Shown here: piece by piece, positions 1-64,000 of the stretch
Numbering within the stretch: position 1 is the first letter of the stretch
Layout: every line of letters starts with the position of its first letter
Virus record (IMG/VR): IMGVR_UViG_3300047157_000144
DNA length: 64,000 nt
Origin: an uncultured virus (IMG/VR IMGVR_UViG_3300047157_000144)
Lineage: Duplodnaviria; Heunggongvirae; Uroviricota; Caudoviricetes
Direction: 5' to 3' (one strand)
The notes under the pieces: model-generated
What the model saw: only the letters and a program-made list of their open reading frames with translations
Database searches by the model: none
What the model was told of the DNA's origin: nothing
Made by a program: the position numbers and the translations under genes

Positions 1-2
1 AT

Positions 3-155
3 TTGAAAGGTGAGGTTGTTTCAATTGGAGAGAAAACAGAAGCTATTAAATGTTGTGATATTATACATTATGATAGAAACGCTGGACACGAAATAATATT
101 TGACAACCAAACATACATCGTAATTAAACAGCAAGACGTTGTTATAGTAGAATGA
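3..155 (+). CDS. groES: GroES co-chaperonin, C-terminal part (5'-truncated by the window edge)
   Basis: Manual translation LKGEVVSIGEKTEAIKCCDIIHYDRNAGHEIIFDNQTYIVIKQQDVVIVE* fits the GroES C-terminal pattern. groEL begins at the other end of the window. Confidence 0.8.
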   Translation: MKGEVVSIGEKTEAIKCCDIIHYDRNAGHEIIFDNQTYIVIKQQDVVIVE

Positions 156-592
156 GAATAGAAGCAGCAGACCTTCGGGAAATGCAACTTTTTAAATACT
201 ACAGGCTAGTTCGTAAATGGGCTTGTAAATCAAATAGTTTAACTGATGCGGACTTAGAATTGCTAATATATTTTGATTGCATTGGGCGATTTACACGTAA
301 TGATTACATTAACGGTACTTACCTCATGAGTTGGGACAAAGCTAGATGGGAAAAACTTCGCAAAAATGGCTGGATAGACGTATGGAGACACCGTAATCGT
401 ACTACAATTAAATATTCTATATTCCAAACTTCATTCAAATCAAAAAGATTAATTACACGCATTTATAATATTCTGCTAGGTAAAGAAGACATACCTATAT
501 CAGAACAGAATGTGTTTTACAAAAACAAATCATATACTGATAAAGTTTTTAATAAAGCTATAGACGATATGATAAAAGATAAAAATAGATAA
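152..592 (+). CDS. hypothetical phage protein, possibly winged-helix
   Basis: 146-aa ORF coupled to groES by ATGA. Confidence 0.6.
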   Translation: MRIEAADLREMQLFKYYRLVRKWACKSNSLTDADLELLIYFDCIGRFTRNDYINGTYLMSWDKARWEKLRKNGWIDVWRHRNRTTIKYSIFQTSFKSKRLITRIYNILLGKEDIPISEQNVFYKNKSYTDKVFNKAIDDMIKDKNR

Positions 593-594
593 TT

Positions 595-696
595 ATGCCA
601 AAAGATTACAAAACAGGTAAAAAGAAAGCTTACAAAAAACTTGTAAAGGGCAAAGCTAAAAAAGTAAACAAAAGAAGAAGCGGTTATGGCAAGTAA
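595..696 (+). CDS. small Lys-rich protein (33 aa)
   Basis: Manual translation MPKDYKTGKKKAYKKLVKGKAKKVNKRRSGYGK; fills the gap between ORFs. Confidence 0.55.
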   Translation: MPKDYKTGKKKAYKKLVKGKAKKVNKRRSGYGK

Positions 697-967
697 AGGA
701 GCACCTTCAAGAAAAAAATCTAAAGGTTACTATAGTAAGAAAGGTGGCATGACTAAAAAAGGTGTTGCTAAATATAGAAAAGATAACCCAGGTAGTAAAT
801 TAAAAACAGCTGTTACAACAAAACCATCTAAATTAAAGAAGGGTAGTAAAGCTGCGAAAAGACGTAAATCTTTTTGCGCTAGAATGTCAGGCGTTAAAGG
901 ACCGATGAAAGACAGTAAAGGAAGACCAACAAGAAAAGCATTAGCTTTAAGAAAATGGAATTGTTAA
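686..967 (+). CDS. small basic protein, putative DNA-binding/core protein
   Basis: 93 aa, very K/R rich, RRKSFCARM...ALRKWNC. Confidence 0.65.
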   Translation: MASKGAPSRKKSKGYYSKKGGMTKKGVAKYRKDNPGSKLKTAVTTKPSKLKKGSKAAKRRKSFCARMSGVKGPMKDSKGRPTRKALALRKWNC

Positions 968-968
968 T

Positions 969-1088
969 ATGAAAAATAAATTTACTAGTAAAACCGCAAA
1001 GCTTGCACCACCGTACGATAAGCTAACAAAAGCTGATTTCGCAGTGTTAAGAGCTAAAAAGAAAAAAAAGAAAACTAAAAAGAAATAA
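969..1088 (+). CDS. small basic protein (39 aa)
   Basis: Manual translation MKNKFTSKTAKLAPPYDKLTKADFAVLRAKKKKKKTKKK. Confidence 0.55.
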   Translation: MKNKFTSKTAKLAPPYDKLTKADFAVLRAKKKKKKTKKK

Positions 1089-1095
1089 ATAAACA

Positions 1096-1386
1096 ATGGC
1101 AGAACTTGACTTAGACAAGATCAAAAAACAAAAATTCAATATCAGTATAGAGAACTTAGTTACTATAGGCGCTGTAGTAGTTACGGTAGTTGGTATGTGG
1201 TACTCGCTACAAGCTGATATAGAACTGGCAAAGGAATTACCTGAACCACCAGTTTCAAGAACGGAATACGATTTAAAAGATCAATTAATTAGAGAAACTA
1301 TTATATCTACTGAAGAAAAAGTAGATGCTAATTCAGAAAAGCTTGACAAAATTGATGAAAAGCTTTATGAAATAATTAAAAAATAA
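1096..1386 (+). CDS. single-TM protein with C-terminal coiled coil
   Basis: Hydrophobic LVTIGAVVVTVVGMWY followed by a heptad-rich tail. Confidence 0.6.
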   Translation: MAELDLDKIKKQKFNISIENLVTIGAVVVTVVGMWYSLQADIELAKELPEPPVSRTEYDLKDQLIRETIISTEEKVDANSEKLDKIDEKLYEIIKK

Positions 1387-1388
1387 TT

Positions 1389-1704
1389 ATGAAAAAATTA
1401 ATTACTATTTTATTTTTATTCTTAAGTTCATTTGCATATTCTCAGGACGTTACGGTTGTTCATTTTAATTACAAATGGAATTCAAAAAAATGATTATTCA
1501 AAACTTAAATCTATTAAAAGAGCTAGTGTTTCAAAAGCATTTGTTGAAGAACAAGGTGAAGATTTAAAAAACAGTATTAAATCTGTTCCAGTAATAATTA
1601 TTTTTAGAAACGGTAAACCAGTCGCTAGAATAGAAGCGGGGTTAAGCATGAAAATAGAAGCAAGACTTGAAGACATTCAAGAGCTTGTAGACAGAAACAA
1701 TTAA
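1389..1704 (+). CDS. secreted thioredoxin-fold-like protein without CxxC (apparent frameshift in the A7 run at 1484-1490)
   Basis: ATG 1389 gives signal peptide MKKLITILFLFLSSFAYSQ then VVHFNYKWN; the second frame continues IKSVPVIIIFRNGKPVARIEAG (thioredoxin cis-Pro region). Confidence 0.5.
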
Positions 1705-1708
1705 TAAT

Positions 1709-1864
1709 ATGAAATCAAAAGGGTTGGGTGATTCTATAGAAAAGATCACAAAAAAAACAGGGATTAAACACATGGTCGATACTATATCAGAAGGATTAAA
1801 TATACCATGCGGATGCCAAGGCAGAAAAGACGCCTTAAATAAAATATTCCCATATAAAAAATAA
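1709..1864 (+). CDS. small hypothetical protein (51 aa, CGC motif)
   Basis: Manual translation MKSKGLGDSIEKITKKTGIKHMVDTISEGLNIPCGCQGRKDALNKIFPYKK. Confidence 0.6.
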   Translation: MKSKGLGDSIEKITKKTGIKHMVDTISEGLNIPCGCQGRKDALNKIFPYKK

Positions 1865-1869
1865 TAAAA

Positions 1870-2151
1870 ATGATATTAATAGCAATAGCAGTAATTGAAG
1901 CAATAATTATAGCTTATTTAATTATGCTCCACACAGGAAAAATAAAAGATGCTGATGGCGATTTTATCGCTGATTCAGTAGAAGCAAAAGTTGAAGAAAT
2001 TCAAGTTAATGCTGTAAATAAATTAAATAGATTAAAAGCTGAATTAAAAGACGTAGCTACTTCTATAAAAGAGGTTGGGAATCAATTAGAAGATTTACCA
2101 AAATCACTTAAAGGCAAAAGAGCCGGAAGAAAAGCAAATGTCAAAAAATAA
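1870..2151 (+). CDS. membrane-anchored coiled-coil protein, possibly a lysis accessory
   Basis: N-terminal TM, coiled coil, adjacent to the holin-like gene. Confidence 0.5.
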   Translation: MILIAIAVIEAIIIAYLIMLHTGKIKDADGDFIADSVEAKVEEIQVNAVNKLNRLKAELKDVATSIKEVGNQLEDLPKSLKGKRAGRKANVKK

Positions 2152-2593
2152 AAAGAAATTAAAAGATACAGCGGTTGGTAAATTTTTAGCAGGTGCTGGT
2201 TCTGATATAATAGGTAGTCTTGGCGACGTCTTGCCAGATAATGGTGTTTTTGGATTAGTTAAAAACTTAATTAAAAAAGACCCTGAACTACCTGCGGAAG
2301 ATAAAGAAAAGGCTTTAGCGCTGCTAAATCAAGATACTATTGAAATGCAAGAAGTATCTAAGCGATGGAAGGCGGATATGCAATCTGATTCATGGCTTTC
2401 GAAAAATACAAGACCAATGACACTGATTTTTTTAACAGTAGCTATGGTCTTATTAATATTTATAGACTCTACCGGGTTAGATTTTAGTGTAGATGGTGGG
2501 TGGGTAGATTTATTAAAATCTCTTCTTATTACTGTTTATGTAGCATATTTTGGATCTCGTGGAGCTGAGAAATTTAAAACAATAAGTAAATAA
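2138..2593 (+). CDS. holin-like protein (GTA 3TM holin type)
   Basis: RWKADM-SDSWLSKNTRP followed by two TM segments and YFGSRG-EK. Confidence 0.7.
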   Translation: MSKNKKKLKDTAVGKFLAGAGSDIIGSLGDVLPDNGVFGLVKNLIKKDPELPAEDKEKALALLNQDTIEMQEVSKRWKADMQSDSWLSKNTRPMTLIFLTVAMVLLIFIDSTGLDFSVDGGWVDLLKSLLITVYVAYFGSRGAEKFKTISK

Positions 2594-2627
2594 TTATGTG
2601 TAACTGTGAAATTTGTATTTGTAGATA

Positions 2628-3329
2628 ATGGCTAGATTAAACACCTATTTAACTGACACCGTAATTCAAGACGGTGACAAGTGGATTGGAACTGATTCTC
2701 AGAGTGGTAAAACAAGAAATTTTACACCCCAGGGATTAGCTACTAATTTCAATGACACTGGTAAAATAGGTATAGGTGGTCAAATACCCTATGTGTTTAG
2801 TACACAAGGAGCCCCAAATAGAAATGTAGGAACTATGTCTTTTGCCGCAGGAGATGGTAATAATACCGCATTTTCTGCTATAACAAATTTAGTATTAAGT
2901 AAAACAACCAACGGGGGAACTGTTGTAACAGAATATTTACAATACTTAGAAGACAATGTTATATTTATTTATCAATTAGACGATGTAAACAAATTTGGTA
3001 AATATTCTTTAACAGCATTAGCAGATAGATCTGGAGAAACAACATTTTTTGACGCTACCTTGATATTTTCAGAAGGAAACGGAAGTTTAACAACTGGAAA
3101 AACATACGGGATTGTTCAGGGCCCAAGTGATGTAGATAAAAACTTTGTGTTTACGCAAGGGTCTGCGTCTAATAGCTGGACAGTAAATCATAATTTAGAA
3201 AAATTCCCATCAGTAACAGTAGTAGATTCTGCTAATAATGTTGTTGTGGGCCATATAACATACACAAACACTAACTCATTAACAGTAAGTTTTTCTTCAT
3301 CATTTTCAGGAAAAGCATATATAAACTAA
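2628..3329 (+). CDS. tail fibre/structural protein
   Basis: T/S/G-rich beta protein with C-terminal WTVNHNL-KFPSVTVVD module; starts the fibre block. Confidence 0.6.
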   Translation: MARLNTYLTDTVIQDGDKWIGTDSQSGKTRNFTPQGLATNFNDTGKIGIGGQIPYVFSTQGAPNRNVGTMSFAAGDGNNTAFSAITNLVLSKTTNGGTVVTEYLQYLEDNVIFIYQLDDVNKFGKYSLTALADRSGETTFFDATLIFSEGNGSLTTGKTYGIVQGPSDVDKNFVFTQGSASNSWTVNHNLEKFPSVTVVDSANNVVVGHITYTNTNSLTVSFSSSFSGKAYIN

Positions 3330-3336
3330 CCAAACA

Positions 3337-4392
3337 ATGGCTTTAAAATATTTAACACATATAGATTTAAATAAAAATCAATTACAGAATGCTGTGATTC
3401 ACCCTTTGGGTACCGCGCCTTCTGGTCCGGTTGAGGGTCAAATATATTACGATTCCACAGCTGGAGATAAAAAAGTATACATATATAATGGTACAGCATG
3501 GACTAATATATCCGGTGATATATCAGCGGTTGTAGCAGGTAATGCTTTAACTGGTGGGGGGACTGATGGTTCTGTAACATTAAATGTAGCAGTAGATGAT
3601 AGCACAATAGCTATTGCTTCTGATGCGCTAAAAGTAAAAGACGGAGGAATAGGATCAACACAACTTGCGGCTACATCTGTAACAGCGGGCGCTTATGGTT
3701 CTTCATCTGCAATACCAACATTCACAGTAGATGCTGATGGTCGTTTAACAGCAGCTGGTACAGCTTCAATAACAACAACATTAGATATTGCAGCAGATTC
3801 AGGAACAGATAACGGTGTTGTTTTAGGAACAGACACATTAACAGTAGCAGGTACAGCTAATGAGATTGTAACATCTGTATCAGGCGATACAATTACAGTA
3901 GCTCTTCCAGACAATGTTACAATCGGAGGGAACTTAATAGTAACTGGTAATTTAACAGTTTCAGGGACAGTAACTACAGTAAATACTGAAACAATACTTT
4001 TAGCTGACAACATAATTACTCTTAATAGTAACGCGACAGGTACACCATCAGAAAATGCTGGTATTGAGGTTGAAAGAGGCTCATCTACAAATGTAGTTCT
4101 TAGATGGAATGAAACAAATGATAATTGGGAATTAACAAATGACGGCTCAACATATTATGATATTGCAACCACAGCAGATTCATTTAAAGGATCAATAGGA
4201 GATGGATCAGCTACATCATATACAGTAACGCATAACTTAGGTACAAGGGATGTATTAGTTGAACTTTATGATGCTTCAAGTTATGAAACAGTTATAGCTG
4301 ATGTAACAAGAACTTCTACAAGTGTTGTAACAGTAGCATTTACAGTTGCTCCTGCATCAAACGATATTAGAGTTCTAATTAGAAAAATTTAA
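3337..4392 (+). CDS. tail fibre protein
   Basis: T/G/A-rich, GNLTVSGTVTTVNT spike repeat, C-terminal VTHNLGTRDV module. Confidence 0.65.
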   Translation: MALKYLTHIDLNKNQLQNAVIHPLGTAPSGPVEGQIYYDSTAGDKKVYIYNGTAWTNISGDISAVVAGNALTGGGTDGSVTLNVAVDDSTIAIASDALKVKDGGIGSTQLAATSVTAGAYGSSSAIPTFTVDADGRLTAAGTASITTTLDIAADSGTDNGVVLGTDTLTVAGTANEIVTSVSGDTITVALPDNVTIGGNLIVTGNLTVSGTVTTVNTETILLADNIITLNSNATGTPSENAGIEVERGSSTNVVLRWNETNDNWELTNDGSTYYDIATTADSFKGSIGDGSATSYTVTHNLGTRDVLVELYDASSYETVIADVTRTSTSVVTVAFTVAPASNDIRVLIRKI

Positions 4393-4402
4393 AATATAAC
4401 TC

Positions 4403-6732
4403 ATGGGTGTAAAATTTAAGTCACCGCTAGAGCTATCGGGGCATCGATCTATATTACATACAGACGCTGCTCAGACTTTGGTTGTTAAGGTTATTTCAAA
4501 AACTACAGCACATCCAGAGCAAGGTAACGGTAGTTCAAGCGGATATACAATAGACGGTGTTGAAGGGGCTTATTTAGAGTTTACACCAGGTAATACTTAT
4601 AAATTTGATCAGTCTGATAACTCAAATAGTAATCATCCATTAAGATTTTATACGGATGCTGCTAAAACAACAGCATACACAACAGGAGTAACAACAAGTG
4701 GTACAGCGGGTAATTCAGGGGCATACACTCAAATTATACCAACTACATCAACACCTCCTGTTTTATTTTATCAATGTAGCGCTCACAGTTTAATGGGTAG
4801 TTATGTTAAATTTGGTACGGCTACAGCAGCTGGTTCAAATACAACATATACGATAAATAGTGTTACAAGTGGTAGTGATGCAATAATAAGATTAACGGGT
4901 AGTGATTCATCAACAGATGATGTAACATTAGAAGCTGGAAATAATATAACTATATCAGAAACTGGCGATACTATAACTATAGCTTCAACATCATCTGGCA
5001 GCGTAACTGAAGCTTTTAAAACAATTTCTGTATCAGGACAAAGTGATGTAGTCGCAGATAGCGCAACAGATACATTAACTTTAGCAGCAGGATCAAATGT
5101 TACAATTACAACAACAGCAGGATCTGATACTATAACTTTTGCATCAACAGATACAAACACAACATATACTGCAGGAACGGGGATTAGTTTAGCAGGTACA
5201 ACTTTTGCTTTAAACGCTGCAATAGAAAATTTAACTAATGTTTCTAGCTCATCTCCATCATCGGGGCAAGTATTAAAATGGGATGGAAGTCAGTGGGCCC
5301 CTGGAACAGACTCAGCAGGAGCAGGCGCTAGTAATTCATTTGAAACAATAGCAATAGCAGGTCAAACAAGTGTTGTCGCAGATAGTGCTACAGATACACT
5401 AACTTTAGCGGCAGGTAACAATATTACTTTAACTACTAATGCAAGTACGGATACAATTACAATCGCATCATCTGGCGGATCATCACAATTAGTAGCGCAA
5501 AAAAATACTTTTACAGGTAATGGAAGTGCAACCGCTTACACATTATCATCAACAGTTGCAGATGAGGCAAGAACACAGGTTTATATAGATGGTGTTTATC
5601 AAAGTAAAGATACATATTCAACAAGCGGTACGACATTAACTTTTAGTGCAGCCCCACCAAATACAGCTGCAATTGAAGTAATACATTTTACAACACTATC
5701 AGGGGGATTATCAAAGGTCGATACATTTACAGGTAATGGTAGTACAACCGCTTTTGCGGGTAGCATGAGTATTAATGATGAAAACAATACTCAAATATAC
5801 ATTGATGGTGTTTATCAATCAAAAAGTAATTATTCTACATCGGGTAGCACTGTAACATTTTCAACTGCACCGCCAAACGGCTCAGATATTGAATTAGTGC
5901 ATTTTAAGGAGCTTTCTTTATCTGGTATGAGTAATGATACATTTACTGGAAATGGAAGTGCTACAGCATTTACTTTAGGAGCTGAAGTAACAGATGAAAA
6001 TAATACATGGGTATTTATAAACGGTGTATATCAGGATAAGAGTGTGTATAGCATTTCAGGAACTACACTTACATTTTCAACAGCACCACAAAATGGTTAT
6101 GGTATTGAAGTAATGAAGTTAGGTAATGTATCTGTAACAGCAAATGCTTTAACAACAAATAGTTTTACAGGTAATGGTTCAACAACAGCATACACATTAG
6201 GTGTAACGCCTGCTAGCTTACATGCGGTAAACGCTTATATATCTGGATTAAGACAAGATAATAGTACTTTAAGTTTATCAGGTAATACTTTAACATTTAG
6301 TACAGCACCACCAAGTGGAGCATCAATTGAAATAAGAAGTATAGGTGGTATAAATGCAACATCAGTTGTTTCACCATCAAGTGTAACAGCAGGAACAGGT
6401 ATAAGTGTTGCAAATCCATCAGAGGGTAATTTTGTTATTACAAATACACTTTCTACTGATTATAATGTATCAGTAATAAATTCAGCAACAACAGCTGTTA
6501 AAAATACTTTATATGTATTTACAGGAAGTGCGGCTTTAACGCTACCAGCAGGTGTAGTTGGTAATTCAATTAAAATTAGTAATAGATCAGCAACACAACC
6601 TGCACAATACTTCCTAATGGAACAGATAAAATAATGGGTAGTAATACTACAATGACATTAAATACAGCAGCAGCAAGTTTTGAATTAATATTTTCAGGAA
6701 CAGCCCAAGGATGGGTAATAATAGGACAATAA
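4403..6732 (+). CDS. tail fibre protein with tandem repeats (apparent frameshift near 6590; true stop about 6732)
   Basis: Two VVADSATDTLTLAAG repeats and four FTGNGS..VYIDGVYQ..TLTFSTAP modules; the alternative frame continues ...SFELIFSGTAQGWVIIGQ*. Confidence 0.7.
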
Positions 6733-6733
6733 T

Positions 6734-7315
6734 ATGAGTAACTTTACAGATTTTTTCGCAGCAGCAGCAGGTGGAGGTAGTATGCCAAAATACCAAGATT
6801 TTACATCTAGTGGTAATTTCACGCCGTCGCAAGCTTTAATAGACGCAGGAGGTAGAGTAGGATATTTTGCAGTTGGAGGGGGAGAAAGAGGCTGGCAGGA
6901 TAATGTAGTTGCGGGTGGAGCTGGAGGTAGAGTAGTTTGGGGATATGATACATTAACATCAACAAGTGCTTGTGCTGTTACAATTGGAGCGGGTGGTAGT
7001 GGAAGTGCTAATGCAAATGGGGGAAATACAACTATAGCTTTTAATTCAGCAGGAGGAACAGCTATAACAGCCCAAGGGGGAAGTAATTTAACAACGCCTA
7101 ATCATCCAGGATTTGGTGCGGCTTCGAGAGATACTTATTATGCGAGTGCAGCTTCATCAGGGTTTTTTGGTGGTTATGGTGCTGGTGGTGCGCCTAGTGC
7201 AGGTGCCTATGATAATTCAGGTGGTGTATTGTCGCCTTATGCAAATACAGGTAATGGTTCATATAAAAATAATAATGCAGCAAGTGGGTTTGTTAGAATA
7301 ATTTGGTTTGAATAA
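6734..7315 (+). CDS. glycine-rich tail fibre tip protein
   Basis: Gly-rich, FTSSGNFTP...VGGG...VTIGAGG...SGFVRIIW. Confidence 0.6.
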   Translation: MSNFTDFFAAAAGGGSMPKYQDFTSSGNFTPSQALIDAGGRVGYFAVGGGERGWQDNVVAGGAGGRVVWGYDTLTSTSACAVTIGAGGSGSANANGGNTTIAFNSAGGTAITAQGGSNLTTPNHPGFGAASRDTYYASAASSGFFGGYGAGGAPSAGAYDNSGGVLSPYANTGNGSYKNNNAASGFVRIIWFE

Positions 7316-7326
7316 AATACATTAAA

Positions 7327-7665
7327 ATGGCTAGATACGGAATTATAGAAAACGATAAAGTAAAAGATATAATTATAGCAGATGCAGAATTTGCAGAAAG
7401 TTATGAGCATGACTTAATATTATTAGAAGATGATTTAATAAAAATAGGTTATAACTATGTAGATGGGGTATTTTCATATATCGAACCAGCTATAACAGAA
7501 GATCAAGCTAAACAGTGGAGAGATTCTGAATTACAAACTACAGATAGAATTGCTCAAACTCCAGATTATCCGAACAGAGATGCGTGGATTACATATAGAG
7601 AACAATTAAGAGATTGGCCTTCAACAGCTAATTTTCCAAATACAAAACCTTCTAAACCTGAATAA
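7327..7665 (+). CDS. tail fibre assembly chaperone-like protein
   Basis: WRDSEL-TTD...WITYREQLRDWP motif; follows a fibre gene. Confidence 0.65.
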   Translation: MARYGIIENDKVKDIIIADAEFAESYEHDLILLEDDLIKIGYNYVDGVFSYIEPAITEDQAKQWRDSELQTTDRIAQTPDYPNRDAWITYREQLRDWPSTANFPNTKPSKPE

Positions 7666-10432
7666 TGGCATTAACTAAATTAGATAAAAACCTTTTAGGA
7701 TTCAGTGACGATACTGATTTTGTAAAATTACCTTCAGGTACAACAGCTCAGAGACCAAGTTCGGCAGCTGCTGGACAGTTTAGGTTTAATACAACTATAA
7801 ATGATGCAGAGGTATATAATGGAACAGCTTGGGTAAGAATGGGAACAACCCCTCCTACATTTACCTCAGTAGATTACCCAGGAAACGACACTGCATTAGA
7901 TCCAGCAGGAGGGCAATCTCTTGTAATTAATGGTACTGTATTTAATACAAATGTAACAGTAACAATAGGAGGAACAACACCTTCTAGTATAACAAGAAAT
8001 TCAGCAACACAAATAACTGTAAATACACCGGCTAAAGCAGCGGGAACATATACTATTGTAATTGAAAATACAGATGGCGGAACAGCAACAGCTTCTAATG
8101 CGGTTTCATATAATGGAGTGCCAGCTTTACAAACGCAGCAGGAAGTTTAGGTACTGTTGAAGAAGGAGGAACAATTAATGTAACTGTAACAGCTGCTGAG
8201 CCAGATAGCGGCACAATTACATATGCGGTAACTTCTGGTGCTTTACCATCAGGAGCTTCATTAAATACTTCTACGGGAGCAATAACAGGAACAGCAAGTG
8301 CAGTATCAGGAGATACTACGAGTAATTTTACTATAACTGCTACCGATAATGAAAATCAATCAACAGGAAGAGCATTTACTTTTACTGTTACTAATAAATT
8401 ACCATCTTCAAGTTTTAATACAACTATTTACACTGGTAATGGCGGAACTCAATCTATTACAGGAGTTGGATTCAAGCCTGATTTTGTATGGATAAAACGA
8501 AGAAATTTGTCAAGAGACCACGCAGCTTTTGACTCAACAAGAGCTGCAGGAAATTATTTAACTCCAAATACAAATGGTCAGGAATATTTTCATAGCACTC
8601 TTTTAAATGCTTTTGGTACAGATGGTTTTACTGTCGGTAGTGCAGCAACAGTAAATGGAAGTGGTGATACGTATGCTGCTTGGTCTTGGAAGGTGAACGG
8701 AGGTACTACTGTTTCAGGATCGGGTACTAGAACTTCTTCAGTACTAAATCAAGTAAATCAAAGTGATGGAATTAGTATTACAACATTTACAGGAGCGAAT
8801 ACAACAGCTACAGACGGGGGGACTTTTACGCATGGCTTAGGTGTGGTACCTGATATGTTTATTGTAAAAACTAGAAATAATTCAGACAGCTGGTTTATAT
8901 GGCATAAAAACTTAGGAAATACAACTACACAAGCTGTTAGATTCTCAGACGCGGCTCAACAAGCTAATGCGGCTTTTTGGAATAGTACTGCACCAACTTC
9001 TACTCATATTAGTCTTGGAAGTGGAATACTAGTTAATAACTGGACGTATGTTGCTTATGCTTTTAAATCTGTAACAGGGTTTTCTAAATTTGATACATAT
9101 GCAGGAACAGGGTCATCGACTATAGGCCAGTTAGTTGAAACAGGTTTTTCACCAGCATTAATAATGATTAAAAAAATAAGTGGCTCAGGAGACTGGAGGG
9201 TATATGATAATAAAAGAGGTAGTGTGTCAACTGATATTTATGATGGAAATAGGTACCCGCTTTACGCTAATTTATCAAATTCAGAAGGTAATGGTACAAA
9301 TGAAATTAGATTTTTAAACAATGGGTTTGAGGTAGGAACAGGCAATAACACTAATGATAGTGGATCTACTTATATATATGCAGCTTGGGCAGCTGATCCA
9401 GATGCAACCGCTCCTACTTTAGCTAATAGTTTTAATGCAAAAACATATACTGGTAATGGTGGTACAAAATCGATAACAGGTGCTGGATTTAAACCTAATT
9501 TAGTTTGGATAAAAGGTAGAAATTTTGCTGACAATCATAATATTGCTGATACTGTAAGAGGTGCAACAAAATTTGTATTTCCTAATTTGAGTTCACAAGA
9601 ATTTACAAGTGCTAATTATTTAACTTCTTTTGATTCTGATGGATTTTCGTTAGGCAGTGATGGTTCAATTAATGCAAATTCTAATACATTTGTAGCTTGG
9701 AATTTTAAAGCAAACGATGACATACCAGCTATAAACACAACAGGATCATATGATTCAATTGTTAGCGCTAACGATAATGCTGGGTTTTCAATAGTTAAAT
9801 ATAAAACAACAAGTTCTAGTACAGGTACGGTAGGGCACGGATTAAGTGCGGCCCCTACGTTTATTATAGCAAAAACACTAGATAGCTCAGCTAAATGGAG
9901 AGTATACCATTCAGCATTAGGGGCTACAAAATATGTTAATGTAAATGATGACTACGGCGCGGGTACATCATCAAATATATGGAATGATACCGCACCTACA
10001 TCAACGGTTTTTTCTGTAGGAAGTGACTTAGGACCAAGCACGGAGGAGGTGATTGCTTATTGTTGGAGAGATATATCTAATTATAGTAAATTTGGAACGT
10101 ATCAGGGGTATGGAAATTCACAAGTAAATACAATTTCTTTTGGATTTGCGCCAGATTTTGTTATAATTAAAAAGTCATCAGGAACGGGTGCATGGAGATT
10201 ATTTGATAGTGTAAGAGATGGAACAGATGGTACGCCTACAACTTCTCGCCCTTTAAGAATGAACCATATGTTAAGACCTAATTTAAATGGGGCTGAATAC
10301 GATGCTTCGAACGATTCAGTGGGTTATATGAATTTTACAAATGACGGAATAGAGTTTTCTACATCTCACACAAACACAGACTTAAATGAAAATGGAGCAA
10401 CGTATATATACGCAGCATTTAAAATAAATTAA
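7665..10432 (+). CDS. large tail fibre/adhesin A (IPT/TIG + Ig-like + repeated YTGNG..GFKPD.VWIK modules; apparent frameshift near 8127)
   Basis: ORFs 7665-8150 and 8507-10432 join into one paralogue of 12542-15871 (GVPAF vs GIPAF) if one T is restored; the 8130-8507 frame is open. Confidence 0.7.
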
Positions 10433-10445
10433 TAAATAAACAAAA

Positions 10446-11015
10446 ATGGCAATAACAAAAGTAACAGCAAACGTATTAGCGGATAATGCGGTAACAGCAG
10501 CAAAATTTGCTGATGGATCAGTAACTACTGCAAAAATAGCAGCAGACGCTATTACAGCGGCTAAAATTGCTGATGATGCAATTAATTCAGAACATTATAC
10601 CGATGGTAGTATTGACACAGCTCATATAGCCGATAACCAAGTAACTGCAGCCAAAATAGCAGATAATAATATTACGCATGATAAATTAGAAAACAGATAT
10701 ACTGTTTTAAGCGCATTAGGAACTGGAACAAACCAAACATTAGATTTTTCAGCAGCTACTACATTTACAGCAACAATGAATGGCAATGCAACTTTTACTA
10801 TAACTAATCCAAAGCAAGGGCAGGTTGTAGATTTAATATTAGCAGGAAATCACACCCCAACATTAGCAATGAGTGGTGCTACGTTTAATAAAACAGGTAG
10901 TATAGATTATGATGGATCAACGACAAATTTAATACAAATACTTGTAGCAGATGATTCAGCAAGTGAAATATTTTACTATTCAGTAGCTCCAATAACATCT
11001 GATACAACACCATAA
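10446..11015 (+). CDS. fibre protein with VTAAKIAD decapeptide repeats
   Basis: About seven imperfect 10-aa repeats in the N-terminal half. Confidence 0.6.
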   Translation: MAITKVTANVLADNAVTAAKFADGSVTTAKIAADAITAAKIADDAINSEHYTDGSIDTAHIADNQVTAAKIADNNITHDKLENRYTVLSALGTGTNQTLDFSAATTFTATMNGNATFTITNPKQGQVVDLILAGNHTPTLAMSGATFNKTGSIDYDGSTTNLIQILVADDSASEIFYYSVAPITSDTTP

Positions 11016-11019
11016 TAAT

Positions 11020-11484
11020 ATGAAAGCAATACAAATAGACGGAAAAATAAAAGTATATAATCCACTTCCTAATTCATGGGAAGGAGTAATGGGTAATTTT
11101 AGCGAATTATCAGATGAAGAAATAAAAGCTTATGGGTTTTATGACGTTATTGTACCTGAGCATAATAGCAAGGTTGAACAATTATCAAATATATTTTGGG
11201 ACTCAGATAACGAAGTTTTTACATATACTGTTAGTGATAAAGAATGGGTCCAGTCATTAGAAGAGATGAAAGAAGGAAAAATAAAAGGTTTGAATACGAA
11301 CGCTTTAAGTAAGTTAAGTAAAACTGATTGGTATATTACAAGAAAAACAGAAAAAAATATTGATATACCAGAAGCTATAACAACTGAAAGGGATGCTATA
11401 AGAACACAAGTAGATACAAAAGAAGCAGAAATAAACGCTTTAACAACTAAAAAAGCTGTAGCAGAGTACAGCACGTTAATATGA
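11020..11484 (+). CDS. tail fibre assembly chaperone-like protein
   Basis: LSKTDWYITRKTE..IPEAITTERDAIR motif. Confidence 0.55.
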   Translation: MKAIQIDGKIKVYNPLPNSWEGVMGNFSELSDEEIKAYGFYDVIVPEHNSKVEQLSNIFWDSDNEVFTYTVSDKEWVQSLEEMKEGKIKGLNTNALSKLSKTDWYITRKTEKNIDIPEAITTERDAIRTQVDTKEAEINALTTKKAVAEYSTLI

Positions 11485-12518
11485 GTTTAAATAAAAGAGT
11501 ATTTACAGGAGGTCCCGCTCCAATTGAGGACGCCTTTACTACAAAATTATACACTGGCGACGGACAACCCAATAATCAGGTTACTGGTTTTGGTTTTGCT
11601 CCAGATCTAATATGGTTGAAAGATAGAGATACAGGCTATCCTCATTATCTTTATGACACAACTAGAGGTACTTATAAAGGTTTAAGACCAAGTGAAACAG
11701 ACGTGCAAAGTACAAATTTAGGTGTATCACACTTTATTTCTGATGGTTTTAAATTAGATAGTAACGCAGGTGCAAATCAAAGTGGTAGTCCAAATATTGC
11801 CTGGGCATGGAAATGTAATGGTGGAAACACTAGCACTAATACCGACGGAAATAGAAATTCTATAGTGCAAGTAAATAACGACACAGGATTAAGTATTATA
11901 AATTATACTGGGGCTAATGGAGGCATTGGTACAAGCGGTACAGTGGGGCATGGATTAACAGGAATTCCTAGACTAATTATTGGTAAGTCTACTAACTGGG
12001 CAAACAACTGGATAGTGTATTTACATGATGGTACAGATTATTATCATGGTTATTTAGACGGTACTGGCGCTTTAACAAAAAATAGCAGCAACACACAAGT
12101 GGGTACTTCCTCAACTTTACCAACTAACTCAGTAATAAATGTTAGCCATATTGGAACAGATAATGGCACTTATGATTATATGCTTTGGTGTTGGGAGCCT
12201 AAGGCTGGATATAGTTCTTTTGGAAGTTATACATCAGGGGCAAGCACAAAAATCACAATAGGGTTTGAACCTGAATTTATGATATTTAGGTATGTTGGAG
12301 GTGGTGACTGGTATATGCAAGACTTAACCAGATGGGCAGGAGCAACAGGAGCAAATGGCGGAAAATTAATTAAAAAATATTTAGAGGCTAATGAAGTTGA
12401 TGCGGAAAAAACTGTTTCAACAGGGGGTGTAGAAGTAATGTCAGATGGATTTTATCCTACTAATTGGTTTGACACAACAAACGGAACAGTATATATGGCT
12501 TGGCGTAACGCGCCTTAA
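11481..12518 (+). CDS. tail fibre/adhesin with a single YTG.G..GF.PDL.W.K module
   Basis: Same module as in the 7665 and 12542 genes. Confidence 0.65.
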   Translation: MSLNKRVFTGGPAPIEDAFTTKLYTGDGQPNNQVTGFGFAPDLIWLKDRDTGYPHYLYDTTRGTYKGLRPSETDVQSTNLGVSHFISDGFKLDSNAGANQSGSPNIAWAWKCNGGNTSTNTDGNRNSIVQVNNDTGLSIINYTGANGGIGTSGTVGHGLTGIPRLIIGKSTNWANNWIVYLHDGTDYYHGYLDGTGALTKNSSNTQVGTSSTLPTNSVINVSHIGTDNGTYDYMLWCWEPKAGYSSFGSYTSGASTKITIGFEPEFMIFRYVGGGDWYMQDLTRWAGATGANGGKLIKKYLEANEVDAEKTVSTGGVEVMSDGFYPTNWFDTTNGTVYMAWRNAP

Positions 12519-12541
12519 TAAAAAAAATAAATAATAAATAA

Positions 12542-15500
12542 ATGGCGCAAACTAGATTAAAATCAGGTAACCTTCATATGATAGGAGGAGATAACGGAAG
12601 TGATGGTAATGTACTTAAATCAAAAGGTGATGGTACAATGGAGTGGGGAACAGCAACAACCCCCCCTACATTTTCATCTGTGGATTACCCTGGAAATGAC
12701 ACCGCATTAGATCCCGCGGGAGGTCAAAGCTTAGTTATAAACGGTGGTGGTTTTGTCGCGGGAATTTCATGCAGCATTGGAGGAACTACTGTTACTTCTA
12801 TAACCGTAAATAGTGCAACTCAAATAACTGTTGTAACCCCTGCTAAATCTGCTGGAACATATTCTATGGTATTAACTAATACTGACGGGGGTAATGCTAC
12901 TGCGTCAGGTGCTATTTCTTATAATGGTATACCTGCTTTTACTCATAATGCAGGAAGCTTAGGAACATTTAAACAAGGAGATTCAGTAAGTGTATCTGTA
13001 GTCGCAACAGAACCTGACGGCGGAGCAATAACCCACACAGTAACAACAGGGGCATTGCCATCTGGTTTAAGCTTAAATGCAACAACAGGAGCTATAACTG
13101 GTACCGCATCAGATGTAACCGCTACAACAACAACTAGTTTTTCAATTACAGCAACAGATAATGAAAACCAATCTACAGTAAGAGCTTACTCTATAACAGT
13201 TAATCCAGTTTTACCCTCTGATGATTTTGAAGTACTTAGTTACACTGGTAATGGGGGTACTCAAAATATAACCGGTCTTTCGTTTAAACCAGATTTTGTT
13301 TGGTTAAAACCAACAAATGTTGATGGTGAACACCACTTAATACACCCGAATGTCGGTACGGGAGAGTATTTTAGACCTTCTTATCCTTCACAAGGAAGAC
13401 TAAATCGTAGCGATATAATTACAGCATTAAATAATAATGGTTTTAGTTTAGGATCAGAAAGTGCAACAAATACAAACAACAACTCATATGTAGCATATTG
13501 TTGGAAAATAAACGGGGGAACATCAGTTAGCAATACAGATGGGACTAATACCGTTACCACAGAGGTAAACGCTGCTAAAGGAATTTCAGCGATTACTTAT
13601 AGTGGTAATGGAAGTACCCAAACTGTGGGACATGGGCTTGGAAAAGTTCCAGAAATGTTTTTTATGATGGATAGATACAATGGTGGCGGATGGCGTGTAT
13701 GGCATAAAGATTTAGATGGCCCTAATAAATATTTAGAAACTGGTAGCGGCGGCCAATCAACTTCTAGCACTATCTGGAATAACACCTTACCTACTTCAAC
13801 GGTATTTAGTTTAGGAAACACTGTACCACCTAATGGTAGTGGAAGAGCACATGTTTGTTGGGCTTTTACAAGTATTGATAAGCATTCTAGGTTTAGTTTT
13901 TATACAGGTAACGGTGCTAATTTTGGGCCTATTATAGATTTAGGATTCGAACCTGCACTTTTAATGATTAGAAGAATTGATAGCGGAGACAACTGGATGA
14001 TGTTTGACAACCAAAGACAAACTTCTAATCCAAGGAATCAATACTTACAATTTGGTGGTAGCCAAGCACAATCACAAGGTAATATAGGTACGGGTGTTGA
14101 TTTTTTATCTAATGGGTTTATGCCTACGTCAACAGATGGAAGTTTAAATGCAAACAACGGGAAATATATATATGCAGCATGGGCTCAAGACCCAGATGTA
14201 GTAGCACCAACACTAGCAGATAGTTTTAGTACTAAATTATACACAGGGAATGGGGGAACTCAATCTGTTACTGGTACTGGTTTTAAACCTGATTTAGTAT
14301 GGATAAAGCAAAGAAGTGGTACACAAGACCAAATGTGGTATGATAATAACAGAGGTGCAGGTCATTATTTATCGTCTAATAATGCTAATGCTCAAGGATA
14401 TGCTAATACAACATTAACATCATTTGATGCAGATGGTTTTAGTGTTGGTTCAAGTAATAGTGAAAATCAATCTGGACAAACATTTGTAGCTTGGTCTTGG
14501 AAAGGAAATGATAACGAACCGACGATGACAGAGGCTACAGAAGATGCGCCCGCAGTAGCAGTATATAAGTTTGAGGATAATGCAAATGATGTTAGTACAA
14601 ATTCAAATGGGACTGCTTCTAATATGTCTTATGCAACAGGCAAATTTAATAAAGCAGGAGTATTTAATGGTAGTAGTAGCTATATTGATACAAATTATAC
14701 AATGCCTGCTGGTTCTAAATATTCTTTTAGTCTTTGGTTTAACACAACTTATACAGGCACATACAGTACTTTGTATTCAGACCACCCATCTAATGGAGCA
14801 GGAGTTGGAGCGAGAGTTATGGCTGCAATATATCAAGGAAATAAATTTCAAATAAATATAGCTAATGGTAGCAGCCAATGGTCAGATAACACAGCTGTTG
14901 ACGCAACTCCTTATTTGGATGGCAATTGGCATCATCACGTTGTGACTGTAGATGGTAATACTGTAAAATTATATATAGACGGCTTTTTACTTAACACTTA
15001 CACGTCATCAGTTACAGCGGGGACTGCAGGGGCGCAATCTATTTCTATAGGTAGATTAGGAGATTATAATGGAGAATATTTTCCAGGTAAATTAGATCAG
15101 TTTAGAATTTATAATAAAACTTTAGATCAAACAAGTGTTACAAAATTATACAATGAAACAGCTTCACAAAATAGTACATTAAACATAGGGACTAAAGGAA
15201 TAATCTCATCACAAGCAATAGTTAATGCAAATAATAATGCAGGGTTTAGTATTGTTAAGTATAAAGGTAATGGAAATGCAGATAAAATTCCTCACGGACT
15301 TTCAGCAGCTCCTGAAATGATAATTACAAAAAGATTAACTGGAACAAGCCCTTGGTACACATATAATGCTTATCTAAACGGAGGAACAAATCCTGCTCAT
15401 TATTTTGTTAATTTAAATACAGATGCTGCTGAAGCAAGTAATGGTTCATCAGGAGGTAGTTTATTTAATTCAACACCTCCAACATCAACAATATTTAATA

Positions 15501-15871
15501 TTGGAACAAGTTTATCAGGAAGTGGAGATGATTATATAGCTTATTGTTTCCATTCAGTATCAGGATATAGTAAGTTTGGAAGTTATACAGGAACAGGAAG
15601 TTCAGGTAATGCGCAATCTATTGGATTTCAACCTGACTTTGTTATGGTTAAATCTACAGCACAATATAATTGGAATATTTACGACAGTAAAAGACCATCA
15701 GGTTCTATAACAGGTAGATATATGTTAATTGCAAATGCAAATGATACAGAATATACAACAAGCGTAGTTCATATTGATTTAACATCAAATGGATTTAGTT
15801 TTCCTAACGGTTATGATGGAAGTAACAAATCAAGTCAAAAGTATATATACATGGCATTCAAAATAAACTAA
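12542..15871 (+). CDS. large tail fibre/adhesin B with inserted LamG/concanavalin-like domain
   Basis: IPT and Ig domains plus repeated modules; LamG signature FSLWFN...WHHHVVTVDG..KLYIDG...GKLDQFRIYNK. Confidence 0.7.
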   Translation: MAQTRLKSGNLHMIGGDNGSDGNVLKSKGDGTMEWGTATTPPTFSSVDYPGNDTALDPAGGQSLVINGGGFVAGISCSIGGTTVTSITVNSATQITVVTPAKSAGTYSMVLTNTDGGNATASGAISYNGIPAFTHNAGSLGTFKQGDSVSVSVVATEPDGGAITHTVTTGALPSGLSLNATTGAITGTASDVTATTTTSFSITATDNENQSTVRAYSITVNPVLPSDDFEVLSYTGNGGTQNITGLSFKPDFVWLKPTNVDGEHHLIHPNVGTGEYFRPSYPSQGRLNRSDIITALNNNGFSLGSESATNTNNNSYVAYCWKINGGTSVSNTDGTNTVTTEVNAAKGISAITYSGNGSTQTVGHGLGKVPEMFFMMDRYNGGGWRVWHKDLDGPNKYLETGSGGQSTSSTIWNNTLPTSTVFSLGNTVPPNGSGRAHVCWAFTSIDKHSRFSFYTGNGANFGPIIDLGFEPALLMIRRIDSGDNWMMFDNQRQTSNPRNQYLQFGGSQAQSQGNIGTGVDFLSNGFMPTSTDGSLNANNGKYIYAAWAQDPDVVAPTLADSFSTKLYTGNGGTQSVTGTGFKPDLVWIKQRSGTQDQMWYDNNRGAGHYLSSNNANAQGYANTTLTSFDADGFSVGSSNSENQSGQTFVAWSWKGNDNEPTMTEATEDAPAVAVYKFEDNANDVSTNSNGTASNMSYATGKFNKAGVFNGSSSYIDTNYTMPAGSKYSFSLWFNTTYTGTYSTLYSDHPSNGAGVGARVMAAIYQGNKFQINIANGSSQWSDNTAVDATPYLDGNWHHHVVTVDGNTVKLYIDGFLLNTYTSSVTAGTAGAQSISIGRLGDYNGEYFPGKLDQFRIYNKTLDQTSVTKLYNETASQNSTLNIGTKGIISSQAIVNANNNAGFSIVKYKGNGNADKIPHGLSAAPEMIITKRLTGTSPWYTYNAYLNGGTNPAHYFVNLNTDAAEASNGSSGGSLFNSTPPTSTIFNIGTSLSGSGDDYIAYCFHSVSGYSKFGSYTGTGSSGNAQSIGFQPDFVMVKSTAQYNWNIYDSKRPSGSITGRYMLIANANDTEYTTSVVHIDLTSNGFSFPNGYDGSNKSSQKYIYMAFKIN

Positions 15872-15919
15872 AAGCGTGTAATATACATAATAATATAATT
15901 TAATCAAATTCAATAGTTT

Positions 15920-16165
15920 ATGAAATTAACAGAAAAAGAGCACAAAGATTTAAAATCTTTAATAGAAAGAGTTGCTACAACTCAAAATGAAATAGGGTTA
16001 AACACAATCAATGGACACAAGCTAGCCCATAATTTCTCACAATTAGAAATGCAATTAAATACAATGAAATCTGATCTTGAAAACACTTATGGTAAAATTA
16101 ACATAAATGTTGAAACAGGTGAGATAGATAAAATTGAATCAAATGAAACTAATAAGGAAGATTAG
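15920..16165 (+). CDS. small coiled-coil hypothetical protein
   Basis: 81-aa ORF after the intergenic gap. Confidence 0.55.
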   Translation: MKLTEKEHKDLKSLIERVATTQNEIGLNTINGHKLAHNFSQLEMQLNTMKSDLENTYGKININVETGEIDKIESNETNKED

Positions 16166-16364
16166 TGTAGGAAGAGACTATAAAGATAATGCAATGCACT
16201 ATCAAATAGGACAAGCGGTTTATGGAAACCACATTATAACAAATATACTTGAGAAAGATCACGATTACCAAATATATATAGAAAAGAATAAAGAAGTGTT
16301 ACTTTGGAAATCTTTTAATAAAAACATGGGAATAAGTATTGAGTATAATTTAGATTATGAATAA
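16143..16364 (+). CDS. hypothetical protein
   Basis: MKLIRKISVGRDYK...; overlaps neighbours in operon fashion. Confidence 0.55.
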   Translation: MKLIRKISVGRDYKDNAMHYQIGQAVYGNHIITNILEKDHDYQIYIEKNKEVLLWKSFNKNMGISIEYNLDYE

Positions 16365-16941
16365 TCCATACGCTTTAATAATACAACCAAAAGAAAACCG
16401 CTACAAAAACACTAAAAAAGTATCTGATAAAAACTTAATCCTAAACACGTCGATTAGTGACCATAGGTATGTAAGTAAAGAAGCAATAGTAAAAGCACTC
16501 CCAGGTGCGTTTAAAACGCCTCTACAAGAGTCTGATGAAGTAATGGTGCATCATAATATATTTAGAAGGTACTACGATGTTAGAGGAATTGAAAAAAATA
16601 GTGGTAATTATTTCAAAGAAGATATGTACTTTTGTTATTTAGATCAAGTGTACATGTATAAAAGAAATGAAAACTGGGTAGCAATGCCAGGTTACTGTTT
16701 TGTAAATCCCATACAATCAGAAGATAAATGGGAAAACAAAGAAGAACCTTTAAAAGGTATTGTGGTTTATACAGACGGCTCTGATTTTGTAAACGAAGGT
16801 GAGCTTGTTGGATTTACACCGTACTCTGAATTTGAATTTATAGTCGGTGATAAAAGATTGTATAGAATAAAATTAAATGATATTTCAATAAAGTATGAAC
16901 ACAAAGGAACAGAAAAACTCTATAATACGAGCTGGTTATAA
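16357..16941 (+). CDS. GroES-like beta protein, possibly two tandem GroES-like domains
   Basis: Two segments with GroES-like patterns (IIQP...AIV..LP..DEVMV and CFVNP...KGIVVY..EGELVGF..YEF..G.RLYRIK..DI). Confidence 0.4.
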   Translation: MNNPYALIIQPKENRYKNTKKVSDKNLILNTSISDHRYVSKEAIVKALPGAFKTPLQESDEVMVHHNIFRRYYDVRGIEKNSGNYFKEDMYFCYLDQVYMYKRNENWVAMPGYCFVNPIQSEDKWENKEEPLKGIVVYTDGSDFVNEGELVGFTPYSEFEFIVGDKRLYRIKLNDISIKYEHKGTEKLYNTSWL

Positions 16942-17170
16942 AGCTGTAAAGGAGTTAATCAAAGTCGCTGAAGAAGAAATCATAGTAGAAGATGCAGCAG
17001 ATGAATTAGCAGCAGATAGACTAAAGAATGCAGCAGCAACTAAAAAGTTAGCTATCTTTGATGCTTTTGAAATACTAAATAGGATTGAATCTGAAAAAGC
17101 AATGCTGGAAAACAAACCACAAGATAAACAAAAAGCTTTTAGTGGATTTGCAGAAAAAAGGTCTAAATAA
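16895..17170 (+). CDS. putative terminase small subunit
   Basis: 91-aa helical protein immediately upstream of and coupled to terL. Confidence 0.5.
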   Translation: MNTKEQKNSIIRAGYKAVKELIKVAEEEIIVEDAADELAADRLKNAAATKKLAIFDAFEILNRIESEKAMLENKPQDKQKAFSGFAEKRSK

Positions 17171-19389
17171 TGTCATATCAGCAAACATTATACAAAATCA
17201 TTGAACCTATTAAGCGTACAACGATACATAGACTGAATAAAAAGAAATACTGGGAATACGGATATAACAAAGAACATGATGTAATTGTTATAAGTAAAAC
17301 AGGTAAGATTGGTGATGTATACGAAATACAAAACCTAAAGATTGCTTTACCATTAGCTGAAGATGTGTATAGCAAGGATAACAAATGGGTTGCAACAGAA
17401 TACCCTAAAGAGTTAAAAAACATAAGAACTATATTCGACTGGCAAACATACCCAGAAGAATTTAAAAAAGATTGGTATGGGTACATTGATAAAGAGTTTA
17501 CTAGAAGAGAAGATGGGTATTGGTTCCGCAATAAAGGGATTGATACTTATATCACTGGCTCTCATTACAATTACCTGCAGTGGTCCAAGATTGATGTTGG
17601 GAAGCCAGACTTTCGAGAAGCAAACAGATTATTCTTCATATTCTGGGAGGCATGCAAGGCAGATCAAAGATGTTATGGAATATGCTACCTTAAGAACAGA
17701 CGGTCTGGATTTAGCTTCATGTCAAGCAGCGAGACAGTTAATCAAGCTACACTCACTTCAGATGCTAGATTCGGAATCTTATCGAAGACTGGTAGCGATG
17801 CAAAGAAGATGTTTACCGACAAGGTCGTCCCAATTTCATCGCACTATCCATTCTTCTTCAAACCAATACAAGATGGAATGGACCGCCCCAAGACAGAGCT
17901 TGCCTACCGTGTCCCAGCATCCAAACTCACAAGGAAGTCCATCACCAGTACAACCGGCTCCGCAGGGAGGAAAGACCTCGACGGGCTCGATACAACGATA
18001 GACTGGAAAAACACAGGTGATAACTCTTATGATGGTGAAAAGTTAAGATTACTTGTTCACGATGAATCTGGTAAATGGGAAAGACCAGATAATATATTAA
18101 ACAACTGGCGAGTAACTAAAACAACGCTGAGATTAGGAAGTAGAATAATTGGTAAGTGTATGATGGGATCTACTTCAAATGCCTTAGATAAAGGTGGTGA
18201 TAACTTTAAAAAATTATACAATGACTCAGATGTTACAAAAAGAAACCGCAACGGACAGACTAGCAGCGGACTATATAGTTTGTTCATACCTATGGAGTGG
18301 AACTACGAGGGATTCATTGATTCTTTTGGATTACCTGTATTCGATACACCCGGAGCTGCTGTCGAAGGACCCCAAGGTGATAAAATCGATGTTGGAGTAA
18401 TTGAACACTGGGAGAATGAAGCAGATGGGTTAAGAAATGATCAAGACGGATTAAATGAATTTTATAGACAGTTTCCAAGAACAGAAGAACACGCGTTTAG
18501 AGATGAAACAAAAAATAGTATATTTAATTTACAAAAAATATACGAGCAAATAGATTACAATGATGGAACAGTAACATCTGGTGCTGTATCTAAAGGTAAC
18601 TTCCAATGGGAAAATGGTATTAAAGATTCAAGAGTAATATTTACACCAGATCCAAAAGGAAGATTTAATATATCTTGGGTTCCTAGTTATAATCTTCAAA
18701 ACCGCGTAATAGTAAAAAATGGGCGCAAATATCCAGGTAACGAGCATATAGGTGCATTTGGTTGTGACTCTTATGATATATCAGGAACAACAGATGGAAG
18801 AGGATCTAAAGGAGCATTACACGGGTTAACAGTATTTAGCATGGAAGAAGCACCTGTCTAATTCATTCTTTTTAGAGTATATAGCTCGACCACAAACCGC
18901 TGAAATGTTTTTTGAAGATGTGCTTATGGCATTAGTATTTTATGGAATGCCAATACTTGCAGAGAACAACAAACCAAGATTATTGTATTATTTAAAAAGA
19001 AGAGGTTATAGAGGTTACTCTATGAATCGTCCAGATAAAACAATAAATAAATCTATAACAGCTGAAAAAGAAATAGGAGGTATACCTAACTCATCTGAAG
19101 ATATGAAACAAATTCACGCTGCAGCAATTGAATCATATATAGATAAATATGTAGGATTACAAAAATGGAGATTATGGTAATATATATTTCAATGCAACAT
19201 TAAACGATTGGTCTAAATTTAATATAAATAATAGAACAAAACATGATGCCGCAATAAGTTCTGGTCTTGCTATAATGGCTTGTAACAGACATTTGTACCA
19301 ACCAAAACAATTAAAGACAAACAAAAGTTTTAGATTTTGGATTTAAAAAATATAATAACAAAGGAAGTATTTCAAAAATAATAAAATAG
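17170..19389 (+). CDS. terL: terminase large subunit (indels near 18860, 19165 and 19315)
   Basis: Walker A variant LKNRRSGFS, Walker B LLVHDESGKW, MGST coupling motif, nuclease GCDSYD, AENNK, HDAAISSGLA. Confidence 0.9.
17477..18001 (+). CDS. candidate overprinted gene in the +1 frame of terL (lipoprotein-like N-terminus, P/Q/S-rich tail)
   Basis: 174 stop-free codons coinciding with a visible shift to C/G-ending terL codons. Confidence 0.45.
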   Translation: MGTLIKSLLEEKMGIGSAIKGLILISLALITITCSGPRLMLGSQTFEKQTDYSSYSGRHARQIKDVMEYATLRTDGLDLASCQAARQLIKLHSLQMLDSESYRRLVAMQRRCLPTRSSQFHRTIHSSSNQYKMEWTAPRQSLPTVSQHPNSQGSPSPVQPAPQGGKTSTGSIQR

Positions 19390-21806
19390 ATGAATATATT
19401 ACCAAAGGTGTATTCCCAAGCCAAGCAGTTTCAAATGCTGAGAAAGCAAGTGAAAAATATGGTTTAGAGATTGCAAGGGCATTGAATCAGAATGGTTTAA
19501 AAGAGATTCTGGTACAGCTAGGTACTACGCTAATAGAGACAATTTTCACCGTTTAAGATTATATGCTAGAGGTGAACAGTCAATACAAAATATAAAGATG
19601 AATTATCTATTAATGGTGATTTATCATATTTAAATTTAGATTGGAAACCAGTTCCTATTATACCTAAGTTTGTAGATATAGTAGTAAATGGTATTGCAGA
19701 AAGAACATATGATATAAAAGCATATTCACAAGATCCAGCATCAGTACAAAAAAGAACAGATTATGTAGAATCTTTATTAAAAGATATGAGTACAAAAATT
19801 TTTCAGATTCAGTTTATAATGAATTTGGTATAAATATATATGAAAATGACCCAGACACATTGCCTGAAACGAAGAGGAGTTACAATTGCATATGCAACTT
19901 GATTATAAAGATTCTATTGAAATAGCAGAAGAAGAAGCTATTAATAATGTATTTGATCATAATAAATATGAATTAATAAAGAAAAGATTAGATTATGATA
20001 TAGCTGTTATTGGTATGGGCGCTGTTAAAAACGAATATACAACATCAGAGGGTATAAATATAAAGTATGTAGACCCAGCTGATTTAGTTTATTCATACAC
20101 AGAGTCACCACATTTTGATGATATATATTATGTAGGTGAAATAAGAAAAGTGTCTGTAGTTGATTTAAAAAAGCAATATCCTGAGTTAACAGATGAAGAT
20201 ATAAGAAGAGATATAGAGGGGCAAGGAACAAATGCTAAACTATATAATAAATCTTATGCAGGTAATGACAGTGAGGATAATTCTCATGTTATGTATTGTA
20301 TTTTGAATATAAAACATATAAAGATCAAGTACATAAAATAAAAGAAACCTCTTCAGGTGCTTCGAAAAAGCTATTAAAAAAGATGATACTTTTAATCCGC
20401 CTAAAGATGAAAGATCTAGATTTACCAAAAAGTAATAGAACAATAGAAGTAATTTATGAGGGCGCTAAAATAGTTGGTACTAATAAATTATTAAAATGGC
20501 AATTAGCTGAAAACATGACAAGACCAAAGTCAGATACAGTTAAAGCCCAGTTTAGTTATAATATTGTAGCACCAAGAATGTATAAAGGTAGAGTTGAATC
20601 TCTTGTAAGCAGAATGACTACGTTTGCAGATATGATTCAATTAACACATTTAAAGTTACAACAGGTATTATCAAGAATGGTTCCTGATGGTGTTTACTTA
20701 GATGCAGACGGTATTGCTGAAATAGATTTAGGTAATGGAACTAATTATAATGCGCAAGAAGCATTAAATATGTATTTCCAAACAGGTTCTGTTATTGGTA
20801 GATCAATGACACAAGACGGTGAATTTAACAATGGTAAAGTTCCTGTTCAAGAATTACAATCATCTGGGTCTAATGCTAAAATATCAAGTTTAATTAATTC
20901 ATATAATTATTATTTACAAATGATAAGAGATGTGACCGGATTAAACGAAGCAAGAGATGGTTCAACACCAGATAAAAATGCTTTAGTAGGGTTGCAAAAA
21001 ATCGCAGCTGCAAATTCAAATACAGCAACAAGGCATATATTACAAAGTGGATTATATCTTACGTTAAAAACAGCTGAAGCTATATCGCTAAGAATATCAG
21101 ATGTATTAGAGTTTAGCCAACTACGAAAATCTTTTATACAAGCTATTGGTAAATTTAATGTAGGAACTTTAGAAGAAATTAAAAAATTACAACTTCATGA
21201 TTTTGGAATATTTTTAGAATTAGCACCAGATGAAGAAGAAAAACAATTACTTGAAAATAATATACAAATGTCTCTTCAAAAAGAACAAATTAATTTAGAA
21301 GATGCTATTGATATTAGAGAAATAAGAAATTTAAAACTTAGCTAATCAATTATTAAAAGTTAAGAAGAAAACAAAAATTTGAACAAGATAGAGCTATACA
21401 GCAAGAAAATATTCAAATGCAAACTCAATCTAATGCTCAAGCAGCTCAAGCAGCAGCACAAGCAGATATTCAAAAGCAACAAGCAATAACTCAAAGTAAA
21501 GCTCAATTAGCACAAATGCAATCACAATTAGATACACAAAAATTAGAAAAAGAAGCAGAAATTAAAATGATGCTAATGGAAAAAGAATTCCAAATGAACA
21601 TGCAACTTAAAGACGCTGATTTAAATGTAATTAAAGATAAAGAGAAGTATAAAGAAGATAGGAAAGATGAAAGAACAAAAATACAAGCTTCTCAACAATC
21701 TGAATTAATAGATCAAAGAAAAAATAATAAACCACCAAAAAAGTTTGAATCAGCAGGATTTGATAACTTGGGGGGATTTGGCTTAGAGCAGTTTGAGCCT
21801 AAATAA
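19390..21806 (+). CDS. portal protein (several indels)
   Basis: Follows terL; fragments LSYLNLDWKPVPIIPKFVDIVVNG, MIRDVTGLNEARDG, Q-rich C-terminal coiled coil. Confidence 0.8.
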
Positions 21807-21838
21807 AAACTGCAAACACATTTTTATAATATTTTATC

Positions 21839-23005
21839 ATGGAAGAAAACAAAGACGTCGTAGTTGACGAAACACCAACTGCCGCAGAAAAGGAAGAACA
21901 AGTACTTGAAGCAGCAGGGCAAGACACGGGTAAAACCGAAGACGGTATGTATAAAGTTGATTTAAGCAAACCGGTAGAACAAGAAACAGAGCCTGTTCAA
22001 GAACAAAGCACAGATGAAGAAGAGGTTACTGAAGAGGTTCCAGAAGAAAATCAATTAACCTTAGAAGAAGTAATTGAAGAAGAAACAAAAGAAGATTGAC
22101 CTAAAGAAGAGGTTAAAGAAGAAGTACAGGAATTTACAAGACAAAGTAGAAGAAGCTGTACAAACCTCACAAGACACAGGAATAGAATTACCAGAAAACA
22201 TTCAAAAAGTTGTAGACTTTATGAATGAAACTGGTGGAACGTTAGAAGATTATGTAAAAATTAATCAAGATTATTCTAACATAGATGACTCAACTTTATT
22301 ATATCAATATTATAATCAAACTAAATCACATCTTACAAAAGATGAAATTGATTTTTTAATTGATGATAATTTTTCATTTGATGATGAAATTGATGAGCAA
22401 AGAGATATTAAGCGAAAAAAACTCGCTTATAAAGAAGAGATTGCAAAAGCCAAAAGCTATTTAGAAGGATTAAAGGACCAAATATTACAAAGAAGTCAAG
22501 TTGGGTTCTAAGTTAACCGGAGATCAGCAAAAAGCTATTGAGTTTTTCAATACCTACAACTCTGAACAATCAGAACAAGCAAAGCTACAAGAAAAGCAAG
22601 TGAATCATTTTAATAATGAATCTAAAAAAGTTTTTAATGACGAATTCAAAGGTTTTGAATTTGAAGTGGGAGACAAAAAGTATAGATACAATGTTAATGA
22701 TAAACAAAAAGTTTTAGATAAGCAAGCAAATATATTAAACGTACTAGATAAGTATATCAGTAAAGATAATATGTTACAAGACGCTAAAGGTTATCATAAA
22801 GCACTTTTCGTTGCAGACAATGCAGATGCAGTTGCAAATCATTTTTACGAACAAGGTAAAGCTGATGCTATAAAACAGTTAAATGCAGATTCAAAAAATA
22901 TAAATATGGATCCGCGTAAAGCTGGCACAGTTGAAACTGGAGGCATAAAAGTAAGAGCAATTTCTGGGGATGATAGTTCAAAGTTAAAATTAAACTTAAA
23001 AAATA
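21839..23005 (+). CDS. scaffold-like acidic protein (indels; end approximate)
   Basis: Very E-rich N-terminus; three ORF fragments between portal and capsid. Confidence 0.6.
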
Positions 23006-23026
23006 ACTTTAAAAAAATAAATAAAA

Positions 23027-24462
23027 ATGGCAGCAATAACTCCATCAGCGGGAGGCTCGTTGAACGCAACGCCAGCACCAGCTAAACAAACATTAGCGAC
23101 TAACTACCTATCATTTACAGGTGGTCATAACGATTGGTCTCAGCAATACTTACCAGATTTATACGAAGCAGAAGTTGAAAGATATGGAGACAGATCTATA
23201 GCTTCTTTCTTAAGAATGGTAGGTGCTGAAATGCCTATGACTTCTGATCAAGTAATTTGGTCTGAGCAAGGTAGACTACACTTACTTACTACAGGTGCAG
23301 CAGTAGCAACACCGGTGTAATTACAATCGCATCTTCAGGAACTCACGCATAAGAGTAGGTCAAACTAGTAAAATTAGCGAAAGGTAAACTTCTCCTACAG
23401 TAAGTTAAAGCATACGTTTCAGCAATAGCGCGGGACAACACAACTTAACAGCTTAAACCTTATACAGGTGGTGCAACAGTAAGCTACATCAGGTGATCTT
23501 TTACAACAGATGAATAGACAGCAACTTGTGACATTATTCGTGTATGGTTCTGAATTTGCAAAAGCTACTACAGGAATGACAGGTGCAGTAACACCATCTT
23601 TCAAGCTTCTTTACTAACAAACCAATTATAATTAAAGATAAGTATGAGGTTTCAGGATCTGACGCTTCTCAAATTGGTTGGGTTGAAGTAACAGGTGAAA
23701 ATGGACAATCAGGTTACTTATGGTATTTAAAAGCAGAAGGTGATACAAGAACAAGATTCGAGGATAACTTAGAAATGGCAATGATTGAAGGTGAACTAGC
23801 AGCATTAGCTGGTGGTGTGGACTCTCATCTACTAGGTACAGCTGGAGCAGAAGGCAGGAACTGAAGGTTTTTTGCAGCAATAACAGAAGAGGTCACGTTA
23901 CTACTGGTATTGATGGTACATCTCCAACAGATGACTTAGGTTCTTTTGACAACATTCTTAAGAAATTAGATGCTCAAGGTGCAATTGAAGAAAACATGTT
24001 ATTTATAAACAGAGATGTATCATTAGCATTGATGATATGCTAGCAACTCAAAATTCTTACGGAGCAGGTGGTACATCTTACGGTGTATTCTCTAACAGCG
24101 AAGATATGGCACTTAACTTAGGTTTCTCTGGTTTTAGAAGAGGTTCTTATGACTTCTACAAAACTGACTGGAAATACTTAAATGATATTCAACAAGAGGT
24201 ATATTGAAAACGACATAAGAGGTGTTGTACCAGCTGGTACATCTACTGTTTATGACCAAACACTTAGGTAAAAACATTAAAAGACCATTCTTACACGTCA
24301 GATATAGAGCTTCTGAAGCTGATGACAGAAAAATGAAATCTTGGACAACTGGTTCTGTAGGTGGTGCAACTCACTTCTGATCTAGATGCAATGGAGGTAC
24401 ACTATTTATCTGAAAGATGTTTAGTAGTACAAGGTGCTAATAACTTTATGTTATTAACTTAA
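23027..24462 (+). CDS. major capsid protein (many indels)
   Basis: QQYLPDLYEAEVERYG..SDQVIWSEQGRLH; PIIIKDKYEVSGSD; LNLGFSGFRRGSYDFYKTDWKYLND; HYLSERCLVVQGANNF; followed by a strong terminator. Confidence 0.8.
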
Positions 24463-24476
24463 TCCTTATTTAATAT

Positions 24477-24517
24477 GAGATTTCCCTGGCTTCGGCCGGG
24501 GATTCTTATATTTTTTT
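24477..24517 (+). terminator. Rho-independent terminator after the capsid gene
   Basis: GAGATTTCCCTGGC-TTCG-GCCGGGGATTCTT stem with UUCG loop, then a T run. Confidence 0.85.
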
Positions 24518-24538
24518 ATTATTTAATCTTATTATATT

Positions 24539-25293
24539 ATGGCAACAAAAGTAACAACACCCCTAAATGGGAGATTGAAAAAGATAGAACATACTATCTT
24601 CTTGGGTGGAAGGGTTTATCACCACTTACATACACAATTAAAAGTAAAAGTATATTTTGGTTTGACAAAGAAAAAGGCTTTGAAAGAGAACTAAAATACA
24701 CGGTAAACCAAAAAACTTGTTTCGTTGATGAATTTAAAGGCGATGCAAGACTTGGTCATATAGTTTTTGAAGATGGTATATTAAATGTACCAAAAGAAAA
24801 ACAAACTTTGCAAAAATTAATGTCATTATTTCACCCTCAAAGGGGTCAAATATTTGCAGAATTTGATGCAGAACAGGAAGCAGAAGATGATTTAGATATA
24901 CTAGAATTAGAAATTGAAGCTTTAATGGCAGCAAAATCAATGGATATTGATCAAGCAGAAGCTGTTATAAGGTCTGAGGTTGGATCTGAGGTATCTAAGA
25001 TGACTTCTAAGGAGATTAAAAGAGATTTATTACTATTTGCTAAGAATGAGCCACAACTCTTCTTAGAACTAGCTAATGACGATGATATTAATATTAGGAA
25101 TATGGCTTTAAAAGCCTCTGAACTTGGAATATTAAGATTATCTGAAGATCAAAGAACATTTAAGTGGGCAAAAACTGATAAGAAAATTATGACAGTTCCA
25201 TTTGATGAACATCCTTATTCCGCTTTTACAGCTTTCTTAAAAACAGATGAAGGCTTAGAAGTTTATAAATCAATTGAAAAAAGACTAAAATAA
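24539..25293 (+). CDS. structural/assembly protein (indels near the 5' end)
   Basis: ATG 24539 (MATKVTTP) merges into the long ORF ending at 25293. Confidence 0.6.
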
Positions 25294-25299
25294 AGTCTC

Positions 25300-25340
25300 A
25301 TTATAGTGATAGCCACTGTAATGGTGGCTATTATTATAAT
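25300..25340 (+). terminator. intergenic hairpin of about 17 bp (terminator or processing site)
   Basis: ATTATAGTGATAGCCAC...GTGGCTATTATTATAAT pairs with G-U on the plus transcript; no clear U tract. Confidence 0.5.
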
Positions 25341-25351
25341 AAATAAAAAAT

Positions 25352-26056
25352 ATGGCAGTTAGTATAGATACAGTATATCAAAGAGTATTAGCTATTCTTA
25401 ATAAAGAAAACCGTGGGTATGTAACACCACAAGAATTTAATTTGTTTGCAAATCAAGCACAGCTTGAAATATTCGAACAGTATTTCTTTGACTTAAATCA
25501 ATATGATAGATTACCAAAAAATGATACTGAGTACTCTAACTTTGCCAAAATTAATAAATGAAAAATTAAGTAAATTTAAAAAGTCAGCACAGTTATCATA
25601 TGACGGACTATTTTCATTTACCAACTGATTTACATAAATTAGGAACTGTAATATATAATAATACAACACCTGTTGAAGAAATTGATAAGAAAAATTTATT
25701 AGAATATCAATTATCAAAACTTACAGCACCTACAACTAGTAATCCCGTATATGCACAGAACATACAAATACTTCTAATCAGTATGGAGCATAATAGTTTA
25801 TCCTACTACTATAACTGCAAACATATCAATAACATATGTTAGAAAACCAAATGAAGTCACATGGAGCTTCTCAAACTGTTGTTGGTAATGCTTTATATAA
25901 TGCTAGTGCCTCTACTGATTTTGAACTTCACGCTCTGAAGAAACAAATCTTGTATTAAAAATATTGTTATATGCAGGAGTAAGTATTAAAGATCCTAATA
26001 TAGCTCAATTAGCAGATGCAAAAGAAACTAAAAAAATACAACAAGAAAAATCTTAA
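25352..26056 (+). CDS. tail ring/adaptor protein (indels)
   Basis: VYQRVLAILNKENRGYVTPQEFNLFANQAQLEIF...YVRKP..V.W...FELH.SEE. Confidence 0.65.
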
Positions 26057-26059
26057 TAA

Positions 26060-27148
26060 ATGGGACTAATAACACAAACAGCTAAAGAATACTACACAGT
26101 AGCGAATAATTTTACTGGTGACGGTTCGACAACGTTTACTGTTACGTTTGACCCATTGCCACAATAGAAAATGAATTTATAGTATTTCAAGGGGGAAATG
26201 AAATTGATGATGACCAATAGCTATAATTCTAGCACAGGAGTAAAATAACATTTACAACTGCTCCAGGCTAATGGAACAGCAATACAAGTTAAGTTAAAAA
26301 ACATAAAGCATGGTAGCTACAGATATATTGCTTTAAATGATATTGTAAATAACTTTATGGTTTCATATGTAGGAGATGGTAAGATTATTGATAATGCAAG
26401 AAAACTTGATGTATTGTTTCATACTAAAAGAGCAATACAAGAGTTTAGCTATGATGTAAGTCAAGAGTTGAAAAAATACAGGAAATAGAAGTGGGAGCAT
26501 CACTTACAATACCAATGCCACAAGATTATGTTAATTATACACAATTAGCATGGATAGACGGAGATGGATTAGAAAGAGTAATATATCCTTCAAAGATAAC
26601 TTCAAGACCATCACAGGCAATACTGCAAGATGATACAGCTGAATACTTATATGATAATGACGAAACATTATTAACAGCTACATCCTTAACTACAGAAAAA
26701 TTTAAAAATGTACCAACTACAGAATTAAATGCTCGATTACTTTTATTCAGACAATGATAGAAATGCAATGCTTGGTGAAGGTAAAAGATTTGGTATAGAC
26801 CCAGAAACTACACAAATAAACGGTGTATTTATAATAGATGAAGCAAACGGTCAGTTTGGATTCAGTAGCAATTTAGCAGGAAAAGTCATAACATTAAAAT
26901 ATGTTTCAGATGGACTTGGTACTGATAATGAAATGCAAATACATAAATTAGCTGAAGAAGCAATATATAAATACATGTAGCTCATGCTAGTACTATCTGC
27001 AAAAGCAAACATTCCAGAATACATAGTAAATAGATTTAGAAGAGAAAGAAGAGCAGCAATGCGTAATGCTAAATTAAGATTATCTAACCTTAAATTAAAA
27101 GAGCTTACTCAGGTAATGAGAGGCAAGTCTAAGCAGATTAAACATTAA
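26060..27148 (+). CDS. second tail ring/structural protein (indels)
   Basis: Fragments LFHTKRAIQEFSYD, PQDYVNY, LKYVSDGLG..IHKLAEEAIYKY, RNAKLRLSNLK. Confidence 0.6.
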
Positions 27149-27151
27149 TAC

Positions 27152-30100
27152 ATGCCAGAAATAAAAAAGGTTTTCCTTACGGGGAAGAATGAATCAGACC
27201 TCGATGAGAGATTAATCCCAGACGGTGAGTATAGAGATGCTTCAAATATACAGGTATCTAGTACAGAAGGTAGTGATGCTGGAACTGTACAAAATATATT
27301 AGGTAATGAAAAATTAACAGGTATTACTATATTGGAAGATTTTTTAATTTTTACAGATAACAATTCTGAACCTAAAATTATTGATATTTCTAAAGATTCA
27401 ATATTTATAGCAGGCTCTACAGATTTTACAACAACTACTCAAGTTAACGGGGTTGGCTTTATTGAGTCAGATGTAACAGTTATAAAAAAATCACCTTTAA
27501 ATGCGCCCGGGGTTGCTTTTAATCTTGGTTGGGGTTCTGGGGAATTTGGAGTAGTCCGCCCCGCTTTAGCAATACATAGGGAAAGGTTTGTAAGATTTGC
27601 TTATAGATGGAAATTTACTAATGGGCAATATTCTACTTATTCACCATTTACTGATCCAGTATTTATTCCATCTGCAACTCAATCATACGACACAGCGGAA
27701 GGTTTTAATGACGATATGTTTAACCACTTAACATCTGTAAAACTTGTAAATATTGAGCATGGTAAAAACATATCTGGTGACGAAGAGGTCGTAAATAATA
27801 TTAAATCTATAGACATATTATATAAAGAATCAAATAATACAAATATTTATTTATATAAAACTGTTAAACACGAAGATATTATTGATAAATGGGAAACCGG
27901 TATTGATGTTTCAAAAGAAAGTAAAAAAACCGTTATACCGGACGATCAATTGTTTAGAGCATACGACAATGTACCCCATAAGGCTAAAGCTGTAGATGTA
28001 GTTGGTAGCAGAATAGTATTTGGTAATTATGAAGACGGTTTAAATTTAGATGCTTATAATCCTGAATTTAATGTTACATTAAAGGATAGAGAAAATCTTA
28101 ATTCAGAAAGCACTAGAGAATATTTAAACGCGGCTGGTGATGGCGCTATAGGAGCAACAACAATAGCTAATATAAAAGATACAGCCACTATAAAGAGTGG
28201 TAGAGAATATCAAGTGGGAGTTGTTTTCCAGGATGAATATGGTAGAAAATCACCGGTATTAACAAATGAAACGGGATATAAAAAAGTTCAATATCATACT
28301 GGAATTTTTGATACTACTGCTAATGATCCTAACTATGGTAAAAAGTTTAATGTAAAAAATACAAGTGAAATCCCATTAGCCGCATATAAAAATGAAGATA
28401 TAGAGGAAGAAGCAGGAAGCGGTAGAATTAAAAAATTTAGGTATTATATTAAAAGCTCATCAAACGAATATAATAATATAATAGTTCAGGAAGCTAAATT
28501 TGATGCAGAAGACACGGAGACGCTATGGTTAGTAGTATCTTCTTATGAAATAAATAAAGTACAAGAAGGAGATTATTTGTTGCTTAAAAAAGGTAAAAAT
28601 AGTCAAACCCCTTTAAACAGTAATAATCTTTTTAATCCATCTGAAACACTTTATCATGAAGAGGACTTTAAAGTAAAAATATTAGCAATATCAGATGAAA
28701 AGCCTCAAAATATTGACACAGAATTAAATTATGACGGTAAATTTTTTATAAAAATAAAAAGAAATGCTAAAGTTATAGCTCATTTACATAATATATCAGG
28801 CCAAGCGGGCATAAGTGGTATAATTCCAGGAGATAGATTTAGAAAAATTGAAGCAACTGAAGATAATCCATTGGCACTTATTATAGGGGGAGTGTTTTTA
28901 GGCGAGGTTCAAGTACCTTATGGTTCAGGATTTTATCAAATGAAAAAATATTACTTTAAAGACGGAGAAATTATACATCATTTAGGAGTACCACTAAACC
29001 CTACGTACTTTCCTAACATACCACCAGACACTTTTACAAATAGTAATTTTTCGCCAACTGGAAGTGTAGGATCTTTTGTTGATCTAGCTAATGTTGCTAA
29101 CGCCGCTACCACCGCTGCTAAAGATTTAGCTTCTACCCCTTTTGTTGATATTACGGGGCAGGTTAATAAAATTGAAGTAAAGTATAATGCAGATGGATTT
29201 CCAACTGATTTTAAAATTACTTATGTTGGTAGTAGCGGGTCGGCTGCTGCAGAGTCCCCAGCTATTTTTGAAACAATTCCAAAAGGAGATGTTTTAGATG
29301 TTTACTATGAAACAACAAAAGCTTATGATATTGATCAGTGGAAAAATTCGCAGGGGTTTGATTTAAGTTTTCATAATGCTTTTACAATGCGAAACGGTGT
29401 AGAGTCCAACCTCATAGGTGATGATTTTAATGAAGATAGAATAAGCAATGGAGTAAAAGTGTCTACAATTATAGAAAGTGAATACAACGAAAGAGTTAAA
29501 GAATCATCATTAATATACTCAGGAATATTTAATGATGAAACAGATGTAAATAAATTAAATGAGTTTAATACTGGTTTAAAAATAACAAAAGAATTAAATC
29601 CTGAATATGGTAGTATACAAAAATTACATACAAGAAACACGGATTTAATAGCTTTATGTGAAGATAAGGTCCTTAAAATATTAGCTAATAAAGACGCTTT
29701 ATTTAACGCGGATGGTAATGCAAATTTAGTATCTAATAAAAACGTATTAGGGCAAGCAGTGGCTTACAATGGTGATTATGGAATATCAAAAAATCCAGAA
29801 TCATTTGCAAATCACGGCTATAGATCGTATTTTACAGATAAAGCAAGAGGAGCTGTAGTAAGACTTTCAAAAGATGGTTTAACAATCATATCTGATAAAG
29901 GTATGTCTTCGTATTTTAGAGAAAAATTATTAGCAGAAAATGATAATATTATTGGTAGCTATGATATTTATTCAGATCAATATATATTAACTTTACCTAC
30001 AGATAATACTTCAATTAGTTTTAAAGAAGATGTAGATGGATGGGTTTCTAGACTAGATTTTATTCCAGATGGAGGGGTTTCTTTAAATGGTAATTATTAT

Positions 30101-33100
30101 ACTTGTTATTTAGGTGAATTATACAGACACCATGCAAACTTAAATAGAAATGTATTCTACGGTCTTGAAAAAACTTCTGGTATAAAATTAATATTTAATC
30201 AAGAAGCTTCTACAATTAAAAACTTTAAAAATTTAATTTATGAAGGAACTACTGGTTGGACTGTAGGCTCTGATGAAATAATCACAGATCAACAAAAAGG
30301 ACAAGTTTTAGAATTTAAAGAAAAAGAAGGTAAGTATTTTGGGTTAGTATCAGGTATAAAAGAAGATATTGATAGTGTTTCTTCTGCTGAGCAAGAAGAT
30401 GTGATTAAAGATTTTTCAGTACAAGGTTTAGGTAATATATCATCGCATAGTGGGACAATAACATTTGGTTGTGCTAATACTGGATTAGCTATAAACAGTG
30501 GTGTAGTGGGGCAGCCTATAACAGGAACAGTTACATCAGGGACTATAGTTAGTATTGTAAATAAATTGAGCACACCAACAAATGTGTATCTTACAGGAAC
30601 TAATTCTTATGATGCTACAATAACAGTACCATCTGGATATGATAATTCAGGTACTACTATTTCTTGTTCTGATTTAGCTGGTGCAACTAGTGCGGCATTT
30701 ACTTGCCTTGACGCCGTGTTAAATATTCCAGATGGAGTAGTGGGCACTAATGTTAGCGGTACAACACTAGCAGGAACAATAGCATCATACAACCCTACAA
30801 CATATTCTTCAGACCCAAACACAGTATATAAAGCAACTATAAATATACCTTCGGGATATACAAACTCTGGAACAATAGAATGTTCTAGTTTTATTGTTAG
30901 ATCATCTCCTCCTAGTTGTGCATTTTCTTTAGCAACGAATAATACTTATGCAAATGGTGGCACAACAATAACCGGAACATTTAGCGGAACTAATTATACA
31001 GGATCTGATGCAATAGCATTAACGGTTAATAGCGGAACAATATCCCCAACTACTACAACAAAATCAGCATTAGCTTCAGGATTAACCGTAACTTTAAGTG
31101 AGGGTGTTACGATAACAGCTGCTATAACAAGTGGATTATGTAATACAACACCTCTAACGCAAGCGACAGCGACTGCTCCACAAGCAGCAACAGTTGTTAT
31201 AAATGGTTCAGGAGCTGCATTTACTTATGATAATATAACCTTAACAGCTAGTACAACGGGAGCTGTAACATCATATCAATGGTACAAAGGTACAAGTTCT
31301 AGTTTTACAGTTAATTCAAGTAGTTTAATAGCTGGTGCTACTAGCGCAACTTTAACAACTTCAGAAACATCTGCGGCTACTAAATATTATAAAGTAAAAA
31401 TAAATGGTTCTACAGATTCAGTAGCGCATGCGGTTGTGTATAGCAATAGACCGTCGTTTACATTAAAATTTGTATCAGGTAATTCTGCAACTCAAGGAGC
31501 GTGTAGCTCAAGCACAACAAAAACAATTTTTGCTAATAGTGCTTCTTTCACAGGCGCAACAGAGTTTTATAAAAATATACAAGGGAGCACAACTGGATTT
31601 GAAAAAGGAACATACTCTAATTCAACAAACGGAACAAATAACCATCATAGATTTATAAGCTCAGGAGGTGTGCCATCATCAGCAAATTCTTGTTCGACTG
31701 GTAGTCAAGGTATAAGAGCCTCTAAATGTAATAACTCAAGTTTTGACAGGCATTTTAATGTAGATTTAGATGGAGGTAACACATTATCAAATGGCAGCGT
31801 AATTAGTTTTACAACTCAACAAGAAAACAATGATTACTGGAAAGTAGAAGATGCAACATATTCAGGCAGTAATTTTGACGCTTCGCCAACATTAGCTAAT
31901 ACTCATAATAGTTGTACATTGATGCTAACGCCTACAGTTAACGTTACATCTCCTGTTTCAACTTCCTTTATTTATAATAACACAAGTTTAAGGGAATATG
32001 AATTATCTGCAGCCTCAAGATCTAATGAACCGCAAGGAGTAACGCCCACATTTCAATGGAAAGGTGGAACCGCTGCTAATAGCTTAAGTAATATTTCAGG
32101 CGCAACTAGTGAAAAATTAACTGTTAAATTTGATACAGTTAGTAATTCAGCTGGTCAAACAACATATTATAATTGTGTTGTTACTTATACTGAAAGTGGC
32201 AATACTAAAACAGCAACTGATGCAACACCTGTTAGTATAAGATGGGATAATTTTCCGCAATACACATTAAACTATGTTAATGCTGGATCTGCAACAAGTC
32301 CTAGTTCATCAGCTTGTACAAATACAAGTAATCAAAAAACTTTATATGGTAATAGTATAGCAGGTTTAAATACAACAACACAATTTTACAGCAATCTAAA
32401 CGGCACAACAAGTGGTATTTCAGCTGGTACATATTCTAATGGCACAATAAAAGCATACATAAATGACGAGGGACCTCTTGCAATAGGTGGGTGGCAAAGT
32501 TGTAGTAATTTTGAAATATCAGGGGCCTCTTCAGGTAGTTCTTATTCAACTATTGTTTTAACAGCGGTACAATCAGGATTTAGCGGTACTCAATTTGTAT
32601 GGACAGCAAATGGAACGCAAGTACAGACAGGCGGTAGCAATCAGTTATCAGCTCAGGTAACAACTACTTTTGAAGGTAATGTTATATATAGATGTACTGT
32701 ATCGGGAGGAACAACACCAAGTGGTATTACAAATCCAGCTGCAAAAACAGTAGCATGGTCTATACCAACTCAAAAAGTAACTGCCCGACTTTGTCCAGCA
32801 GGTGTGACTCATAATTTTAATATTACAAACGCAGACGGGTACCAAGTTAATCAAGTTATTAATTTAACAGGGGGTGGGTTTACAGATGGGTGTTATAAAG
32901 TAACTAATGCTAATTATACTGGAACTGATAATGTTTTAAGTGCTCAGGTTACAGGCTCATTCCCATTCCAACCATTTTCAGATTGTTGTGCTTGTACTGG
33001 ATGTAGTGTTTCTGTTAGTGGTGTAACATCAAAAGCAGTAGATGCAACTACAACATTAACAGCTTCACCTTCAGGGTTTACCCCAACAGGCTATCAATGG

Positions 33101-34036
33101 CAATCGTCTACAGATGATGAAACCTTTAACGATATACCAGATGAAACATCTTCAACTGTAGATGTAACATCAGGTTCGGGTGGTTTTATTTATTATAGAG
33201 TTATAGCAACAGCATCGGGTATTAGTAAAACCTCAGATTCTCATTTTATATTTTGGCAAGCAAATAATTCTCAAGAAAGATTTTATAATGCTCAGGCACT
33301 TCAATCTGATTGTACTGATGATGATGAAGTAATAACTGTAAGATATACAAGTATACCTGTACTTACTAATGGTACAATATTTGAATTAGGGACAACTACA
33401 GTAACATGTTATGAAATTACTGGGACTACTACAGGTAACCAAAGTGATTCTGAAATAGTTGAGTTTCATAATAGTTGTACAGCTTGTCAAACTGCAAATT
33501 CTGCTGATTGTAGTTTTTCTTTAAGTACAATAGGGAATTATAACAGTAGTGCAGGAACGCAAGTTGTAAGAGGTACATTTGGTTCTGGCCATACAGGAAC
33601 ATCATCTATAAGCTTTACTGTAAATTCAGGCACTGTAAGCCCAACAAGCGCTACTAAATCACAATTGCAAAGTGGATTTACATTAACACTTTCAGCAGGT
33701 GCTACTCTTACGGGGACAATAAATAGTACAGATCCTTGTACAGGAGATATAGCTCAAGTATCAATTCCGCAAGCTTCATGTAACAGTGTGCAAGCGTTTT
33801 ATACAACTAGTAATCCAGAAACAGATGAAGATGCTGCAGCTGATTTATGTGGAGGAGGAAATGCAAGAACATTATATATCAACGGAACTACTCTTGCAAA
33901 CTCAACACAAATATATACAGCGGCGGGTTGTGGAACATTAATGTCAGGAACAAAATATTATTCAACAGATGAACAGTATTATCATATTTGGAATGGGTAT
34001 TCGTTGTCGGGTGCTAATCTTATTGATTGTCCATAA
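27152..34036 (+). CDS. tail stabilisation/nozzle-like protein with a long Cys/Thr-rich C-terminal extension
   Basis: DLDERLIPDGEYRDASNIQV, RFAYRWKF, RIVFGNY, GDYGISKNPESFA, FKEKEGKYF; the last ~1200 aa are T/S/G/C-rich with YQW Ig-like modules. Confidence 0.7.
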   Translation: MPEIKKVFLTGKNESDLDERLIPDGEYRDASNIQVSSTEGSDAGTVQNILGNEKLTGITILEDFLIFTDNNSEPKIIDISKDSIFIAGSTDFTTTTQVNGVGFIESDVTVIKKSPLNAPGVAFNLGWGSGEFGVVRPALAIHRERFVRFAYRWKFTNGQYSTYSPFTDPVFIPSATQSYDTAEGFNDDMFNHLTSVKLVNIEHGKNISGDEEVVNNIKSIDILYKESNNTNIYLYKTVKHEDIIDKWETGIDVSKESKKTVIPDDQLFRAYDNVPHKAKAVDVVGSRIVFGNYEDGLNLDAYNPEFNVTLKDRENLNSESTREYLNAAGDGAIGATTIANIKDTATIKSGREYQVGVVFQDEYGRKSPVLTNETGYKKVQYHTGIFDTTANDPNYGKKFNVKNTSEIPLAAYKNEDIEEEAGSGRIKKFRYYIKSSSNEYNNIIVQEAKFDAEDTETLWLVVSSYEINKVQEGDYLLLKKGKNSQTPLNSNNLFNPSETLYHEEDFKVKILAISDEKPQNIDTELNYDGKFFIKIKRNAKVIAHLHNISGQAGISGIIPGDRFRKIEATEDNPLALIIGGVFLGEVQVPYGSGFYQMKKYYFKDGEIIHHLGVPLNPTYFPNIPPDTFTNSNFSPTGSVGSFVDLANVANAATTAAKDLASTPFVDITGQVNKIEVKYNADGFPTDFKITYVGSSGSAAAESPAIFETIPKGDVLDVYYETTKAYDIDQWKNSQGFDLSFHNAFTMRNGVESNLIGDDFNEDRISNGVKVSTIIESEYNERVKESSLIYSGIFNDETDVNKLNEFNTGLKITKELNPEYGSIQKLHTRNTDLIALCEDKVLKILANKDALFNADGNANLVSNKNVLGQAVAYNGDYGISKNPESFANHGYRSYFTDKARGAVVRLSKDGLTIISDKGMSSYFREKLLAENDNIIGSYDIYSDQYILTLPTDNTSISFKEDVDGWVSRLDFIPDGGVSLNGNYYTCYLGELYRHHANLNRNVFYGLEKTSGIKLIFNQEASTIKNFKNLIYEGTTGWTVGSDEIITDQQKGQVLEFKEKEGKYFGLVSGIKEDIDSVSSAEQEDVIKDFSVQGLGNISSHSGTITFGCANTGLAINSGVVGQPITGTVTSGTIVSIVNKLSTPTNVYLTGTNSYDATITVPSGYDNSGTTISCSDLAGATSAAFTCLDAVLNIPDGVVGTNVSGTTLAGTIASYNPTTYSSDPNTVYKATINIPSGYTNSGTIECSSFIVRSSPPSCAFSLATNNTYANGGTTITGTFSGTNYTGSDAIALTVNSGTISPTTTTKSALASGLTVTLSEGVTITAAITSGLCNTTPLTQATATAPQAATVVINGSGAAFTYDNITLTASTTGAVTSYQWYKGTSSSFTVNSSSLIAGATSATLTTSETSAATKYYKVKINGSTDSVAHAVVYSNRPSFTLKFVSGNSATQGACSSSTTKTIFANSASFTGATEFYKNIQGSTTGFEKGTYSNSTNGTNNHHRFISSGGVPSSANSCSTGSQGIRASKCNNSSFDRHFNVDLDGGNTLSNGSVISFTTQQENNDYWKVEDATYSGSNFDASPTLANTHNSCTLMLTPTVNVTSPVSTSFIYNNTSLREYELSAASRSNEPQGVTPTFQWKGGTAANSLSNISGATSEKLTVKFDTVSNSAGQTTYYNCVVTYTESGNTKTATDATPVSIRWDNFPQYTLNYVNAGSATSPSSSACTNTSNQKTLYGNSIAGLNTTTQFYSNLNGTTSGISAGTYSNGTIKAYINDEGPLAIGGWQSCSNFEISGASSGSSYSTIVLTAVQSGFSGTQFVWTANGTQVQTGGSNQLSAQVTTTFEGNVIYRCTVSGGTTPSGITNPAAKTVAWSIPTQKVTARLCPAGVTHNFNITNADGYQVNQVINLTGGGFTDGCYKVTNANYTGTDNVLSAQVTGSFPFQPFSDCCACTGCSVSVSGVTSKAVDATTTLTASPSGFTPTGYQWQSSTDDETFNDIPDETSSTVDVTSGSGGFIYYRVIATASGISKTSDSHFIFWQANNSQERFYNAQALQSDCTDDDEVITVRYTSIPVLTNGTIFELGTTTVTCYEITGTTTGNQSDSEIVEFHNSCTACQTANSADCSFSLSTIGNYNSSAGTQVVRGTFGSGHTGTSSISFTVNSGTVSPTSATKSQLQSGFTLTLSAGATLTGTINSTDPCTGDIAQVSIPQASCNSVQAFYTTSNPETDEDAAADLCGGGNARTLYINGTTLANSTQIYTAAGCGTLMSGTKYYSTDEQYYHIWNGYSLSGANLIDCP

Positions 34037-34056
34037 AAACGTGTAATAATAAGAAT

Positions 34057-34386
34057 ATGAGCTTAATAACGTTACAAACAACATTTACAAAAAATACATC
34101 ACTTCAAGTTGGTGATATAATATATTTTTTAGATACATCAGGAAGTTCTGATGCGGTTAGAAAGATTGGACCAGTCCAAACTATAGCGGATGATTATATA
34201 GTTTGTAATGCAACTGGTAATTTATCAGGATTAACCCAAACAAGTTATATATTCTTTGGAAAAGATAATTCTAAAAACACATCGGGTATAATAGGGTATT
34301 ATGCAGAAGTAAATTTAAACAACAACTCAAAAAATCACGCAGAGTTATTCGCGGTAAACTCAGAAATATTTATAAGCAGTAATTAA
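34057..34386 (+). CDS. small tail-associated protein
   Basis: SLQVGDIIYF...GIIGYYAEV..N.S..AELFAVNSE. Confidence 0.55.
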   Translation: MSLITLQTTFTKNTSLQVGDIIYFLDTSGSSDAVRKIGPVQTIADDYIVCNATGNLSGLTQTSYIFFGKDNSKNTSGIIGYYAEVNLNNNSKNHAELFAVNSEIFISSN

Positions 34387-34388
34387 TC

Positions 34389-35288
34389 ATGGAAGAAATA
34401 ATAACAATAATAGAAGTAGCTGAAACAATTACAAAAGGTTTAGGGCCGTTAGCTGTAGCCGGTATAGCCCAAGCAATTCCCGGTATTGCTAGAGGTATAG
34501 GTAGTTTGTTTGGAGGGGGGAAAAGAAAAGATAGAGAAAGACTTGCACAAACTCGTAGAGATAAACAAATGGCTTTATTTGAAGCGACTGAATTTACAAA
34601 CCCGTATACACAAGTTCAAAATGAATTTGAGGATTTAAGGGTTTCAACCGAAGCAGCTGAATTTCAGGCACAACAACAACAGCAAGGTTTAGCTCAGGGC
34701 TTAGACACTTTTAGATCAGCTGGTGGTGGAACAGGGGCAGCCGCAATCGCACAAGCAATGGCACAGCAGCAAGCAAAAGGGTTACAAAGTATAAGTGCTG
34801 ATATTGCAAAACAAGAAGCTATGAATGAAAGATTATCTGCACAAGGAGCAATGAAAGCTGCGCAATTAGTAGCTGGTGGTGAAGCTCAAAGACAGCAATT
34901 AGAAATGGGTAAACAATCACAGTTACTTGGAATGGCTAATCAAGATTTAGCGTCAGCCACAAGAGCAAGGGCACAAGCAAAAGCTGATTTAGTAGGTGGT
35001 ATTGGTGCTTTAGGTAGTGCTGCATTTTCAGCATTTGGAAGTAAAATAGGTAACGGAAGTGCTGCTGGTGGTGATGCAGCTTCATTAGGTACTTTTGCTC
35101 CTGATTATAGTAGTAGCTTACTAGCTAATACGGCGGCCGCGGGAGCAGCTCAGGCACCAACTTTAGCTTATGATAGTTTTATGCAAACAGCATTTAATAA
35201 ACAAAACTTTTCAGGAGTAGATAATCCCGCACCACGTAATCAATTTTCATATTTTACTGATATGAAGTTACCTAAAATAGGAGGATAA
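34389..35288 (+). CDS. putative ejection (pilot) protein
   Basis: A/Q/G-rich helical protein with hydrophobic Gly-rich segments; position after the tail genes. Confidence 0.55.
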   Translation: MEEIITIIEVAETITKGLGPLAVAGIAQAIPGIARGIGSLFGGGKRKDRERLAQTRRDKQMALFEATEFTNPYTQVQNEFEDLRVSTEAAEFQAQQQQQGLAQGLDTFRSAGGGTGAAAIAQAMAQQQAKGLQSISADIAKQEAMNERLSAQGAMKAAQLVAGGEAQRQQLEMGKQSQLLGMANQDLASATRARAQAKADLVGGIGALGSAAFSAFGSKIGNGSAAGGDAASLGTFAPDYSSSLLANTAAAGAAQAPTLAYDSFMQTAFNKQNFSGVDNPAPRNQFSYFTDMKLPKIGG

Positions 35289-35290
35289 TT

Positions 35291-37087
35291 ATGGCAACAA
35301 AAACAACAGGAGGATCAATGTATTCCGGTTTACTACAAACAAACCAAGAATTAGCAAAAGCACAAGAGCTTGAATCTAACGCATTATCAATAGGGCTAGA
35401 GCAAGGTCTAAAACCTTTACAAGGTTATTTAATGGGTGTTGCTAATGAAAAAAAAGAAAGAGAAAATCAATTAAAAGACGACCAAAGGTTAGCCATTGAT
35501 CAAATGAACATGATGGCTGATACTTCTGGTTTATTAGGAGATTATGAACCTATTGTTACAGGGTTAGCTCAAACAACAAAAAACACATTAAATGATATTG
35601 CTAAAGACGAATCATTAAGCCAGTATGAAAAAGCGGCTAAGTACAAAGACGCGGTAGACAAGTTTAATAAACAAGTTTCAAAATACAGTAGTGATCAAAA
35701 GATTATAGCGGGAGTTACAGGGCAATATGCTAAGGGTGCTTTTAGCCAAGCAATAAACATGAAAGGGGATGATTATATAATTGGCAAAGCTTTATCTAGT
35801 GGTAATTATAAAATTCAAGGAGATAAGTATATTATTGAAGGTTTAAAAGATTCTAACGTAGATACTAATAGACTTAAACAATTATATTTACCAGAAAATA
35901 ATGCTACGGCTGAAAAATATTCTAGTCAGTTTGCCGCTTTAGGGATGGCAACCGATGATATGAAAAAAGTAGAGTCGGGGTCTAGGACTTTAGCTATGTC
36001 AGCAAGTAATACTAGGGATGCAGCGGAAGCTTTAGCAACTATGGGTGTTGACCCTAGTGAACTATATTTAGATTCAAATGAAAATAGATTTAAAACAAAT
36101 GGTGAATTTGATCTTGTAAAGATGCAAGAAGAAATTTATAAACTAGGATTAGATAAAGCAAAATTAACATTTATAGCAAAAACACCCCCAATAATTCAAC
36201 CATCTACAGCAGAGCTTATGGCTAAAGATGCAAAGTTTATAATACAAGATGCAATGGCCTCTGGTAACTTTAGTTTTTTAATGAGTAAAAACGCTAAATT
36301 TGCTGGTCAACAAATAGTGGATGCTACTTTTTCTAATGGAAAACTTTCTATAACAACAGAAGATAAAGAAGGATTTGGAGTGCCAGCACTTAAAACTATA
36401 GACTTAAATACGACAAACGGCTTTAAACAAGTTGGTGAAATTATATTAAGTCAAGCACCAGGTTCCCAGTCTGTGAAAGGAGAATCAATATCTTTATTTA
36501 ATAATTCATATAATCAGCCTAAAGAATCAAGCTCTACCCAAAATACAACAACAATACCAGAGGTTGCTATAAATGATTCAGATTATCCAAAAACATTTGA
36601 AGGATTAAGCGGCATACAAGCGAATAAAAAGGAATTAAAAGATATACAAAATAAAATACATCCAGAGTCTAAATTTGCAATGACCTGGCCACCAGTTAAA
36701 GTTGAAAATTATCTTAAAGAAGAAAATTTAAGAATGACTGAAAAAAATATTTATAAAGCATATTTTGATCTTGGAATATCAACTACAACTTTTAAGTCAA
36801 GAAACGATTTTAATGCAGACTTAGAAAGCAATAGAGACAAAAATATGACGGCTGATGCCATGTTCAATATAGCTATGAATAAAACATCGGCGTCAACCAG
36901 CTCTACCCAAAGACGTAATTTTGAATATAAAGGGGGTAATGCAAAAGCTGCCGCTGCTGCTTTAGGTAAACCAGTGCAAGAATTAACTACTAAAGATTTT
37001 GAAATTTATAAGTGGATTAAGTTTTCTGGTAAAACAAAAGCCGACTACGACGCTTTAGTAGCTGCACAATCAAATAAATTTAATTAA
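35291..37087 (+). CDS. putative internal virion/ejection protein
   Basis: 598-aa helical protein between the pilot-like and the giant protein. Confidence 0.5.
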   Translation: MATKTTGGSMYSGLLQTNQELAKAQELESNALSIGLEQGLKPLQGYLMGVANEKKERENQLKDDQRLAIDQMNMMADTSGLLGDYEPIVTGLAQTTKNTLNDIAKDESLSQYEKAAKYKDAVDKFNKQVSKYSSDQKIIAGVTGQYAKGAFSQAINMKGDDYIIGKALSSGNYKIQGDKYIIEGLKDSNVDTNRLKQLYLPENNATAEKYSSQFAALGMATDDMKKVESGSRTLAMSASNTRDAAEALATMGVDPSELYLDSNENRFKTNGEFDLVKMQEEIYKLGLDKAKLTFIAKTPPIIQPSTAELMAKDAKFIIQDAMASGNFSFLMSKNAKFAGQQIVDATFSNGKLSITTEDKEGFGVPALKTIDLNTTNGFKQVGEIILSQAPGSQSVKGESISLFNNSYNQPKESSSTQNTTTIPEVAINDSDYPKTFEGLSGIQANKKELKDIQNKIHPESKFAMTWPPVKVENYLKEENLRMTEKNIYKAYFDLGISTTTFKSRNDFNADLESNRDKNMTADAMFNIAMNKTSASTSSTQRRNFEYKGGNAKAAAAALGKPVQELTTKDFEIYKWIKFSGKTKADYDALVAAQSNKFN

Positions 37088-37088
37088 T

Positions 37089-40000
37089 ATGGAAGAATAT
37101 ACTTTTGGTGGAGAAACATACACTAAAGATACTTTACAAACAATAGCCGAAAATAAAGGCTATAGCTTTGATGAATTATTACAAAAAAATCCCGATATAC
37201 AAGTAAAGACATCACCCACAAATCAGAGTGCGTTTGTGGAGCCAGGAACAGCACTCAATATGGAATCCAACTTGGGAAGTACTTCGTTGGAATCACAGGA
37301 AGATGATACAGCTATTGAAAGAGCTTTAGGTAAAAATTTTTTCACAGACTTTTTTGGTGATATATATAGAGCAGCAGAACAAGGATTCGGCGCAGCTCAA
37401 GCTGTAGACGAAAATATAGCTTTGTATAATCAAGGAGTAAATGCTTCTGATGAAACTATATTAAAAGCTATTAAAGCAAATAAAAAAGCAATGGGAGTTG
37501 GTATGTCAGACGAAATGCGCGACTTTAATAGAATATATGAAGAAGAAGGTAAAGGCATATGGGGATTTGTAAAGGGTTTTGTAAACAACCCAACTATTTT
37601 TCATCAATTATTTACAAGTTCTATGGCTACATTAGCTGGTTCATTTTTAGATTCAGAAGAAGTAGCTGGGAGTGCTATAACTGGAGCGGGAACAGGAGCA
37701 TTAGGTGGTTCAGCGGCTGCTGGGGTAGGAGCTTTACCAGGAGGGGTTGCTGGATTTTTTGGTGGTTTAGCTGGTGCAATGGAAACTGGTTTAACATTTG
37801 GTGAACTGCTACAAGAAGAATTAAAAAAAGAGGGCAAAGACTTTTCGCTAGATAATGTTAAAGAATTTTTAGCAGATGAAGAAAAATATAACTTAGTAAA
37901 AAGAAGAGCTGTAGGAAGAGGAATAGCAATTGGTGCGATTGAAGCTGTATCAGGTGGTATAGCTGGTAAAGTTGGTAGTAAAATTATAATGGGTGGTATA
38001 AAAAGAAAAGGTAAATTTATACCTCTTACAAGAGCAGGAAAAGCAATTGGCCCAAAGCCTCTTACAGGTGTTGCTGCTGCTGTGGGTATAGAAGCTGTAG
38101 GTGGTGGAACAGGTGAAGTTGTTGGTAGATTAGCAGCTGATCAAGAAATGGATGTAGCTGAAATTGGTTTTGAAGCAATAACAGGTACTGTAACAGCACC
38201 TATAAATATTGCAGCAGGTATATTAAATCAACCAACATACAAAATGCACGGTAAAAAGGCTACTAAAGCTGATATTTTAAATCAATTAAAAGGTGATGAT
38301 GTAGATGTATCTGGAGTATCATTTGATGTTACAAACGACCCTAATTTACAAAAACAAATTGATGATAGATTTGAAAGTATAAATATAAAAGCTAATTTAA
38401 AAAACACAAGAGTAACTGATGAAGCTGATATTAATAGAATGGTTGAGCTTGAAAAACAGAAAAAAGCTTTAGAAGGTAATGATACTGAAGCTGCAAAAAT
38501 AGAATTAGCTGAAATTAGATCTGAACTCAAGGAAATAGCTACTAATTATAGTTCAACAGGTAGAAAATCAAAAGCAACAATTGAGCTAGAAGGTAAAAAT
38601 AAACAAATAATAGACAACTTAACGTCTCAAAATGTTTTGTCCACAATTGCGTTTGCTAAAAGCTTTGAAGGCAGTGATATATTAGACTTAAAAACAGTAA
38701 CTTATAACAATTCTAATGATTTTGCTAAAGCCGCAGAAGCAGCAGGCATTGACGCGGATATAGGTTTTTATTCAGATGGGGTAATACATATAGACCAAAT
38801 AGCCGCTGCTAAAGAGCAAATGGTAAATGTAGGGGGTCATGAAGTTTTGCATGGTATACTAGAACAATACTTTGGTGATGAAACTGCTGACTTAGTAACA
38901 AAGTTTAGAAAAACTATTTCCTCAAAAAGCGATACTCTTATTACAGAAAGAATAGTTAAGAATTATAAAGTGAAAGATGGTAGTTTAGCTTTTAATAAAG
39001 AATATTTATCTCAATTTTCTGATGCTGTTGCTAAAGGTGAAATTCAATACAACGACAGTATATTTAATACCATAGGTAATTTTATTGTAGATTATGTATT
39101 AAAACCTTTAGGGTTTTCAAATATAAAATTTGAAACAGGTAGAGATGTGTACAATTTTATGAGAGAGTACTCTTCTAGTATTAAGGAAGGTTCATTATCA
39201 CCCAAAATATATAAAGCACTAAAACAAAGAAACAAACTAGAAACTGTAACAGGTGACGCACAAGGGTCTAAAGCTTTATTTCAAGAAATAAATGATCTTG
39301 TACCTAAAGATATTAAAACCAAAGCAGAATATGATGCGTTTACTCGTTCACCTGGCGGTAGAAAAATATTTGAGTCTATATATACTGGTCCTATTAGTAA
39401 TTATATAAAGAATAGATCAGTTTCTAAGATTGAATCAGAAAAGGTAATTGATGGTACTATAGAAAGAGTATTGAAGTTTAATCCTGAATCTAAAAGAGCT
39501 GATGGCTCTTTAATTGGAATGCAAGGTTTTGTTGAAAGAATAATGTCGGACACAAGGTTTGCTAAATTAGATGCTAAAAAAGCTTTATTTGAAGAAGGGG
39601 AAAGAACAAAAAAAGAAGTTAACGTTGATGAAAGTGAAGCCGCTGAAAGATCAACAGTACAAATAGCAGATGAATCTGCACCGGTTGAAACAACTACACC
39701 GGAAAAAAGAGGAAAGCAAATTAATCCTTTAGGAAGATTTACAGTAGGTAAGCCCGAGTTAAAACAACAATATGAAACAAAAGTTAAAGAGTTTGTAGAA
39801 AACAATGAAATAGATTTATTAAACTATAAAACATTAAAAGATGTTGCTCCTGATATAACTAAGAAAATATTTACTTCATCTCCTGGATTTATTACAAAAA
39901 AACAAAATGCAAGGGCATTGCATGCTTTACTACCTGAGGGGGCTATGAAACAATCATATGGCGCCACGGGTTTAAAAACTTCGACAGGTATAGTGTCAGG

Positions 40001-43000
40001 AATTCTTAAAAACTTTTATGAAAAAGGCACAAGACCTGATATGAAAAAAGGTACAGCGGCCGCTTTACCGGTCCAAACCAAATTACCATTTGATGAAAAA
40101 AAATGGGAAGAAGTATTTACTAGAAAACCAGGTGAAAGAGGAGAAACTTTTAATAGAAGAGTAGGTGGGTTAATAACAGAAATAGGTAGAGCTATGACTA
40201 ACAGTGAGGTTAGAAAATTAGTTGAACCTAAAGTTGCTATTGTATTAGCAGACGGTAAATCTTCAGCATTAGCTAGTAAAAAAATTACTATAGAAACTGT
40301 AGACGACGCAAAACAATACTTTAACGAACTTAAAGAAATTATTGACTCAGGAGTTTTTGCTCCAGGGTTATTAGGCTATAATGTAGTAAAACCAGCAGGT
40401 AGGCAAATTGAAGATAGCGCTGTAAATAAATTTTTAGGAAAATTAAAAAAAGGTATTAAGTACGGTAAAAATTCTATTTATGGAAAAACAAAAGTAGGGG
40501 TACACATGAAGGACCCTGTCACTGGTAAGCAAAATTTATCTGGAATATTAAAAAGATTAAAAAAAGACCCTCAAAGATTAGCTAAATATAATGCAAAAAC
40601 CGAAAAAATAGGAACCGACTTTTGGTTTTCATTTAAAGAGGCAGCACAAAAATTTCCTCAGTATAGAAAAACATTAGAAAACTTAGTTTATGTTAGCCAA
40701 GATAGAAGAGAGCACCCTCATGCACTTTGGGCTGAGGTTGTGGCTTATGATAAAAAAGCTGGTAATGAAATATTAGAATATGAACATGCTGTTCCTGTGG
40801 GGTATGCTGCTGAAATTTTAATAGAGGCTGCATTTAATTCTGATATAAATTTTAGTGATACATTTAATCTTGTTAAAAAAAATTACAAACAAGTAGCATT
40901 TACTGAAGCTGATGCGTTTAAAATAAACAACCTTGTTACAAAAATAGGTATGCCTAAAGGGTGGGATATTAATAAAGACAGTTGGACAGCAAGATATGAT
41001 ATTATAAAAAATGAAATTAATTTAGATAATCTTGAATGGATAGCTGGCGACAAAAATGCTTTTGCATCTAAATCAATTAAAACAGCAAAAGAATTTGCGA
41101 GTATACTTGAAGAAACAAAAGGTATAGCAATGGAAGATGTTCCATCATTTATTGCTTCAAAACAAAGAGGAAAAAAGAAAGATAAATTTAGACCGTTTGT
41201 TCCATACTCAGCGGAGGATTTTGAGGGTTTAATGTACCCATTATATGGTAAAGGTACAGTTGGGGATACAAATGCATCGTGGTTTAAAGAAAAGTTTTAT
41301 ACTCCCTTATCAGAAGGCTTAATGGCTTTTGATGGTGCTAAGCAAAAAGCTTTACAAAACTGGACAACAGTTAAAAAATCAATAAAAGCATCTGGCATAG
41401 ATTTAAGTGCAGAATCATCAGTTCCTGGTTATACAAAAGAACAAGCCTTAAGAGTTCGTATGTGGTTAAAAAAGGGATATGATATACCAGGATTAAATAA
41501 AAAAGAAGCAAAAATTTTAAGTGATTCTGTAAGACAAGATTTTGATTCTATGCAGCTTATGGAAAAACTTGATAATATATTTCAAGAAAAAATATATCCA
41601 GAGCCTAAAGATAATGATTGGTTAGCAGGTGGTATGTTAACAGATATACTAGAGCATGTTAATAACACCACTAGGAAAGAATACTTAGCCCCATTTTTTG
41701 AAAATGTTGAACAAGCATTTGGAAAATTTGGTAAAGGAGGAAAATTACAAGGTGATAATTTAAACAAATTAAGAGCCGCAATGGGTCAAAATTATATTGA
41801 CGCTCTTGAAAATATATTAACTAGAATAAGAAGTGGTAGAAATAGACCCACTGGTCCTGATAAAGTAACAAATAATTTTTTAGATTGGGTGAATAATTCT
41901 GTTGGTACAATAATGTTTTTTAATACAAGATCAGCATTACTACAAACAATATCAAGTTTTAACTTTATAAACTGGTCGGATAATAATATAGTGGCCGCGG
42001 CTTCTGCTTTTTCAAATCAAAAACAATTTTGGGCTGATTTCACTTTTTTATATAATTCAGACTTTTTAAAAGCAAGAAGATCTGGTTTAAAAACAGATAT
42101 AAACGCAGATGAAATTGCTAGTGCTACAGAAAAAAGCTCCAACAAAGTTAAAGCTGCTCTTGCAGCAATACTTAAAAAAGGATTTTTACCCACACAGATA
42201 GCAGATAGTTTTGCAATATCTATAGGGGGTGCGAGTTTTTATAGAAACAGATTAAATAAATATTTAGCAGAAGGCATGAGTCAAGCAGAGGCTAAAGAAC
42301 AAACATTTTTAGATTTTCAAGAATTATCTGAATCTGCACAGCAATCTTCAAGACCGGATAGAATATCAATGCAACAAGCTAGCCCATTAGGGCGTATTAT
42401 ATTAGCTTTTCAGAACACACCAATGCAATATACCAGGCTTATGAAAAAATCAGTCTTGGACCTTATAAACAACCGTGGTGACTGGAAATCAAATGTATCT
42501 AAAATAGTGTATTATGGTGCAGTGCAAAACTTAATATTTCATGCTTTACAAACTGCTTTATTTGCTTTAGCGTTTGACGACGAAGAAGATGAAGAAAAAA
42601 ATGAAAGATATTTTAATATTGGAAATAGAATGGCTGATACATTATTAGTAGGTACTGGTGTATACGGTGCAATTGCAGCAACAACTAAAAATGTTATACT
42701 TGAAGTAATTGAGCAAGAAAAAGGTAGAAAAGATTTTACACAAGCCGCTATTAAAACTACAGCATTGTCACCACCTATTAACTCTAAACTACAAAAAATG
42801 ATTAGGGCGGGTAGAAGATTTACATATAAACAAGAAAGAGAGAAAATGAGAGAGCTCGGTATCGATACAAGAAATCCAGCTGTACTATCTGGGGGTGAAG
42901 TTTTATCTGCTGTGTTTAATTTACCAGCCGATAGGGCTATAAGGAAATGGAATAATTTAGTGTTAGCCGCAAACAGTGAAACTGAATTATGGCAATCGAT

Positions 43001-43142
43001 TGCATTAGCACTTGGTTATAGTGAATGGGACGTTAAATTAGGGCCTAATCAAAAAGAGCCTAAAATGAATGCTAGAATAAAAATTCCAAGAGAAAAAATT
43101 AAAAGAGAAAAAATAAAAAGAGAACCAATTAAAAGAAACTAA
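37089..43142 (+). CDS. giant internal virion/ejection protein with zincin HExxH motif
   Basis: 2017 aa; glycine-zipper segments, GGHEVLHGI, helical C-terminal region. Confidence 0.65.
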   Translation: MEEYTFGGETYTKDTLQTIAENKGYSFDELLQKNPDIQVKTSPTNQSAFVEPGTALNMESNLGSTSLESQEDDTAIERALGKNFFTDFFGDIYRAAEQGFGAAQAVDENIALYNQGVNASDETILKAIKANKKAMGVGMSDEMRDFNRIYEEEGKGIWGFVKGFVNNPTIFHQLFTSSMATLAGSFLDSEEVAGSAITGAGTGALGGSAAAGVGALPGGVAGFFGGLAGAMETGLTFGELLQEELKKEGKDFSLDNVKEFLADEEKYNLVKRRAVGRGIAIGAIEAVSGGIAGKVGSKIIMGGIKRKGKFIPLTRAGKAIGPKPLTGVAAAVGIEAVGGGTGEVVGRLAADQEMDVAEIGFEAITGTVTAPINIAAGILNQPTYKMHGKKATKADILNQLKGDDVDVSGVSFDVTNDPNLQKQIDDRFESINIKANLKNTRVTDEADINRMVELEKQKKALEGNDTEAAKIELAEIRSELKEIATNYSSTGRKSKATIELEGKNKQIIDNLTSQNVLSTIAFAKSFEGSDILDLKTVTYNNSNDFAKAAEAAGIDADIGFYSDGVIHIDQIAAAKEQMVNVGGHEVLHGILEQYFGDETADLVTKFRKTISSKSDTLITERIVKNYKVKDGSLAFNKEYLSQFSDAVAKGEIQYNDSIFNTIGNFIVDYVLKPLGFSNIKFETGRDVYNFMREYSSSIKEGSLSPKIYKALKQRNKLETVTGDAQGSKALFQEINDLVPKDIKTKAEYDAFTRSPGGRKIFESIYTGPISNYIKNRSVSKIESEKVIDGTIERVLKFNPESKRADGSLIGMQGFVERIMSDTRFAKLDAKKALFEEGERTKKEVNVDESEAAERSTVQIADESAPVETTTPEKRGKQINPLGRFTVGKPELKQQYETKVKEFVENNEIDLLNYKTLKDVAPDITKKIFTSSPGFITKKQNARALHALLPEGAMKQSYGATGLKTSTGIVSGILKNFYEKGTRPDMKKGTAAALPVQTKLPFDEKKWEEVFTRKPGERGETFNRRVGGLITEIGRAMTNSEVRKLVEPKVAIVLADGKSSALASKKITIETVDDAKQYFNELKEIIDSGVFAPGLLGYNVVKPAGRQIEDSAVNKFLGKLKKGIKYGKNSIYGKTKVGVHMKDPVTGKQNLSGILKRLKKDPQRLAKYNAKTEKIGTDFWFSFKEAAQKFPQYRKTLENLVYVSQDRREHPHALWAEVVAYDKKAGNEILEYEHAVPVGYAAEILIEAAFNSDINFSDTFNLVKKNYKQVAFTEADAFKINNLVTKIGMPKGWDINKDSWTARYDIIKNEINLDNLEWIAGDKNAFASKSIKTAKEFASILEETKGIAMEDVPSFIASKQRGKKKDKFRPFVPYSAEDFEGLMYPLYGKGTVGDTNASWFKEKFYTPLSEGLMAFDGAKQKALQNWTTVKKSIKASGIDLSAESSVPGYTKEQALRVRMWLKKGYDIPGLNKKEAKILSDSVRQDFDSMQLMEKLDNIFQEKIYPEPKDNDWLAGGMLTDILEHVNNTTRKEYLAPFFENVEQAFGKFGKGGKLQGDNLNKLRAAMGQNYIDALENILTRIRSGRNRPTGPDKVTNNFLDWVNNSVGTIMFFNTRSALLQTISSFNFINWSDNNIVAAASAFSNQKQFWADFTFLYNSDFLKARRSGLKTDINADEIASATEKSSNKVKAALAAILKKGFLPTQIADSFAISIGGASFYRNRLNKYLAEGMSQAEAKEQTFLDFQELSESAQQSSRPDRISMQQASPLGRIILAFQNTPMQYTRLMKKSVLDLINNRGDWKSNVSKIVYYGAVQNLIFHALQTALFALAFDDEEDEEKNERYFNIGNRMADTLLVGTGVYGAIAATTKNVILEVIEQEKGRKDFTQAAIKTTALSPPINSKLQKMIRAGRRFTYKQEREKMRELGIDTRNPAVLSGGEVLSAVFNLPADRAIRKWNNLVLAANSETELWQSIALALGYSEWDVKLGPNQKEPKMNARIKIPREKIKREKIKREPIKRN

Positions 43143-43144
43143 TT

Positions 43145-43276
43145 ATGCCAAAAGACGCGTGTTATAAAAAAGTAAAAGCAAAATATAGAGTATTCCCATC
43201 TGCTTATGCAAGTGGAGCAATAGCAAAATGCCGTAAGGTTGGTGCTGCCAACTGGGGCAACAAATCAAAAAAGTAA
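43145..43276 (+). CDS. small basic protein (43 aa)
   Basis: Manual translation MPKDACYKKVKAKYRVFPSAYASGAIAKCRKVGAANWGNKSKK; TAATG-coupled to the next ORF. Confidence 0.6.
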   Translation: MPKDACYKKVKAKYRVFPSAYASGAIAKCRKVGAANWGNKSKK

Positions 43277-43551
43277 TGGCTGTAAGAAAAACAAAATCAG
43301 GGGCTAATCTTAAACGCTGGTTTAAAGAAAAGTGGGTTGATGTGCGTACAGGTAAACCTTGTGGTAGAACAAAGGGTGAAAAAAGAGGTACGCCTTATTG
43401 TAGGCCTAGTAAACGTGTATCCAGTAAAACAGTAAAGACTGCATCTGAAATGAGTTCATCTGAAAAAGCTAAAAAAATAAGAGAGAAGAAAAGGATAGGC
43501 CAACCAGCTGGTAAACCTAGAAGAGTGTCAAACACTAAAAGAAGAAAGTAG
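43276..43551 (+). CDS. small basic protein
   Basis: LKRWFKEKWVD...CGR...PYCRP, K/R rich. Confidence 0.65.
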   Translation: MAVRKTKSGANLKRWFKEKWVDVRTGKPCGRTKGEKRGTPYCRPSKRVSSKTVKTASEMSSSEKAKKIREKKRIGQPAGKPRRVSNTKRRK

Positions 43552-43552
43552 T

Positions 43553-44014
43553 ATGGAAAGGATAAGTAAGCATATATCATATAAGGAAGGTGTTAAATCA
43601 AACACAGCTATGAGATTGAACATTGATAATTCTCCAGGAGAATATCATTTAGGTAATATGGCTGGTGTTGCAAATAATATATTTGAACCTTTACGTGAAT
43701 GGGTTGGTGGACCAATAAAAATTAATTCTTTTTATAGATCAATAGATTTGAATAAAGCTATAGGTGGAAGTTCTAGATCACAACACTGTGATGGTAGAGC
43801 TATAGATATAGATGATACATTTGGTCATAAAACCAATGCTGAGATGTATGAATATATTAAAGAAAATTTAAACTTTGATCAAATGATTTGGGAGTTTGGT
43901 ACAGATGATAACCCGGATTGGGTACATATAAGTTATGTATCTGAAGAGCAGAATAGAAATAGATGCTTAAAAGCTACAAGGATTAATGGAAGAGCAACGT
44001 ATAGCATTATATAA
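43553..44014 (+). CDS. endolysin, peptidase M15 family
   Basis: INSFYRS..LN.AIGG...SQHC.G.AIDI...WVHISY. Confidence 0.85.
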   Translation: MERISKHISYKEGVKSNTAMRLNIDNSPGEYHLGNMAGVANNIFEPLREWVGGPIKINSFYRSIDLNKAIGGSSRSQHCDGRAIDIDDTFGHKTNAEMYEYIKENLNFDQMIWEFGTDDNPDWVHISYVSEEQNRNRCLKATRINGRATYSII

Positions 44015-44231
44015 AAAGATTGTAATTGTTTTAGTGCTTATGGTGTTTACGTCTTGTTATAGTATAAAATCTACAGTTGTAAATAAGTTAGACGAGACTT
44101 GGCCTTGGAGCACTATAAAATACAAAGGGAACCAGAATTTAGATTCCCTTCATATTAATAAACAAAACAAAACTAACCATCGCAACTTAAGCAATCTGGA
44201 TTCATTGCCTCCGCCGCAATATCGCCTCTGA
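43986..44231 (+). CDS. putative lipoprotein (spanin candidate)
   Basis: KKIVIVLVLMVFTSC lipobox-like signal directly after the endolysin; overlaps the nrdA end. Confidence 0.45.
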   Translation: MEEQRIALYKKIVIVLVLMVFTSCYSIKSTVVNKLDETWPWSTIKYKGNQNLDSLHINKQNKTNHRNLSNLDSLPPPQYRL

Positions 44232-45918
44232 GAACACTTTCAGTCCTCATATAATATAAAGTTTTAATTCCTCGCTTCCAAGCTTCCATATGAACTTTAT
44301 TAATCCATCTAGGTTCAGCCTGTGATGGAAACGCAAGATTTAAACTTACAGATTGATCGACATAAGTTTGTCTTATACCTGCCTGATTAACTAATTCTAG
44401 TTGATTTATTTCCTTAAACGTTTTGAAAACATTTTTAACCGGCTCGCCACCTTTTTCCTGAGTAAGCTTGCCAGTAGTATCGTAATAGTAACCATCTAAT
44501 TCTTTTATTCCTTGTATAGATCCTTTATCTTTAAGAACTTTATCCCAAGTCTTTTGGGTATTTATATTTAATTTCTTAAATACTTTTTCAAGTTCTTTAT
44601 TTTTCCTTATAAACGTTCCTTTAGCAGATTGCTCTGTAAATACATTAGCAGCCCAAGGTTCAATTCCTGGTGATACATTACCAGACAATTTACTATTTGA
44701 TACTGTTGGTGCCACCGCTCTTAAGTGTGTGTTTCTCATTCCTGTACCTACACACCATAATGGTTCACCATAAATATCGGCTAAGTCTCTACTAGCCCTC
44801 TCAGTTTCTAATTTTAACTGGGAAAATATTTCTCTTGTTTTAAACTGCGCAAGCAATCCTTCAAAAGCAATACCTTTTTGTTGTAACAGCGTATGCCATC
44901 CAAGCACACCTAATCCTAATGCTCTGCCTTTTTCAGCAGATCTAACAGCATTATCAAAGCCTTTCATATTTTTAGCTCTTTGTATAAATTCAGATAACAC
45001 TCCATCTAAAAACCAAGTAGCATCATATATAAGATCACTATTCTTCCATTCATCATACTTAGCTAAATTAACAGAAGATAAACAACAAACAAAAGAATGT
45101 GACTCATCTGTGTGTAGTGTAATCTCAGAACATATATTAGTCATATGAACTTTTAAACTATTAGCTTTATATGCTTTAGGATTTGCTTTATTAGTATTAC
45201 CTTTAAACATTATATAAGGTTCACCTGTAGCTTTTCTTTTCTGTAACAACTTACTCCATTTAGCTCTAGCATCAGGCTGTCCCTCTTCAAGTCTTCTCAT
45301 AAACTTATCACCGATAATTGCACATTGATGTAAATTTAATGATTGTCTATTAACATCACCTTTAGGTTCTCTAATTTCTAACCAATCTAAAAAGTCTGGG
45401 TGATCAATGTTTATATTAACAGATGCAGCACCTCTTCTAACTGATCCTTGATTTGTAGCAAGTATAGTTGAATCATATATCTTACAGAATGGTACAACAC
45501 CATCTGAAGTGCCATTCCCCGCTATAGTAGCACCAGCTGGTCTAATCATATTTACACCAAGACCTACACCACCACCGTGTTTTGCAAGCAACATCATTTC
45601 GAGATTCTTATTACCTATATCCATAATGCTATCAGCAACATCGATACCAAAACAACTTATAGGCAAACCTCTATCAGTTCCAGTATTTGATAATACAGGC
45701 GAAGCTAAACAAAGCCACCCTTTCCATATATAATCAAAAAACTTATCTGCAAGTTCAGGTTTATACAATCTTCTAGCGACCGCGTTAGAAACTCTCCTGT
45801 AAGCGTCTTTAGGTGATTCGCCTTGTAATAGATAACCACCAGCTATAGTCTTCTTATACACGTCCGTATCGCCCCAGGAGGGGTAGTCTACACCTTTCTT
45901 CCAATCGTTATTCCACAT
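44173..45918 (-). CDS. nrdA: ribonucleotide reductase class I alpha subunit (short, no ATP cone)
   Basis: ISCF, GGGVG, TNICSEI, CCLSSVN, APTVSNS, KTLYY, C-terminal CLSC. Confidence 0.95.
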   Translation of the reverse strand: MWNNDWKKGVDYPSWGDTDVYKKTIAGGYLLQGESPKDAYRRVSNAVARRLYKPELADKFFDYIWKGWLCLASPVLSNTGTDRGLPISCFGIDVADSIMDIGNKNLEMMLLAKHGGGVGLGVNMIRPAGATIAGNGTSDGVVPFCKIYDSTILATNQGSVRRGAASVNINIDHPDFLDWLEIREPKGDVNRQSLNLHQCAIIGDKFMRRLEEGQPDARAKWSKLLQKRKATGEPYIMFKGNTNKANPKAYKANSLKVHMTNICSEITLHTDESHSFVCCLSSVNLAKYDEWKNSDLIYDATWFLDGVLSEFIQRAKNMKGFDNAVRSAEKGRALGLGVLGWHTLLQQKGIAFEGLLAQFKTREIFSQLKLETERASRDLADIYGEPLWCVGTGMRNTHLRAVAPTVSNSKLSGNVSPGIEPWAANVFTEQSAKGTFIRKNKELEKVFKKLNINTQKTWDKVLKDKGSIQGIKELDGYYYDTTGKLTQEKGGEPVKNVFKTFKEINQLELVNQAGIRQTYVDQSVSLNLAFPSQAEPRWINKVHMEAWKRGIKTLYYMRTESVLRGDIAAEAMNPDCLSCDG

Positions 45919-46108
45919 CTTCTTGTTTTTCTTTCATTTGTTCTTCTAATTTCTTAATAGCTTCATCATAATCTGGCATATTTTTAATAGTTTGTAAAGT
46001 GCCAACCGACAAATCTCTAAGATTAGTTAATTCCTGTAGAACACCCTGCATTAAAGCGCCAAGCTGTTCTATTTTTTTCCTCATTATTATTAGTTCTGAT
46101 TCTTTCAT
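45908..46108 (-). CDS. small coiled-coil hypothetical protein
   Basis: 66-aa ORF in the RNR operon. Confidence 0.55.
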   Translation of the reverse strand: MKESELIIMRKKIEQLGALMQGVLQELTNLRDLSVGTLQTIKNMPDYDEAIKKLEEQMKEKQEDVE

Positions 46109-46113
46109 ATTTA

Positions 46114-46293
46114 TTATTTAATTCCGCAAGACGTAGTTATTAAGTGAACTACTTCATTTACGCACTCTTCGTTATCCACATATCTATTGCATTTTTCAAC
46201 AGCGTATGTTTCAATTGTTTTTAAATCACATTCAACTTCTGTTTTACTACAGCTTATTAAAGCTAATAGTAATAGACTACCAAATATCCTCAA
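46114..46293 (-). CDS. putative small Cys-rich lipoprotein (start uncertain; frame open to 46464)
   Basis: LRIFGSLLLLALISC lipobox then four more Cys. Confidence 0.5.
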   Translation of the reverse strand: MRIFGSLLLLALISCSKTEVECDLKTIETYAVEKCNRYVDNEECVNEVVHLITTSCGIK

Positions 46294-47245
46294 AATCTTC
46301 TCCTTCGTTTGCTTTAGAATAGTCAGTAGGCCTGATAGCAAAAAAATCGGTGTGAGTAACACCCCCAGTAAGATGATAAAACCAATCCAAAGTACTAGCG
46401 CTGGTTGCATCAAATCCAAAATGATTTGCTTCGTTTGTGTAACCGAGTTCAACGATTTTTTCATTTGCTCTTTTCTTTATAAAGTTTTTTAAATCTTCTT
46501 TCTTTAAATTTTCTATATCACCTTGTTCAAACATTTTATCGATATATTTTAATTCAAGGTCTACCATTATATCCGCAGCTTCAAGAACATGATCTTTACA
46601 ATCTTCTTTTAGGTTTGGTGTTTCTTCACACATATGTCTAAACAATTGACAACCCATTTTTGAATGTAATGATTCATCTCTTACTGACCATTTCATTTGC
46701 TGGCCAATACCTTTAAGTAAGTTTCTAAGCTGAAAGCTATATAAAACAGCAAAAGCAGAGTATAACGAAACACCTTCAGCAAAAGCGCTAAAGACTGCCA
46801 AACTTTTGGCAATACCAATTTTATCTTTTCCTTCATAAGCAACTAAATTATCAAACCTGTCCGCTGTAGCTGGTTCATGTAAGAATGCTTCAAAGTCTTC
46901 AAGACCTAAAGTTTCATTCAAATATGAATACGCAACCGCGTGCACGGTTTCTTGTGAGCCAAATATCATGGCCATTTGTTTTATTTCATGTTTAGGAAAC
47001 CAGTTTACTACATTTTGTGTCCAGTAATCTGATACAGCACATTCTGTTTGTGCAAATCCTAATAATATATTACCAACTAAATGCTTTTCAGATTCAGTTA
47101 ATCTTTCATTCCAATCTTTTACATCTCCAGACATACTAATTTCTGTGTGCAACCAAAAAGCTTGCGCTTGTGGTAACCAACCTTCGTTATAGTATTCTGG
47201 ATAATCAAAAGGTTTGTATGCTACTCTTTCATCAAATAATCCCAT
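46277..47245 (-). CDS. nrdB: ribonucleotide reductase class Ia beta subunit
   Basis: AFWLHTEI, ETVHAVAY (radical Tyr), EGVSLYSAF, RDESLH, HTDFFA.R..DY. Confidence 0.95.
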   Translation of the reverse strand: MGLFDERVAYKPFDYPEYYNEGWLPQAQAFWLHTEISMSGDVKDWNERLTESEKHLVGNILLGFAQTECAVSDYWTQNVVNWFPKHEIKQMAMIFGSQETVHAVAYSYLNETLGLEDFEAFLHEPATADRFDNLVAYEGKDKIGIAKSLAVFSAFAEGVSLYSAFAVLYSFQLRNLLKGIGQQMKWSVRDESLHSKMGCQLFRHMCEETPNLKEDCKDHVLEAADIMVDLELKYIDKMFEQGDIENLKKEDLKNFIKKRANEKIVELGYTNEANHFGFDATSASTLDWFYHLTGGVTHTDFFAIRPTDYSKANEGEDFEDIW

Positions 47246-47246
47246 A

Positions 47247-47396
47247 TTAATCTTCTTTATCGTGTTTAATTATTTCTAAAGCTATATCTACAAACGGTAG
47301 ATAAAGCACGTGTGAAACTACATCATCTAAATCATACGATCTAATTCCTATAAGTATTCCTGGATATAAGCCTATAGATATTCTCCATACTTTCAT
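47247..47396 (-). CDS. small hypothetical protein (49 aa)
   Basis: Manual translation MKVWRISIGLYPGILIGIRSY...HVLYLPFVDIALEIIKHDKED. Confidence 0.55.
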   Translation of the reverse strand: MKVWRISIGLYPGILIGIRSYDLDDVVSHVLYLPFVDIALEIIKHDKED

Positions 47397-47533
47397 ATTC
47401 TGCCTTGACCCTTATAAGCCTTTTTGTAATTCCTACTTGACTTAACATTACTTGTTTTTGTTTTTGCGTGTATACCTTTTCTCCTAATCTTTTTTCTTTC
47501 TTGGAGTACAGACATCATTCCATTTCTAGCCAT
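47393..47533 (-). CDS. small basic protein (46 aa)
   Basis: Manual translation MARNGMMSVLQERKKIRRKGIHAKTKTSNVKSSRNYKKAYKGQGRI; ATGA-coupled. Confidence 0.55.
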   Translation of the reverse strand: MARNGMMSVLQERKKIRRKGIHAKTKTSNVKSSRNYKKAYKGQGRI

Positions 47534-47693
47534 AAACTTCTATATTATATTTTTTGTGAATCTCTATAAGCTCATTCCACCTAAGAAAGCCCCTGTTAAT
47601 AGCCCACTTAATATGTTTTTCAACTTGTCTTTCTTTGTATTTTAATCTTGCTATTTTCTTTTGTTTCTCAGTATTTCTATAACCCTGTCGCAT
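47526..47693 (-). CDS. small hypothetical protein (55 aa)
   Basis: Manual translation MRQGYRNTEKQKKIARLKYKERQVEKHIKWA...; fills the gap. Confidence 0.45.
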   Translation of the reverse strand: MRQGYRNTEKQKKIARLKYKERQVEKHIKWAINRGFLRWNELIEIHKKYNIEVYG

Positions 47694-48109
47694 TCTTTTT
47701 GGTTTTGTGGTTTAAAAAGAGTATAACTAGGAAACTGCTCGGTAACTAATTTCTTAAACAACTTCCATCTAATAGGAAATGATTCATTAGGTCTACCTTT
47801 AGTTTCTATTATAAAGTTTTCACCAATAAAATCTGGTGTGTACTTTATAGGTAATATTCTTTTTTCACCTCTGTTCATAAATTCGCCCTTTGAGTTTGCC
47901 TGTCTTTCATAAACTTCATTTTCAAAATGAAATCCATTTAATAAAACAAAAGTTTCACCCTCGTACTTAGCTTTAATTTTTGCTTTTTGTAAAGCCATAT
48001 ACATATACTTTTCCAATCCTGAGGCAAAATTATGTCCATCATAACTAATTTTCCTAGATTGTACTGGCCCTCTTTTTTTCTTAGGGGCCTTCTTCCTTTT
48101 ATAAAACAT
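47651..48109 (-). CDS. T7 endonuclease I-like PD-(D/E)XK nuclease
   Basis: FASGLE...YEGE...YTPDF...IIETKG. Confidence 0.8.
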   Translation of the reverse strand: MFYKRKKAPKKKRGPVQSRKISYDGHNFASGLEKYMYMALQKAKIKAKYEGETFVLLNGFHFENEVYERQANSKGEFMNRGEKRILPIKYTPDFIGENFIIETKGRPNESFPIRWKLFKKLVTEQFPSYTLFKPQNQKECDRVIEILRNKRK

Positions 48110-48345
48110 TATTCTTTTGCTTTAAGATCTCTTAAATAACATTCTTCAATTTCACTTTTTAATGCTTGTCTTGTTTTTTCTATATAGTTGACAGCATCCA
48201 TTAACTCTTCTTGTATGTGTTGAAGCCATGTATCTAGTGGTTGGTCATCTTTATGTAAAGTAACGCCGTACTTTTTATAACCTACATCAGATCTGTTAAT
48301 AAACTTTTTTACTACTGATTCTATAATCTTATCTCTTATTTCCAT
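48109..48345 (-). CDS. small all-alpha NTP-pyrophosphatase-like protein
   Basis: RS.VG.KKYGVTL...WLQHIQEELMDAVNY (EExxD motif). Confidence 0.5.
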   Translation of the reverse strand: MEIRDKIIESVVKKFINRSDVGYKKYGVTLHKDDQPLDTWLQHIQEELMDAVNYIEKTRQALKSEIEECYLRDLKAKE

Positions 48346-48346
48346 A

Positions 48347-49105
48347 TTAGTCTTTTACAAATGTTCCGTTTACCATTCTCCCAGTTCTACCAGAAATCTC
48401 ATCATAAGCAGACTGCATACAAGTTTCAATTGAAACACCGTTGAGTTCGGCGAGATTAGTAAGAACAACAACGCTATCACCAATAGCATCGATAACACCT
48501 TCTTTATCATTGTTAAGAAGGGATTGCGATAATTCCCCTGTTTCTTCATATAATTTTATTAATTGTGTTTTAGCATCTCCTTTATCTAAGATACCTTTTT
48601 CTTTGGCCCATTGCCTTATAAGATCAAATAACTCAACTTTACCATGTTCTGGTTTAGCTTTGAATGCTTCATAAAAAGCTTTGTTATAAATATAAGTTCT
48701 GTCTTTGTCATACATAGACTTATATGAATTAGCTAGTATCCATTGAATTTGCTCTTTCTGTATTTTAAAATCACCTAATGGCGTTTGCCAACTTAACCCT
48801 ATGTTTTTTTCGAGCATATCTTTAAGCCCTTTCTTTTTGCATGGGAATGTTGAGGTTTGCTCTGTTGCATTTATTTTCATTTTTTTATTTACTAAATTTT
48901 TATATAATGTTCTATCTACTTTGTACCCATAAAACTTTTGAAGCTCTATTTCTCGCTTTGATATATAATTAATATCAGACGAAGAATCTAGAACTTCATA
49001 TTCCCCAGGCTTATAGCCCTGCACAAGCGTAACTCTATTATTTAAATCACGTGTTACACCGATTTTTTTATTAGGTATATGATAAATATAATATATTTCT
49101 TCCAT
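48347..49105 (-). CDS. MazG-like nucleotide pyrophosphohydrolase with N-terminal GIY-YIG-like segment
   Basis: C-terminal KLYEETGEL...DAIGDSVVVL..LA...AYDEI..R.G.M.NGTFVKD; N-terminal YYIYHI...KIGVT. Confidence 0.8.
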   Translation of the reverse strand: MEEIYYIYHIPNKKIGVTRDLNNRVTLVQGYKPGEYEVLDSSSDINYISKREIELQKFYGYKVDRTLYKNLVNKKMKINATEQTSTFPCKKKGLKDMLEKNIGLSWQTPLGDFKIQKEQIQWILANSYKSMYDKDRTYIYNKAFYEAFKAKPEHGKVELFDLIRQWAKEKGILDKGDAKTQLIKLYEETGELSQSLLNNDKEGVIDAIGDSVVVLTNLAELNGVSIETCMQSAYDEISGRTGRMVNGTFVKD

Positions 49106-49112
49106 ATTTTTT

Positions 49113-49946
49113 TTATTTTCCTACAGATAATTCTGCTTTAATAGCAGGACTGTGATTATATCCTTCTAATGTTATAGTATCTTTATTAGGAAGGAATACA
49201 AAATCATTTGCACCTTCTCTTAATTTTATACCGCCCCATTCCATTTTTAGTTTGGGTAAATCGTATTGCTTTGCAGCAATATACTCTTCTGCTTGTTTTA
49301 AATGATTGTTATATAAATGACAATCGCCTAAGCTAGCAATAAGAGTTCCAGCTTCATAACCTGCACCGTCTGCTATCATTTCTAATAACAAGCCATACAT
49401 AGCTATATCATATGGTAATCCTAGAAATACATCTGCACTTCTTTGTTGCCACATTAAGTCCAGTTTACCATCGTTATAAAATAACTGGAAGTTATAATGA
49501 CAAGGAGGGAGTACCATATCGTGAAGATCAGAAACGTTCCAAGCTGATACCATGAGTCGTCTACTGGTGGGATTTTCCCTAAGCTCCTGAAGCACCACTT
49601 GTAATTGATCGATGCCATTAGCATGACGCCACTGGTGACCGTATACGGGACCAAGTTTTCTATCAGTCCTACCAGATCTTTGGTAATCAGGAATCCAATA
49701 CTTGACACCGTTATCAATAAGATAGTCCAAGTCGCTTCTGCCTTCGACAATCCAAAATAATTCTGTTTTTGCATGATTAAATATAATTTTCTTTTTTGTT
49801 AGTAAAGGAAACCCAAGCTTCATATCGTGGTATAACATTCTACCAAATACAGCTCTTGTTCCTGTTCCAGTCCTATCTTCTTTAGGTTTACCTCCGTGTA
49901 ATATACCGGACATTAAACCTGTGTATTCATCTTCTATATTTCTCAT
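49113..49946 (-). CDS. thyA: thymidylate synthase family enzyme; Asn-to-Asp at the specificity position suggests dCMP (hydroxy)methylase
   Basis: DRTGTGT, FPLLTKK, LGPVYG.QWR, SRR, LPPCH, QRSADVFLGLPYD, GDCHLYNNH. Confidence 0.9.
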   Translation of the reverse strand: MRNIEDEYTGLMSGILHGGKPKEDRTGTGTRAVFGRMLYHDMKLGFPLLTKKKIIFNHAKTELFWIVEGRSDLDYLIDNGVKYWIPDYQRSGRTDRKLGPVYGHQWRHANGIDQLQVVLQELRENPTSRRLMVSAWNVSDLHDMVLPPCHYNFQLFYNDGKLDLMWQQRSADVFLGLPYDIAMYGLLLEMIADGAGYEAGTLIASLGDCHLYNNHLKQAEEYIAAKQYDLPKLKMEWGGIKLREGANDFVFLPNKDTITLEGYNHSPAIKAELSVGK

Positions 49947-50229
49947 AATAGTACATACATGTTTTATACATCATTTGTTTGCATTCCACAGCCTTGTAGG
50001 ACTCTGGAGATACATTTACTTTTTCTCCTTTTTTATAAGGGCCAATAATTACGGTTATATACCATTCTTTTGGTGCAGCACCTGTTGATATAGGCTGGTA
50101 AGATATTCTAATATTATTTCTAATACAGAAATCATGAGCTGCTCTTTCTTCTGTTGTAGGAAAGTAACTGCCCATAATAGACTTTTTACGTTTTCTACCA
50201 ACGTCCATTGCATTTACTGTTCCTGCCAT
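49927..50229 (-). CDS. hypothetical protein
   Basis: 100-aa ORF downstream of the repeat motif. Confidence 0.55.
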   Translation of the reverse strand: MAGTVNAMDVGRKRKKSIMGSYFPTTEERAAHDFCIRNNIRISYQPISTGAAPKEWYITVIIGPYKKGEKVNVSPESYKAVECKQMMYKTCMYYYEKYRR

Positions 50230-50260
50230 ATTATCTTATTTAGTTCGTATTTGTTACGTA
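50230..50260 (-). promoter_or_regulatory. 31-bp phage motif copy (TACGT-N6-TACGA-N9-GATAAT)
   Basis: TACGT AACAAA TACGA ACTAAATAA GATAAT. Confidence 0.75.
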
Positions 50261-51982
50261 TCATTCCCAAGGCATTATAGTATTTTCTGGTATAGGTTCT
50301 GAATGTGGTATATAACAACCAGACTTAGGTTCCCAAGTAAAGAATGCTTCTCCTCCGTTTTCACCTAAATTTTGAAACTTAACTTTTAATACTTTTATCT
50401 TTGTTGTTTTCTTTTCATAATCTCTATGAACTAACAAACCGTGATAACTAGCATCATACCATTCACCTCCACCTTTAATGTTATACATCGTAGGCTCTTC
50501 AATTTTACCATTAGAATCTTTATACATTTTAGTTGGGTGAGCAACTATTATAACTAGTACATCATATTTTTTAGCAAACATTTCAATTTTAGTTAAGTAT
50601 TCTAATGTGTATACATTAACATCACCATTGTTAGAATCTAAATCTCTAACTTTATTAAATGGATCAATCACAAGGCATTTAATACCTTTACGTTTTACAA
50701 GCTCAGCACCTTTCTTTAATACTGAATCTAATGTATAACGTTCCATATCGATAAAATAAAAGTTATCGTTTATATATTCTGTTGTTTGTTCCCATTTGTC
50801 TTTACCAATATCAGATTTAGATGGCATACCTTGCCAAGCTTTTCTCATTAGTTTATGGGCGTGTAAATAAGTGGGTGCATTTTCTGGTGATGCAAAAGCT
50901 GTCTTCCAGCTGTATTGTTGATTATAACCTATTACCATTTGATCTACAAAATCTGATTTACCAGAAGATGGTATACCTGTAACAGTTATAAACTGTCCTG
51001 TATATGTAGAAAATATATCATCAAAGTTACGTAAACCTATTTGAAATCCTGGTTTAAAACCGTTTTCAACAAAGTCTACAACATCGCCTTCAATATCTTT
51101 AAAGGTTGTAACATTTTCAAGTGGCACAGGACTAGATTTATCTATAACCTGTTTTAAAGAATCAACTCCATATTTAATTAAATATTCATTTGCGTCTTTA
51201 CAATCTTTAAAAGAAGTTGTATAGCAAACCTCAGCACCTAGTCTTCTTATAAGCTCGTTTTTTAAAGCTACGCCTGGCTCATCGTTATCAACAGCTATGA
51301 TTATCTTTTCAATGTTTGTAAAGTAATCTATACAGTTATCTAAGTAATCTAAGTTGTTTGTGCCTAAGGTTGCGCCGTTTGGAACTGAAATAGCATTTGG
51401 TATACCTGCTTCATGCAAAGCTAGTACATCAATTTCACCTTCAGTTATAACACAAAAAGAATGGCCTACAATAGCATCAATATTATAAAATACTTTTTCA
51501 GCACCTTTATAAAGCTTGAAGTTCTTGCGGCCATCTCTATACTTAATGTTGATGAGCTCACCACCCATCATATAATTAAATTTAATTGTGTTCTCCTCTT
51601 TAGAAGATTGTGGCATAAACTCAGGACCCTCGGAAACATTTAAGTCTTCAAGAGTCTTCTGAGATATACCTCTACTATTAAACCACTCTACAACTTTTGA
51701 ACCTACTGGTTTGTGGGTTTTAGCAGAAAAGTCGGGGCGAACATAAACCTTATCGCTTGTTCCTTTTCTTTTAAAAGTATGTAGCTGAAATGATGTATTA
51801 CAATTATGACAAGTACCTAATCCTCTCTCCCAATCATAAGAAGCACACTTTTTCTTTTTATTCTCAGACTTTCTTGTGTGTGAACATAGAGGGCATGTAC
51901 CTTCAGGTGCACCTACTTTTAAGTCGTGTTGATTAAATTGGTCGATCTGGAAACCATTGATTTCCGAATTATTTACTTGCAT
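50261..51982 (-). CDS. primase-helicase, T7 gp4/Twinkle-like
   Basis: Zn finger CPLC..CHNC, TOPRIM EGEID and DND..G, KDANE, Walker A GIPSSGKS, VIDP, VAHP. Confidence 0.92.
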   Translation of the reverse strand: MQVNNSEINGFQIDQFNQHDLKVGAPEGTCPLCSHTRKSENKKKKCASYDWERGLGTCHNCNTSFQLHTFKRKGTSDKVYVRPDFSAKTHKPVGSKVVEWFNSRGISQKTLEDLNVSEGPEFMPQSSKEENTIKFNYMMGGELINIKYRDGRKNFKLYKGAEKVFYNIDAIVGHSFCVITEGEIDVLALHEAGIPNAISVPNGATLGTNNLDYLDNCIDYFTNIEKIIIAVDNDEPGVALKNELIRRLGAEVCYTTSFKDCKDANEYLIKYGVDSLKQVIDKSSPVPLENVTTFKDIEGDVVDFVENGFKPGFQIGLRNFDDIFSTYTGQFITVTGIPSSGKSDFVDQMVIGYNQQYSWKTAFASPENAPTYLHAHKLMRKAWQGMPSKSDIGKDKWEQTTEYINDNFYFIDMERYTLDSVLKKGAELVKRKGIKCLVIDPFNKVRDLDSNNGDVNVYTLEYLTKIEMFAKKYDVLVIIVAHPTKMYKDSNGKIEEPTMYNIKGGGEWYDASYHGLLVHRDYEKKTTKIKVLKVKFQNLGENGGEAFFTWEPKSGCYIPHSEPIPENTIMPWE

Positions 51983-52006
51983 ATAGTTTATTTCTTGTTG
52001 TGGTTC

Positions 52007-52318
52007 TTAAAATGGTAAATCATCTTGTGCAACCTGCTGCTTTGGCGCCGCTGCTTGTTGCTGATTATCCCTTGGTACAGGCTGTGGAAATTCTCCATCA
52101 GTCCATACAATAGTAGCATTACCTAGAAACGTTCTAGGCTCCTTAGCTTCTCGCTCTTCCTTAGACTGAGCAATAGCTACTGGTCCGTGATTACCATAGG
52201 CATCAACATCATTATTTACAGTAATAGTGATCGGTAGATACTGACCCTTTTTACCTTGAATAATTCTTGACTTATCTATAGCAGTAAGGTTTATACTTGT
52301 TTTAATAATTCCAGCCAT
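52007..52318 (-). CDS. putative single-stranded DNA-binding protein
   Basis: Beta-rich core, Q-rich linker, acidic DDLPF C-terminus. Confidence 0.65.
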   Translation of the reverse strand: MAGIIKTSINLTAIDKSRIIQGKKGQYLPITITVNNDVDAYGNHGPVAIAQSKEEREAKEPRTFLGNATIVWTDGEFPQPVPRDNQQQAAAPKQQVAQDDLPF

Positions 52319-52321
52319 TTC

Positions 52322-52489
52322 TTAATATGTTTGTAATTGTGAAAACATTCTTTGTAATTGACTTCTATTAGCGCCAGTTGCGCGTCTTAAATTGTCAACA
52401 GCTTTTACATGCGTTTGATTGCTGTAAAAGTTTTTCTCACTTGTTGTTACTCCTGTAACGCTACAAGTTCTTTTCTTTGTTCTTGCCAT
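52322..52489 (-). CDS. small hypothetical protein (55 aa)
   Basis: Manual translation MARTKKRTCSVTGVTTSEKNFYSNQTHVKAVDNLRRATGANRSQLQRMFSQLQTY. Confidence 0.55.
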   Translation of the reverse strand: MARTKKRTCSVTGVTTSEKNFYSNQTHVKAVDNLRRATGANRSQLQRMFSQLQTY

Positions 52490-52498
52490 AATATTAAA

Positions 52499-53242
52499 TT
52501 AAAGTGTTTTAGTTAAAAAAAATTGCGATGGATCAAAGCCATCTGTTTTAAAGAATAGTTCATATGATTCAGTAGCTCTAAGAACTTTATCTCTACCTGA
52601 TTCATAGAATTCATCCGAACAATCAAATATTCCTATTTGATGTGTTGTCTTATCCATTACGATAAATAACATATCATAACCAAACATCTCTTTATAGATA
52701 TAAGCCTGACTGTCATAATTATATTTATTTGCTGACCATTTAAATTTACTTACATCAGCACTGGTCTTGAGGTCTATAATAAGTTGCTCGTCCTCATTTA
52801 TTATATCGGCTTTTCCTTTCCACATGTTACCGAACAATCTTACTATCCCGGGTTGTTCGTATTTGACACGTGCGCCTTTTCTTGAACCTCGTATATAATC
52901 TTTACATACATTGTTCTTTAGCAACTTTTCTCGCATTAATTCAATTTTGTCTGCTTCATGCTGAAGTAAACATAATTCACCCTCGGAAATTTCCTTATAC
53001 TTTTTTGTATTTCTTGTAGAAGATTCGATGATTTTAAAATTATCAATCTTATCTGGTTCAAGTATACTAGTATGGAAATAACCCCCAACTAAAAAAGCAG
53101 AGCTCATAGGTGAGGGTGCTTTAAAGCTTAGTGGGTCTTTTAATAACGCGGATATGTCTGAGTTACTTAAATATTGCTTGCCAAACTTACCATAATAATG
53201 GTCGTCTGATTTAAGTTTTTCTAAGACTTCGTCTTTTGTCAT
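52499..53242 (-). CDS. RecE/exonuclease VIII-like PD-(D/E)XK exonuclease
   Basis: YLSNS, G.YFH..ILEP, KGKADI..IIDLKT, Y.YDSQAYIY. Confidence 0.8.
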   Translation of the reverse strand: MTKDEVLEKLKSDDHYYGKFGKQYLSNSDISALLKDPLSFKAPSPMSSAFLVGGYFHTSILEPDKIDNFKIIESSTRNTKKYKEISEGELCLLQHEADKIELMREKLLKNNVCKDYIRGSRKGARVKYEQPGIVRLFGNMWKGKADIINEDEQLIIDLKTSADVSKFKWSANKYNYDSQAYIYKEMFGYDMLFIVMDKTTHQIGIFDCSDEFYESGRDKVLRATESYELFFKTDGFDPSQFFLTKTL

Positions 53243-53776
53243 TTATAGTGTTGTTAATGATTTTTCTTGTTCAGGTGTCATAGTATACTTCTTTTTAATT
53301 TGAGCAACTTTGCCTCCTGACTTAACATATTCTTGAGCTTGTTTTAATTGAGCTGATGTCATAGTAGTAGCCGAAGCACCGTGTGTATTTGTAGCATCGG
53401 AATCTGCAGTGTCATCAATTAGCAATAAATTACCTAAAGCATATTTCTTACCATAAGATGATGCGGAGCCAAATTGCTGTGGTGTTTGCATACCTTTCTG
53501 ATTAAGATCCACACCTACAATAGCTGTTGCTGATATAAATGCTTCGCTTTCAGTGTCGTGAATTTGTGCTCTTGTCTCTATTACAGGAACAGTCAAATTT
53601 GACATTTGAAATTGCTCGTGAACAACAAAGTATACTTTATACTTTTCATTGTACGGTTTTAATGCTTCAAGAATATCTTCGGCGGATCTGAAGTTGTACT
53701 TGCCGAAGGAGTTGTAACGTGATTTCTTACTTTTGAACTCTTTTTGTATTAAACTTAATTTTTGATATATTGTCAT
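53243..53776 (-). CDS. ERF-family single-strand annealing protein
   Basis: NSFGKYNFRSAEDIL...QQFGSASSYGKKYAL.NLLLIDD..DSD. Confidence 0.85.
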   Translation of the reverse strand: MTIYQKLSLIQKEFKSKKSRYNSFGKYNFRSAEDILEALKPYNEKYKVYFVVHEQFQMSNLTVPVIETRAQIHDTESEAFISATAIVGVDLNQKGMQTPQQFGSASSYGKKYALGNLLLIDDTADSDATNTHGASATTMTSAQLKQAQEYVKSGGKVAQIKKKYTMTPEQEKSLTTL

Positions 53777-53811
53777 TGTCTATATATATTATTACGTGTT
53801 TTGTTAAAATG

Positions 53812-54135
53812 TTAATTTCCAAGCTTATAGAATAACCAAGCTTGTTGTGATCTTGGCTTTGTTACTACTAAACTTGTGTTCCCAATGTGAAACAATAAGT
53901 CATACTCATCGTTTACATCTGTTCTGATTACTCTTAACTCACCATCAACTATTTCTAGTTTACCTTGAGCTAATATCCCTTCTGTACTTCTCCTAGTGAA
54001 TGTATCATTAGGTTGAATTATTAAAAGTTCTTGATCTAGGTTATACCAATTGCCATATAATTCTGGCGGAATTGAATTTGATTGCGTATAGCAAAAGCTA
54101 GTTGCCATCAAAAATGTAATTATTAATTTTCTCAT
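53812..54135 (-). CDS. secreted small beta protein (lipocalin-like)
   Basis: Signal peptide, LYGNW..., beta-strand pattern. Confidence 0.5.
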   Translation of the reverse strand: MRKLIITFLMATSFCYTQSNSIPPELYGNWYNLDQELLIIQPNDTFTRRSTEGILAQGKLEIVDGELRVIRTDVNDEYDLLFHIGNTSLVVTKPRSQQAWLFYKLGN

Positions 54136-54887
54136 AAAAAATCTAAGACTTGTGATTTGTCAACGTTTTGCACCAATTTATCTATTGCGTCTCTTTTAAT
54201 TTGTGAGACTCGAACATAATTAGCGGTGCCTTCTATATTAAGTTCAGCTGCTATTTGTTTAGCAGTCATTTTATCACAGTCGAGCCCATAGCTCATACGT
54301 AGTACATCATATTCTCTTTCTAATAGATTTGTCTTCATAAGACCCAATAGATATTTATTAATTATATCTATATTGTATTTCTCTGATTTATCCTCAATCT
54401 GCATTACAGAGTTGTCTTCATCATTTTCATATTCAATATCTATACTAGAAAATATACTGTTAAAAAACATTTGCACTATCATCTTATCTCCACCGTCTGA
54501 TTTTCTAATTTCATTAAGCTTGTATTCGGGGATCCTCATGTTACCTCGATTAATATCAATCTCTCTTCTTATTGATCCTCTTATACGTTTCGACAAAAAC
54601 GATTTAAGCGTTTTCTCAGGGTGCTCAGATTCATTAACAACACTCCAATCTATTCGATCGACTGCGTAAATTAAACCTTCTGCTCCTGATTGCAATAAAT
54701 CATTTATACTTAGAACGCCGGAAGCTTGGTCTGAAGTAGAAAACGAGCGCGCTACGGACTCGACTAATTCTAAATTTTCAATTATAATGTTATCTCTCTC
54801 TGAGTATTTACCCTTTGAGGCTAAATTTAAACTGTCTTCTAAATCAAGTTTCCACCTGACATAGTTTTGGACGTTATATCTTTTCAT
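54132..54887 (-). CDS. sigma-70 family RNA polymerase sigma factor
   Basis: Region 2 (ENLELVESVAR...DLLQSG.EGLI.AVDR), MRIP, region 4 (EREYDVLRMSYGL...TAKQIA...RVSQIK..AI.KL). Confidence 0.85.
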   Translation of the reverse strand: MKRYNVQNYVRWKLDLEDSLNLASKGKYSERDNIIIENLELVESVARSFSTSDQASGVLSINDLLQSGAEGLIYAVDRIDWSVVNESEHPEKTLKSFLSKRIRGSIRREIDINRGNMRIPEYKLNEIRKSDGGDKMIVQMFFNSIFSSIDIEYENDEDNSVMQIEDKSEKYNIDIINKYLLGLMKTNLLEREYDVLRMSYGLDCDKMTAKQIAAELNIEGTANYVRVSQIKRDAIDKLVQNVDKSQVLDFL

Positions 54888-55494
54888 TTAAAAGTGTTTT
54901 TTCTCTAACTAATCCATTACTTATATTTCTATAAATAGTTCTCGTCGAGACGTTTAAAATAGTTGCTATCTTTTTTATTGTTATCTTTTGTTTGTCATCA
55001 TTAATTGTTAACATAGCTTCATATATATCTTCTGGTGTAGCTTTTTTCTGTTTACCAATTAACTTACCTATTATTTGTTGTTTTTGTTTTGTATTTAATC
55101 CTGAATTATCTCTAAAAATAACTTTTCTAGCTTTATTTTTAGGTCTGTCATTATCGAAATCTATTAATGAAACTTCATTAATCATTTTATCAATAATATC
55201 TGTAGGACAATTGAATGTTACATAGCCATTGCTTTTGTTTGCTACAAATCTTGCTAGCGTGTTAAATTGTAAGTGTGTCATTTCTTGATTCAAGTAATAC
55301 AGTACAATTAAGTGCCACTTCAAAGATTTATATGTAGTTATCTTAGCTTTGCTACGAAATAGAGCATAACATTCAAACGTTCCATGTTCATAATACCAAC
55401 CCCAATTGTATTGTTTTGTAGGTATATCATCAACTGGATCACGTCTATATAATATTCTATTGTCGTTTAAATATTTCAAATTTCTTTCAAACAT
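54874..55494 (-). CDS. DNA-binding protein with C-terminal HTH, possible replication initiator
   Basis: ITIKKIATILNVSTRTIYRN HTH. Confidence 0.6.
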   Translation of the reverse strand: MFERNLKYLNDNRILYRRDPVDDIPTKQYNWGWYYEHGTFECYALFRSKAKITTYKSLKWHLIVLYYLNQEMTHLQFNTLARFVANKSNGYVTFNCPTDIIDKMINEVSLIDFDNDRPKNKARKVIFRDNSGLNTKQKQQIIGKLIGKQKKATPEDIYEAMLTINDDKQKITIKKIATILNVSTRTIYRNISNGLVREKTLLNEKI

Positions 55495-55740
55495 TTATTT
55501 TTTCATAAAAGTGATTAGCTTTAAATATTTTTTATATCTTTCTATATTAGATGATAATAAAACTAATCTATTTACTTTGTTGTTTAATTTTATTCCTTTA
55601 AGTTTATGTAATTCCATAGACTCATTTGTAATTTCAGAATGCAAATCATATAATCTTTGACCAACAAATCTTAAATGTTTTTGTTTTCTTGAATAAAGAT
55701 CGTGTTTATTTCTTATGTTATGTATAAATTCTAAAACCAT
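55495..55740 (-). CDS. hypothetical protein
   Basis: 81-aa ORF abutting the next gene. Confidence 0.5.
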   Translation of the reverse strand: MVLEFIHNIRNKHDLYSRKQKHLRFVGQRLYDLHSEITNESMELHKLKGIKLNNKVNRLVLLSSNIERYKKYLKLITFMKK

Positions 55741-55903
55741 AAATTATTTATTATAATACAGAGAGCAATAAACGATATAGCTATAATCCAAAGGGGTACA
55801 CCAATATAAATTAAAACTCTATTTAACTTTCTTTTTTGCATATCGTTTATTCGGTTTGCTACTCTGCTGTTGTTTTTTTATTTTATCTCTAATTCCAAAT
55901 ATA

Positions 55904-56398
55904 TTATATGAAACTAGGTGCTTGTAAATGCGGTTGCTCATCTTTTATTGTTACTTGTTTTTTATCGTTAATATAATAATTCCAGTATGCTTTAGATGAA
56001 TGATTTTCAACTTTATATTCATCAGGCATACATTGAGGTGGTTGTGTGAAAGGTGTATTATCAATATATAAAGGCGGTGTGTATAGCACGTCTCTACACT
56101 TTTCAATAGTAAGATGCGTTCTACCGTATCTGTTAGTATACTCATCACCCAGCGCCATCATGTACTGATATGTCCAATTGTAATTGTCTAAGCCTGAACG
56201 CACCCATATTGTTGACGGGTGGTTTACATGCGCTTTCTTATAAGGAACATAACTAGTATCATACTCATAATCTTCTCCGATCACATGATGTGCAGTACAA
56301 AGCATTTGGGCAGCTTCCAACGGCATTTTAACAACATGTCTGTTGTAATGATATTCAGCAGCTTTTACTGGGTCTGGGTGTAAGTAAAATATATTCAT
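55904..56398 (-). CDS. pyrimidine-dimer DNA glycosylase (DenV/endonuclease V-like family)
   Basis: MNIFYLH.DP..AA..H...HVVKM.LE.AQMLCTAH...H.NHPSTIWVR...EYT.RYGR.H...PQCMPDEYK. Confidence 0.7.
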   Translation of the reverse strand: MNIFYLHPDPVKAAEYHYNRHVVKMPLEAAQMLCTAHHVIGEDYEYDTSYVPYKKAHVNHPSTIWVRSGLDNYNWTYQYMMALGDEYTNRYGRTHLTIEKCRDVLYTPPLYIDNTPFTQPPQCMPDEYKVENHSSKAYWNYYINDKKQVTIKDEQPHLQAPSFI

Positions 56399-56555
56399 TA
56401 GTGGTTTATTATTTTAAATTCTTTATCATTTGATAACATCCATGTTTTATCTGAATGACTATCAACATGATTCATAACTTCTGTTTGGCTTGATACATTA
56501 TGTATATGTATATGACCAGTTGTAAAATTTAGTATTGTTAATTTCATAGGTTATT

Positions 56556-56586
56556 ATTATCTAAGGTTATTCGTATTTGGTACGTA
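56556..56586 (-). promoter_or_regulatory. 31-bp phage motif copy
   Basis: TACGT ACCAAA TACGA ATAACCTTA GATAAT. Confidence 0.75.
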
Positions 56587-56587
56587 C

Positions 56588-56827
56588 TTAATCTGATACT
56601 GTTAATTTACATTGACCATTGCAATTATCCATTTGGTCATATAAAGCTTTGCATTCATCTTCAAGCATTTGAATATGTTCCTCCATTGCTTTGATTCTTT
56701 GCTCTTGATATGTCATGAGTGATTCCATACTGTAGTAATTATTAGGGTTAGTATTATTGTTTTGATTATGTAAATTATATATAATAAGATCTCCATCTGT
56801 TGTTATATTAAATTTCGGGATATTCAA
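56588..56827 (-). CDS. hypothetical protein
   Basis: 79-aa ORF with coiled-coil C-terminus. Confidence 0.45.
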   Translation of the reverse strand: MNIPKFNITTDGDLIIYNLHNQNNNTNPNNYYSMESLMTYQEQRIKAMEEHIQMLEDECKALYDQMDNCNGQCKLTVSD

Positions 56828-56993
56828 TTTTTTGTATTTTTAGTTTACCTTTATTATTTTTTTCACTGTAATATATAGCTGTAATTTGATCGCCATACTT
56901 TTTAAGCAATTTGATTTGCTCATCAGTAAATTCAAAGTTTAAGTTGAATGAACTTACACCTTGCCTTCCATTTGTATTTAAAAACATCATCAT
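56808..56993 (-). CDS. hypothetical protein
   Basis: 61-aa ORF after the tRNA. Confidence 0.45.
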   Translation of the reverse strand: MMMFLNTNGRQGVSSFNLNFEFTDEQIKLLKKYGDQITAIYYSEKNNKGKLKIQKIEYPEI

Positions 56994-57007
56994 AATTTAT
57001 AATTTAG

Positions 57008-57079
<72 letters not shown>

Positions 57080-57083
57080 AAGT

Positions 57084-57172
57084 TTAAGGAACAGAACCCC
57101 ATCAGTATCTGAAGCACGCTGGAAGCTTGGGAGCCGCAACCTAAGGATTGCCTATTGGATCTTACACCCTAA
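57084..57172 (-). ncRNA. candidate structured RNA 2
   Basis: GC-rich non-coding stretch; TTAGGG/CCTTAA closing stem, GCAATC-CTTA-GGTTGC and TCAG-ATA-CTGA hairpins, CCCA/TGGG. Confidence 0.4.
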
Positions 57173-57180
57173 TATTATTA

Positions 57181-57257
57181 GAGCAGGATGTGGGTGATTC
57201 TGGCATTACCTTTTTATTGCACCGTTTTGTAATCAAACCGCCAGACAAATCCCGCTC
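57181..57257 (-). ncRNA. candidate structured RNA 1 (rod with internal loops)
   Basis: GAGCGGGAT/ATCCTGCTC, TCTGGC/GCCAGA and ATTAC/GTAAT nested stems. Confidence 0.5.
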
Positions 57258-57272
57258 ATCTAAAATAAATAA

Positions 57273-57491
57273 CTAACCTAAAATAAAGTTATTTTTAATA
57301 TGTTTGTTAAAGAATTTACCGATCGAATAACTGTTTCTCATTTTTTGAAACAATCTAACTGGTATATCTTTGTATAAATAATTTGTATCGTTTTGAAATT
57401 TAACTAATAAATTTCTTTGTTCTTTGTAGTATCTCATAGATTGTATTGCTGTTGAGTCTACTGTTATAAAATCGTATTTAATTTTTCTCAT
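57273..57491 (-). CDS. KTSC domain protein
   Basis: VDSTAIQSMRY....LLVKFQ....YLY.DIP..LF..M..S.SIGKFFN.HIK. Confidence 0.85.
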   Translation of the reverse strand: MRKIKYDFITVDSTAIQSMRYYKEQRNLLVKFQNDTNYLYKDIPVRLFQKMRNSYSIGKFFNKHIKNNFILG

Positions 57492-57508
57492 GTTGTTTTG
57501 TTTATTAT

Positions 57509-57539
57509 ATTATCTATTTGTTATCGTATTTGTTACGTA
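57509..57539 (-). promoter_or_regulatory. 31-bp phage motif copy
   Basis: TACGT AACAAA TACGA TAACAAATA GATAAT. Confidence 0.75.
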
Positions 57540-57769
57540 CCTTTGGTTATATCTTTTCTAAAATTATCATTATTCCACATATAATCACCAAATTCCTCAC
57601 GCTTTTGTAAAATCCAATCTTCTTGGTTTTTAAATTTATCTATTATTTCTATAGCTTCAATTAATGAGTCTACTGTATGAGCTTCACTACCCCATATATT
57701 TATATGTCTTGCAACATATTTATCTTTATGTACTGGGTGTTTTTTTACACTCCAGTTTTCGCCTTCCAT
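57533..57769 (-). CDS. hypothetical early protein
   Basis: 78 aa; stop codon lies inside the motif. Confidence 0.55.
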   Translation of the reverse strand: MEGENWSVKKHPVHKDKYVARHINIWGSEAHTVDSLIEAIEIIDKFKNQEDWILQKREEFGDYMWNNDNFRKDITKGT

Positions 57770-57779
57770 ATTTCAGGAT

Positions 57780-58160
57780 TTACTTTTTCCATAGCTCTTG
57801 TAGTTTTTCGTTAGTTAATTTATATATAGCTTGTATATTATCGTCAGTATGTATAGCATGGTCAAGTGCCCAGACTCCTGCTTGTTTCCAAGAGTCAGGT
57901 CTTGTACCAAATTCCATATCTATTTCAAATATATCATAGTCAAGGTTGTCAACAATTTCTTTGCACTTGTTATTGCCCATTGTATAATTGTCAACCCAGT
58001 ATTCAATTAATTGCATGACGTAATCTTCCTCAACTACAAATTCATTTACAACTTCACCCGCTACACCTTCCTCATATTCAAGTACCATTTCATCTGATAC
58101 ATCTTCAATTAAATGATCGGAGTACTCTTTTGTCCAGTATCTGTATTTAGCTTCATCCAT
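57780..58160 (-). CDS. acidic hypothetical early protein
   Basis: 126 aa, D/E rich. Confidence 0.6.
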   Translation of the reverse strand: MDEAKYRYWTKEYSDHLIEDVSDEMVLEYEEGVAGEVVNEFVVEEDYVMQLIEYWVDNYTMGNNKCKEIVDNLDYDIFEIDMEFGTRPDSWKQAGVWALDHAIHTDDNIQAIYKLTNEKLQELWKK

Positions 58161-58392
58161 CGTATCTATTATAATCTACAAGATTTTTTAAAATCTCTAC
58201 GTTAGACATTTCTTTAGCTGGTACAACTTCAGTATCTTCAGTTTCAATTGAATGTAAATAAGCAGTTTCATACTTATCTGGATTATCTACAAATAATGAA
58301 ATTACATCTAATGTATCTTCCTCATCAAGAGTACTAAAACCAAATTCAGATTTTAGTTCATTTGCCATATGGTCTAATATACCTTCAAGCAA
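58153..58392 (-). CDS. acidic hypothetical early protein (start uncertain)
   Basis: 79 aa, D/E rich. Confidence 0.5.
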   Translation of the reverse strand: MLEGILDHMANELKSEFGFSTLDEEDTLDVISLFVDNPDKYETAYLHSIETEDTEVVPAKEMSNVEILKNLVDYNRYDG

Positions 58393-58426
58393 TTTGTTAT
58401 CGTATTGTTGTGAATATTTGTCATAA

Positions 58427-58609
58427 TTATATTTTTTCTTTTAATTGTTGTCTAATCATTTCATATACAGTTTCAGTATATTCAATTTGTTTTTCTTCTG
58501 TAAGGTCTAAACCTTTTGATTCTCTATAAAAATCTATTGTATCTAAGATTTCCATTTCAATCATATCTATAAGACTACTGACGCAATCTTCAAAATCTAT
58601 TTGTTTCAT
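58427..58609 (-). CDS. acidic hypothetical early protein
   Basis: 60 aa; first gene after a motif copy. Confidence 0.55.
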   Translation of the reverse strand: MKQIDFEDCVSSLIDMIEMEILDTIDFYRESKGLDLTEEKQIEYTETVYEMIRQQLKEKI

Positions 58610-58639
58610 ATTTATTTATTTTAGTTATTAATTTATTAT

Positions 58640-58670
58640 ATTATCGGTCTACTGTCGTATTTGTTACGTA
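58640..58670 (-). promoter_or_regulatory. 31-bp phage motif copy
   Basis: TACGT AACAAA TACGA CAGTAGACC GATAAT. Confidence 0.75.
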
Positions 58671-58882
58671 TTATCTTTATAGTATCCTAATTGATATTTG
58701 CATAAAATCTCATCACCAATTCTTTGGATATGTTTTTCAATACTGTCATCAATTATAGAATGTATAGCACTTTGTACTGAGCCTGTATAGTCTCTGTATT
58801 CATCAACTGTATATTCAGCCATGAGTTGACCGATCGTTTCAATCAACTCATTTTTTTCTATTTGTATTAATTCTTTATCCAT
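58664..58882 (-). CDS. hypothetical early protein
   Basis: 72 aa; stop codon inside the motif. Confidence 0.55.
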   Translation of the reverse strand: MDKELIQIEKNELIETIGQLMAEYTVDEYRDYTGSVQSAIHSIIDDSIEKHIQRIGDEILCKYQLGYYKDNT

Positions 58883-58884
58883 GT

Positions 58885-59364
58885 TTATACAGTATGTAAT
58901 TTTTCAAAAGATGATAGCTTGTGATACCCAAAGGTCATAAAGTACTCATCTTCAAATATCATTTGCTCACCTTCATAATTAGGATGGTATATTAAATCCT
59001 GTTTACCTGTTGGATAAAATGTTGATGATGTCCACTCTTTAATGTTGTAACCAATACATTCTTGTTCGAGTTCCATACATAGTATAGTCAATTTATCTTC
59101 AAGTATTTTTCGATCGGATAAAGGCATATGTTCAACCTCAATTCCATCTTCATCTTTAAAGGTTTCAATATTACCATAAAAGCTAAATGCAATATAAAAT
59201 GATTTTTCGATTTCATCATTGTATGTACCATCAAATTCAAACATAGCTTTAACTATGTTACCACTTCCGCCATCAAATCTGTTTTTAATTTTTTCTCTGA
59301 CGTGGTTTAAATCATGGTAAGCATATCTATATCCAGAAGTTTTAGAGTGTCTGAGCTTTCCCAT
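58885..59364 (-). CDS. hypothetical early protein
   Basis: 159-aa ORF. Confidence 0.55.
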   Translation of the reverse strand: MGKLRHSKTSGYRYAYHDLNHVREKIKNRFDGGSGNIVKAMFEFDGTYNDEIEKSFYIAFSFYGNIETFKDEDGIEVEHMPLSDRKILEDKLTILCMELEQECIGYNIKEWTSSTFYPTGKQDLIYHPNYEGEQMIFEDEYFMTFGYHKLSSFEKLHTV

Positions 59365-59594
59365 GTTTCTTTTTGAACCAACATTTAATTCGACGGTCCA
59401 ATGTCTACTTGTTTCTTTTTTTTTGTCATTAGTTATTTATTTTAGTTATGATTAACATTGTAGTAAAAGATTTCAGAAAAGAATTCAATTAATTCATTTT
59501 TAGTTTTGAATTCATATGAGTTAGAATTATTACTTGTTTACTTTTCTTTTATTAAATTGTATTTTGTATATTTCATTGTTATTTATTTTATATT

Positions 59595-59625
59595 ATTATC
59601 CTATTGTCATCGTATTTAATACGTA
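59595..59625 (-). promoter_or_regulatory. 31-bp phage motif copy
   Basis: TACGT ATTAAA TACGA TGACAATAG GATAAT. Confidence 0.75.
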
Positions 59626-60118
59626 CTCCACATAAATTCATTTAAGTCATTAACTGTTAAATCATGAGGGTGTTGTTTACCATTCAATAGTAAATCATCC
59701 ATTACTATCCATTGGTCTACTCCGTGACGTGTACAAACGTCTATAAATTCTATTTTTGTCATTATATTTCGTTTAAGTCTTTTTTAGTTATATAGTCTTC
59801 CACTTGTTCCATGAGTTGTATAGCATGGTTTTTACTGTTGGTCATATCCATTAATCTGGACATTATTGAGCTCATAGGATTTAATTCATAAAGCCTATAA
59901 AAGTATTCTAGTTGTTGTTTTGTTAGTTGTTTCATTTTAATCTAGGTTTAACATTGAGTCTAAGGTTCTTATTATTTCATTTCTTAAATAGCTTCTTTGG
60001 TTTTCATTTAAGCATTTAAAAGTATCTGTATCTATATTAGAACAAGCAATTGAGTCAACTACTTTTTCTAGTTTGTCTATTTGTTTAAAGTTTATATACA
60101 TAGTTATTTATTTATTAT

Positions 60119-60149
60119 ATTATCTTAAGTTAATCGTTTTTGTTACGTA
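60119..60149 (-). promoter_or_regulatory. 31-bp phage motif copy
   Basis: TACGT AACAAA AACGA TTAACTTAA GATAAT. Confidence 0.7.
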
Positions 60150-60370
60150 CTCAATTTTGACCATTCATCAAAGTAGTCTCCAAAGTCATTTTCTGAAAAA
60201 TCATAATACTCCATTGACCATCTTTTTAACTGGTCATAAGTTCCCTCAAATGTAATACAGTCCGTATTTTTTAAAGAATAAAAGTTAATCATTTTCAAAC
60301 CAAAATTGCTAAATGTTTCAAATATTATCATTGGTTCAACTACATCAAATTGTAATTCATATAATTTCAT
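60143..60370 (-). CDS. hypothetical early protein
   Basis: 75 aa; stop codon inside the motif. Confidence 0.55.
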   Translation of the reverse strand: MKLYELQFDVVEPMIIFETFSNFGLKMINFYSLKNTDCITFEGTYDQLKRWSMEYYDFSENDFGDYFDEWSKLST

Positions 60371-60461
60371 AATTAGTTATTTTAAAAGGTTATTATTTAT
60401 TTGTTAGTAAAAAATAGTCTGTAGGTATTACTCAAGGTCTCAAGTTGTGTTTACACAAAAA

Positions 60462-60509
60462 TGTGACGTTAGGTATTATAATATTAATAAGTAAGTTTCT
60501 ATTGTCATA
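60462..60509. repeat. palindromic site A (TGTGACGTTAG-N26-CTATTGTCATA)
   Basis: Imperfect inverted arms around an AT-rich spacer; second copy at 63139-63185. Confidence 0.6.
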
Positions 60510-60523
60510 CTTTTTACATATAT

Positions 60524-60620
60524 ATTATCCTATATCAATTCGTATTTTCCGTTCTTTTTATATTCCGAGCGAAGCGAGGGGCTAATCTTATATTATCGGA
60601 TAAGTCTCGTAACCTCCGTT
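60524..60620 (-). promoter_or_regulatory. two variant motif copies (AACGG-N4-TACGA-N9/10-GATAAT)
   Basis: Copies at 60524-60553 and 60592-60620. Confidence 0.55.
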
Positions 60621-60735
60621 TTGCTATACATGCTATACATAATTAGGCCCATTCACCCGTGACTACATATCTCATTGAGATACTGTTTCTGGGTTACTAA
60701 GGGTTATCCTAATTAATGAACTTAAAAACTAACTA

Positions 60736-61308
60736 TTATTTATTTACTGGTCCACCACCGCGAACCTGCTTAACATATTTAGCTCTTGACCATCTGTATT
60801 TCTCAGGGACATCAATTCCACATCCCTCAAGATATTGCCAGTTAAGTACAAAGCCATCAGTTTTTGTATTTGTTTCTTCAGTGAATATTTTAATATATTC
60901 TTTTTGGTATTCTAAGGATTTTCTAAGCATATCTAATATACTAGATTTGTAACCTATTATATCGTAGTTGGATTTATTAAATCCTATTAGTACACCCTTC
61001 TTTTGATCTTTAAGCCATCTAGTTCTTGACTTAACTTCTTCAAGTACAATATCTCTATTAGTATGCCATTCATAATCTGGATCCCATGTTGAGTCTTTAT
61101 CTATTGTATTCCATATATCTTCGATACTTTTACCATCATAGTTTGTGACTTGTAAATCACCTCCGTATGAATCATCCCAACAGTTACATATCTTTTTATT
61201 ATCAAAGTATACATCCCATTCTTGTGATGGTCCATCGTGTCCACGCATTGTTTTAATGTTTTTTGCAGTAGCGCGGTTGTAAAATTCTTTTAATGTTATT
61301 TTATTCAT
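60736..61308 (-). CDS. hypothetical early protein
   Basis: 190-aa ORF after a motif copy. Confidence 0.6.
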   Translation of the reverse strand: MNKITLKEFYNRATAKNIKTMRGHDGPSQEWDVYFDNKKICNCWDDSYGGDLQVTNYDGKSIEDIWNTIDKDSTWDPDYEWHTNRDIVLEEVKSRTRWLKDQKKGVLIGFNKSNYDIIGYKSSILDMLRKSLEYQKEYIKIFTEETNTKTDGFVLNWQYLEGCGIDVPEKYRWSRAKYVKQVRGGGPVNK

Positions 61309-61344
61309 AGTTATTGTTTTTAGTTATTATTATTAATCGTATTT

Positions 61345-61375
61345 ATTATCGTTAGTTAATCGTATTCGTGACGTA
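61345..61375 (-). promoter_or_regulatory. 31-bp phage motif copy with 5' TGCTA extension
   Basis: TGCTA TACGT CACGAA TACGA TTAACTAAC GATAAT. Confidence 0.75.
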
Positions 61376-61381
61376 TAGCAT

Positions 61382-61636
61382 TTACATCTCATGAGTTATA
61401 TCGATCGGGTCGTATGTTCTTTGTACCGTTTCGTAATCATACACATTATGTACATATGTATCTGCTTGATTATCCATTTGCCTAGCAAAGGTTAGAGCTT
61501 TCTTTTTAGTGTCAAACTCGTAGTGTTCTTCTGTATAGTTTCCTTCGGGCCAGCCAACATTACATCTGACTTCGACCCAGTAATTAAATTCTGATTTCAT
61601 ATTATTTATTTTGATCATTGTTAGCATTGTGTTCAT
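61382..61636 (-). CDS. hypothetical early protein
   Basis: 84-aa ORF (start may be downstream). Confidence 0.5.
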   Translation of the reverse strand: MNTMLTMIKINNMKSEFNYWVEVRCNVGWPEGNYTEEHYEFDTKKKALTFARQMDNQADTYVHNVYDYETVQRTYDPIDITHEM

Positions 61637-61765
61637 ACACTTCAGTCAACTGACATATTGCAATCATTATTTCTTGCATTTCAATTATAGTCGTTGCTAA
61701 ATCGTCTTTATCCCAAGACATTAAATTATCGTAATCATACCATTTGTGGTTTTTCATTTCCATAG

Positions 61766-61963
61766 TTATTTTATTTTATTAGTTAGTAATTCTTTTGGCA
61801 TTAAGTTATTTGCTTCTAAAGCAATCGCTGTATTTAACATATCTTTTTCGATTTGTTCATTTTCTTTTTTATAAAGATTATGTACTTCCAGTACTGATTT
61901 TCCTGGATTGTTTTTCATTATTGTATAGAATCTATTAAATTCTTTTTTAGGTATATGTTTCAT
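61766..61963 (-). CDS. hypothetical early protein
   Basis: MKHIPKKEFNRF...; start chosen downstream of the motif. Confidence 0.5.
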   Translation of the reverse strand: MKHIPKKEFNRFYTIMKNNPGKSVLEVHNLYKKENEQIEKDMLNTAIALEANNLMPKELLTNKIK

Positions 61964-61984
61964 AGTTATTGTTTTTACATTTAT

Positions 61985-62015
61985 ATTATCATTATTCAAT
62001 CGTAGCTAAGACGTA
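61985..62015 (-). promoter_or_regulatory. 31-bp phage motif copy with 5' TGCTA extension
   Basis: TGCTA TACGT CTTAGC TACGA TTGAATAAT GATAAT. Confidence 0.75.
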
Positions 62016-62066
62016 TAGCAAAATTATGAACGCCACTCCTGGGAGCAGAAAGATCAGAGCTTCCAT
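61992..62066 (-). CDS. 24-aa single-TM micropeptide
   Basis: MEALIFLLPGVAFIILLYVLATIE; TAATG-coupled to the upstream ORF. Confidence 0.45.
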   Translation of the reverse strand: MEALIFLLPGVAFIILLYVLATIE

Positions 62067-62263
62067 TATACGTCAGCTTTTAAACCTTCCCACTTGCTGT
62101 GTGAGTAGTACTTGTTATTATTGTGATATGTCCACAGTGCGCTTCTGCTATAGCTTGGTTTAGTACTGGATTTCATTCTGTCCGTAGTTCCGAACGTGAT
62201 CCTCTTGTTAGTCCACGTATTCTGTAGTTTTACTTTCTTGCGTAATTTTTCTAGTTTAGTCAT
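62066..62263 (-). CDS. basic hypothetical early protein
   Basis: MTKLEKLRKKVKL...; start placed downstream of the tRNA-like element. Confidence 0.5.
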   Translation of the reverse strand: MTKLEKLRKKVKLQNTWTNKRITFGTTDRMKSSTKPSYSRSALWTYHNNNKYYSHSKWEGLKADV

Positions 62264-62284
62264 AATAATTGTTTTTAAGATTAG

Positions 62285-62332
62285 AACGCGTGGCGGGAGT
62301 CGAACCCGCACCTTAGTACCGTAGCACGCGCT
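62285..62332 (-). ncRNA. tRNA-like minihelix (acceptor stem + T arm only)
   Basis: GCGCGTG-CTACGGTACTAAGGT-GCGGG-TTCGACT-CCCGC-CACGCGT. Confidence 0.6.
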
Positions 62333-62355
62333 GTTGTTCATGAACCGAACTTTAA

Positions 62356-62580
62356 TTAATCAACATAGTCAAAGTCAAATTCTTGTTTGTAATAAAGATT
62401 ATTTATTTTTACAAAGTTTGGTAAGAATGAAGTTGTATGAAATTTATTAGATAAGTTAAGTAATTTTTGAGTTTTATTATTTAATTTAGTAAGAATTTCA
62501 AGTTGAATTATTTGTTTATTTTTTGATAAAGTTGAAATTGTATAAGTTTGTTTTGATTTATTATATTTAATTTTTTGCAT
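62356..62580 (-). CDS. hypothetical early protein (first gene of the minus-strand arm)
   Basis: 74-aa ORF after the most upstream motif. Confidence 0.5.
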   Translation of the reverse strand: MQKIKYNKSKQTYTISTLSKNKQIIQLEILTKLNNKTQKLLNLSNKFHTTSFLPNFVKINNLYYKQEFDFDYVD

Positions 62581-62606
62581 TGTAATTATTTTTAAAGTTC
62601 ATATAT

Positions 62607-62637
62607 ATTATCTAAATGACATCGTATTAAAGACGTA
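62607..62637 (-). promoter_or_regulatory. 31-bp phage motif copy with 5' TGCTA extension
   Basis: TGCTA TACGT CTTTAA TACGA TGTCATTTA GATAAT. Confidence 0.75.
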
Positions 62638-62820
62638 TAGCAAATAGGATCCGGGGTTATTTGGAGAGCGTTGAGCTGGTGTTGCTCCGCTCCCACGGTC
62701 CCCGTCCCGACCCTACTCGTCCGACCCGTACAAGTGGTCATCACCGTAAGTCATGTCAATCAGTGCATCAATATCGTGTTCTTCCATAGTATAGTATTAG
62801 TGTTATACGGTAATATTATC

Positions 62821-63028
62821 ACGACCAGACCGTGCACCACGGCGTACAGACCAGACCAGACCCACGATCACACGAAGCCAGCAACGGCAATGCACCGGAG
62901 ACACACAACACACAGCAACACACGACCAGGACCAGACACACGACAGCGTGAAACACGCAACACACAGCAGCAACACCAAACAAACACAGTAACACACGGC
63001 ACTAACACACACAGCAAAAGGCAAAACA
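62821..63028. repeat. A/C-rich, nearly T-free low-complexity tract with GACCA/GACAC/ACAC repeats
   Basis: 7 T in 208 nt on the plus strand (hand count). Confidence 0.8.
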
Positions 63029-63138
63029 TCTGGGCAAAACCAGGGTAAACAGGGCCCCGTAGGGGTAAAAAAAGTCGTTCCGGTATGAGGCGGTGTCACG
63101 TAAAATGTATATATAACATTTCAGTTCTATACATCTTA

Positions 63139-63185
63139 TACGACATTAGCTTATATAATATATTAAATAGGAATCTATTGTCATA
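63139..63185. repeat. palindromic site B (TACGACATTAG-N25-CTATTGTCATA)
   Basis: Matches site A at 60462-60509. Confidence 0.6.
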
Positions 63186-63219
63186 TTAAAAAAAAATTTT
63201 ACGGCGTAATTAATATATT

Positions 63220-63450
63220 ATGAAACAGAAACTTAGTAAGAAGGCCTTGCTCGCTAAACGCAAGAGAGATCTAGCTTATGCTCTAACTCCTAGAAGAAGA
63301 AAAATGAAAGCGGAGAACCAAAGAAAGAGGAGAGCAGCGATTAAAGCAGGTAAGAATATTAAGGGTAAAGATTACGATCATAACACTAAACGTTTCATAT
63401 CTGTAAAAAAGAACAGATCAAAAACAAAGACGACAAACAACACGATGTAA
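63220..63450 (+). CDS. small basic protein (KDYDH motif, possibly a degenerate HNH)
   Basis: 76 aa, K/R rich; first gene of the plus-strand arm. Confidence 0.55.
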   Translation: MKQKLSKKALLAKRKRDLAYALTPRRRKMKAENQRKRRAAIKAGKNIKGKDYDHNTKRFISVKKNRSKTKTTNNTM

Positions 63451-63480
63451 GTCTTTATAGTAATATATAAATTTAATTAA

Positions 63481-64000
63481 ATGGAATTCAATAACCCAAG
63501 TGAGATAGTAAAGAACCTGTCATTCGGAACGGATGCAAGGGAAAAAATAATGAAAGGTGTCCTCAAACTGACGGATGCTGTAGAATCAACTTTAGGTGCA
63601 TCGGGAAAATGTGTCATATATGAAGATGCGTTAGGTAAACCTGTAATCACCAAAGATGGTGTAACTGTTGCAAACTCTGTTGTACTATTAGATCCCGTGG
63701 AAAACATAGGGGCTACGCTTATTAAAGAAGCAGCACAGAAAACAGTAAAAGAAGCTGGAGATGGAACCACTACCTCGACTGTCCTAGCTTCAGCCATCTT
63801 AAAAGAATGTGACAAGCATGCTGATGTAGATTTAAGATACATTAAACAAGGTATAGCGAAGTCAAAGAGTAAGATACTAGACTATTTAGAGAAAATAAAA
63901 ATAGAGGTATCAGATGAAATGTTAAACAGCGTCGCAGCGATCTCTGCAAATAACGACACCGATCTTGGAGATATAATAGCTGACGCTTATAAAAAAGTCG
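63481..64000 (+). CDS. groEL: GroEL chaperonin, N-terminal part (runs off the window)
   Basis: Manual translation ...LTDAVESTLGASGKCVI...PVITKDGVTVA...ENIGATLIKEAAQKT..EAGDGTTTSTVLA...VAAISANND..LG.IIADA. Confidence 0.95.
   Translation, partial: MEFNNPSEIVKNLSFGTDAREKIMKGVLKLTDAVESTLGASGKCVIYEDALGKPVITKDGVTVANSVVLLDPVENIGATLIKEAAQKTVKEAGDGTTTSTVLASAILKECDKHADVDLRYIKQGIAKSKSKILDYLEKIKIEVSDEMLNSVAAISANNDTDLGDIIADAYKKV

Follow-up and report, generated by a model that had tools for sequence, protein, structure and literature searches.

An overprinted gene in terL of uncultured marine podoviruses probably encodes an accessory lipoprotein with a disordered tail

The terL locus and its genomic setting

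The window, i.e. the whole stretch of DNA that was analysed (64,000 nucleotides of the IMG/VR virus record IMGVR_UViG_3300047157_000144), represents most of an AT-rich podovirus-type genome with 33% GC. Its large terminase gene hosts a second open reading frame (ORF) in the +1 frame, and the features of this locus are the following.

16895..17170, + strand: 91-aa gene abutting terL, presumed from its position to be the small terminase gene
17170..19389, + strand: terL, large terminase (host gene); phrog_6681, E 4e-114, and alignment with G001
17477..18001, + strand: nested gene, 174 aa, +1 frame of terL, terL codons 103-277
17477..17479, + strand: likely ATG start, terL codon 103 (alternative TTG at 17486)
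17480..17536, + strand: long, net basic n-region (codons 107-122: +2.2 in open loci, +1.4 in closed ones)
17537..17575, + strand: h-region GLILISLALITIT, terL codons 123-135, with selected T-ending codons
17576..17578, + strand: Cys34, predicted lipidation site, terL codon 136, followed by Ser-Gly
17579..17998, + strand: polar, Pro-enriched tail, predicted to be disordered
17689..17715, + strand: TerL motif LKNRRSGFS, invariant columns, overlapped by the nested gene
18049..18069, + strand: TerL motif LLVHDES, just beyond the nested stop; the longer ORFs of relatives run through it

The terL gene comprises about 740 codons once the 1-2 nt indels of the window near 18858, 19162 and 19318 are disregarded. 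Its apparent end at 18861 has to be corrected as an indel error, since the frame of G001, a record that is near-identical over terL, runs unbroken for 740 codons. Together with another indel at 19410 and more elsewhere, these differences from G001 interrupt both terL and the portal gene; the window thus looks error-prone as an assembly, and its split genes should not be taken for biology. Other genes of the window include portal fragments (phrog_6547) and a GroES-like gene. Since the 91-aa gene abuts terL, the nested gene is placed within the late packaging operon. We take LKNRRSGFS and LLVHDES to be Walker A-like and Walker B-like motifs, respectively; a PDB sequence search with TerL returned no significant match. 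The nearest cultured relatives of this TerL (∼39% identity) infect Flavobacterium, Cellulophaga, Tenacibaculum and Maribacter, and many contigs closer than these sit within Bacteroidota genome bins, which points to Bacteroidota as the probable host group. Many phage contigs of the family (L082-L149) are filed in bacterial and archaeal bins of unrelated taxa.

The +1 frame of terL is open beyond chance expectation

As originally predicted, the +1 frame of terL is open, with 191 stop-free codons between +1 stops at 17423 and 17999; elsewhere, terL contains 27 +1 stops. Over 14,105 codons from 30 genes of the window, +1 stops occur at a rate of 0.084 per codon, and the longest +1 run after this one spans 114 codons. 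None of 20,000 synonymous shuffles of terL attained 191 codons (maximum of 152), and resampling with the codon usage of the flanks yielded no stop-free run in 20,000 trials, for 10.9 stops expected. The switch of terL to C/G-ending codons is also apparent, GC3 being 0.28 before the ORF, 0.49 inside and 0.23 after it, compared with 0.19 over the 30 window genes. Both the K-hydrophobic-Cys N-terminus and the P/Q/S-rich tail are present as earlier described.

The open frame could be a by-product of local GC richness, of an RNA or DNA signal or of recombination, with no protein made. Indeed, resampling from the region's own codons alone produces a stop-free run with P = 0.008-0.03, but this null presupposes the very bias that needs to be explained. 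Besides, some loci with a low region GC3 are open (L006, 0.29; L039, 0.30; L099, 0.29), and others with a region GC3 of 0.58-0.71 have 5 stops (L116, L134, L138). The selected bias also differs along the gene, T being favoured in the h-region and avoided in the tail. Finally, all 80 metagenome loci found with a 10-residue signal motif lie in terL, and 74 of them remain without a stop over at least 116 more codons, a count to be read knowing that similarity ranking favours open loci. This reading is already largely refuted and we regard it as extremely improbable.

Distribution and repeated loss of the nested gene

A first set combined the window with its 80 best homologues in IMG/VR. Over terL codons 107-252, 40 of these 81 loci are open and the other 41 display 2-10 stops. 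The codon usage of their own flanks predicts 6.3 stops for each open locus, for 0 observed, and none of the other alternative frames of terL has a comparable openness. The set was enlarged with 70 loci from genome bins, two further viral scans and two GenBank records; after removal of 43 duplicates, 8 partial sequences and 4 without core, the 289 sequences yielded 234 distinct loci. Their distribution over codons 107-252 is bimodal, with 121 open loci and 106 having 2-10 stops, for 7 with a single stop. Loci were labelled as type A (107, including the window), clade B (17, of which 14 open and 3 with one late stop), closed (106) or near (4).

In a tree of 225 rows, for which the overlap was left out of TerL, open and closed loci form clusters, yet about 26 changes of state are needed, at least 14 of which are forced by starred branches. 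When this tree is rooted on Elemovirus (a long branch placed with a quick method), open members are found in all three basal branches. One early origin followed by many losses would be the simplest reading, and types A and B may also have arisen separately. The nested gene is narrower in range than terL: the +1 frame is closed in Elemovirus and MW202828, and none of the cultured relatives compared carries the gene. As judged from these sequences, it is a repeatedly lost gene and in all likelihood an accessory, dispensable one. A few closed or near loci with an intact signal region and few late stops (L103, L106, L139, L045 and the pair L225/L168) look like recent losses in the course of decay.

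Import of the GC-rich patch from a higher-GC phage by recombination was rejected, the GC rise being confined to the ORF in many lineages and missing in relatives that have lost it. Since close relatives of the window also retain the open +1 frame, the claim of a real gene overprinted in terL is strongly supported. We infer that this frame is translated and consider it almost certain that it encodes a real protein. Assembled contigs of RNA runs offer a patchy cover of the region and are uninformative on frame, strand and start.

Selection on the start codon and signal region in type A

In type A, the targets of selection appear to be the start codon, the Leu-rich h-region, the Cys and the polar, Pro-enriched tail. 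The ATG at codon 103 is shared by the window, L001-L004 and L007, and more generally by 51/107 type A loci versus 25/106 closed ones. When codon 106 is a +1 stop, an ATG follows at codon 107 or 108 in 20/20 open versus 7/35 closed loci of the first set, and in 28/36 type A versus 14/75 closed loci of the larger one, the remaining 8 of these 36 having a TTG at codon 110. A start at Met13 (ATG at 17513), which had also been envisaged, is ruled out because this codon reads AGG in G001. No enrichment of Shine-Dalgarno sequences was found at the nested starts, and a promoter scan, outside which the Bacteroidota promoter type falls, remained at chance level (8 versus 10.3).

The position of these starts also bears on a programmed +1 frameshift that would fuse the N-terminus of TerL to the +1 tail. 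Fusions of this kind exist among database proteins in a few cases (P0029, P0056, P0062, P0077 and P0088), but their joints differ in place, as indel errors would give. Moreover, an ATG is selected right behind the codon-106 stop, and clade B made its ATG through a change in TerL (see below). Frameshifting is accordingly given very little credit, and internal initiation of a separate protein is retained. A profile search with 150 hits gave, among the matches listed (first 110 residues), +1 translations of terL or chimeras, and also a few weak matches to the tail (e.g. P0241).

Downstream of the start, the mean hydropathy of the h-region is 2.47 in type A versus 1.04 in closed loci, and +1 leucines at codons 126, 129 and 131 are found in 98, 107 and 102 of the 107 type A loci versus 50, 35 and 41 of the 106 closed ones. 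Cys136 is present in 97/107 versus 42/106 loci, and requires a disfavoured G-ending Leu codon in terL. All 107 type A loci have a Cys at 134 or 136, Cys134 being forced by a TerL methionine and also found in 106/106 closed loci. The 10 type A loci devoid of Cys136 all keep Cys134, with a small residue before it in 9 (p = 0.09). At position -1, codon 135 specifies Thr in 101/107 type A versus 41/106 closed loci; the TerL Tyr135 codon permits only Ile or Thr there, Thr being the smallest, and a Y135F change of TerL in four type A loci gives Ser. The distance from ATG to Cys is 28-33 codons in 90/107 type A loci.

The synonymous-site constraint anticipated in the original prediction holds for only part of the overlap. 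Four-fold divergence is 0.37 in open versus 0.53 in closed loci over codons 107-160, and it is not reduced over codons 160-253 (0.60-0.64 open versus 0.51-0.56 closed), where no suppression is seen.

A clade with a relocated start and signal

Clade B, defined by its Cys and comprising 17 loci, is recovered from sequence outside the overlap: its 15 tree rows (15/15) group together with a support of 100. In this clade, start, h-region and Cys sit 14-16 codons upstream of those of type A. The ATG is located at codon 89 (15/17), where TerL F89 is replaced by Y or H in 17/17 loci, for F in 106/106 closed and 105/107 type A loci. A hydrophobic run occupies codons 104-118 (hydropathy of 2.17 versus -0.01 in type A), and codons 123-135 are polar, with no Cys136. 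The lipobox is [TI]-G-S-C, with Ser at -1 in 16/17 loci and the Cys at codon 120 (Cys32). In closed relatives, Met120-Asn121 of TerL reads as TGA in the +1 frame, and changing N121 turns this TGA into Cys; N121 is replaced by C or R in 17/17 clade B loci, for N in 104/106 closed and 105/107 type A loci. The closed record L081 also has Met-Cys at TerL 120-121.

The start and Cys of clade B thus needed amino-acid changes in TerL (F89 and N121), i.e. an essential motor altered its own residues to serve the nested gene. Leader length is kept, with 31 codons from ATG to Cys in 15/17 loci. The relocation of start, h-region and Cys as a unit would be difficult to reconcile with anything but a product that is translated, exported and probably lipidated, and the canonical Gly-Ser-Cys box supports a lipoprotein.

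Evidence for and against lipidation

The layout of a lipoprotein signal (basic n-region, uncharged h-region and Cys) is found in both type A and clade B. The box of the window, T-I-T-C, departs at -1 and -3 from the consensus [LVI][ASTVI][GAS]C given in passages of PMC6139136, where deviants such as AWAC are reported to work (for lipoprotein processing, see also the relevant part of PMC5837995). As a control, we considered SusD lipoproteins at 26 loci from five Bacteroidota genomes, three of which were mis-started and dropped. The 23 usable ones have Ser (16), Ala (4) or Gly (3) and never Thr (0) at -1, and leaders of 16-24 aa. Compared with these, the Thr and the 28-33 aa leader of type A are atypical, which weakens the lipoprotein reading.

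These two features are also what a real but non-lipidated product would show, in which the N-terminal helix acts as an uncleaved inner-membrane anchor or a releasable signal and the tail is periplasmic (e.g. in lysis timing). The continuous helix that AlphaFold predicts over residues 2-35 and the type A loci lacking Cys136 fit this proposal as well. However, the h-region has only ∼13 aa, Cys136 is kept in most type A loci despite its disfavoured Leu codon, the exceptions retain Cys134, mostly after a small residue, and clade B made its Gly-Ser-Cys through TerL changes. We therefore see a non-lipidated anchor as a rather unlikely solution. Lipidation of the nested product at Cys34 is likely, and its description as an accessory lipoprotein with a disordered tail is only slightly less so. 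In this respect, the hidden lipoprotein of the original prediction stands as an overprinted gene with a likely lipoprotein product, and its spanin-like or exclusion role is unproven.

A long, polar tail with little sequence conservation

In the tail, third-position T, which gives +1 Leu or Val, falls from 0.49 to 0.23 in open loci when non-stop-forming codons are considered, and is unchanged in a control region. Among 17 related pairs, chosen by eye from the TerL tree and including some close relatives that are not strict sisters, the open member has the lower value in 16/17 cases versus 6/17 in the control region (p = 1e-4). The GC-rich patch of terL thus results from selection removing third-position T in the tail. 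A stop at codon 244 is found in 59/106 closed loci versus 0/124 type A and clade B loci, and stops from codon 253 (∼17927) onward are tolerated, which sets the required mature length at about 117 aa. ORF ends are spread over terL codons 253-353.

The Pro content of the tail is 5.7% versus 1.6% in closed frames. Past codon 158, few specific residues are kept, and there is neither a conserved proline stretch nor a conserved C-terminus. Selection for an amphipathic or extra-basic tail was dismissed, the charge and amphipathicity of type A being equal to those of closed frames. AlphaFold models built with 37 and 146 sequences have a pLDDT of 48 and 49 and a pTM of 0.20, with pLDDT values below 50 over most of the tail, and are too poor for a fold search. 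No family match was found for the nested protein in Pfam and PHROGs, the best ESM Atlas score is 0.79, and the profile and motif matches listed include no free-standing copy of the gene. A C-terminal membrane helix is absent in 120 homologues: in 19-residue segments downstream of the Cys, hydropathy peaks at 1.25 or less, the exceptions being P0096 (1.78) and five TerL chimeras for which the score was that of the signal.

Possible functions and relation to known systems

ORFs inside terL and embedded lipoprotein genes are both already known. Genes 19.2 and 19.3 of T7, a phage of an unrelated family, are annotated in the +1 frame of gene 19 (terL; offsets of 646 and 1183) and offer a positional precedent; their products (85 and 57 aa) are hypothetical and without a comparable leader, and that of 19.2 does not align with the nested protein. 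The embedded o-spanin genes Rz1 of lambda (within Rz) and 18.7 of T7 (within 18.5) are, like the nested gene as interpreted here, out-of-frame lipoprotein genes inside a late gene (PMC6139136, in part), and their products share with the nested protein a flexible segment after the Cys and an enrichment in proline. They differ in that the host gene is here terL rather than an i-spanin gene, that the mature part reaches 117-200 aa without a conserved penta-proline stretch or C-terminus, and that the gene was lost repeatedly. What appears new is a clade with a relocated start and lipobox. A search of paper listings, mostly of open-access literature, on overlapping or nested genes, overprinting and spanins with terminase found no description of the nested gene.

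Overprinting of a membrane-targeted protein on an essential gene also has a classical example in phiX174, where gene E lies in the +1 frame of the morphogenesis gene D. E is the single-gene lysis protein of a small ssDNA phage and inhibits MraY. Unlike phiX174, the window phage has its own holin and endolysin, located far from terL.

1096..1386, + strand: protein with a membrane helix and coiled coil, i-spanin-like topology, candidate partner 16 kb away; no informative PHROG match
2138-2593: holin
43553-44014, + strand: endolysin (phrog_894)

In the mechanism that we propose, overprinting early in a group of uncultured marine podoviruses would have given rise to the nested gene. Translation of its product would begin internally on the late packaging mRNA, at terL codon 103 or, in relatives, at 107/108; a 28-33 aa signal would direct its export, and Cys34 would be lipidated. 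The mature product would be a membrane-tethered, polar, Pro-enriched and mostly unstructured chain of at least ∼117 aa, in which the length and solubility of the tail would outweigh its sequence. It might act as a late helper of envelope lysis, weakening or bridging the outer membrane as a flexible tether, o-spanin-like in its action without being an o-spanin. This role is put forward tentatively, ahead of exclusion and of a non-lipidated anchor. It agrees with the position of the gene in a late operon and with the statement, in passages of PMC6139136, that lipoprotein genes are uncommon in phages and in most cases point to spanins. A bolder version, doubtful at this stage, is that a lipid-anchored disordered polymer constitutes a new, sequence-independent device for outer-membrane lysis that plays the part of spanins in a large group of marine phages, most members of which have no recognisable spanin. 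For comparison, spanins are annotated in some flavobacterial phages (PMC8776804, in part).

Against a role in lysis, no replacement spanin was seen in most closed genomes. The gene content of 16 open versus 21 closed contigs, which are incomplete and cover different regions, revealed no family taking the place of the nested gene. In favour of a lysis role, two contigs carry u-spanin-like genes (lipobox and C-terminal membrane helix) directly behind the endolysin (G018, 42844-43308, - strand; G033:C160, 4807-5316, + strand); both are closed, and no open contig examined has such a gene there.

The original prediction had placed the product among spanin-like or exclusion proteins. The spanin-like part is unproven, as the C-terminal helix, a linked i-spanin and a conserved tail motif are all lacking. 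Unimolecular spanins of the T1 gp11 type share with the nested protein an N-terminal lipoprotein signal and a periplasm-spanning length (PMC6139136, in part), but the absence of a C-terminal transmembrane helix, and of any predicted beta-rich domain, discards a u-spanin. As for a true o-spanin, it would have to pair with the distant protein encoded at 1096-1386. This candidate partner is found in 8/9 open versus 2/9 closed contigs reaching the holin region, a split that is biased because the gene sits in differing places; in near-complete contigs, an i-spanin-like gene is present in 6/7 open versus 5/8 closed cases (p = 0.57), which also speaks against a lysis role. The Pro enrichment of the tail would suit an o-spanin and, according to part of PMC6139136, widely separated pairs would escape detection. 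Nevertheless, the gene is embedded in terL, more than 15 kb separate it from the nearest membrane/coiled-coil candidates, and both the proline stretch and a fixed C-terminus are missing in ORFs whose ends vary over 100 codons of terL. A true o-spanin is in our opinion improbable.

The second possibility raised originally, a lipoprotein that obstructs receptors or DNA entry, either for superinfection exclusion or to keep progeny from being trapped by cell debris, is compatible with the lipoprotein signal and with a patchy, repeatedly lost range that is typical for accessory genes. T5 Llp, also an accessory phage lipoprotein, is a small outer-membrane protein that binds the receptor FhuA (10.64898/2026.03.26.714494, in part). 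However, as described in passages of the same source, Llp is free-standing, early (made soon after infection), ∼60 aa long, compact and beta-rich, with a defined interface, whereas the nested gene is late and its protein predicted to be unstructured, with few specific residues past codon 158. Neither Pfam nor PHROG matches link it to Llp/Cor-type families. An exclusion role thus seems to us rather unlikely, and a late lysis helper is retained as the working proposal.

Our results document a well-supported case of gene birth by overprinting inside terL, which ranks among the most highly conserved genes of tailed phages. The loci that carry the nested gene, those that repeatedly lost it and the lineage with a relocated signal provide hundreds of natural replicates. 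Since terL is a standard phylogenetic marker, it should be noted that its third positions are non-neutral here; besides, the nested product is overlooked by gene callers. If the product acts in lysis or exclusion, it would be relevant to the way in which the outer membrane is breached by phages that lack recognisable spanins, a point that PMC6139136 leaves open. In the same vein, if the product is indeed a lysis device, the nested gene mattered enough for one lineage to rewrite near-invariant residues of TerL.

Other observations in the window and its relatives

In a variable TerL loop (17945-17975, codons ∼259-269), small insertions occur, for the most part in phages that have the nested gene, and in these the +1 frame reads a Pro-rich stretch. 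The genes at 1096-1386 and 1432-1704 belong to a recurrent cluster, also found in G002, G010, G011, G012 and G024, which encodes the membrane/coiled-coil protein, a ∼115-aa signal-peptide protein and, in relatives, also an exported protein of 340-390 aa; this cluster is possibly an envelope module. Directly behind the endolysin, an 81-aa lipoprotein with a canonical VFTS-C box (43986-44231, + strand) is present, among the contigs compared, in the window and G001 only. Another lipoprotein-like ORF (46114-46464, - strand), with LLLALISC and four more Cys, overlaps the end of a ribonucleotide reductase small-subunit-like gene (46277-47245). Finally, small and extremely basic proteins encoded at 686-967, 43276-43551 and 63220-63450 are kept across the family.

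Follow-up and report, generated by a model that had tools for sequence, protein, structure and literature searches.

In Xanthomonas phage Xp12 all of the cytosine is replaced by 5-methylcytosine (5mC), labelled cytosine is recovered as both 5mC and thymine, and the phage enzyme, a 5-methyl-dCMP (5mdCMP) synthase with the thymidylate synthase (ThyA) fold, made 5mdC in E. coli. The route to hydroxymethylcytosine (hmC) in phage T4 uses the dCMP hydroxymethylase gp42, the dCTPase gp56, the kinase gp1 and endonuclease II (DenA), which is a nuclease of the GIY-YIG type and introduces nicks into unmodified DNA. Within the ThyA fold, Asp at position 177 (Asn in E. coli) is the published dCMP switch, Leu143 tracks methyl products, hydroxymethylases have Asp or Glu at 143, and D169N marks the enzymes that make 5hoC. 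The MetaGPA reports (PMC8670742; bioRxiv 10.1101/2024.12.05.627091) associate Asp177 with modified contigs and with co-occurring PF01503, give position 147 as a second site separating modified from unmodified contigs, and state that five of seven metagenomic Asp177 enzymes tested made 5mdC in E. coli.

Here we describe a ThyA-fold gene in a 64,000-nucleotide stretch of DNA (the window) from an uncultured member of the Caudoviricetes (IMG/VR record IMGVR_UViG_3300047157_000144); a literature search found no publication on DNA modification in this phage family. We consider it likely that the gene product is a ThyA-derived deoxycytidylate C5-methyltransferase and that most or all of the cytosine in the phage DNA is 5mC. 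A preliminary description of this DNA had proposed a cytosine-modification system, an interpretation that is partly supported as a whole. The layout is as described there, with a MazG-like gene, a 78-aa ORF, an endonuclease I-like gene and then ribonucleotide reductase (RNR) following in the same direction (Table 1).

Table 1. Features of the modification locus and its flanks (positions are those of the window).
Feature	Position	Strand	Description
Class I RNR, beta and alpha	44173..47245	(-)	beta 46277-47245, alpha 44173-45918; downstream anchor, dNDP supply
PD-(D/E)xK endonuclease	47651..48109	(-)	T7 endo I/Holliday-junction resolvase-like; PHROG 190 Holliday-junction resolvase, E=2e-10
78-aa helical-hairpin protein	48109..48345	(-)	invariant QEE..D; core neighbour
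Three-domain fusion, predicted dCTPase	48347..49105	(-)	T5orf172/MUG113 (GIY-YIG clan), aa ~1-75; middle domain; MazG-type NTP pyrophosphatase, aa ~155-252
GIY-YIG-like domain, candidate nuclease	48881..49105	(-)	invariant R24, E52
ThyA-fold enzyme, 'type A'	49113..49946	(-)	277 aa; PF00303, E=5e-81; predicted dCMP C5-methyltransferase (5mdCMP synthase)
Asp180 codon GAT	49407..49409	(-)	E. coli Asn177 position
100-aa core ORF	49927..50229	(-)	between primase-helicase and TS; overlaps TS start; no family match
Primase-helicase	50261..51982	(-)	upstream anchor of slot

The enzyme contains QRSADVFLGLPYDIAMY, in which Asp180 lies opposite the Asn of solved ThyA chains in pairwise alignments, where canonical ThyA has Asn177. 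PPCH is intact (C149, H150); both the Asp and the catalytic PCH had been pointed out in the preliminary description. The fold was recognised by the catalytic Cys, Glu58, Tyr94, the phosphate-binding Arg and the deoxyribose His/Tyr, all of which are present. Over an alignment of 201 rows (the query, 80 loci and 120 proteins), R25, E62, Y102, R129, R130, C149, R169, H210 and Y212 are unchanged, and D180, L146, C149, H150, D172, H210 and Y212 are invariant or found in 200. Asp occupies the 177-equivalent position in 200 rows, and the sole Asn row, the singleton P0022, reads as a chimera, query-like over its first ~176 residues and canonical ThyA thereafter. The earlier concern that a single base separates AAT from GAT is removed, since Asp is encoded in 80/80 related loci (GAT in 78, GAC in two) and the 2.3-kb cassette matches two independent contigs gaplessly at 99.5–99.8% identity; together with the 200/201 rows, this shows that Asp180 is not a sequencing error. 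On a tree that carries a long-branch caveat, the clade of the query falls within the Asn-type ThyAs and is not sister to the Xp12 enzyme.

An ordinary thymidylate synthase (TS) that converts dUMP to dTMP while tolerating Asp, beside generic nucleotide-pool genes, would suit the 43–47% identity to bacterial ThyA, the retention of His147 and the other catalytic residues, the replacement of TS by ThyX in three records and the fact that MazG domains are common in phages. The enzyme also scores 251 on TIGR03284 against a cut-off of 108, and by that profile score alone it would be called ThyA, the outcome anticipated for routine annotation in the preliminary description. We regard such an activity as very improbable, however. 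Among the database matches Asn occurs in 72/72 of cellular type and Asp only in eight, at 57–83% identity; Asp is fixed throughout the clade at ~60% identity; none of 206 primase-anchored loci has an Asn enzyme in the slot; and the restriction-site pattern tracks that of hydroxymethylase genomes, not of TS-less ones. The Asp177 equivalent, the GLPYD in common with Xp12 and a site pattern like that of C-modified DNA argue for a dCMP-directed enzyme, as first proposed.

As to the product, the 143 position (L146) is Leu in 201/201 rows and the Asp169 equivalent (D172) is invariant, which points to a methyl and not a hydroxymethyl or hydroxyl group, in agreement with the earlier preference for methyl. 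The gp42-type hydroxymethylases are recognised by Asp/Glu at 143, a non-His residue at 147 and a short C-terminus, where the window enzyme has L146, H150 and a full ThyA-type C-terminal region; the 5-hydroxy-dCMP synthases (RB69/DLP3) are recognised by D169N with L143E, where it has D172 and L146. It is quite unlikely that the dCMP-directed enzyme forms 5-hydroxymethyl-dCMP or another C5 derivative, as is expected of the type-B enzyme described below. Such a product would fit the interchangeability with a gp42-like enzyme, the lack of an encoded DHFR, which a hydroxymethylase does not need, folate-pocket positions unlike those of Asn-type ThyA (Y83, I66, Y179) and a C-terminus ~2 residues longer in most members; it sits poorly with Leu at 143, with Asp169, kept unlike in 5hoC synthases, with the complete C-terminal region and with a TIGR03284 score far above cut-off. 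His147 counts against the methyltransferase that we prefer: it is His in 201/201 rows (H150) and invariant in type A, although this position is the second MetaGPA discriminator and is Pro in Xp12. Its replacement may not be defining, since 10 of 16 other Asp-type representatives also keep His.

Relatives were gathered independently of TS by means of the primase-helicase. In 199 of the 206 primase-anchored loci (not de-duplicated) the slot holds an Asp177 enzyme and the same MazG fusion. The enzyme is of three types, two ThyA-like (A, 90 loci; C, 17 loci) and one T4-gp42-like (B, 92 loci), the last being 212–254 aa long with the motif D-T-P-C-T, best matches to MilA and T4 gp42, and the features of a gp42-type hydroxymethylase. 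Conservation of the Asp in related phages and its linkage to MazG, both raised in the preliminary description, are borne out. Of 50 records, 48 have a single TS-fold gene per genome, and the types interleave on the primase tree, which requires 18 or more changes where four would be the minimum. The TS gene behaves as a plug-in: beside the same fusion, the slot is filled in relatives by another Asp enzyme of ThyA descent or by a hydroxymethylase resembling T4 gp42. ThyX is present in exactly the three TS-less records of the 50, and a ThyX-anchored search for extra in-family controls returned, among 80 loci, only members that were known before. Both TS and ThyX are missing from seven sister genomes. 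The terminase matches Flavobacterium elemo phages at 39% and the uncultured MW202828 at 62%; no close cultured relative was found, the best cultured TS matches being at 44%.

The full fusion accompanies TS in 199/199 loci, is present in 0/7 loci without TS and was seen only beside an Asp-TS. Its MazG domain, with acidic residues E187, E188, E191, D206 and D210, gave a Z of 10.1 in fold comparison (rmsd 2.1 over 81 residues) and weakly matches PF01503. The N-terminal GIY-YIG-clan domain had been overlooked in the preliminary description. At E≤0.5, T5orf172 matched 28 of 40 members, the best of them at 2e-4, and the window member gave only MUG113 at E=0.07; the ESM Atlas related the domain to T5orf172 clusters at 0.95–0.97 and BFVD gave GIY-YIG rows at E 6e-3. 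No PDB match to the domain was obtained; the fold searches of PDB with the whole protein were filled by the MazG domain. GIY-YIG nucleases are recognised by a two-strand Tyr/Gly motif, a catalytic Arg on helix 1 and a metal-binding Glu; Y8, G16, R24 and E52 are invariant in this domain, whose profile matches are weak, and R24/E52 would be the candidate catalytic pair. A search for shorter, stand-alone forms yielded mostly pieces of short contigs, which were uninformative.

The 78-aa ORF and the endonuclease, both of which had been counted as parts of the system, persist in TS-less relatives and are thus not dedicated modification parts. The former occurs in 8 of 11 relatives without Asp-TS and also in other kinds of cultured phage. 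Its QEE..D motif is present as claimed, where MazG-like NTP pyrophosphatases are recognised by an EExxE...D metal site in an all-alpha MazG fold, and the likeness to NTP-pyrophosphatases drawn from it found no link in profile, fold or hhalign searches: the two-helix model (pLDDT 91) gave no MazG chain among the top rows (best Z 5.1), alignment to MazG by hhalign had a probability of 0.7%, and Pfam, NCBIfam and PDB profiles gave no support, an absence of listed family that is no exclusion. The endonuclease is retained in 3/3 ThyX members and in L191, which makes it a core gene and probably a resolvase. If unmodified DNA is degraded in the manner of T4, the task which the preliminary description gave to this nuclease would more plausibly fall to the GIY-YIG-like domain that the MazG fusion carries.

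Neither a dCMP/dCTP deaminase nor DHFR was found in 50 records (41 of them ≥90% complete), nor a kinase-like P-loop protein in 18 genomes; the preliminary description had likewise seen neither DHFR nor a dNMP kinase. No phage DNA polymerase was seen. Published reconstitutions supplied a phage kinase. The missing deaminase, DHFR and kinase count against our reading, as does the confinement of ThyX to TS-less records, which a role in dTMP supply would also predict. In that case dCMP methylation would serve mainly thymidylate, a host deaminase turning 5mdCMP/5mdCTP into dTMP/dTTP, and 5mC in DNA would be little or patchy because there is no phage kinase. The lack of a kinase or polymerase, the two fates of labelled cytosine in Xp12 and a genome of 33% GC are likewise in keeping with it. 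We nevertheless think it unlikely, as the seven sister genomes without TS and ThyX indicate that a phage source of dTMP is dispensable, and it would leave two things unexplained: that the enzyme is exchanged for a gp42-like hydroxymethylase, from whose product T cannot arise by deamination, and that Asp-TS genomes no longer avoid GATC and CCGG.

The observed/expected ratio (O/E) of GATC was 0.75–1.18 in 15/15 Asp-TS genomes, with no 4/5-mer palindrome below 0.5, and 0–0.36 in 11/11 relatives without Asp-TS, these TS-less controls representing about three lineages that may have other hosts. An independent TS-less fragment had no GATC against 11.6 expected. CCGG avoidance was likewise lost in Asp-TS genomes, and in its site pattern type A resembles the genomes with a hydroxymethylase and differs from those without TS. 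Also in favour of our reading, the sites that type A still avoids include GATATC and GGTACC (EcoRV cuts 5hmC DNA and KpnI cuts 5mC DNA). Four points count against it. DpnII and MboI cut 5mC DNA, so that not all GATC enzymes are expected to release GATC; a GATC O/E below 0.7 persists in four type-A loci and one type-C locus; CATG and GAATTC remain under-represented in type A although NlaIII is blocked by 5mC and EcoRI by 5hmC; and transitions are not raised, the median Ts/Tv being 1.48 for type-A pairs (7–14% divergence), 1.63 for type B and 2.29 for the TS-less clade, effectively one lineage, so that type-A strain pairs give no 5mC-deamination signature. CpG O/E is low in the window (0.61) and the TS-less genomes (0.68–0.69) alike and is therefore non-discriminating. 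No bisulfite-library run containing 44173-54000 of the window was listed, which speaks neither for nor against 5mC. A lower GATC in A than in B (median O/E 1.03 and 1.19) was considered as a sign of methyl versus hydroxymethyl, on the expectation for MboI/DpnII, and was dropped (6 independent pairs, median p 0.25).

From the residues, linkage, exclusivity and site-avoidance pattern seen here we infer the following chemistry. The MazG domain of the adjoining gene would convert dCTP to dCMP, and the Asp180 enzyme would form 5mdCMP with methylene-THF, Leu146 excluding water so that methyl and not hydroxymethyl results. The host's kinases and its replicative polymerase, proposed because the phage shows neither, would carry 5mdCTP into phage DNA, and with most or all C as 5mC many host Type II restriction enzymes would be blocked. 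The window enzyme is a probable 5mdCMP synthase, a known kind in minimal, swappable form. More speculatively, and with considerable doubt, a large uncultured marine phage family may fully replace C with two genes while itself encoding no kinase, deaminase, DHFR or polymerase. Its plug-in C5 modifier would have been repeatedly swapped, the product being 5mC with either of two independent Asp enzymes of ThyA descent and 5hmC with a gp42-like one, and the second gene would have a GIY-YIG nuclease for unmodified DNA joined to a MazG dCTPase, the jobs of T4 DenA and gp56 in one chain; the swapping would be a chemical phase variation against host Type II/Type IV restriction, readable in restriction-site counts.

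If this is right, a common ocean phage group annotated plain 'thyA' carries 5mC or 5hmC DNA, with a bearing on catalogues of viral auxiliary genes and on methylome data from the environment, by a minimal two-gene base-replacement route relying on host kinases and polymerase. Natural near-isogenic pairs, with almost identical primases and differing modifier alleles, offer a way to study the 5mC/5hmC restriction trade-off, and the locus supplies a natural N177D enzyme with His147 kept and a candidate modification-sensitive nuclease–dCTPase fusion.

Among known systems, the Xp12 5mdCMP synthase (MT664984, QNN97214.1; Pamexvirus/Bosavirus relatives) has the ThyA fold and GLPYD (Tyr176/Asp177) in common with the query, and a PRA-PH/MazG-type gene adjoins it, as in the window. 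The two enzymes are 29% identical, with Pro at 147 in Xp12 and His in the query, and Xp12 has genes for a deaminase, DHFR and DNA polymerase I, whereas the window's phage family shows none of these. An Xp12-induced kinase has reportedly been described, for which a literature search gave no confirmation. The T4 system is alike in pathway logic, and type B is its gp42/MilA-like counterpart in the slot; the window enzyme differs from gp42 in Leu143, from which methyl is predicted, the dCTPase candidate is the MazG fusion, and no kinase, DNA glucosyltransferase or polymerase was found. The MazG fusion has a putative domain of the GIY-YIG clan, and DenA is a GIY-YIG nuclease; a sequence link between the two was not obtained. 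The engineered enzymes E. coli ThyA N177D and L. casei TS N229D carry the same single switch in a ThyA that is canonical in other respects and retains His147, whereas the Asp of the window is natural, fixed and accompanied by the equivalents of F176Y, S180M and I79Y; an H199A/N229D study is also said to exist. The MetaGPA homologues are like the window in Asp177 and the PF01503 link; they lie mostly beside 5mC-selective deaminases or carbamoyltransferases, unlike the window, whose enzyme keeps His147. The basic chemistry is thus already known from Xp12 and MetaGPA, and what is particular here is that relatives swap the methylation gene for a hydroxymethylase and that the examined relatives without it avoid sites such as GATC.

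Asp180 of the window's thymidylate synthase-fold enzyme (Asp-TS) lies opposite the Asn of solved ThyA proteins, as the preliminary description had noted along with its GAT codon, and Asp occupies this position in 200 of 201 aligned rows. The sole exception, P0022, is a singleton chimera in which the N-terminal ~176 residues of a type-A enzyme (the window's own type) and a canonical Asn-type C-terminus are joined at a conserved motif, and is likely an assembly artefact. Among 80 TS matches in bacterial genome contigs, 72 read Phe-Asn and 8, which are 57-83% identical, read Tyr-Asp, while 150 TS representatives (50% clustering) comprise 133 with Asn, 16 with Asp and one with Ser. Beyond N177D, the window TS clade is also fixed for substitutions at the positions matching F176, S180, I79 and F62 (E. 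coli numbering, our own mapping).

Features of the window
Feature	Position	Strand	Basis or description
Asp-TS ORF, 277 aa, PF00303	49113-49946	-	profile match
D180 codon GAT	49407-49409	-	aligned to Asn of solved ThyAs
+1-frame ORF within the TS gene (same strand)	49454-49774	-	106 aa, hydrophobic
MazG fusion, 252 aa	48347-49105	-	C-terminal MazG domain + N-terminal GIY-YIG-clan domain
GIY-YIG-clan (T5orf172/MUG113-like) domain, N-terminal 75 residues	48881-49105	-	weak profile matches
Middle domain of MazG fusion	aa ~78-150	-	between GIY-YIG-clan and MazG domains
78-aa ORF	48109-48345	-	
PD-(D/E)xK nuclease	47651-48109	-	
Sigma-70-like factor	54132-54887	-	
Pyrimidine-dimer-glycosylase-family gene	55904-56398	-	
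GroEL-like chaperonin start	63481-64000	+	

According to PMC13326640 and PMC8670742, Asp177 in the TS fold selects dCMP, Leu at position 143 accompanies methyl products and Asp or Glu hydroxymethyl products, and D169N marks 5-hydroxy-dCMP synthases. Since Asp, Leu and Asp stand at the 177, 143 and 169 equivalents, the window enzyme is predicted to produce 5-methyl-dCMP. By the criteria of PMC5175136, His207/Tyr209, Ser167 and the arginines match the deoxyribose type. The main residue-level objection to this prediction is His147, the equivalent of which is retained in 201/201 rows, because MetaGPA treats it as the second discriminating position (PMC8670742) and the Xp12 enzyme has Pro there.

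Relatives were gathered via the primase, independently of TS, and 206 loci (overlapping contigs included) could be followed as far as the endonuclease. In 199 of them the complete MazG fusion comes directly after an Asp177 TS-fold gene, upholding the proposed linkage; the remaining seven (five contigs) had neither, and no Asn-type TS occurred in the slot in any of the 206. Three enzyme types fill it: type A (90 loci), resembling the window gene; type B (92), short, with D-T-P-C-T and GFCND, and with MilA and T4 gp42 as best solved matches; and type C (17), ThyA-like with PCY and about 35-39% identical. Searched over their whole length, 48/50 records and 3/5 additional ones contain exactly one TS-fold gene. 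Mapped onto the primase tree (FastTree, 142 rows), the type labels call for 18 or more changes, the smallest possible number being 4; different types accompany primases that are almost identical, and the TS-less state has two origins. On the 65-row TS tree, type A forms one clade (SH-aLRT 83) within a 98-supported group holding Asn enzymes, separate from type C and Xp12, a placement to which a long-branch warning applies. Three separately derived Asp enzymes have thus come to occupy the slot, which is hard to reconcile with a neutral Asp.

Several loci vary around the slot. In 11 loci (L090:8581-9009, L128:12746-13300 and nine more) type-A TS and MazG are separated by an inserted CAP-domain (PF00188) gene whose product starts with a signal-peptide-like segment. 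A different, ~620-aa RNR-like gene replaces the class I RNR pair in L096, L108, L155 and L191; in L191 the slot additionally contains a 94-aa ORF of a different kind and a phosphoesterase-like ORF of 399 aa. One type-A genome only (G004, L445:10258-13010) encodes a 2OG-Fe(II) oxygenase and a DXD glycosyltransferase. The closest cultured type-B homologues (48%) belong to Bacteroides fragilis phages OP172667-OP172672, with two TS-fold matches each; these might serve as laboratory stand-ins for the hydroxymethylase allele.

For 26 genomes, the majority of them over the first 60 kb, palindrome counts were set against those expected under a maximal-order Markov model: 15 with an Asp-TS (8 A, window included, 5 B and 2 C) and 11 without (3 ThyX genomes from within the family and 8 from the sister group, whose terminases are ~62% identical). 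The observed/expected ratio (O/E) of GATC was 0.75-1.18 in 15/15 of the former (window, 132 observed vs 177 expected) and 0-0.36 in 11/11 of the latter, with zero GATC in all eight sister-group genomes. No 4- or 5-mer palindrome fell below 0.5 in any Asp-TS genome; each of the 11 others avoided 2 to 7. Median O/E for C-containing 6-mer palindromes was 0.88 with Asp-TS vs 0.76 without, that of A/T-only 6-mers 0.91 in both groups, and A/T-only 4-mers differed slightly (1.00 vs 0.93). An independent TS-less fragment, L191, had 0 GATC vs 11.6 expected.

In PMC7653180, Sau3AI, HpaII, AflII and PstI are blocked on both 5mC and 5hmC DNA, EcoRV cuts T4gt DNA and KpnI cuts Xp12 DNA; the sites of the first four are released from avoidance in Asp-TS genomes, and GATATC (EcoRV) and GGTACC (KpnI) remain avoided. 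There are misfits: CATG and GAATTC remain low, CATATG is released in type A though NdeI cuts T4gt, DpnII and MboI cut Xp12 DNA (same source), and GATC O/E falls below 0.7 in four loci of type A and one of type C. The site pattern is strong circumstantial evidence for C-modified DNA, short of proof because the controls represent roughly three lineages and are not matched for host. Transitions were not in excess.

Neither a deaminase nor a DHFR was found in any of 50 records, and no kinase-like protein emerged when the ORFs < 320 aa of 18 genomes were scanned for P-loops, which leaves the conversion of 5mdCMP to its triphosphate unexplained; since type B has the same kinase gap and the same site pattern, a host or unrecognised route is implied. 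Among the 50 records, ThyX is present in all 3 that lack TS and in no other, a distribution that also fits an Asp-TS serving thymidylate supply; however, ThyX occupies a different slot from TS, and 17/17 sister records searched have neither, both of which argue against that role. In TS-less members (L160:10736-11380, G046, G047, G052) ThyX is placed between RNR genes; unlike the Asp-TS genomes examined, such members also have a TonB-dependent-receptor-like gene, a DEDDh exonuclease and an SNase-like gene. In two unrelated viral loci, L281 and L334, a TS-fold gene lies no more than 6 kb from ThyX.

The MazG-like pyrophosphatase proposed beside TS was borne out by fold search (Z 10.1 to 1vmg) and profile match (E=9e-8), but the GIY-YIG-clan domain fused to it had been overlooked. 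This domain matches T5orf172/MUG113 weakly (28/40 members at E<=0.5, best 2e-4), in agreement with ESM Atlas and with GIY-YIG rows of BFVD; R24 and E52 are invariant, and a PDB search gave no match. T4 endonuclease II, a GIY-YIG enzyme, nicks unmodified DNA and leaves hydroxymethylated DNA intact (PMC2764454), and by analogy we hypothesize that the domain may have a similar role. The fusion is missing from TS-less relatives, 3/11 of which have a stand-alone MazG domain elsewhere. The other two genes previously assigned to the system are not modification-specific, because both occur in TS-less relatives: the 78-aa ORF, which no comparison connected to MazG, is present in 8/11 (and in unrelated cultured phages), and the nuclease is retained.

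The +1-frame ORF within the TS gene has a stop-free run of 114 codons, vs 37 in synonymous shuffles (0/500 as long), and runs of at least 90 codons occur in 43/96 type-A genes vs 0/8 of type C and 1/73 of type B. Synonymous diversity within it is not lowered, its products diverge fast and GC3 is locally higher (0.37 vs 0.17-0.23). The ORF may be a real overlapping gene or a codon-usage relic.

As read, the window is a near-complete ~64-kb phage genome of 33% GC; its plus strand carries the terminase, portal, tail and ejection genes, its minus strand the replication module. Because the closest cultured terminases (39% at best) are those of Flavobacterium, Cellulophaga, Tenacibaculum and Maribacter phages, we infer a Bacteroidota host. 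A DNA polymerase was recognised neither among the scanned window ORFs nor among 142 others, which are chiefly family representatives from 17 related genomes. Terminase, portal and major capsid genes (17170-24475, plus strand, and the tail region) are broken into several ORFs by apparent frameshifts, are single ORFs in relatives, and probably reflect assembly or long-read indel errors; unlike them, the cassette aligns gap-free with two other contigs at 99.5-99.8% identity.

On balance, we consider it quite likely that the window TS is a 5-methyl-dCMP synthase with a dCTPase partner. The enzyme class is already known from Xp12 and MetaGPA: bioRxiv 2024.12.05.627091 reports that the Xp12 enzyme and 5/7 metagenomic Asp enzymes yield 5mdC in E. 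coli when T4 gp1 is supplied, and MetaGPA reports co-occurrence of PRA-PH/MazG with Asp177 TS. A Pamexvirus copy is annotated as an ordinary TS (PMC9206674), and the literature searched, which covered few subscription papers, gave no description of DNA modification in the window's phage family. The Xp12 enzyme shares GLPYD with the window TS at 29% identity, and its gene adjoins a PRA-PH-family gene, a deaminase and DHFR, whereas the window family has neither of the latter two and is probably a minimal, allele-swapping version of a known base-modification strategy.
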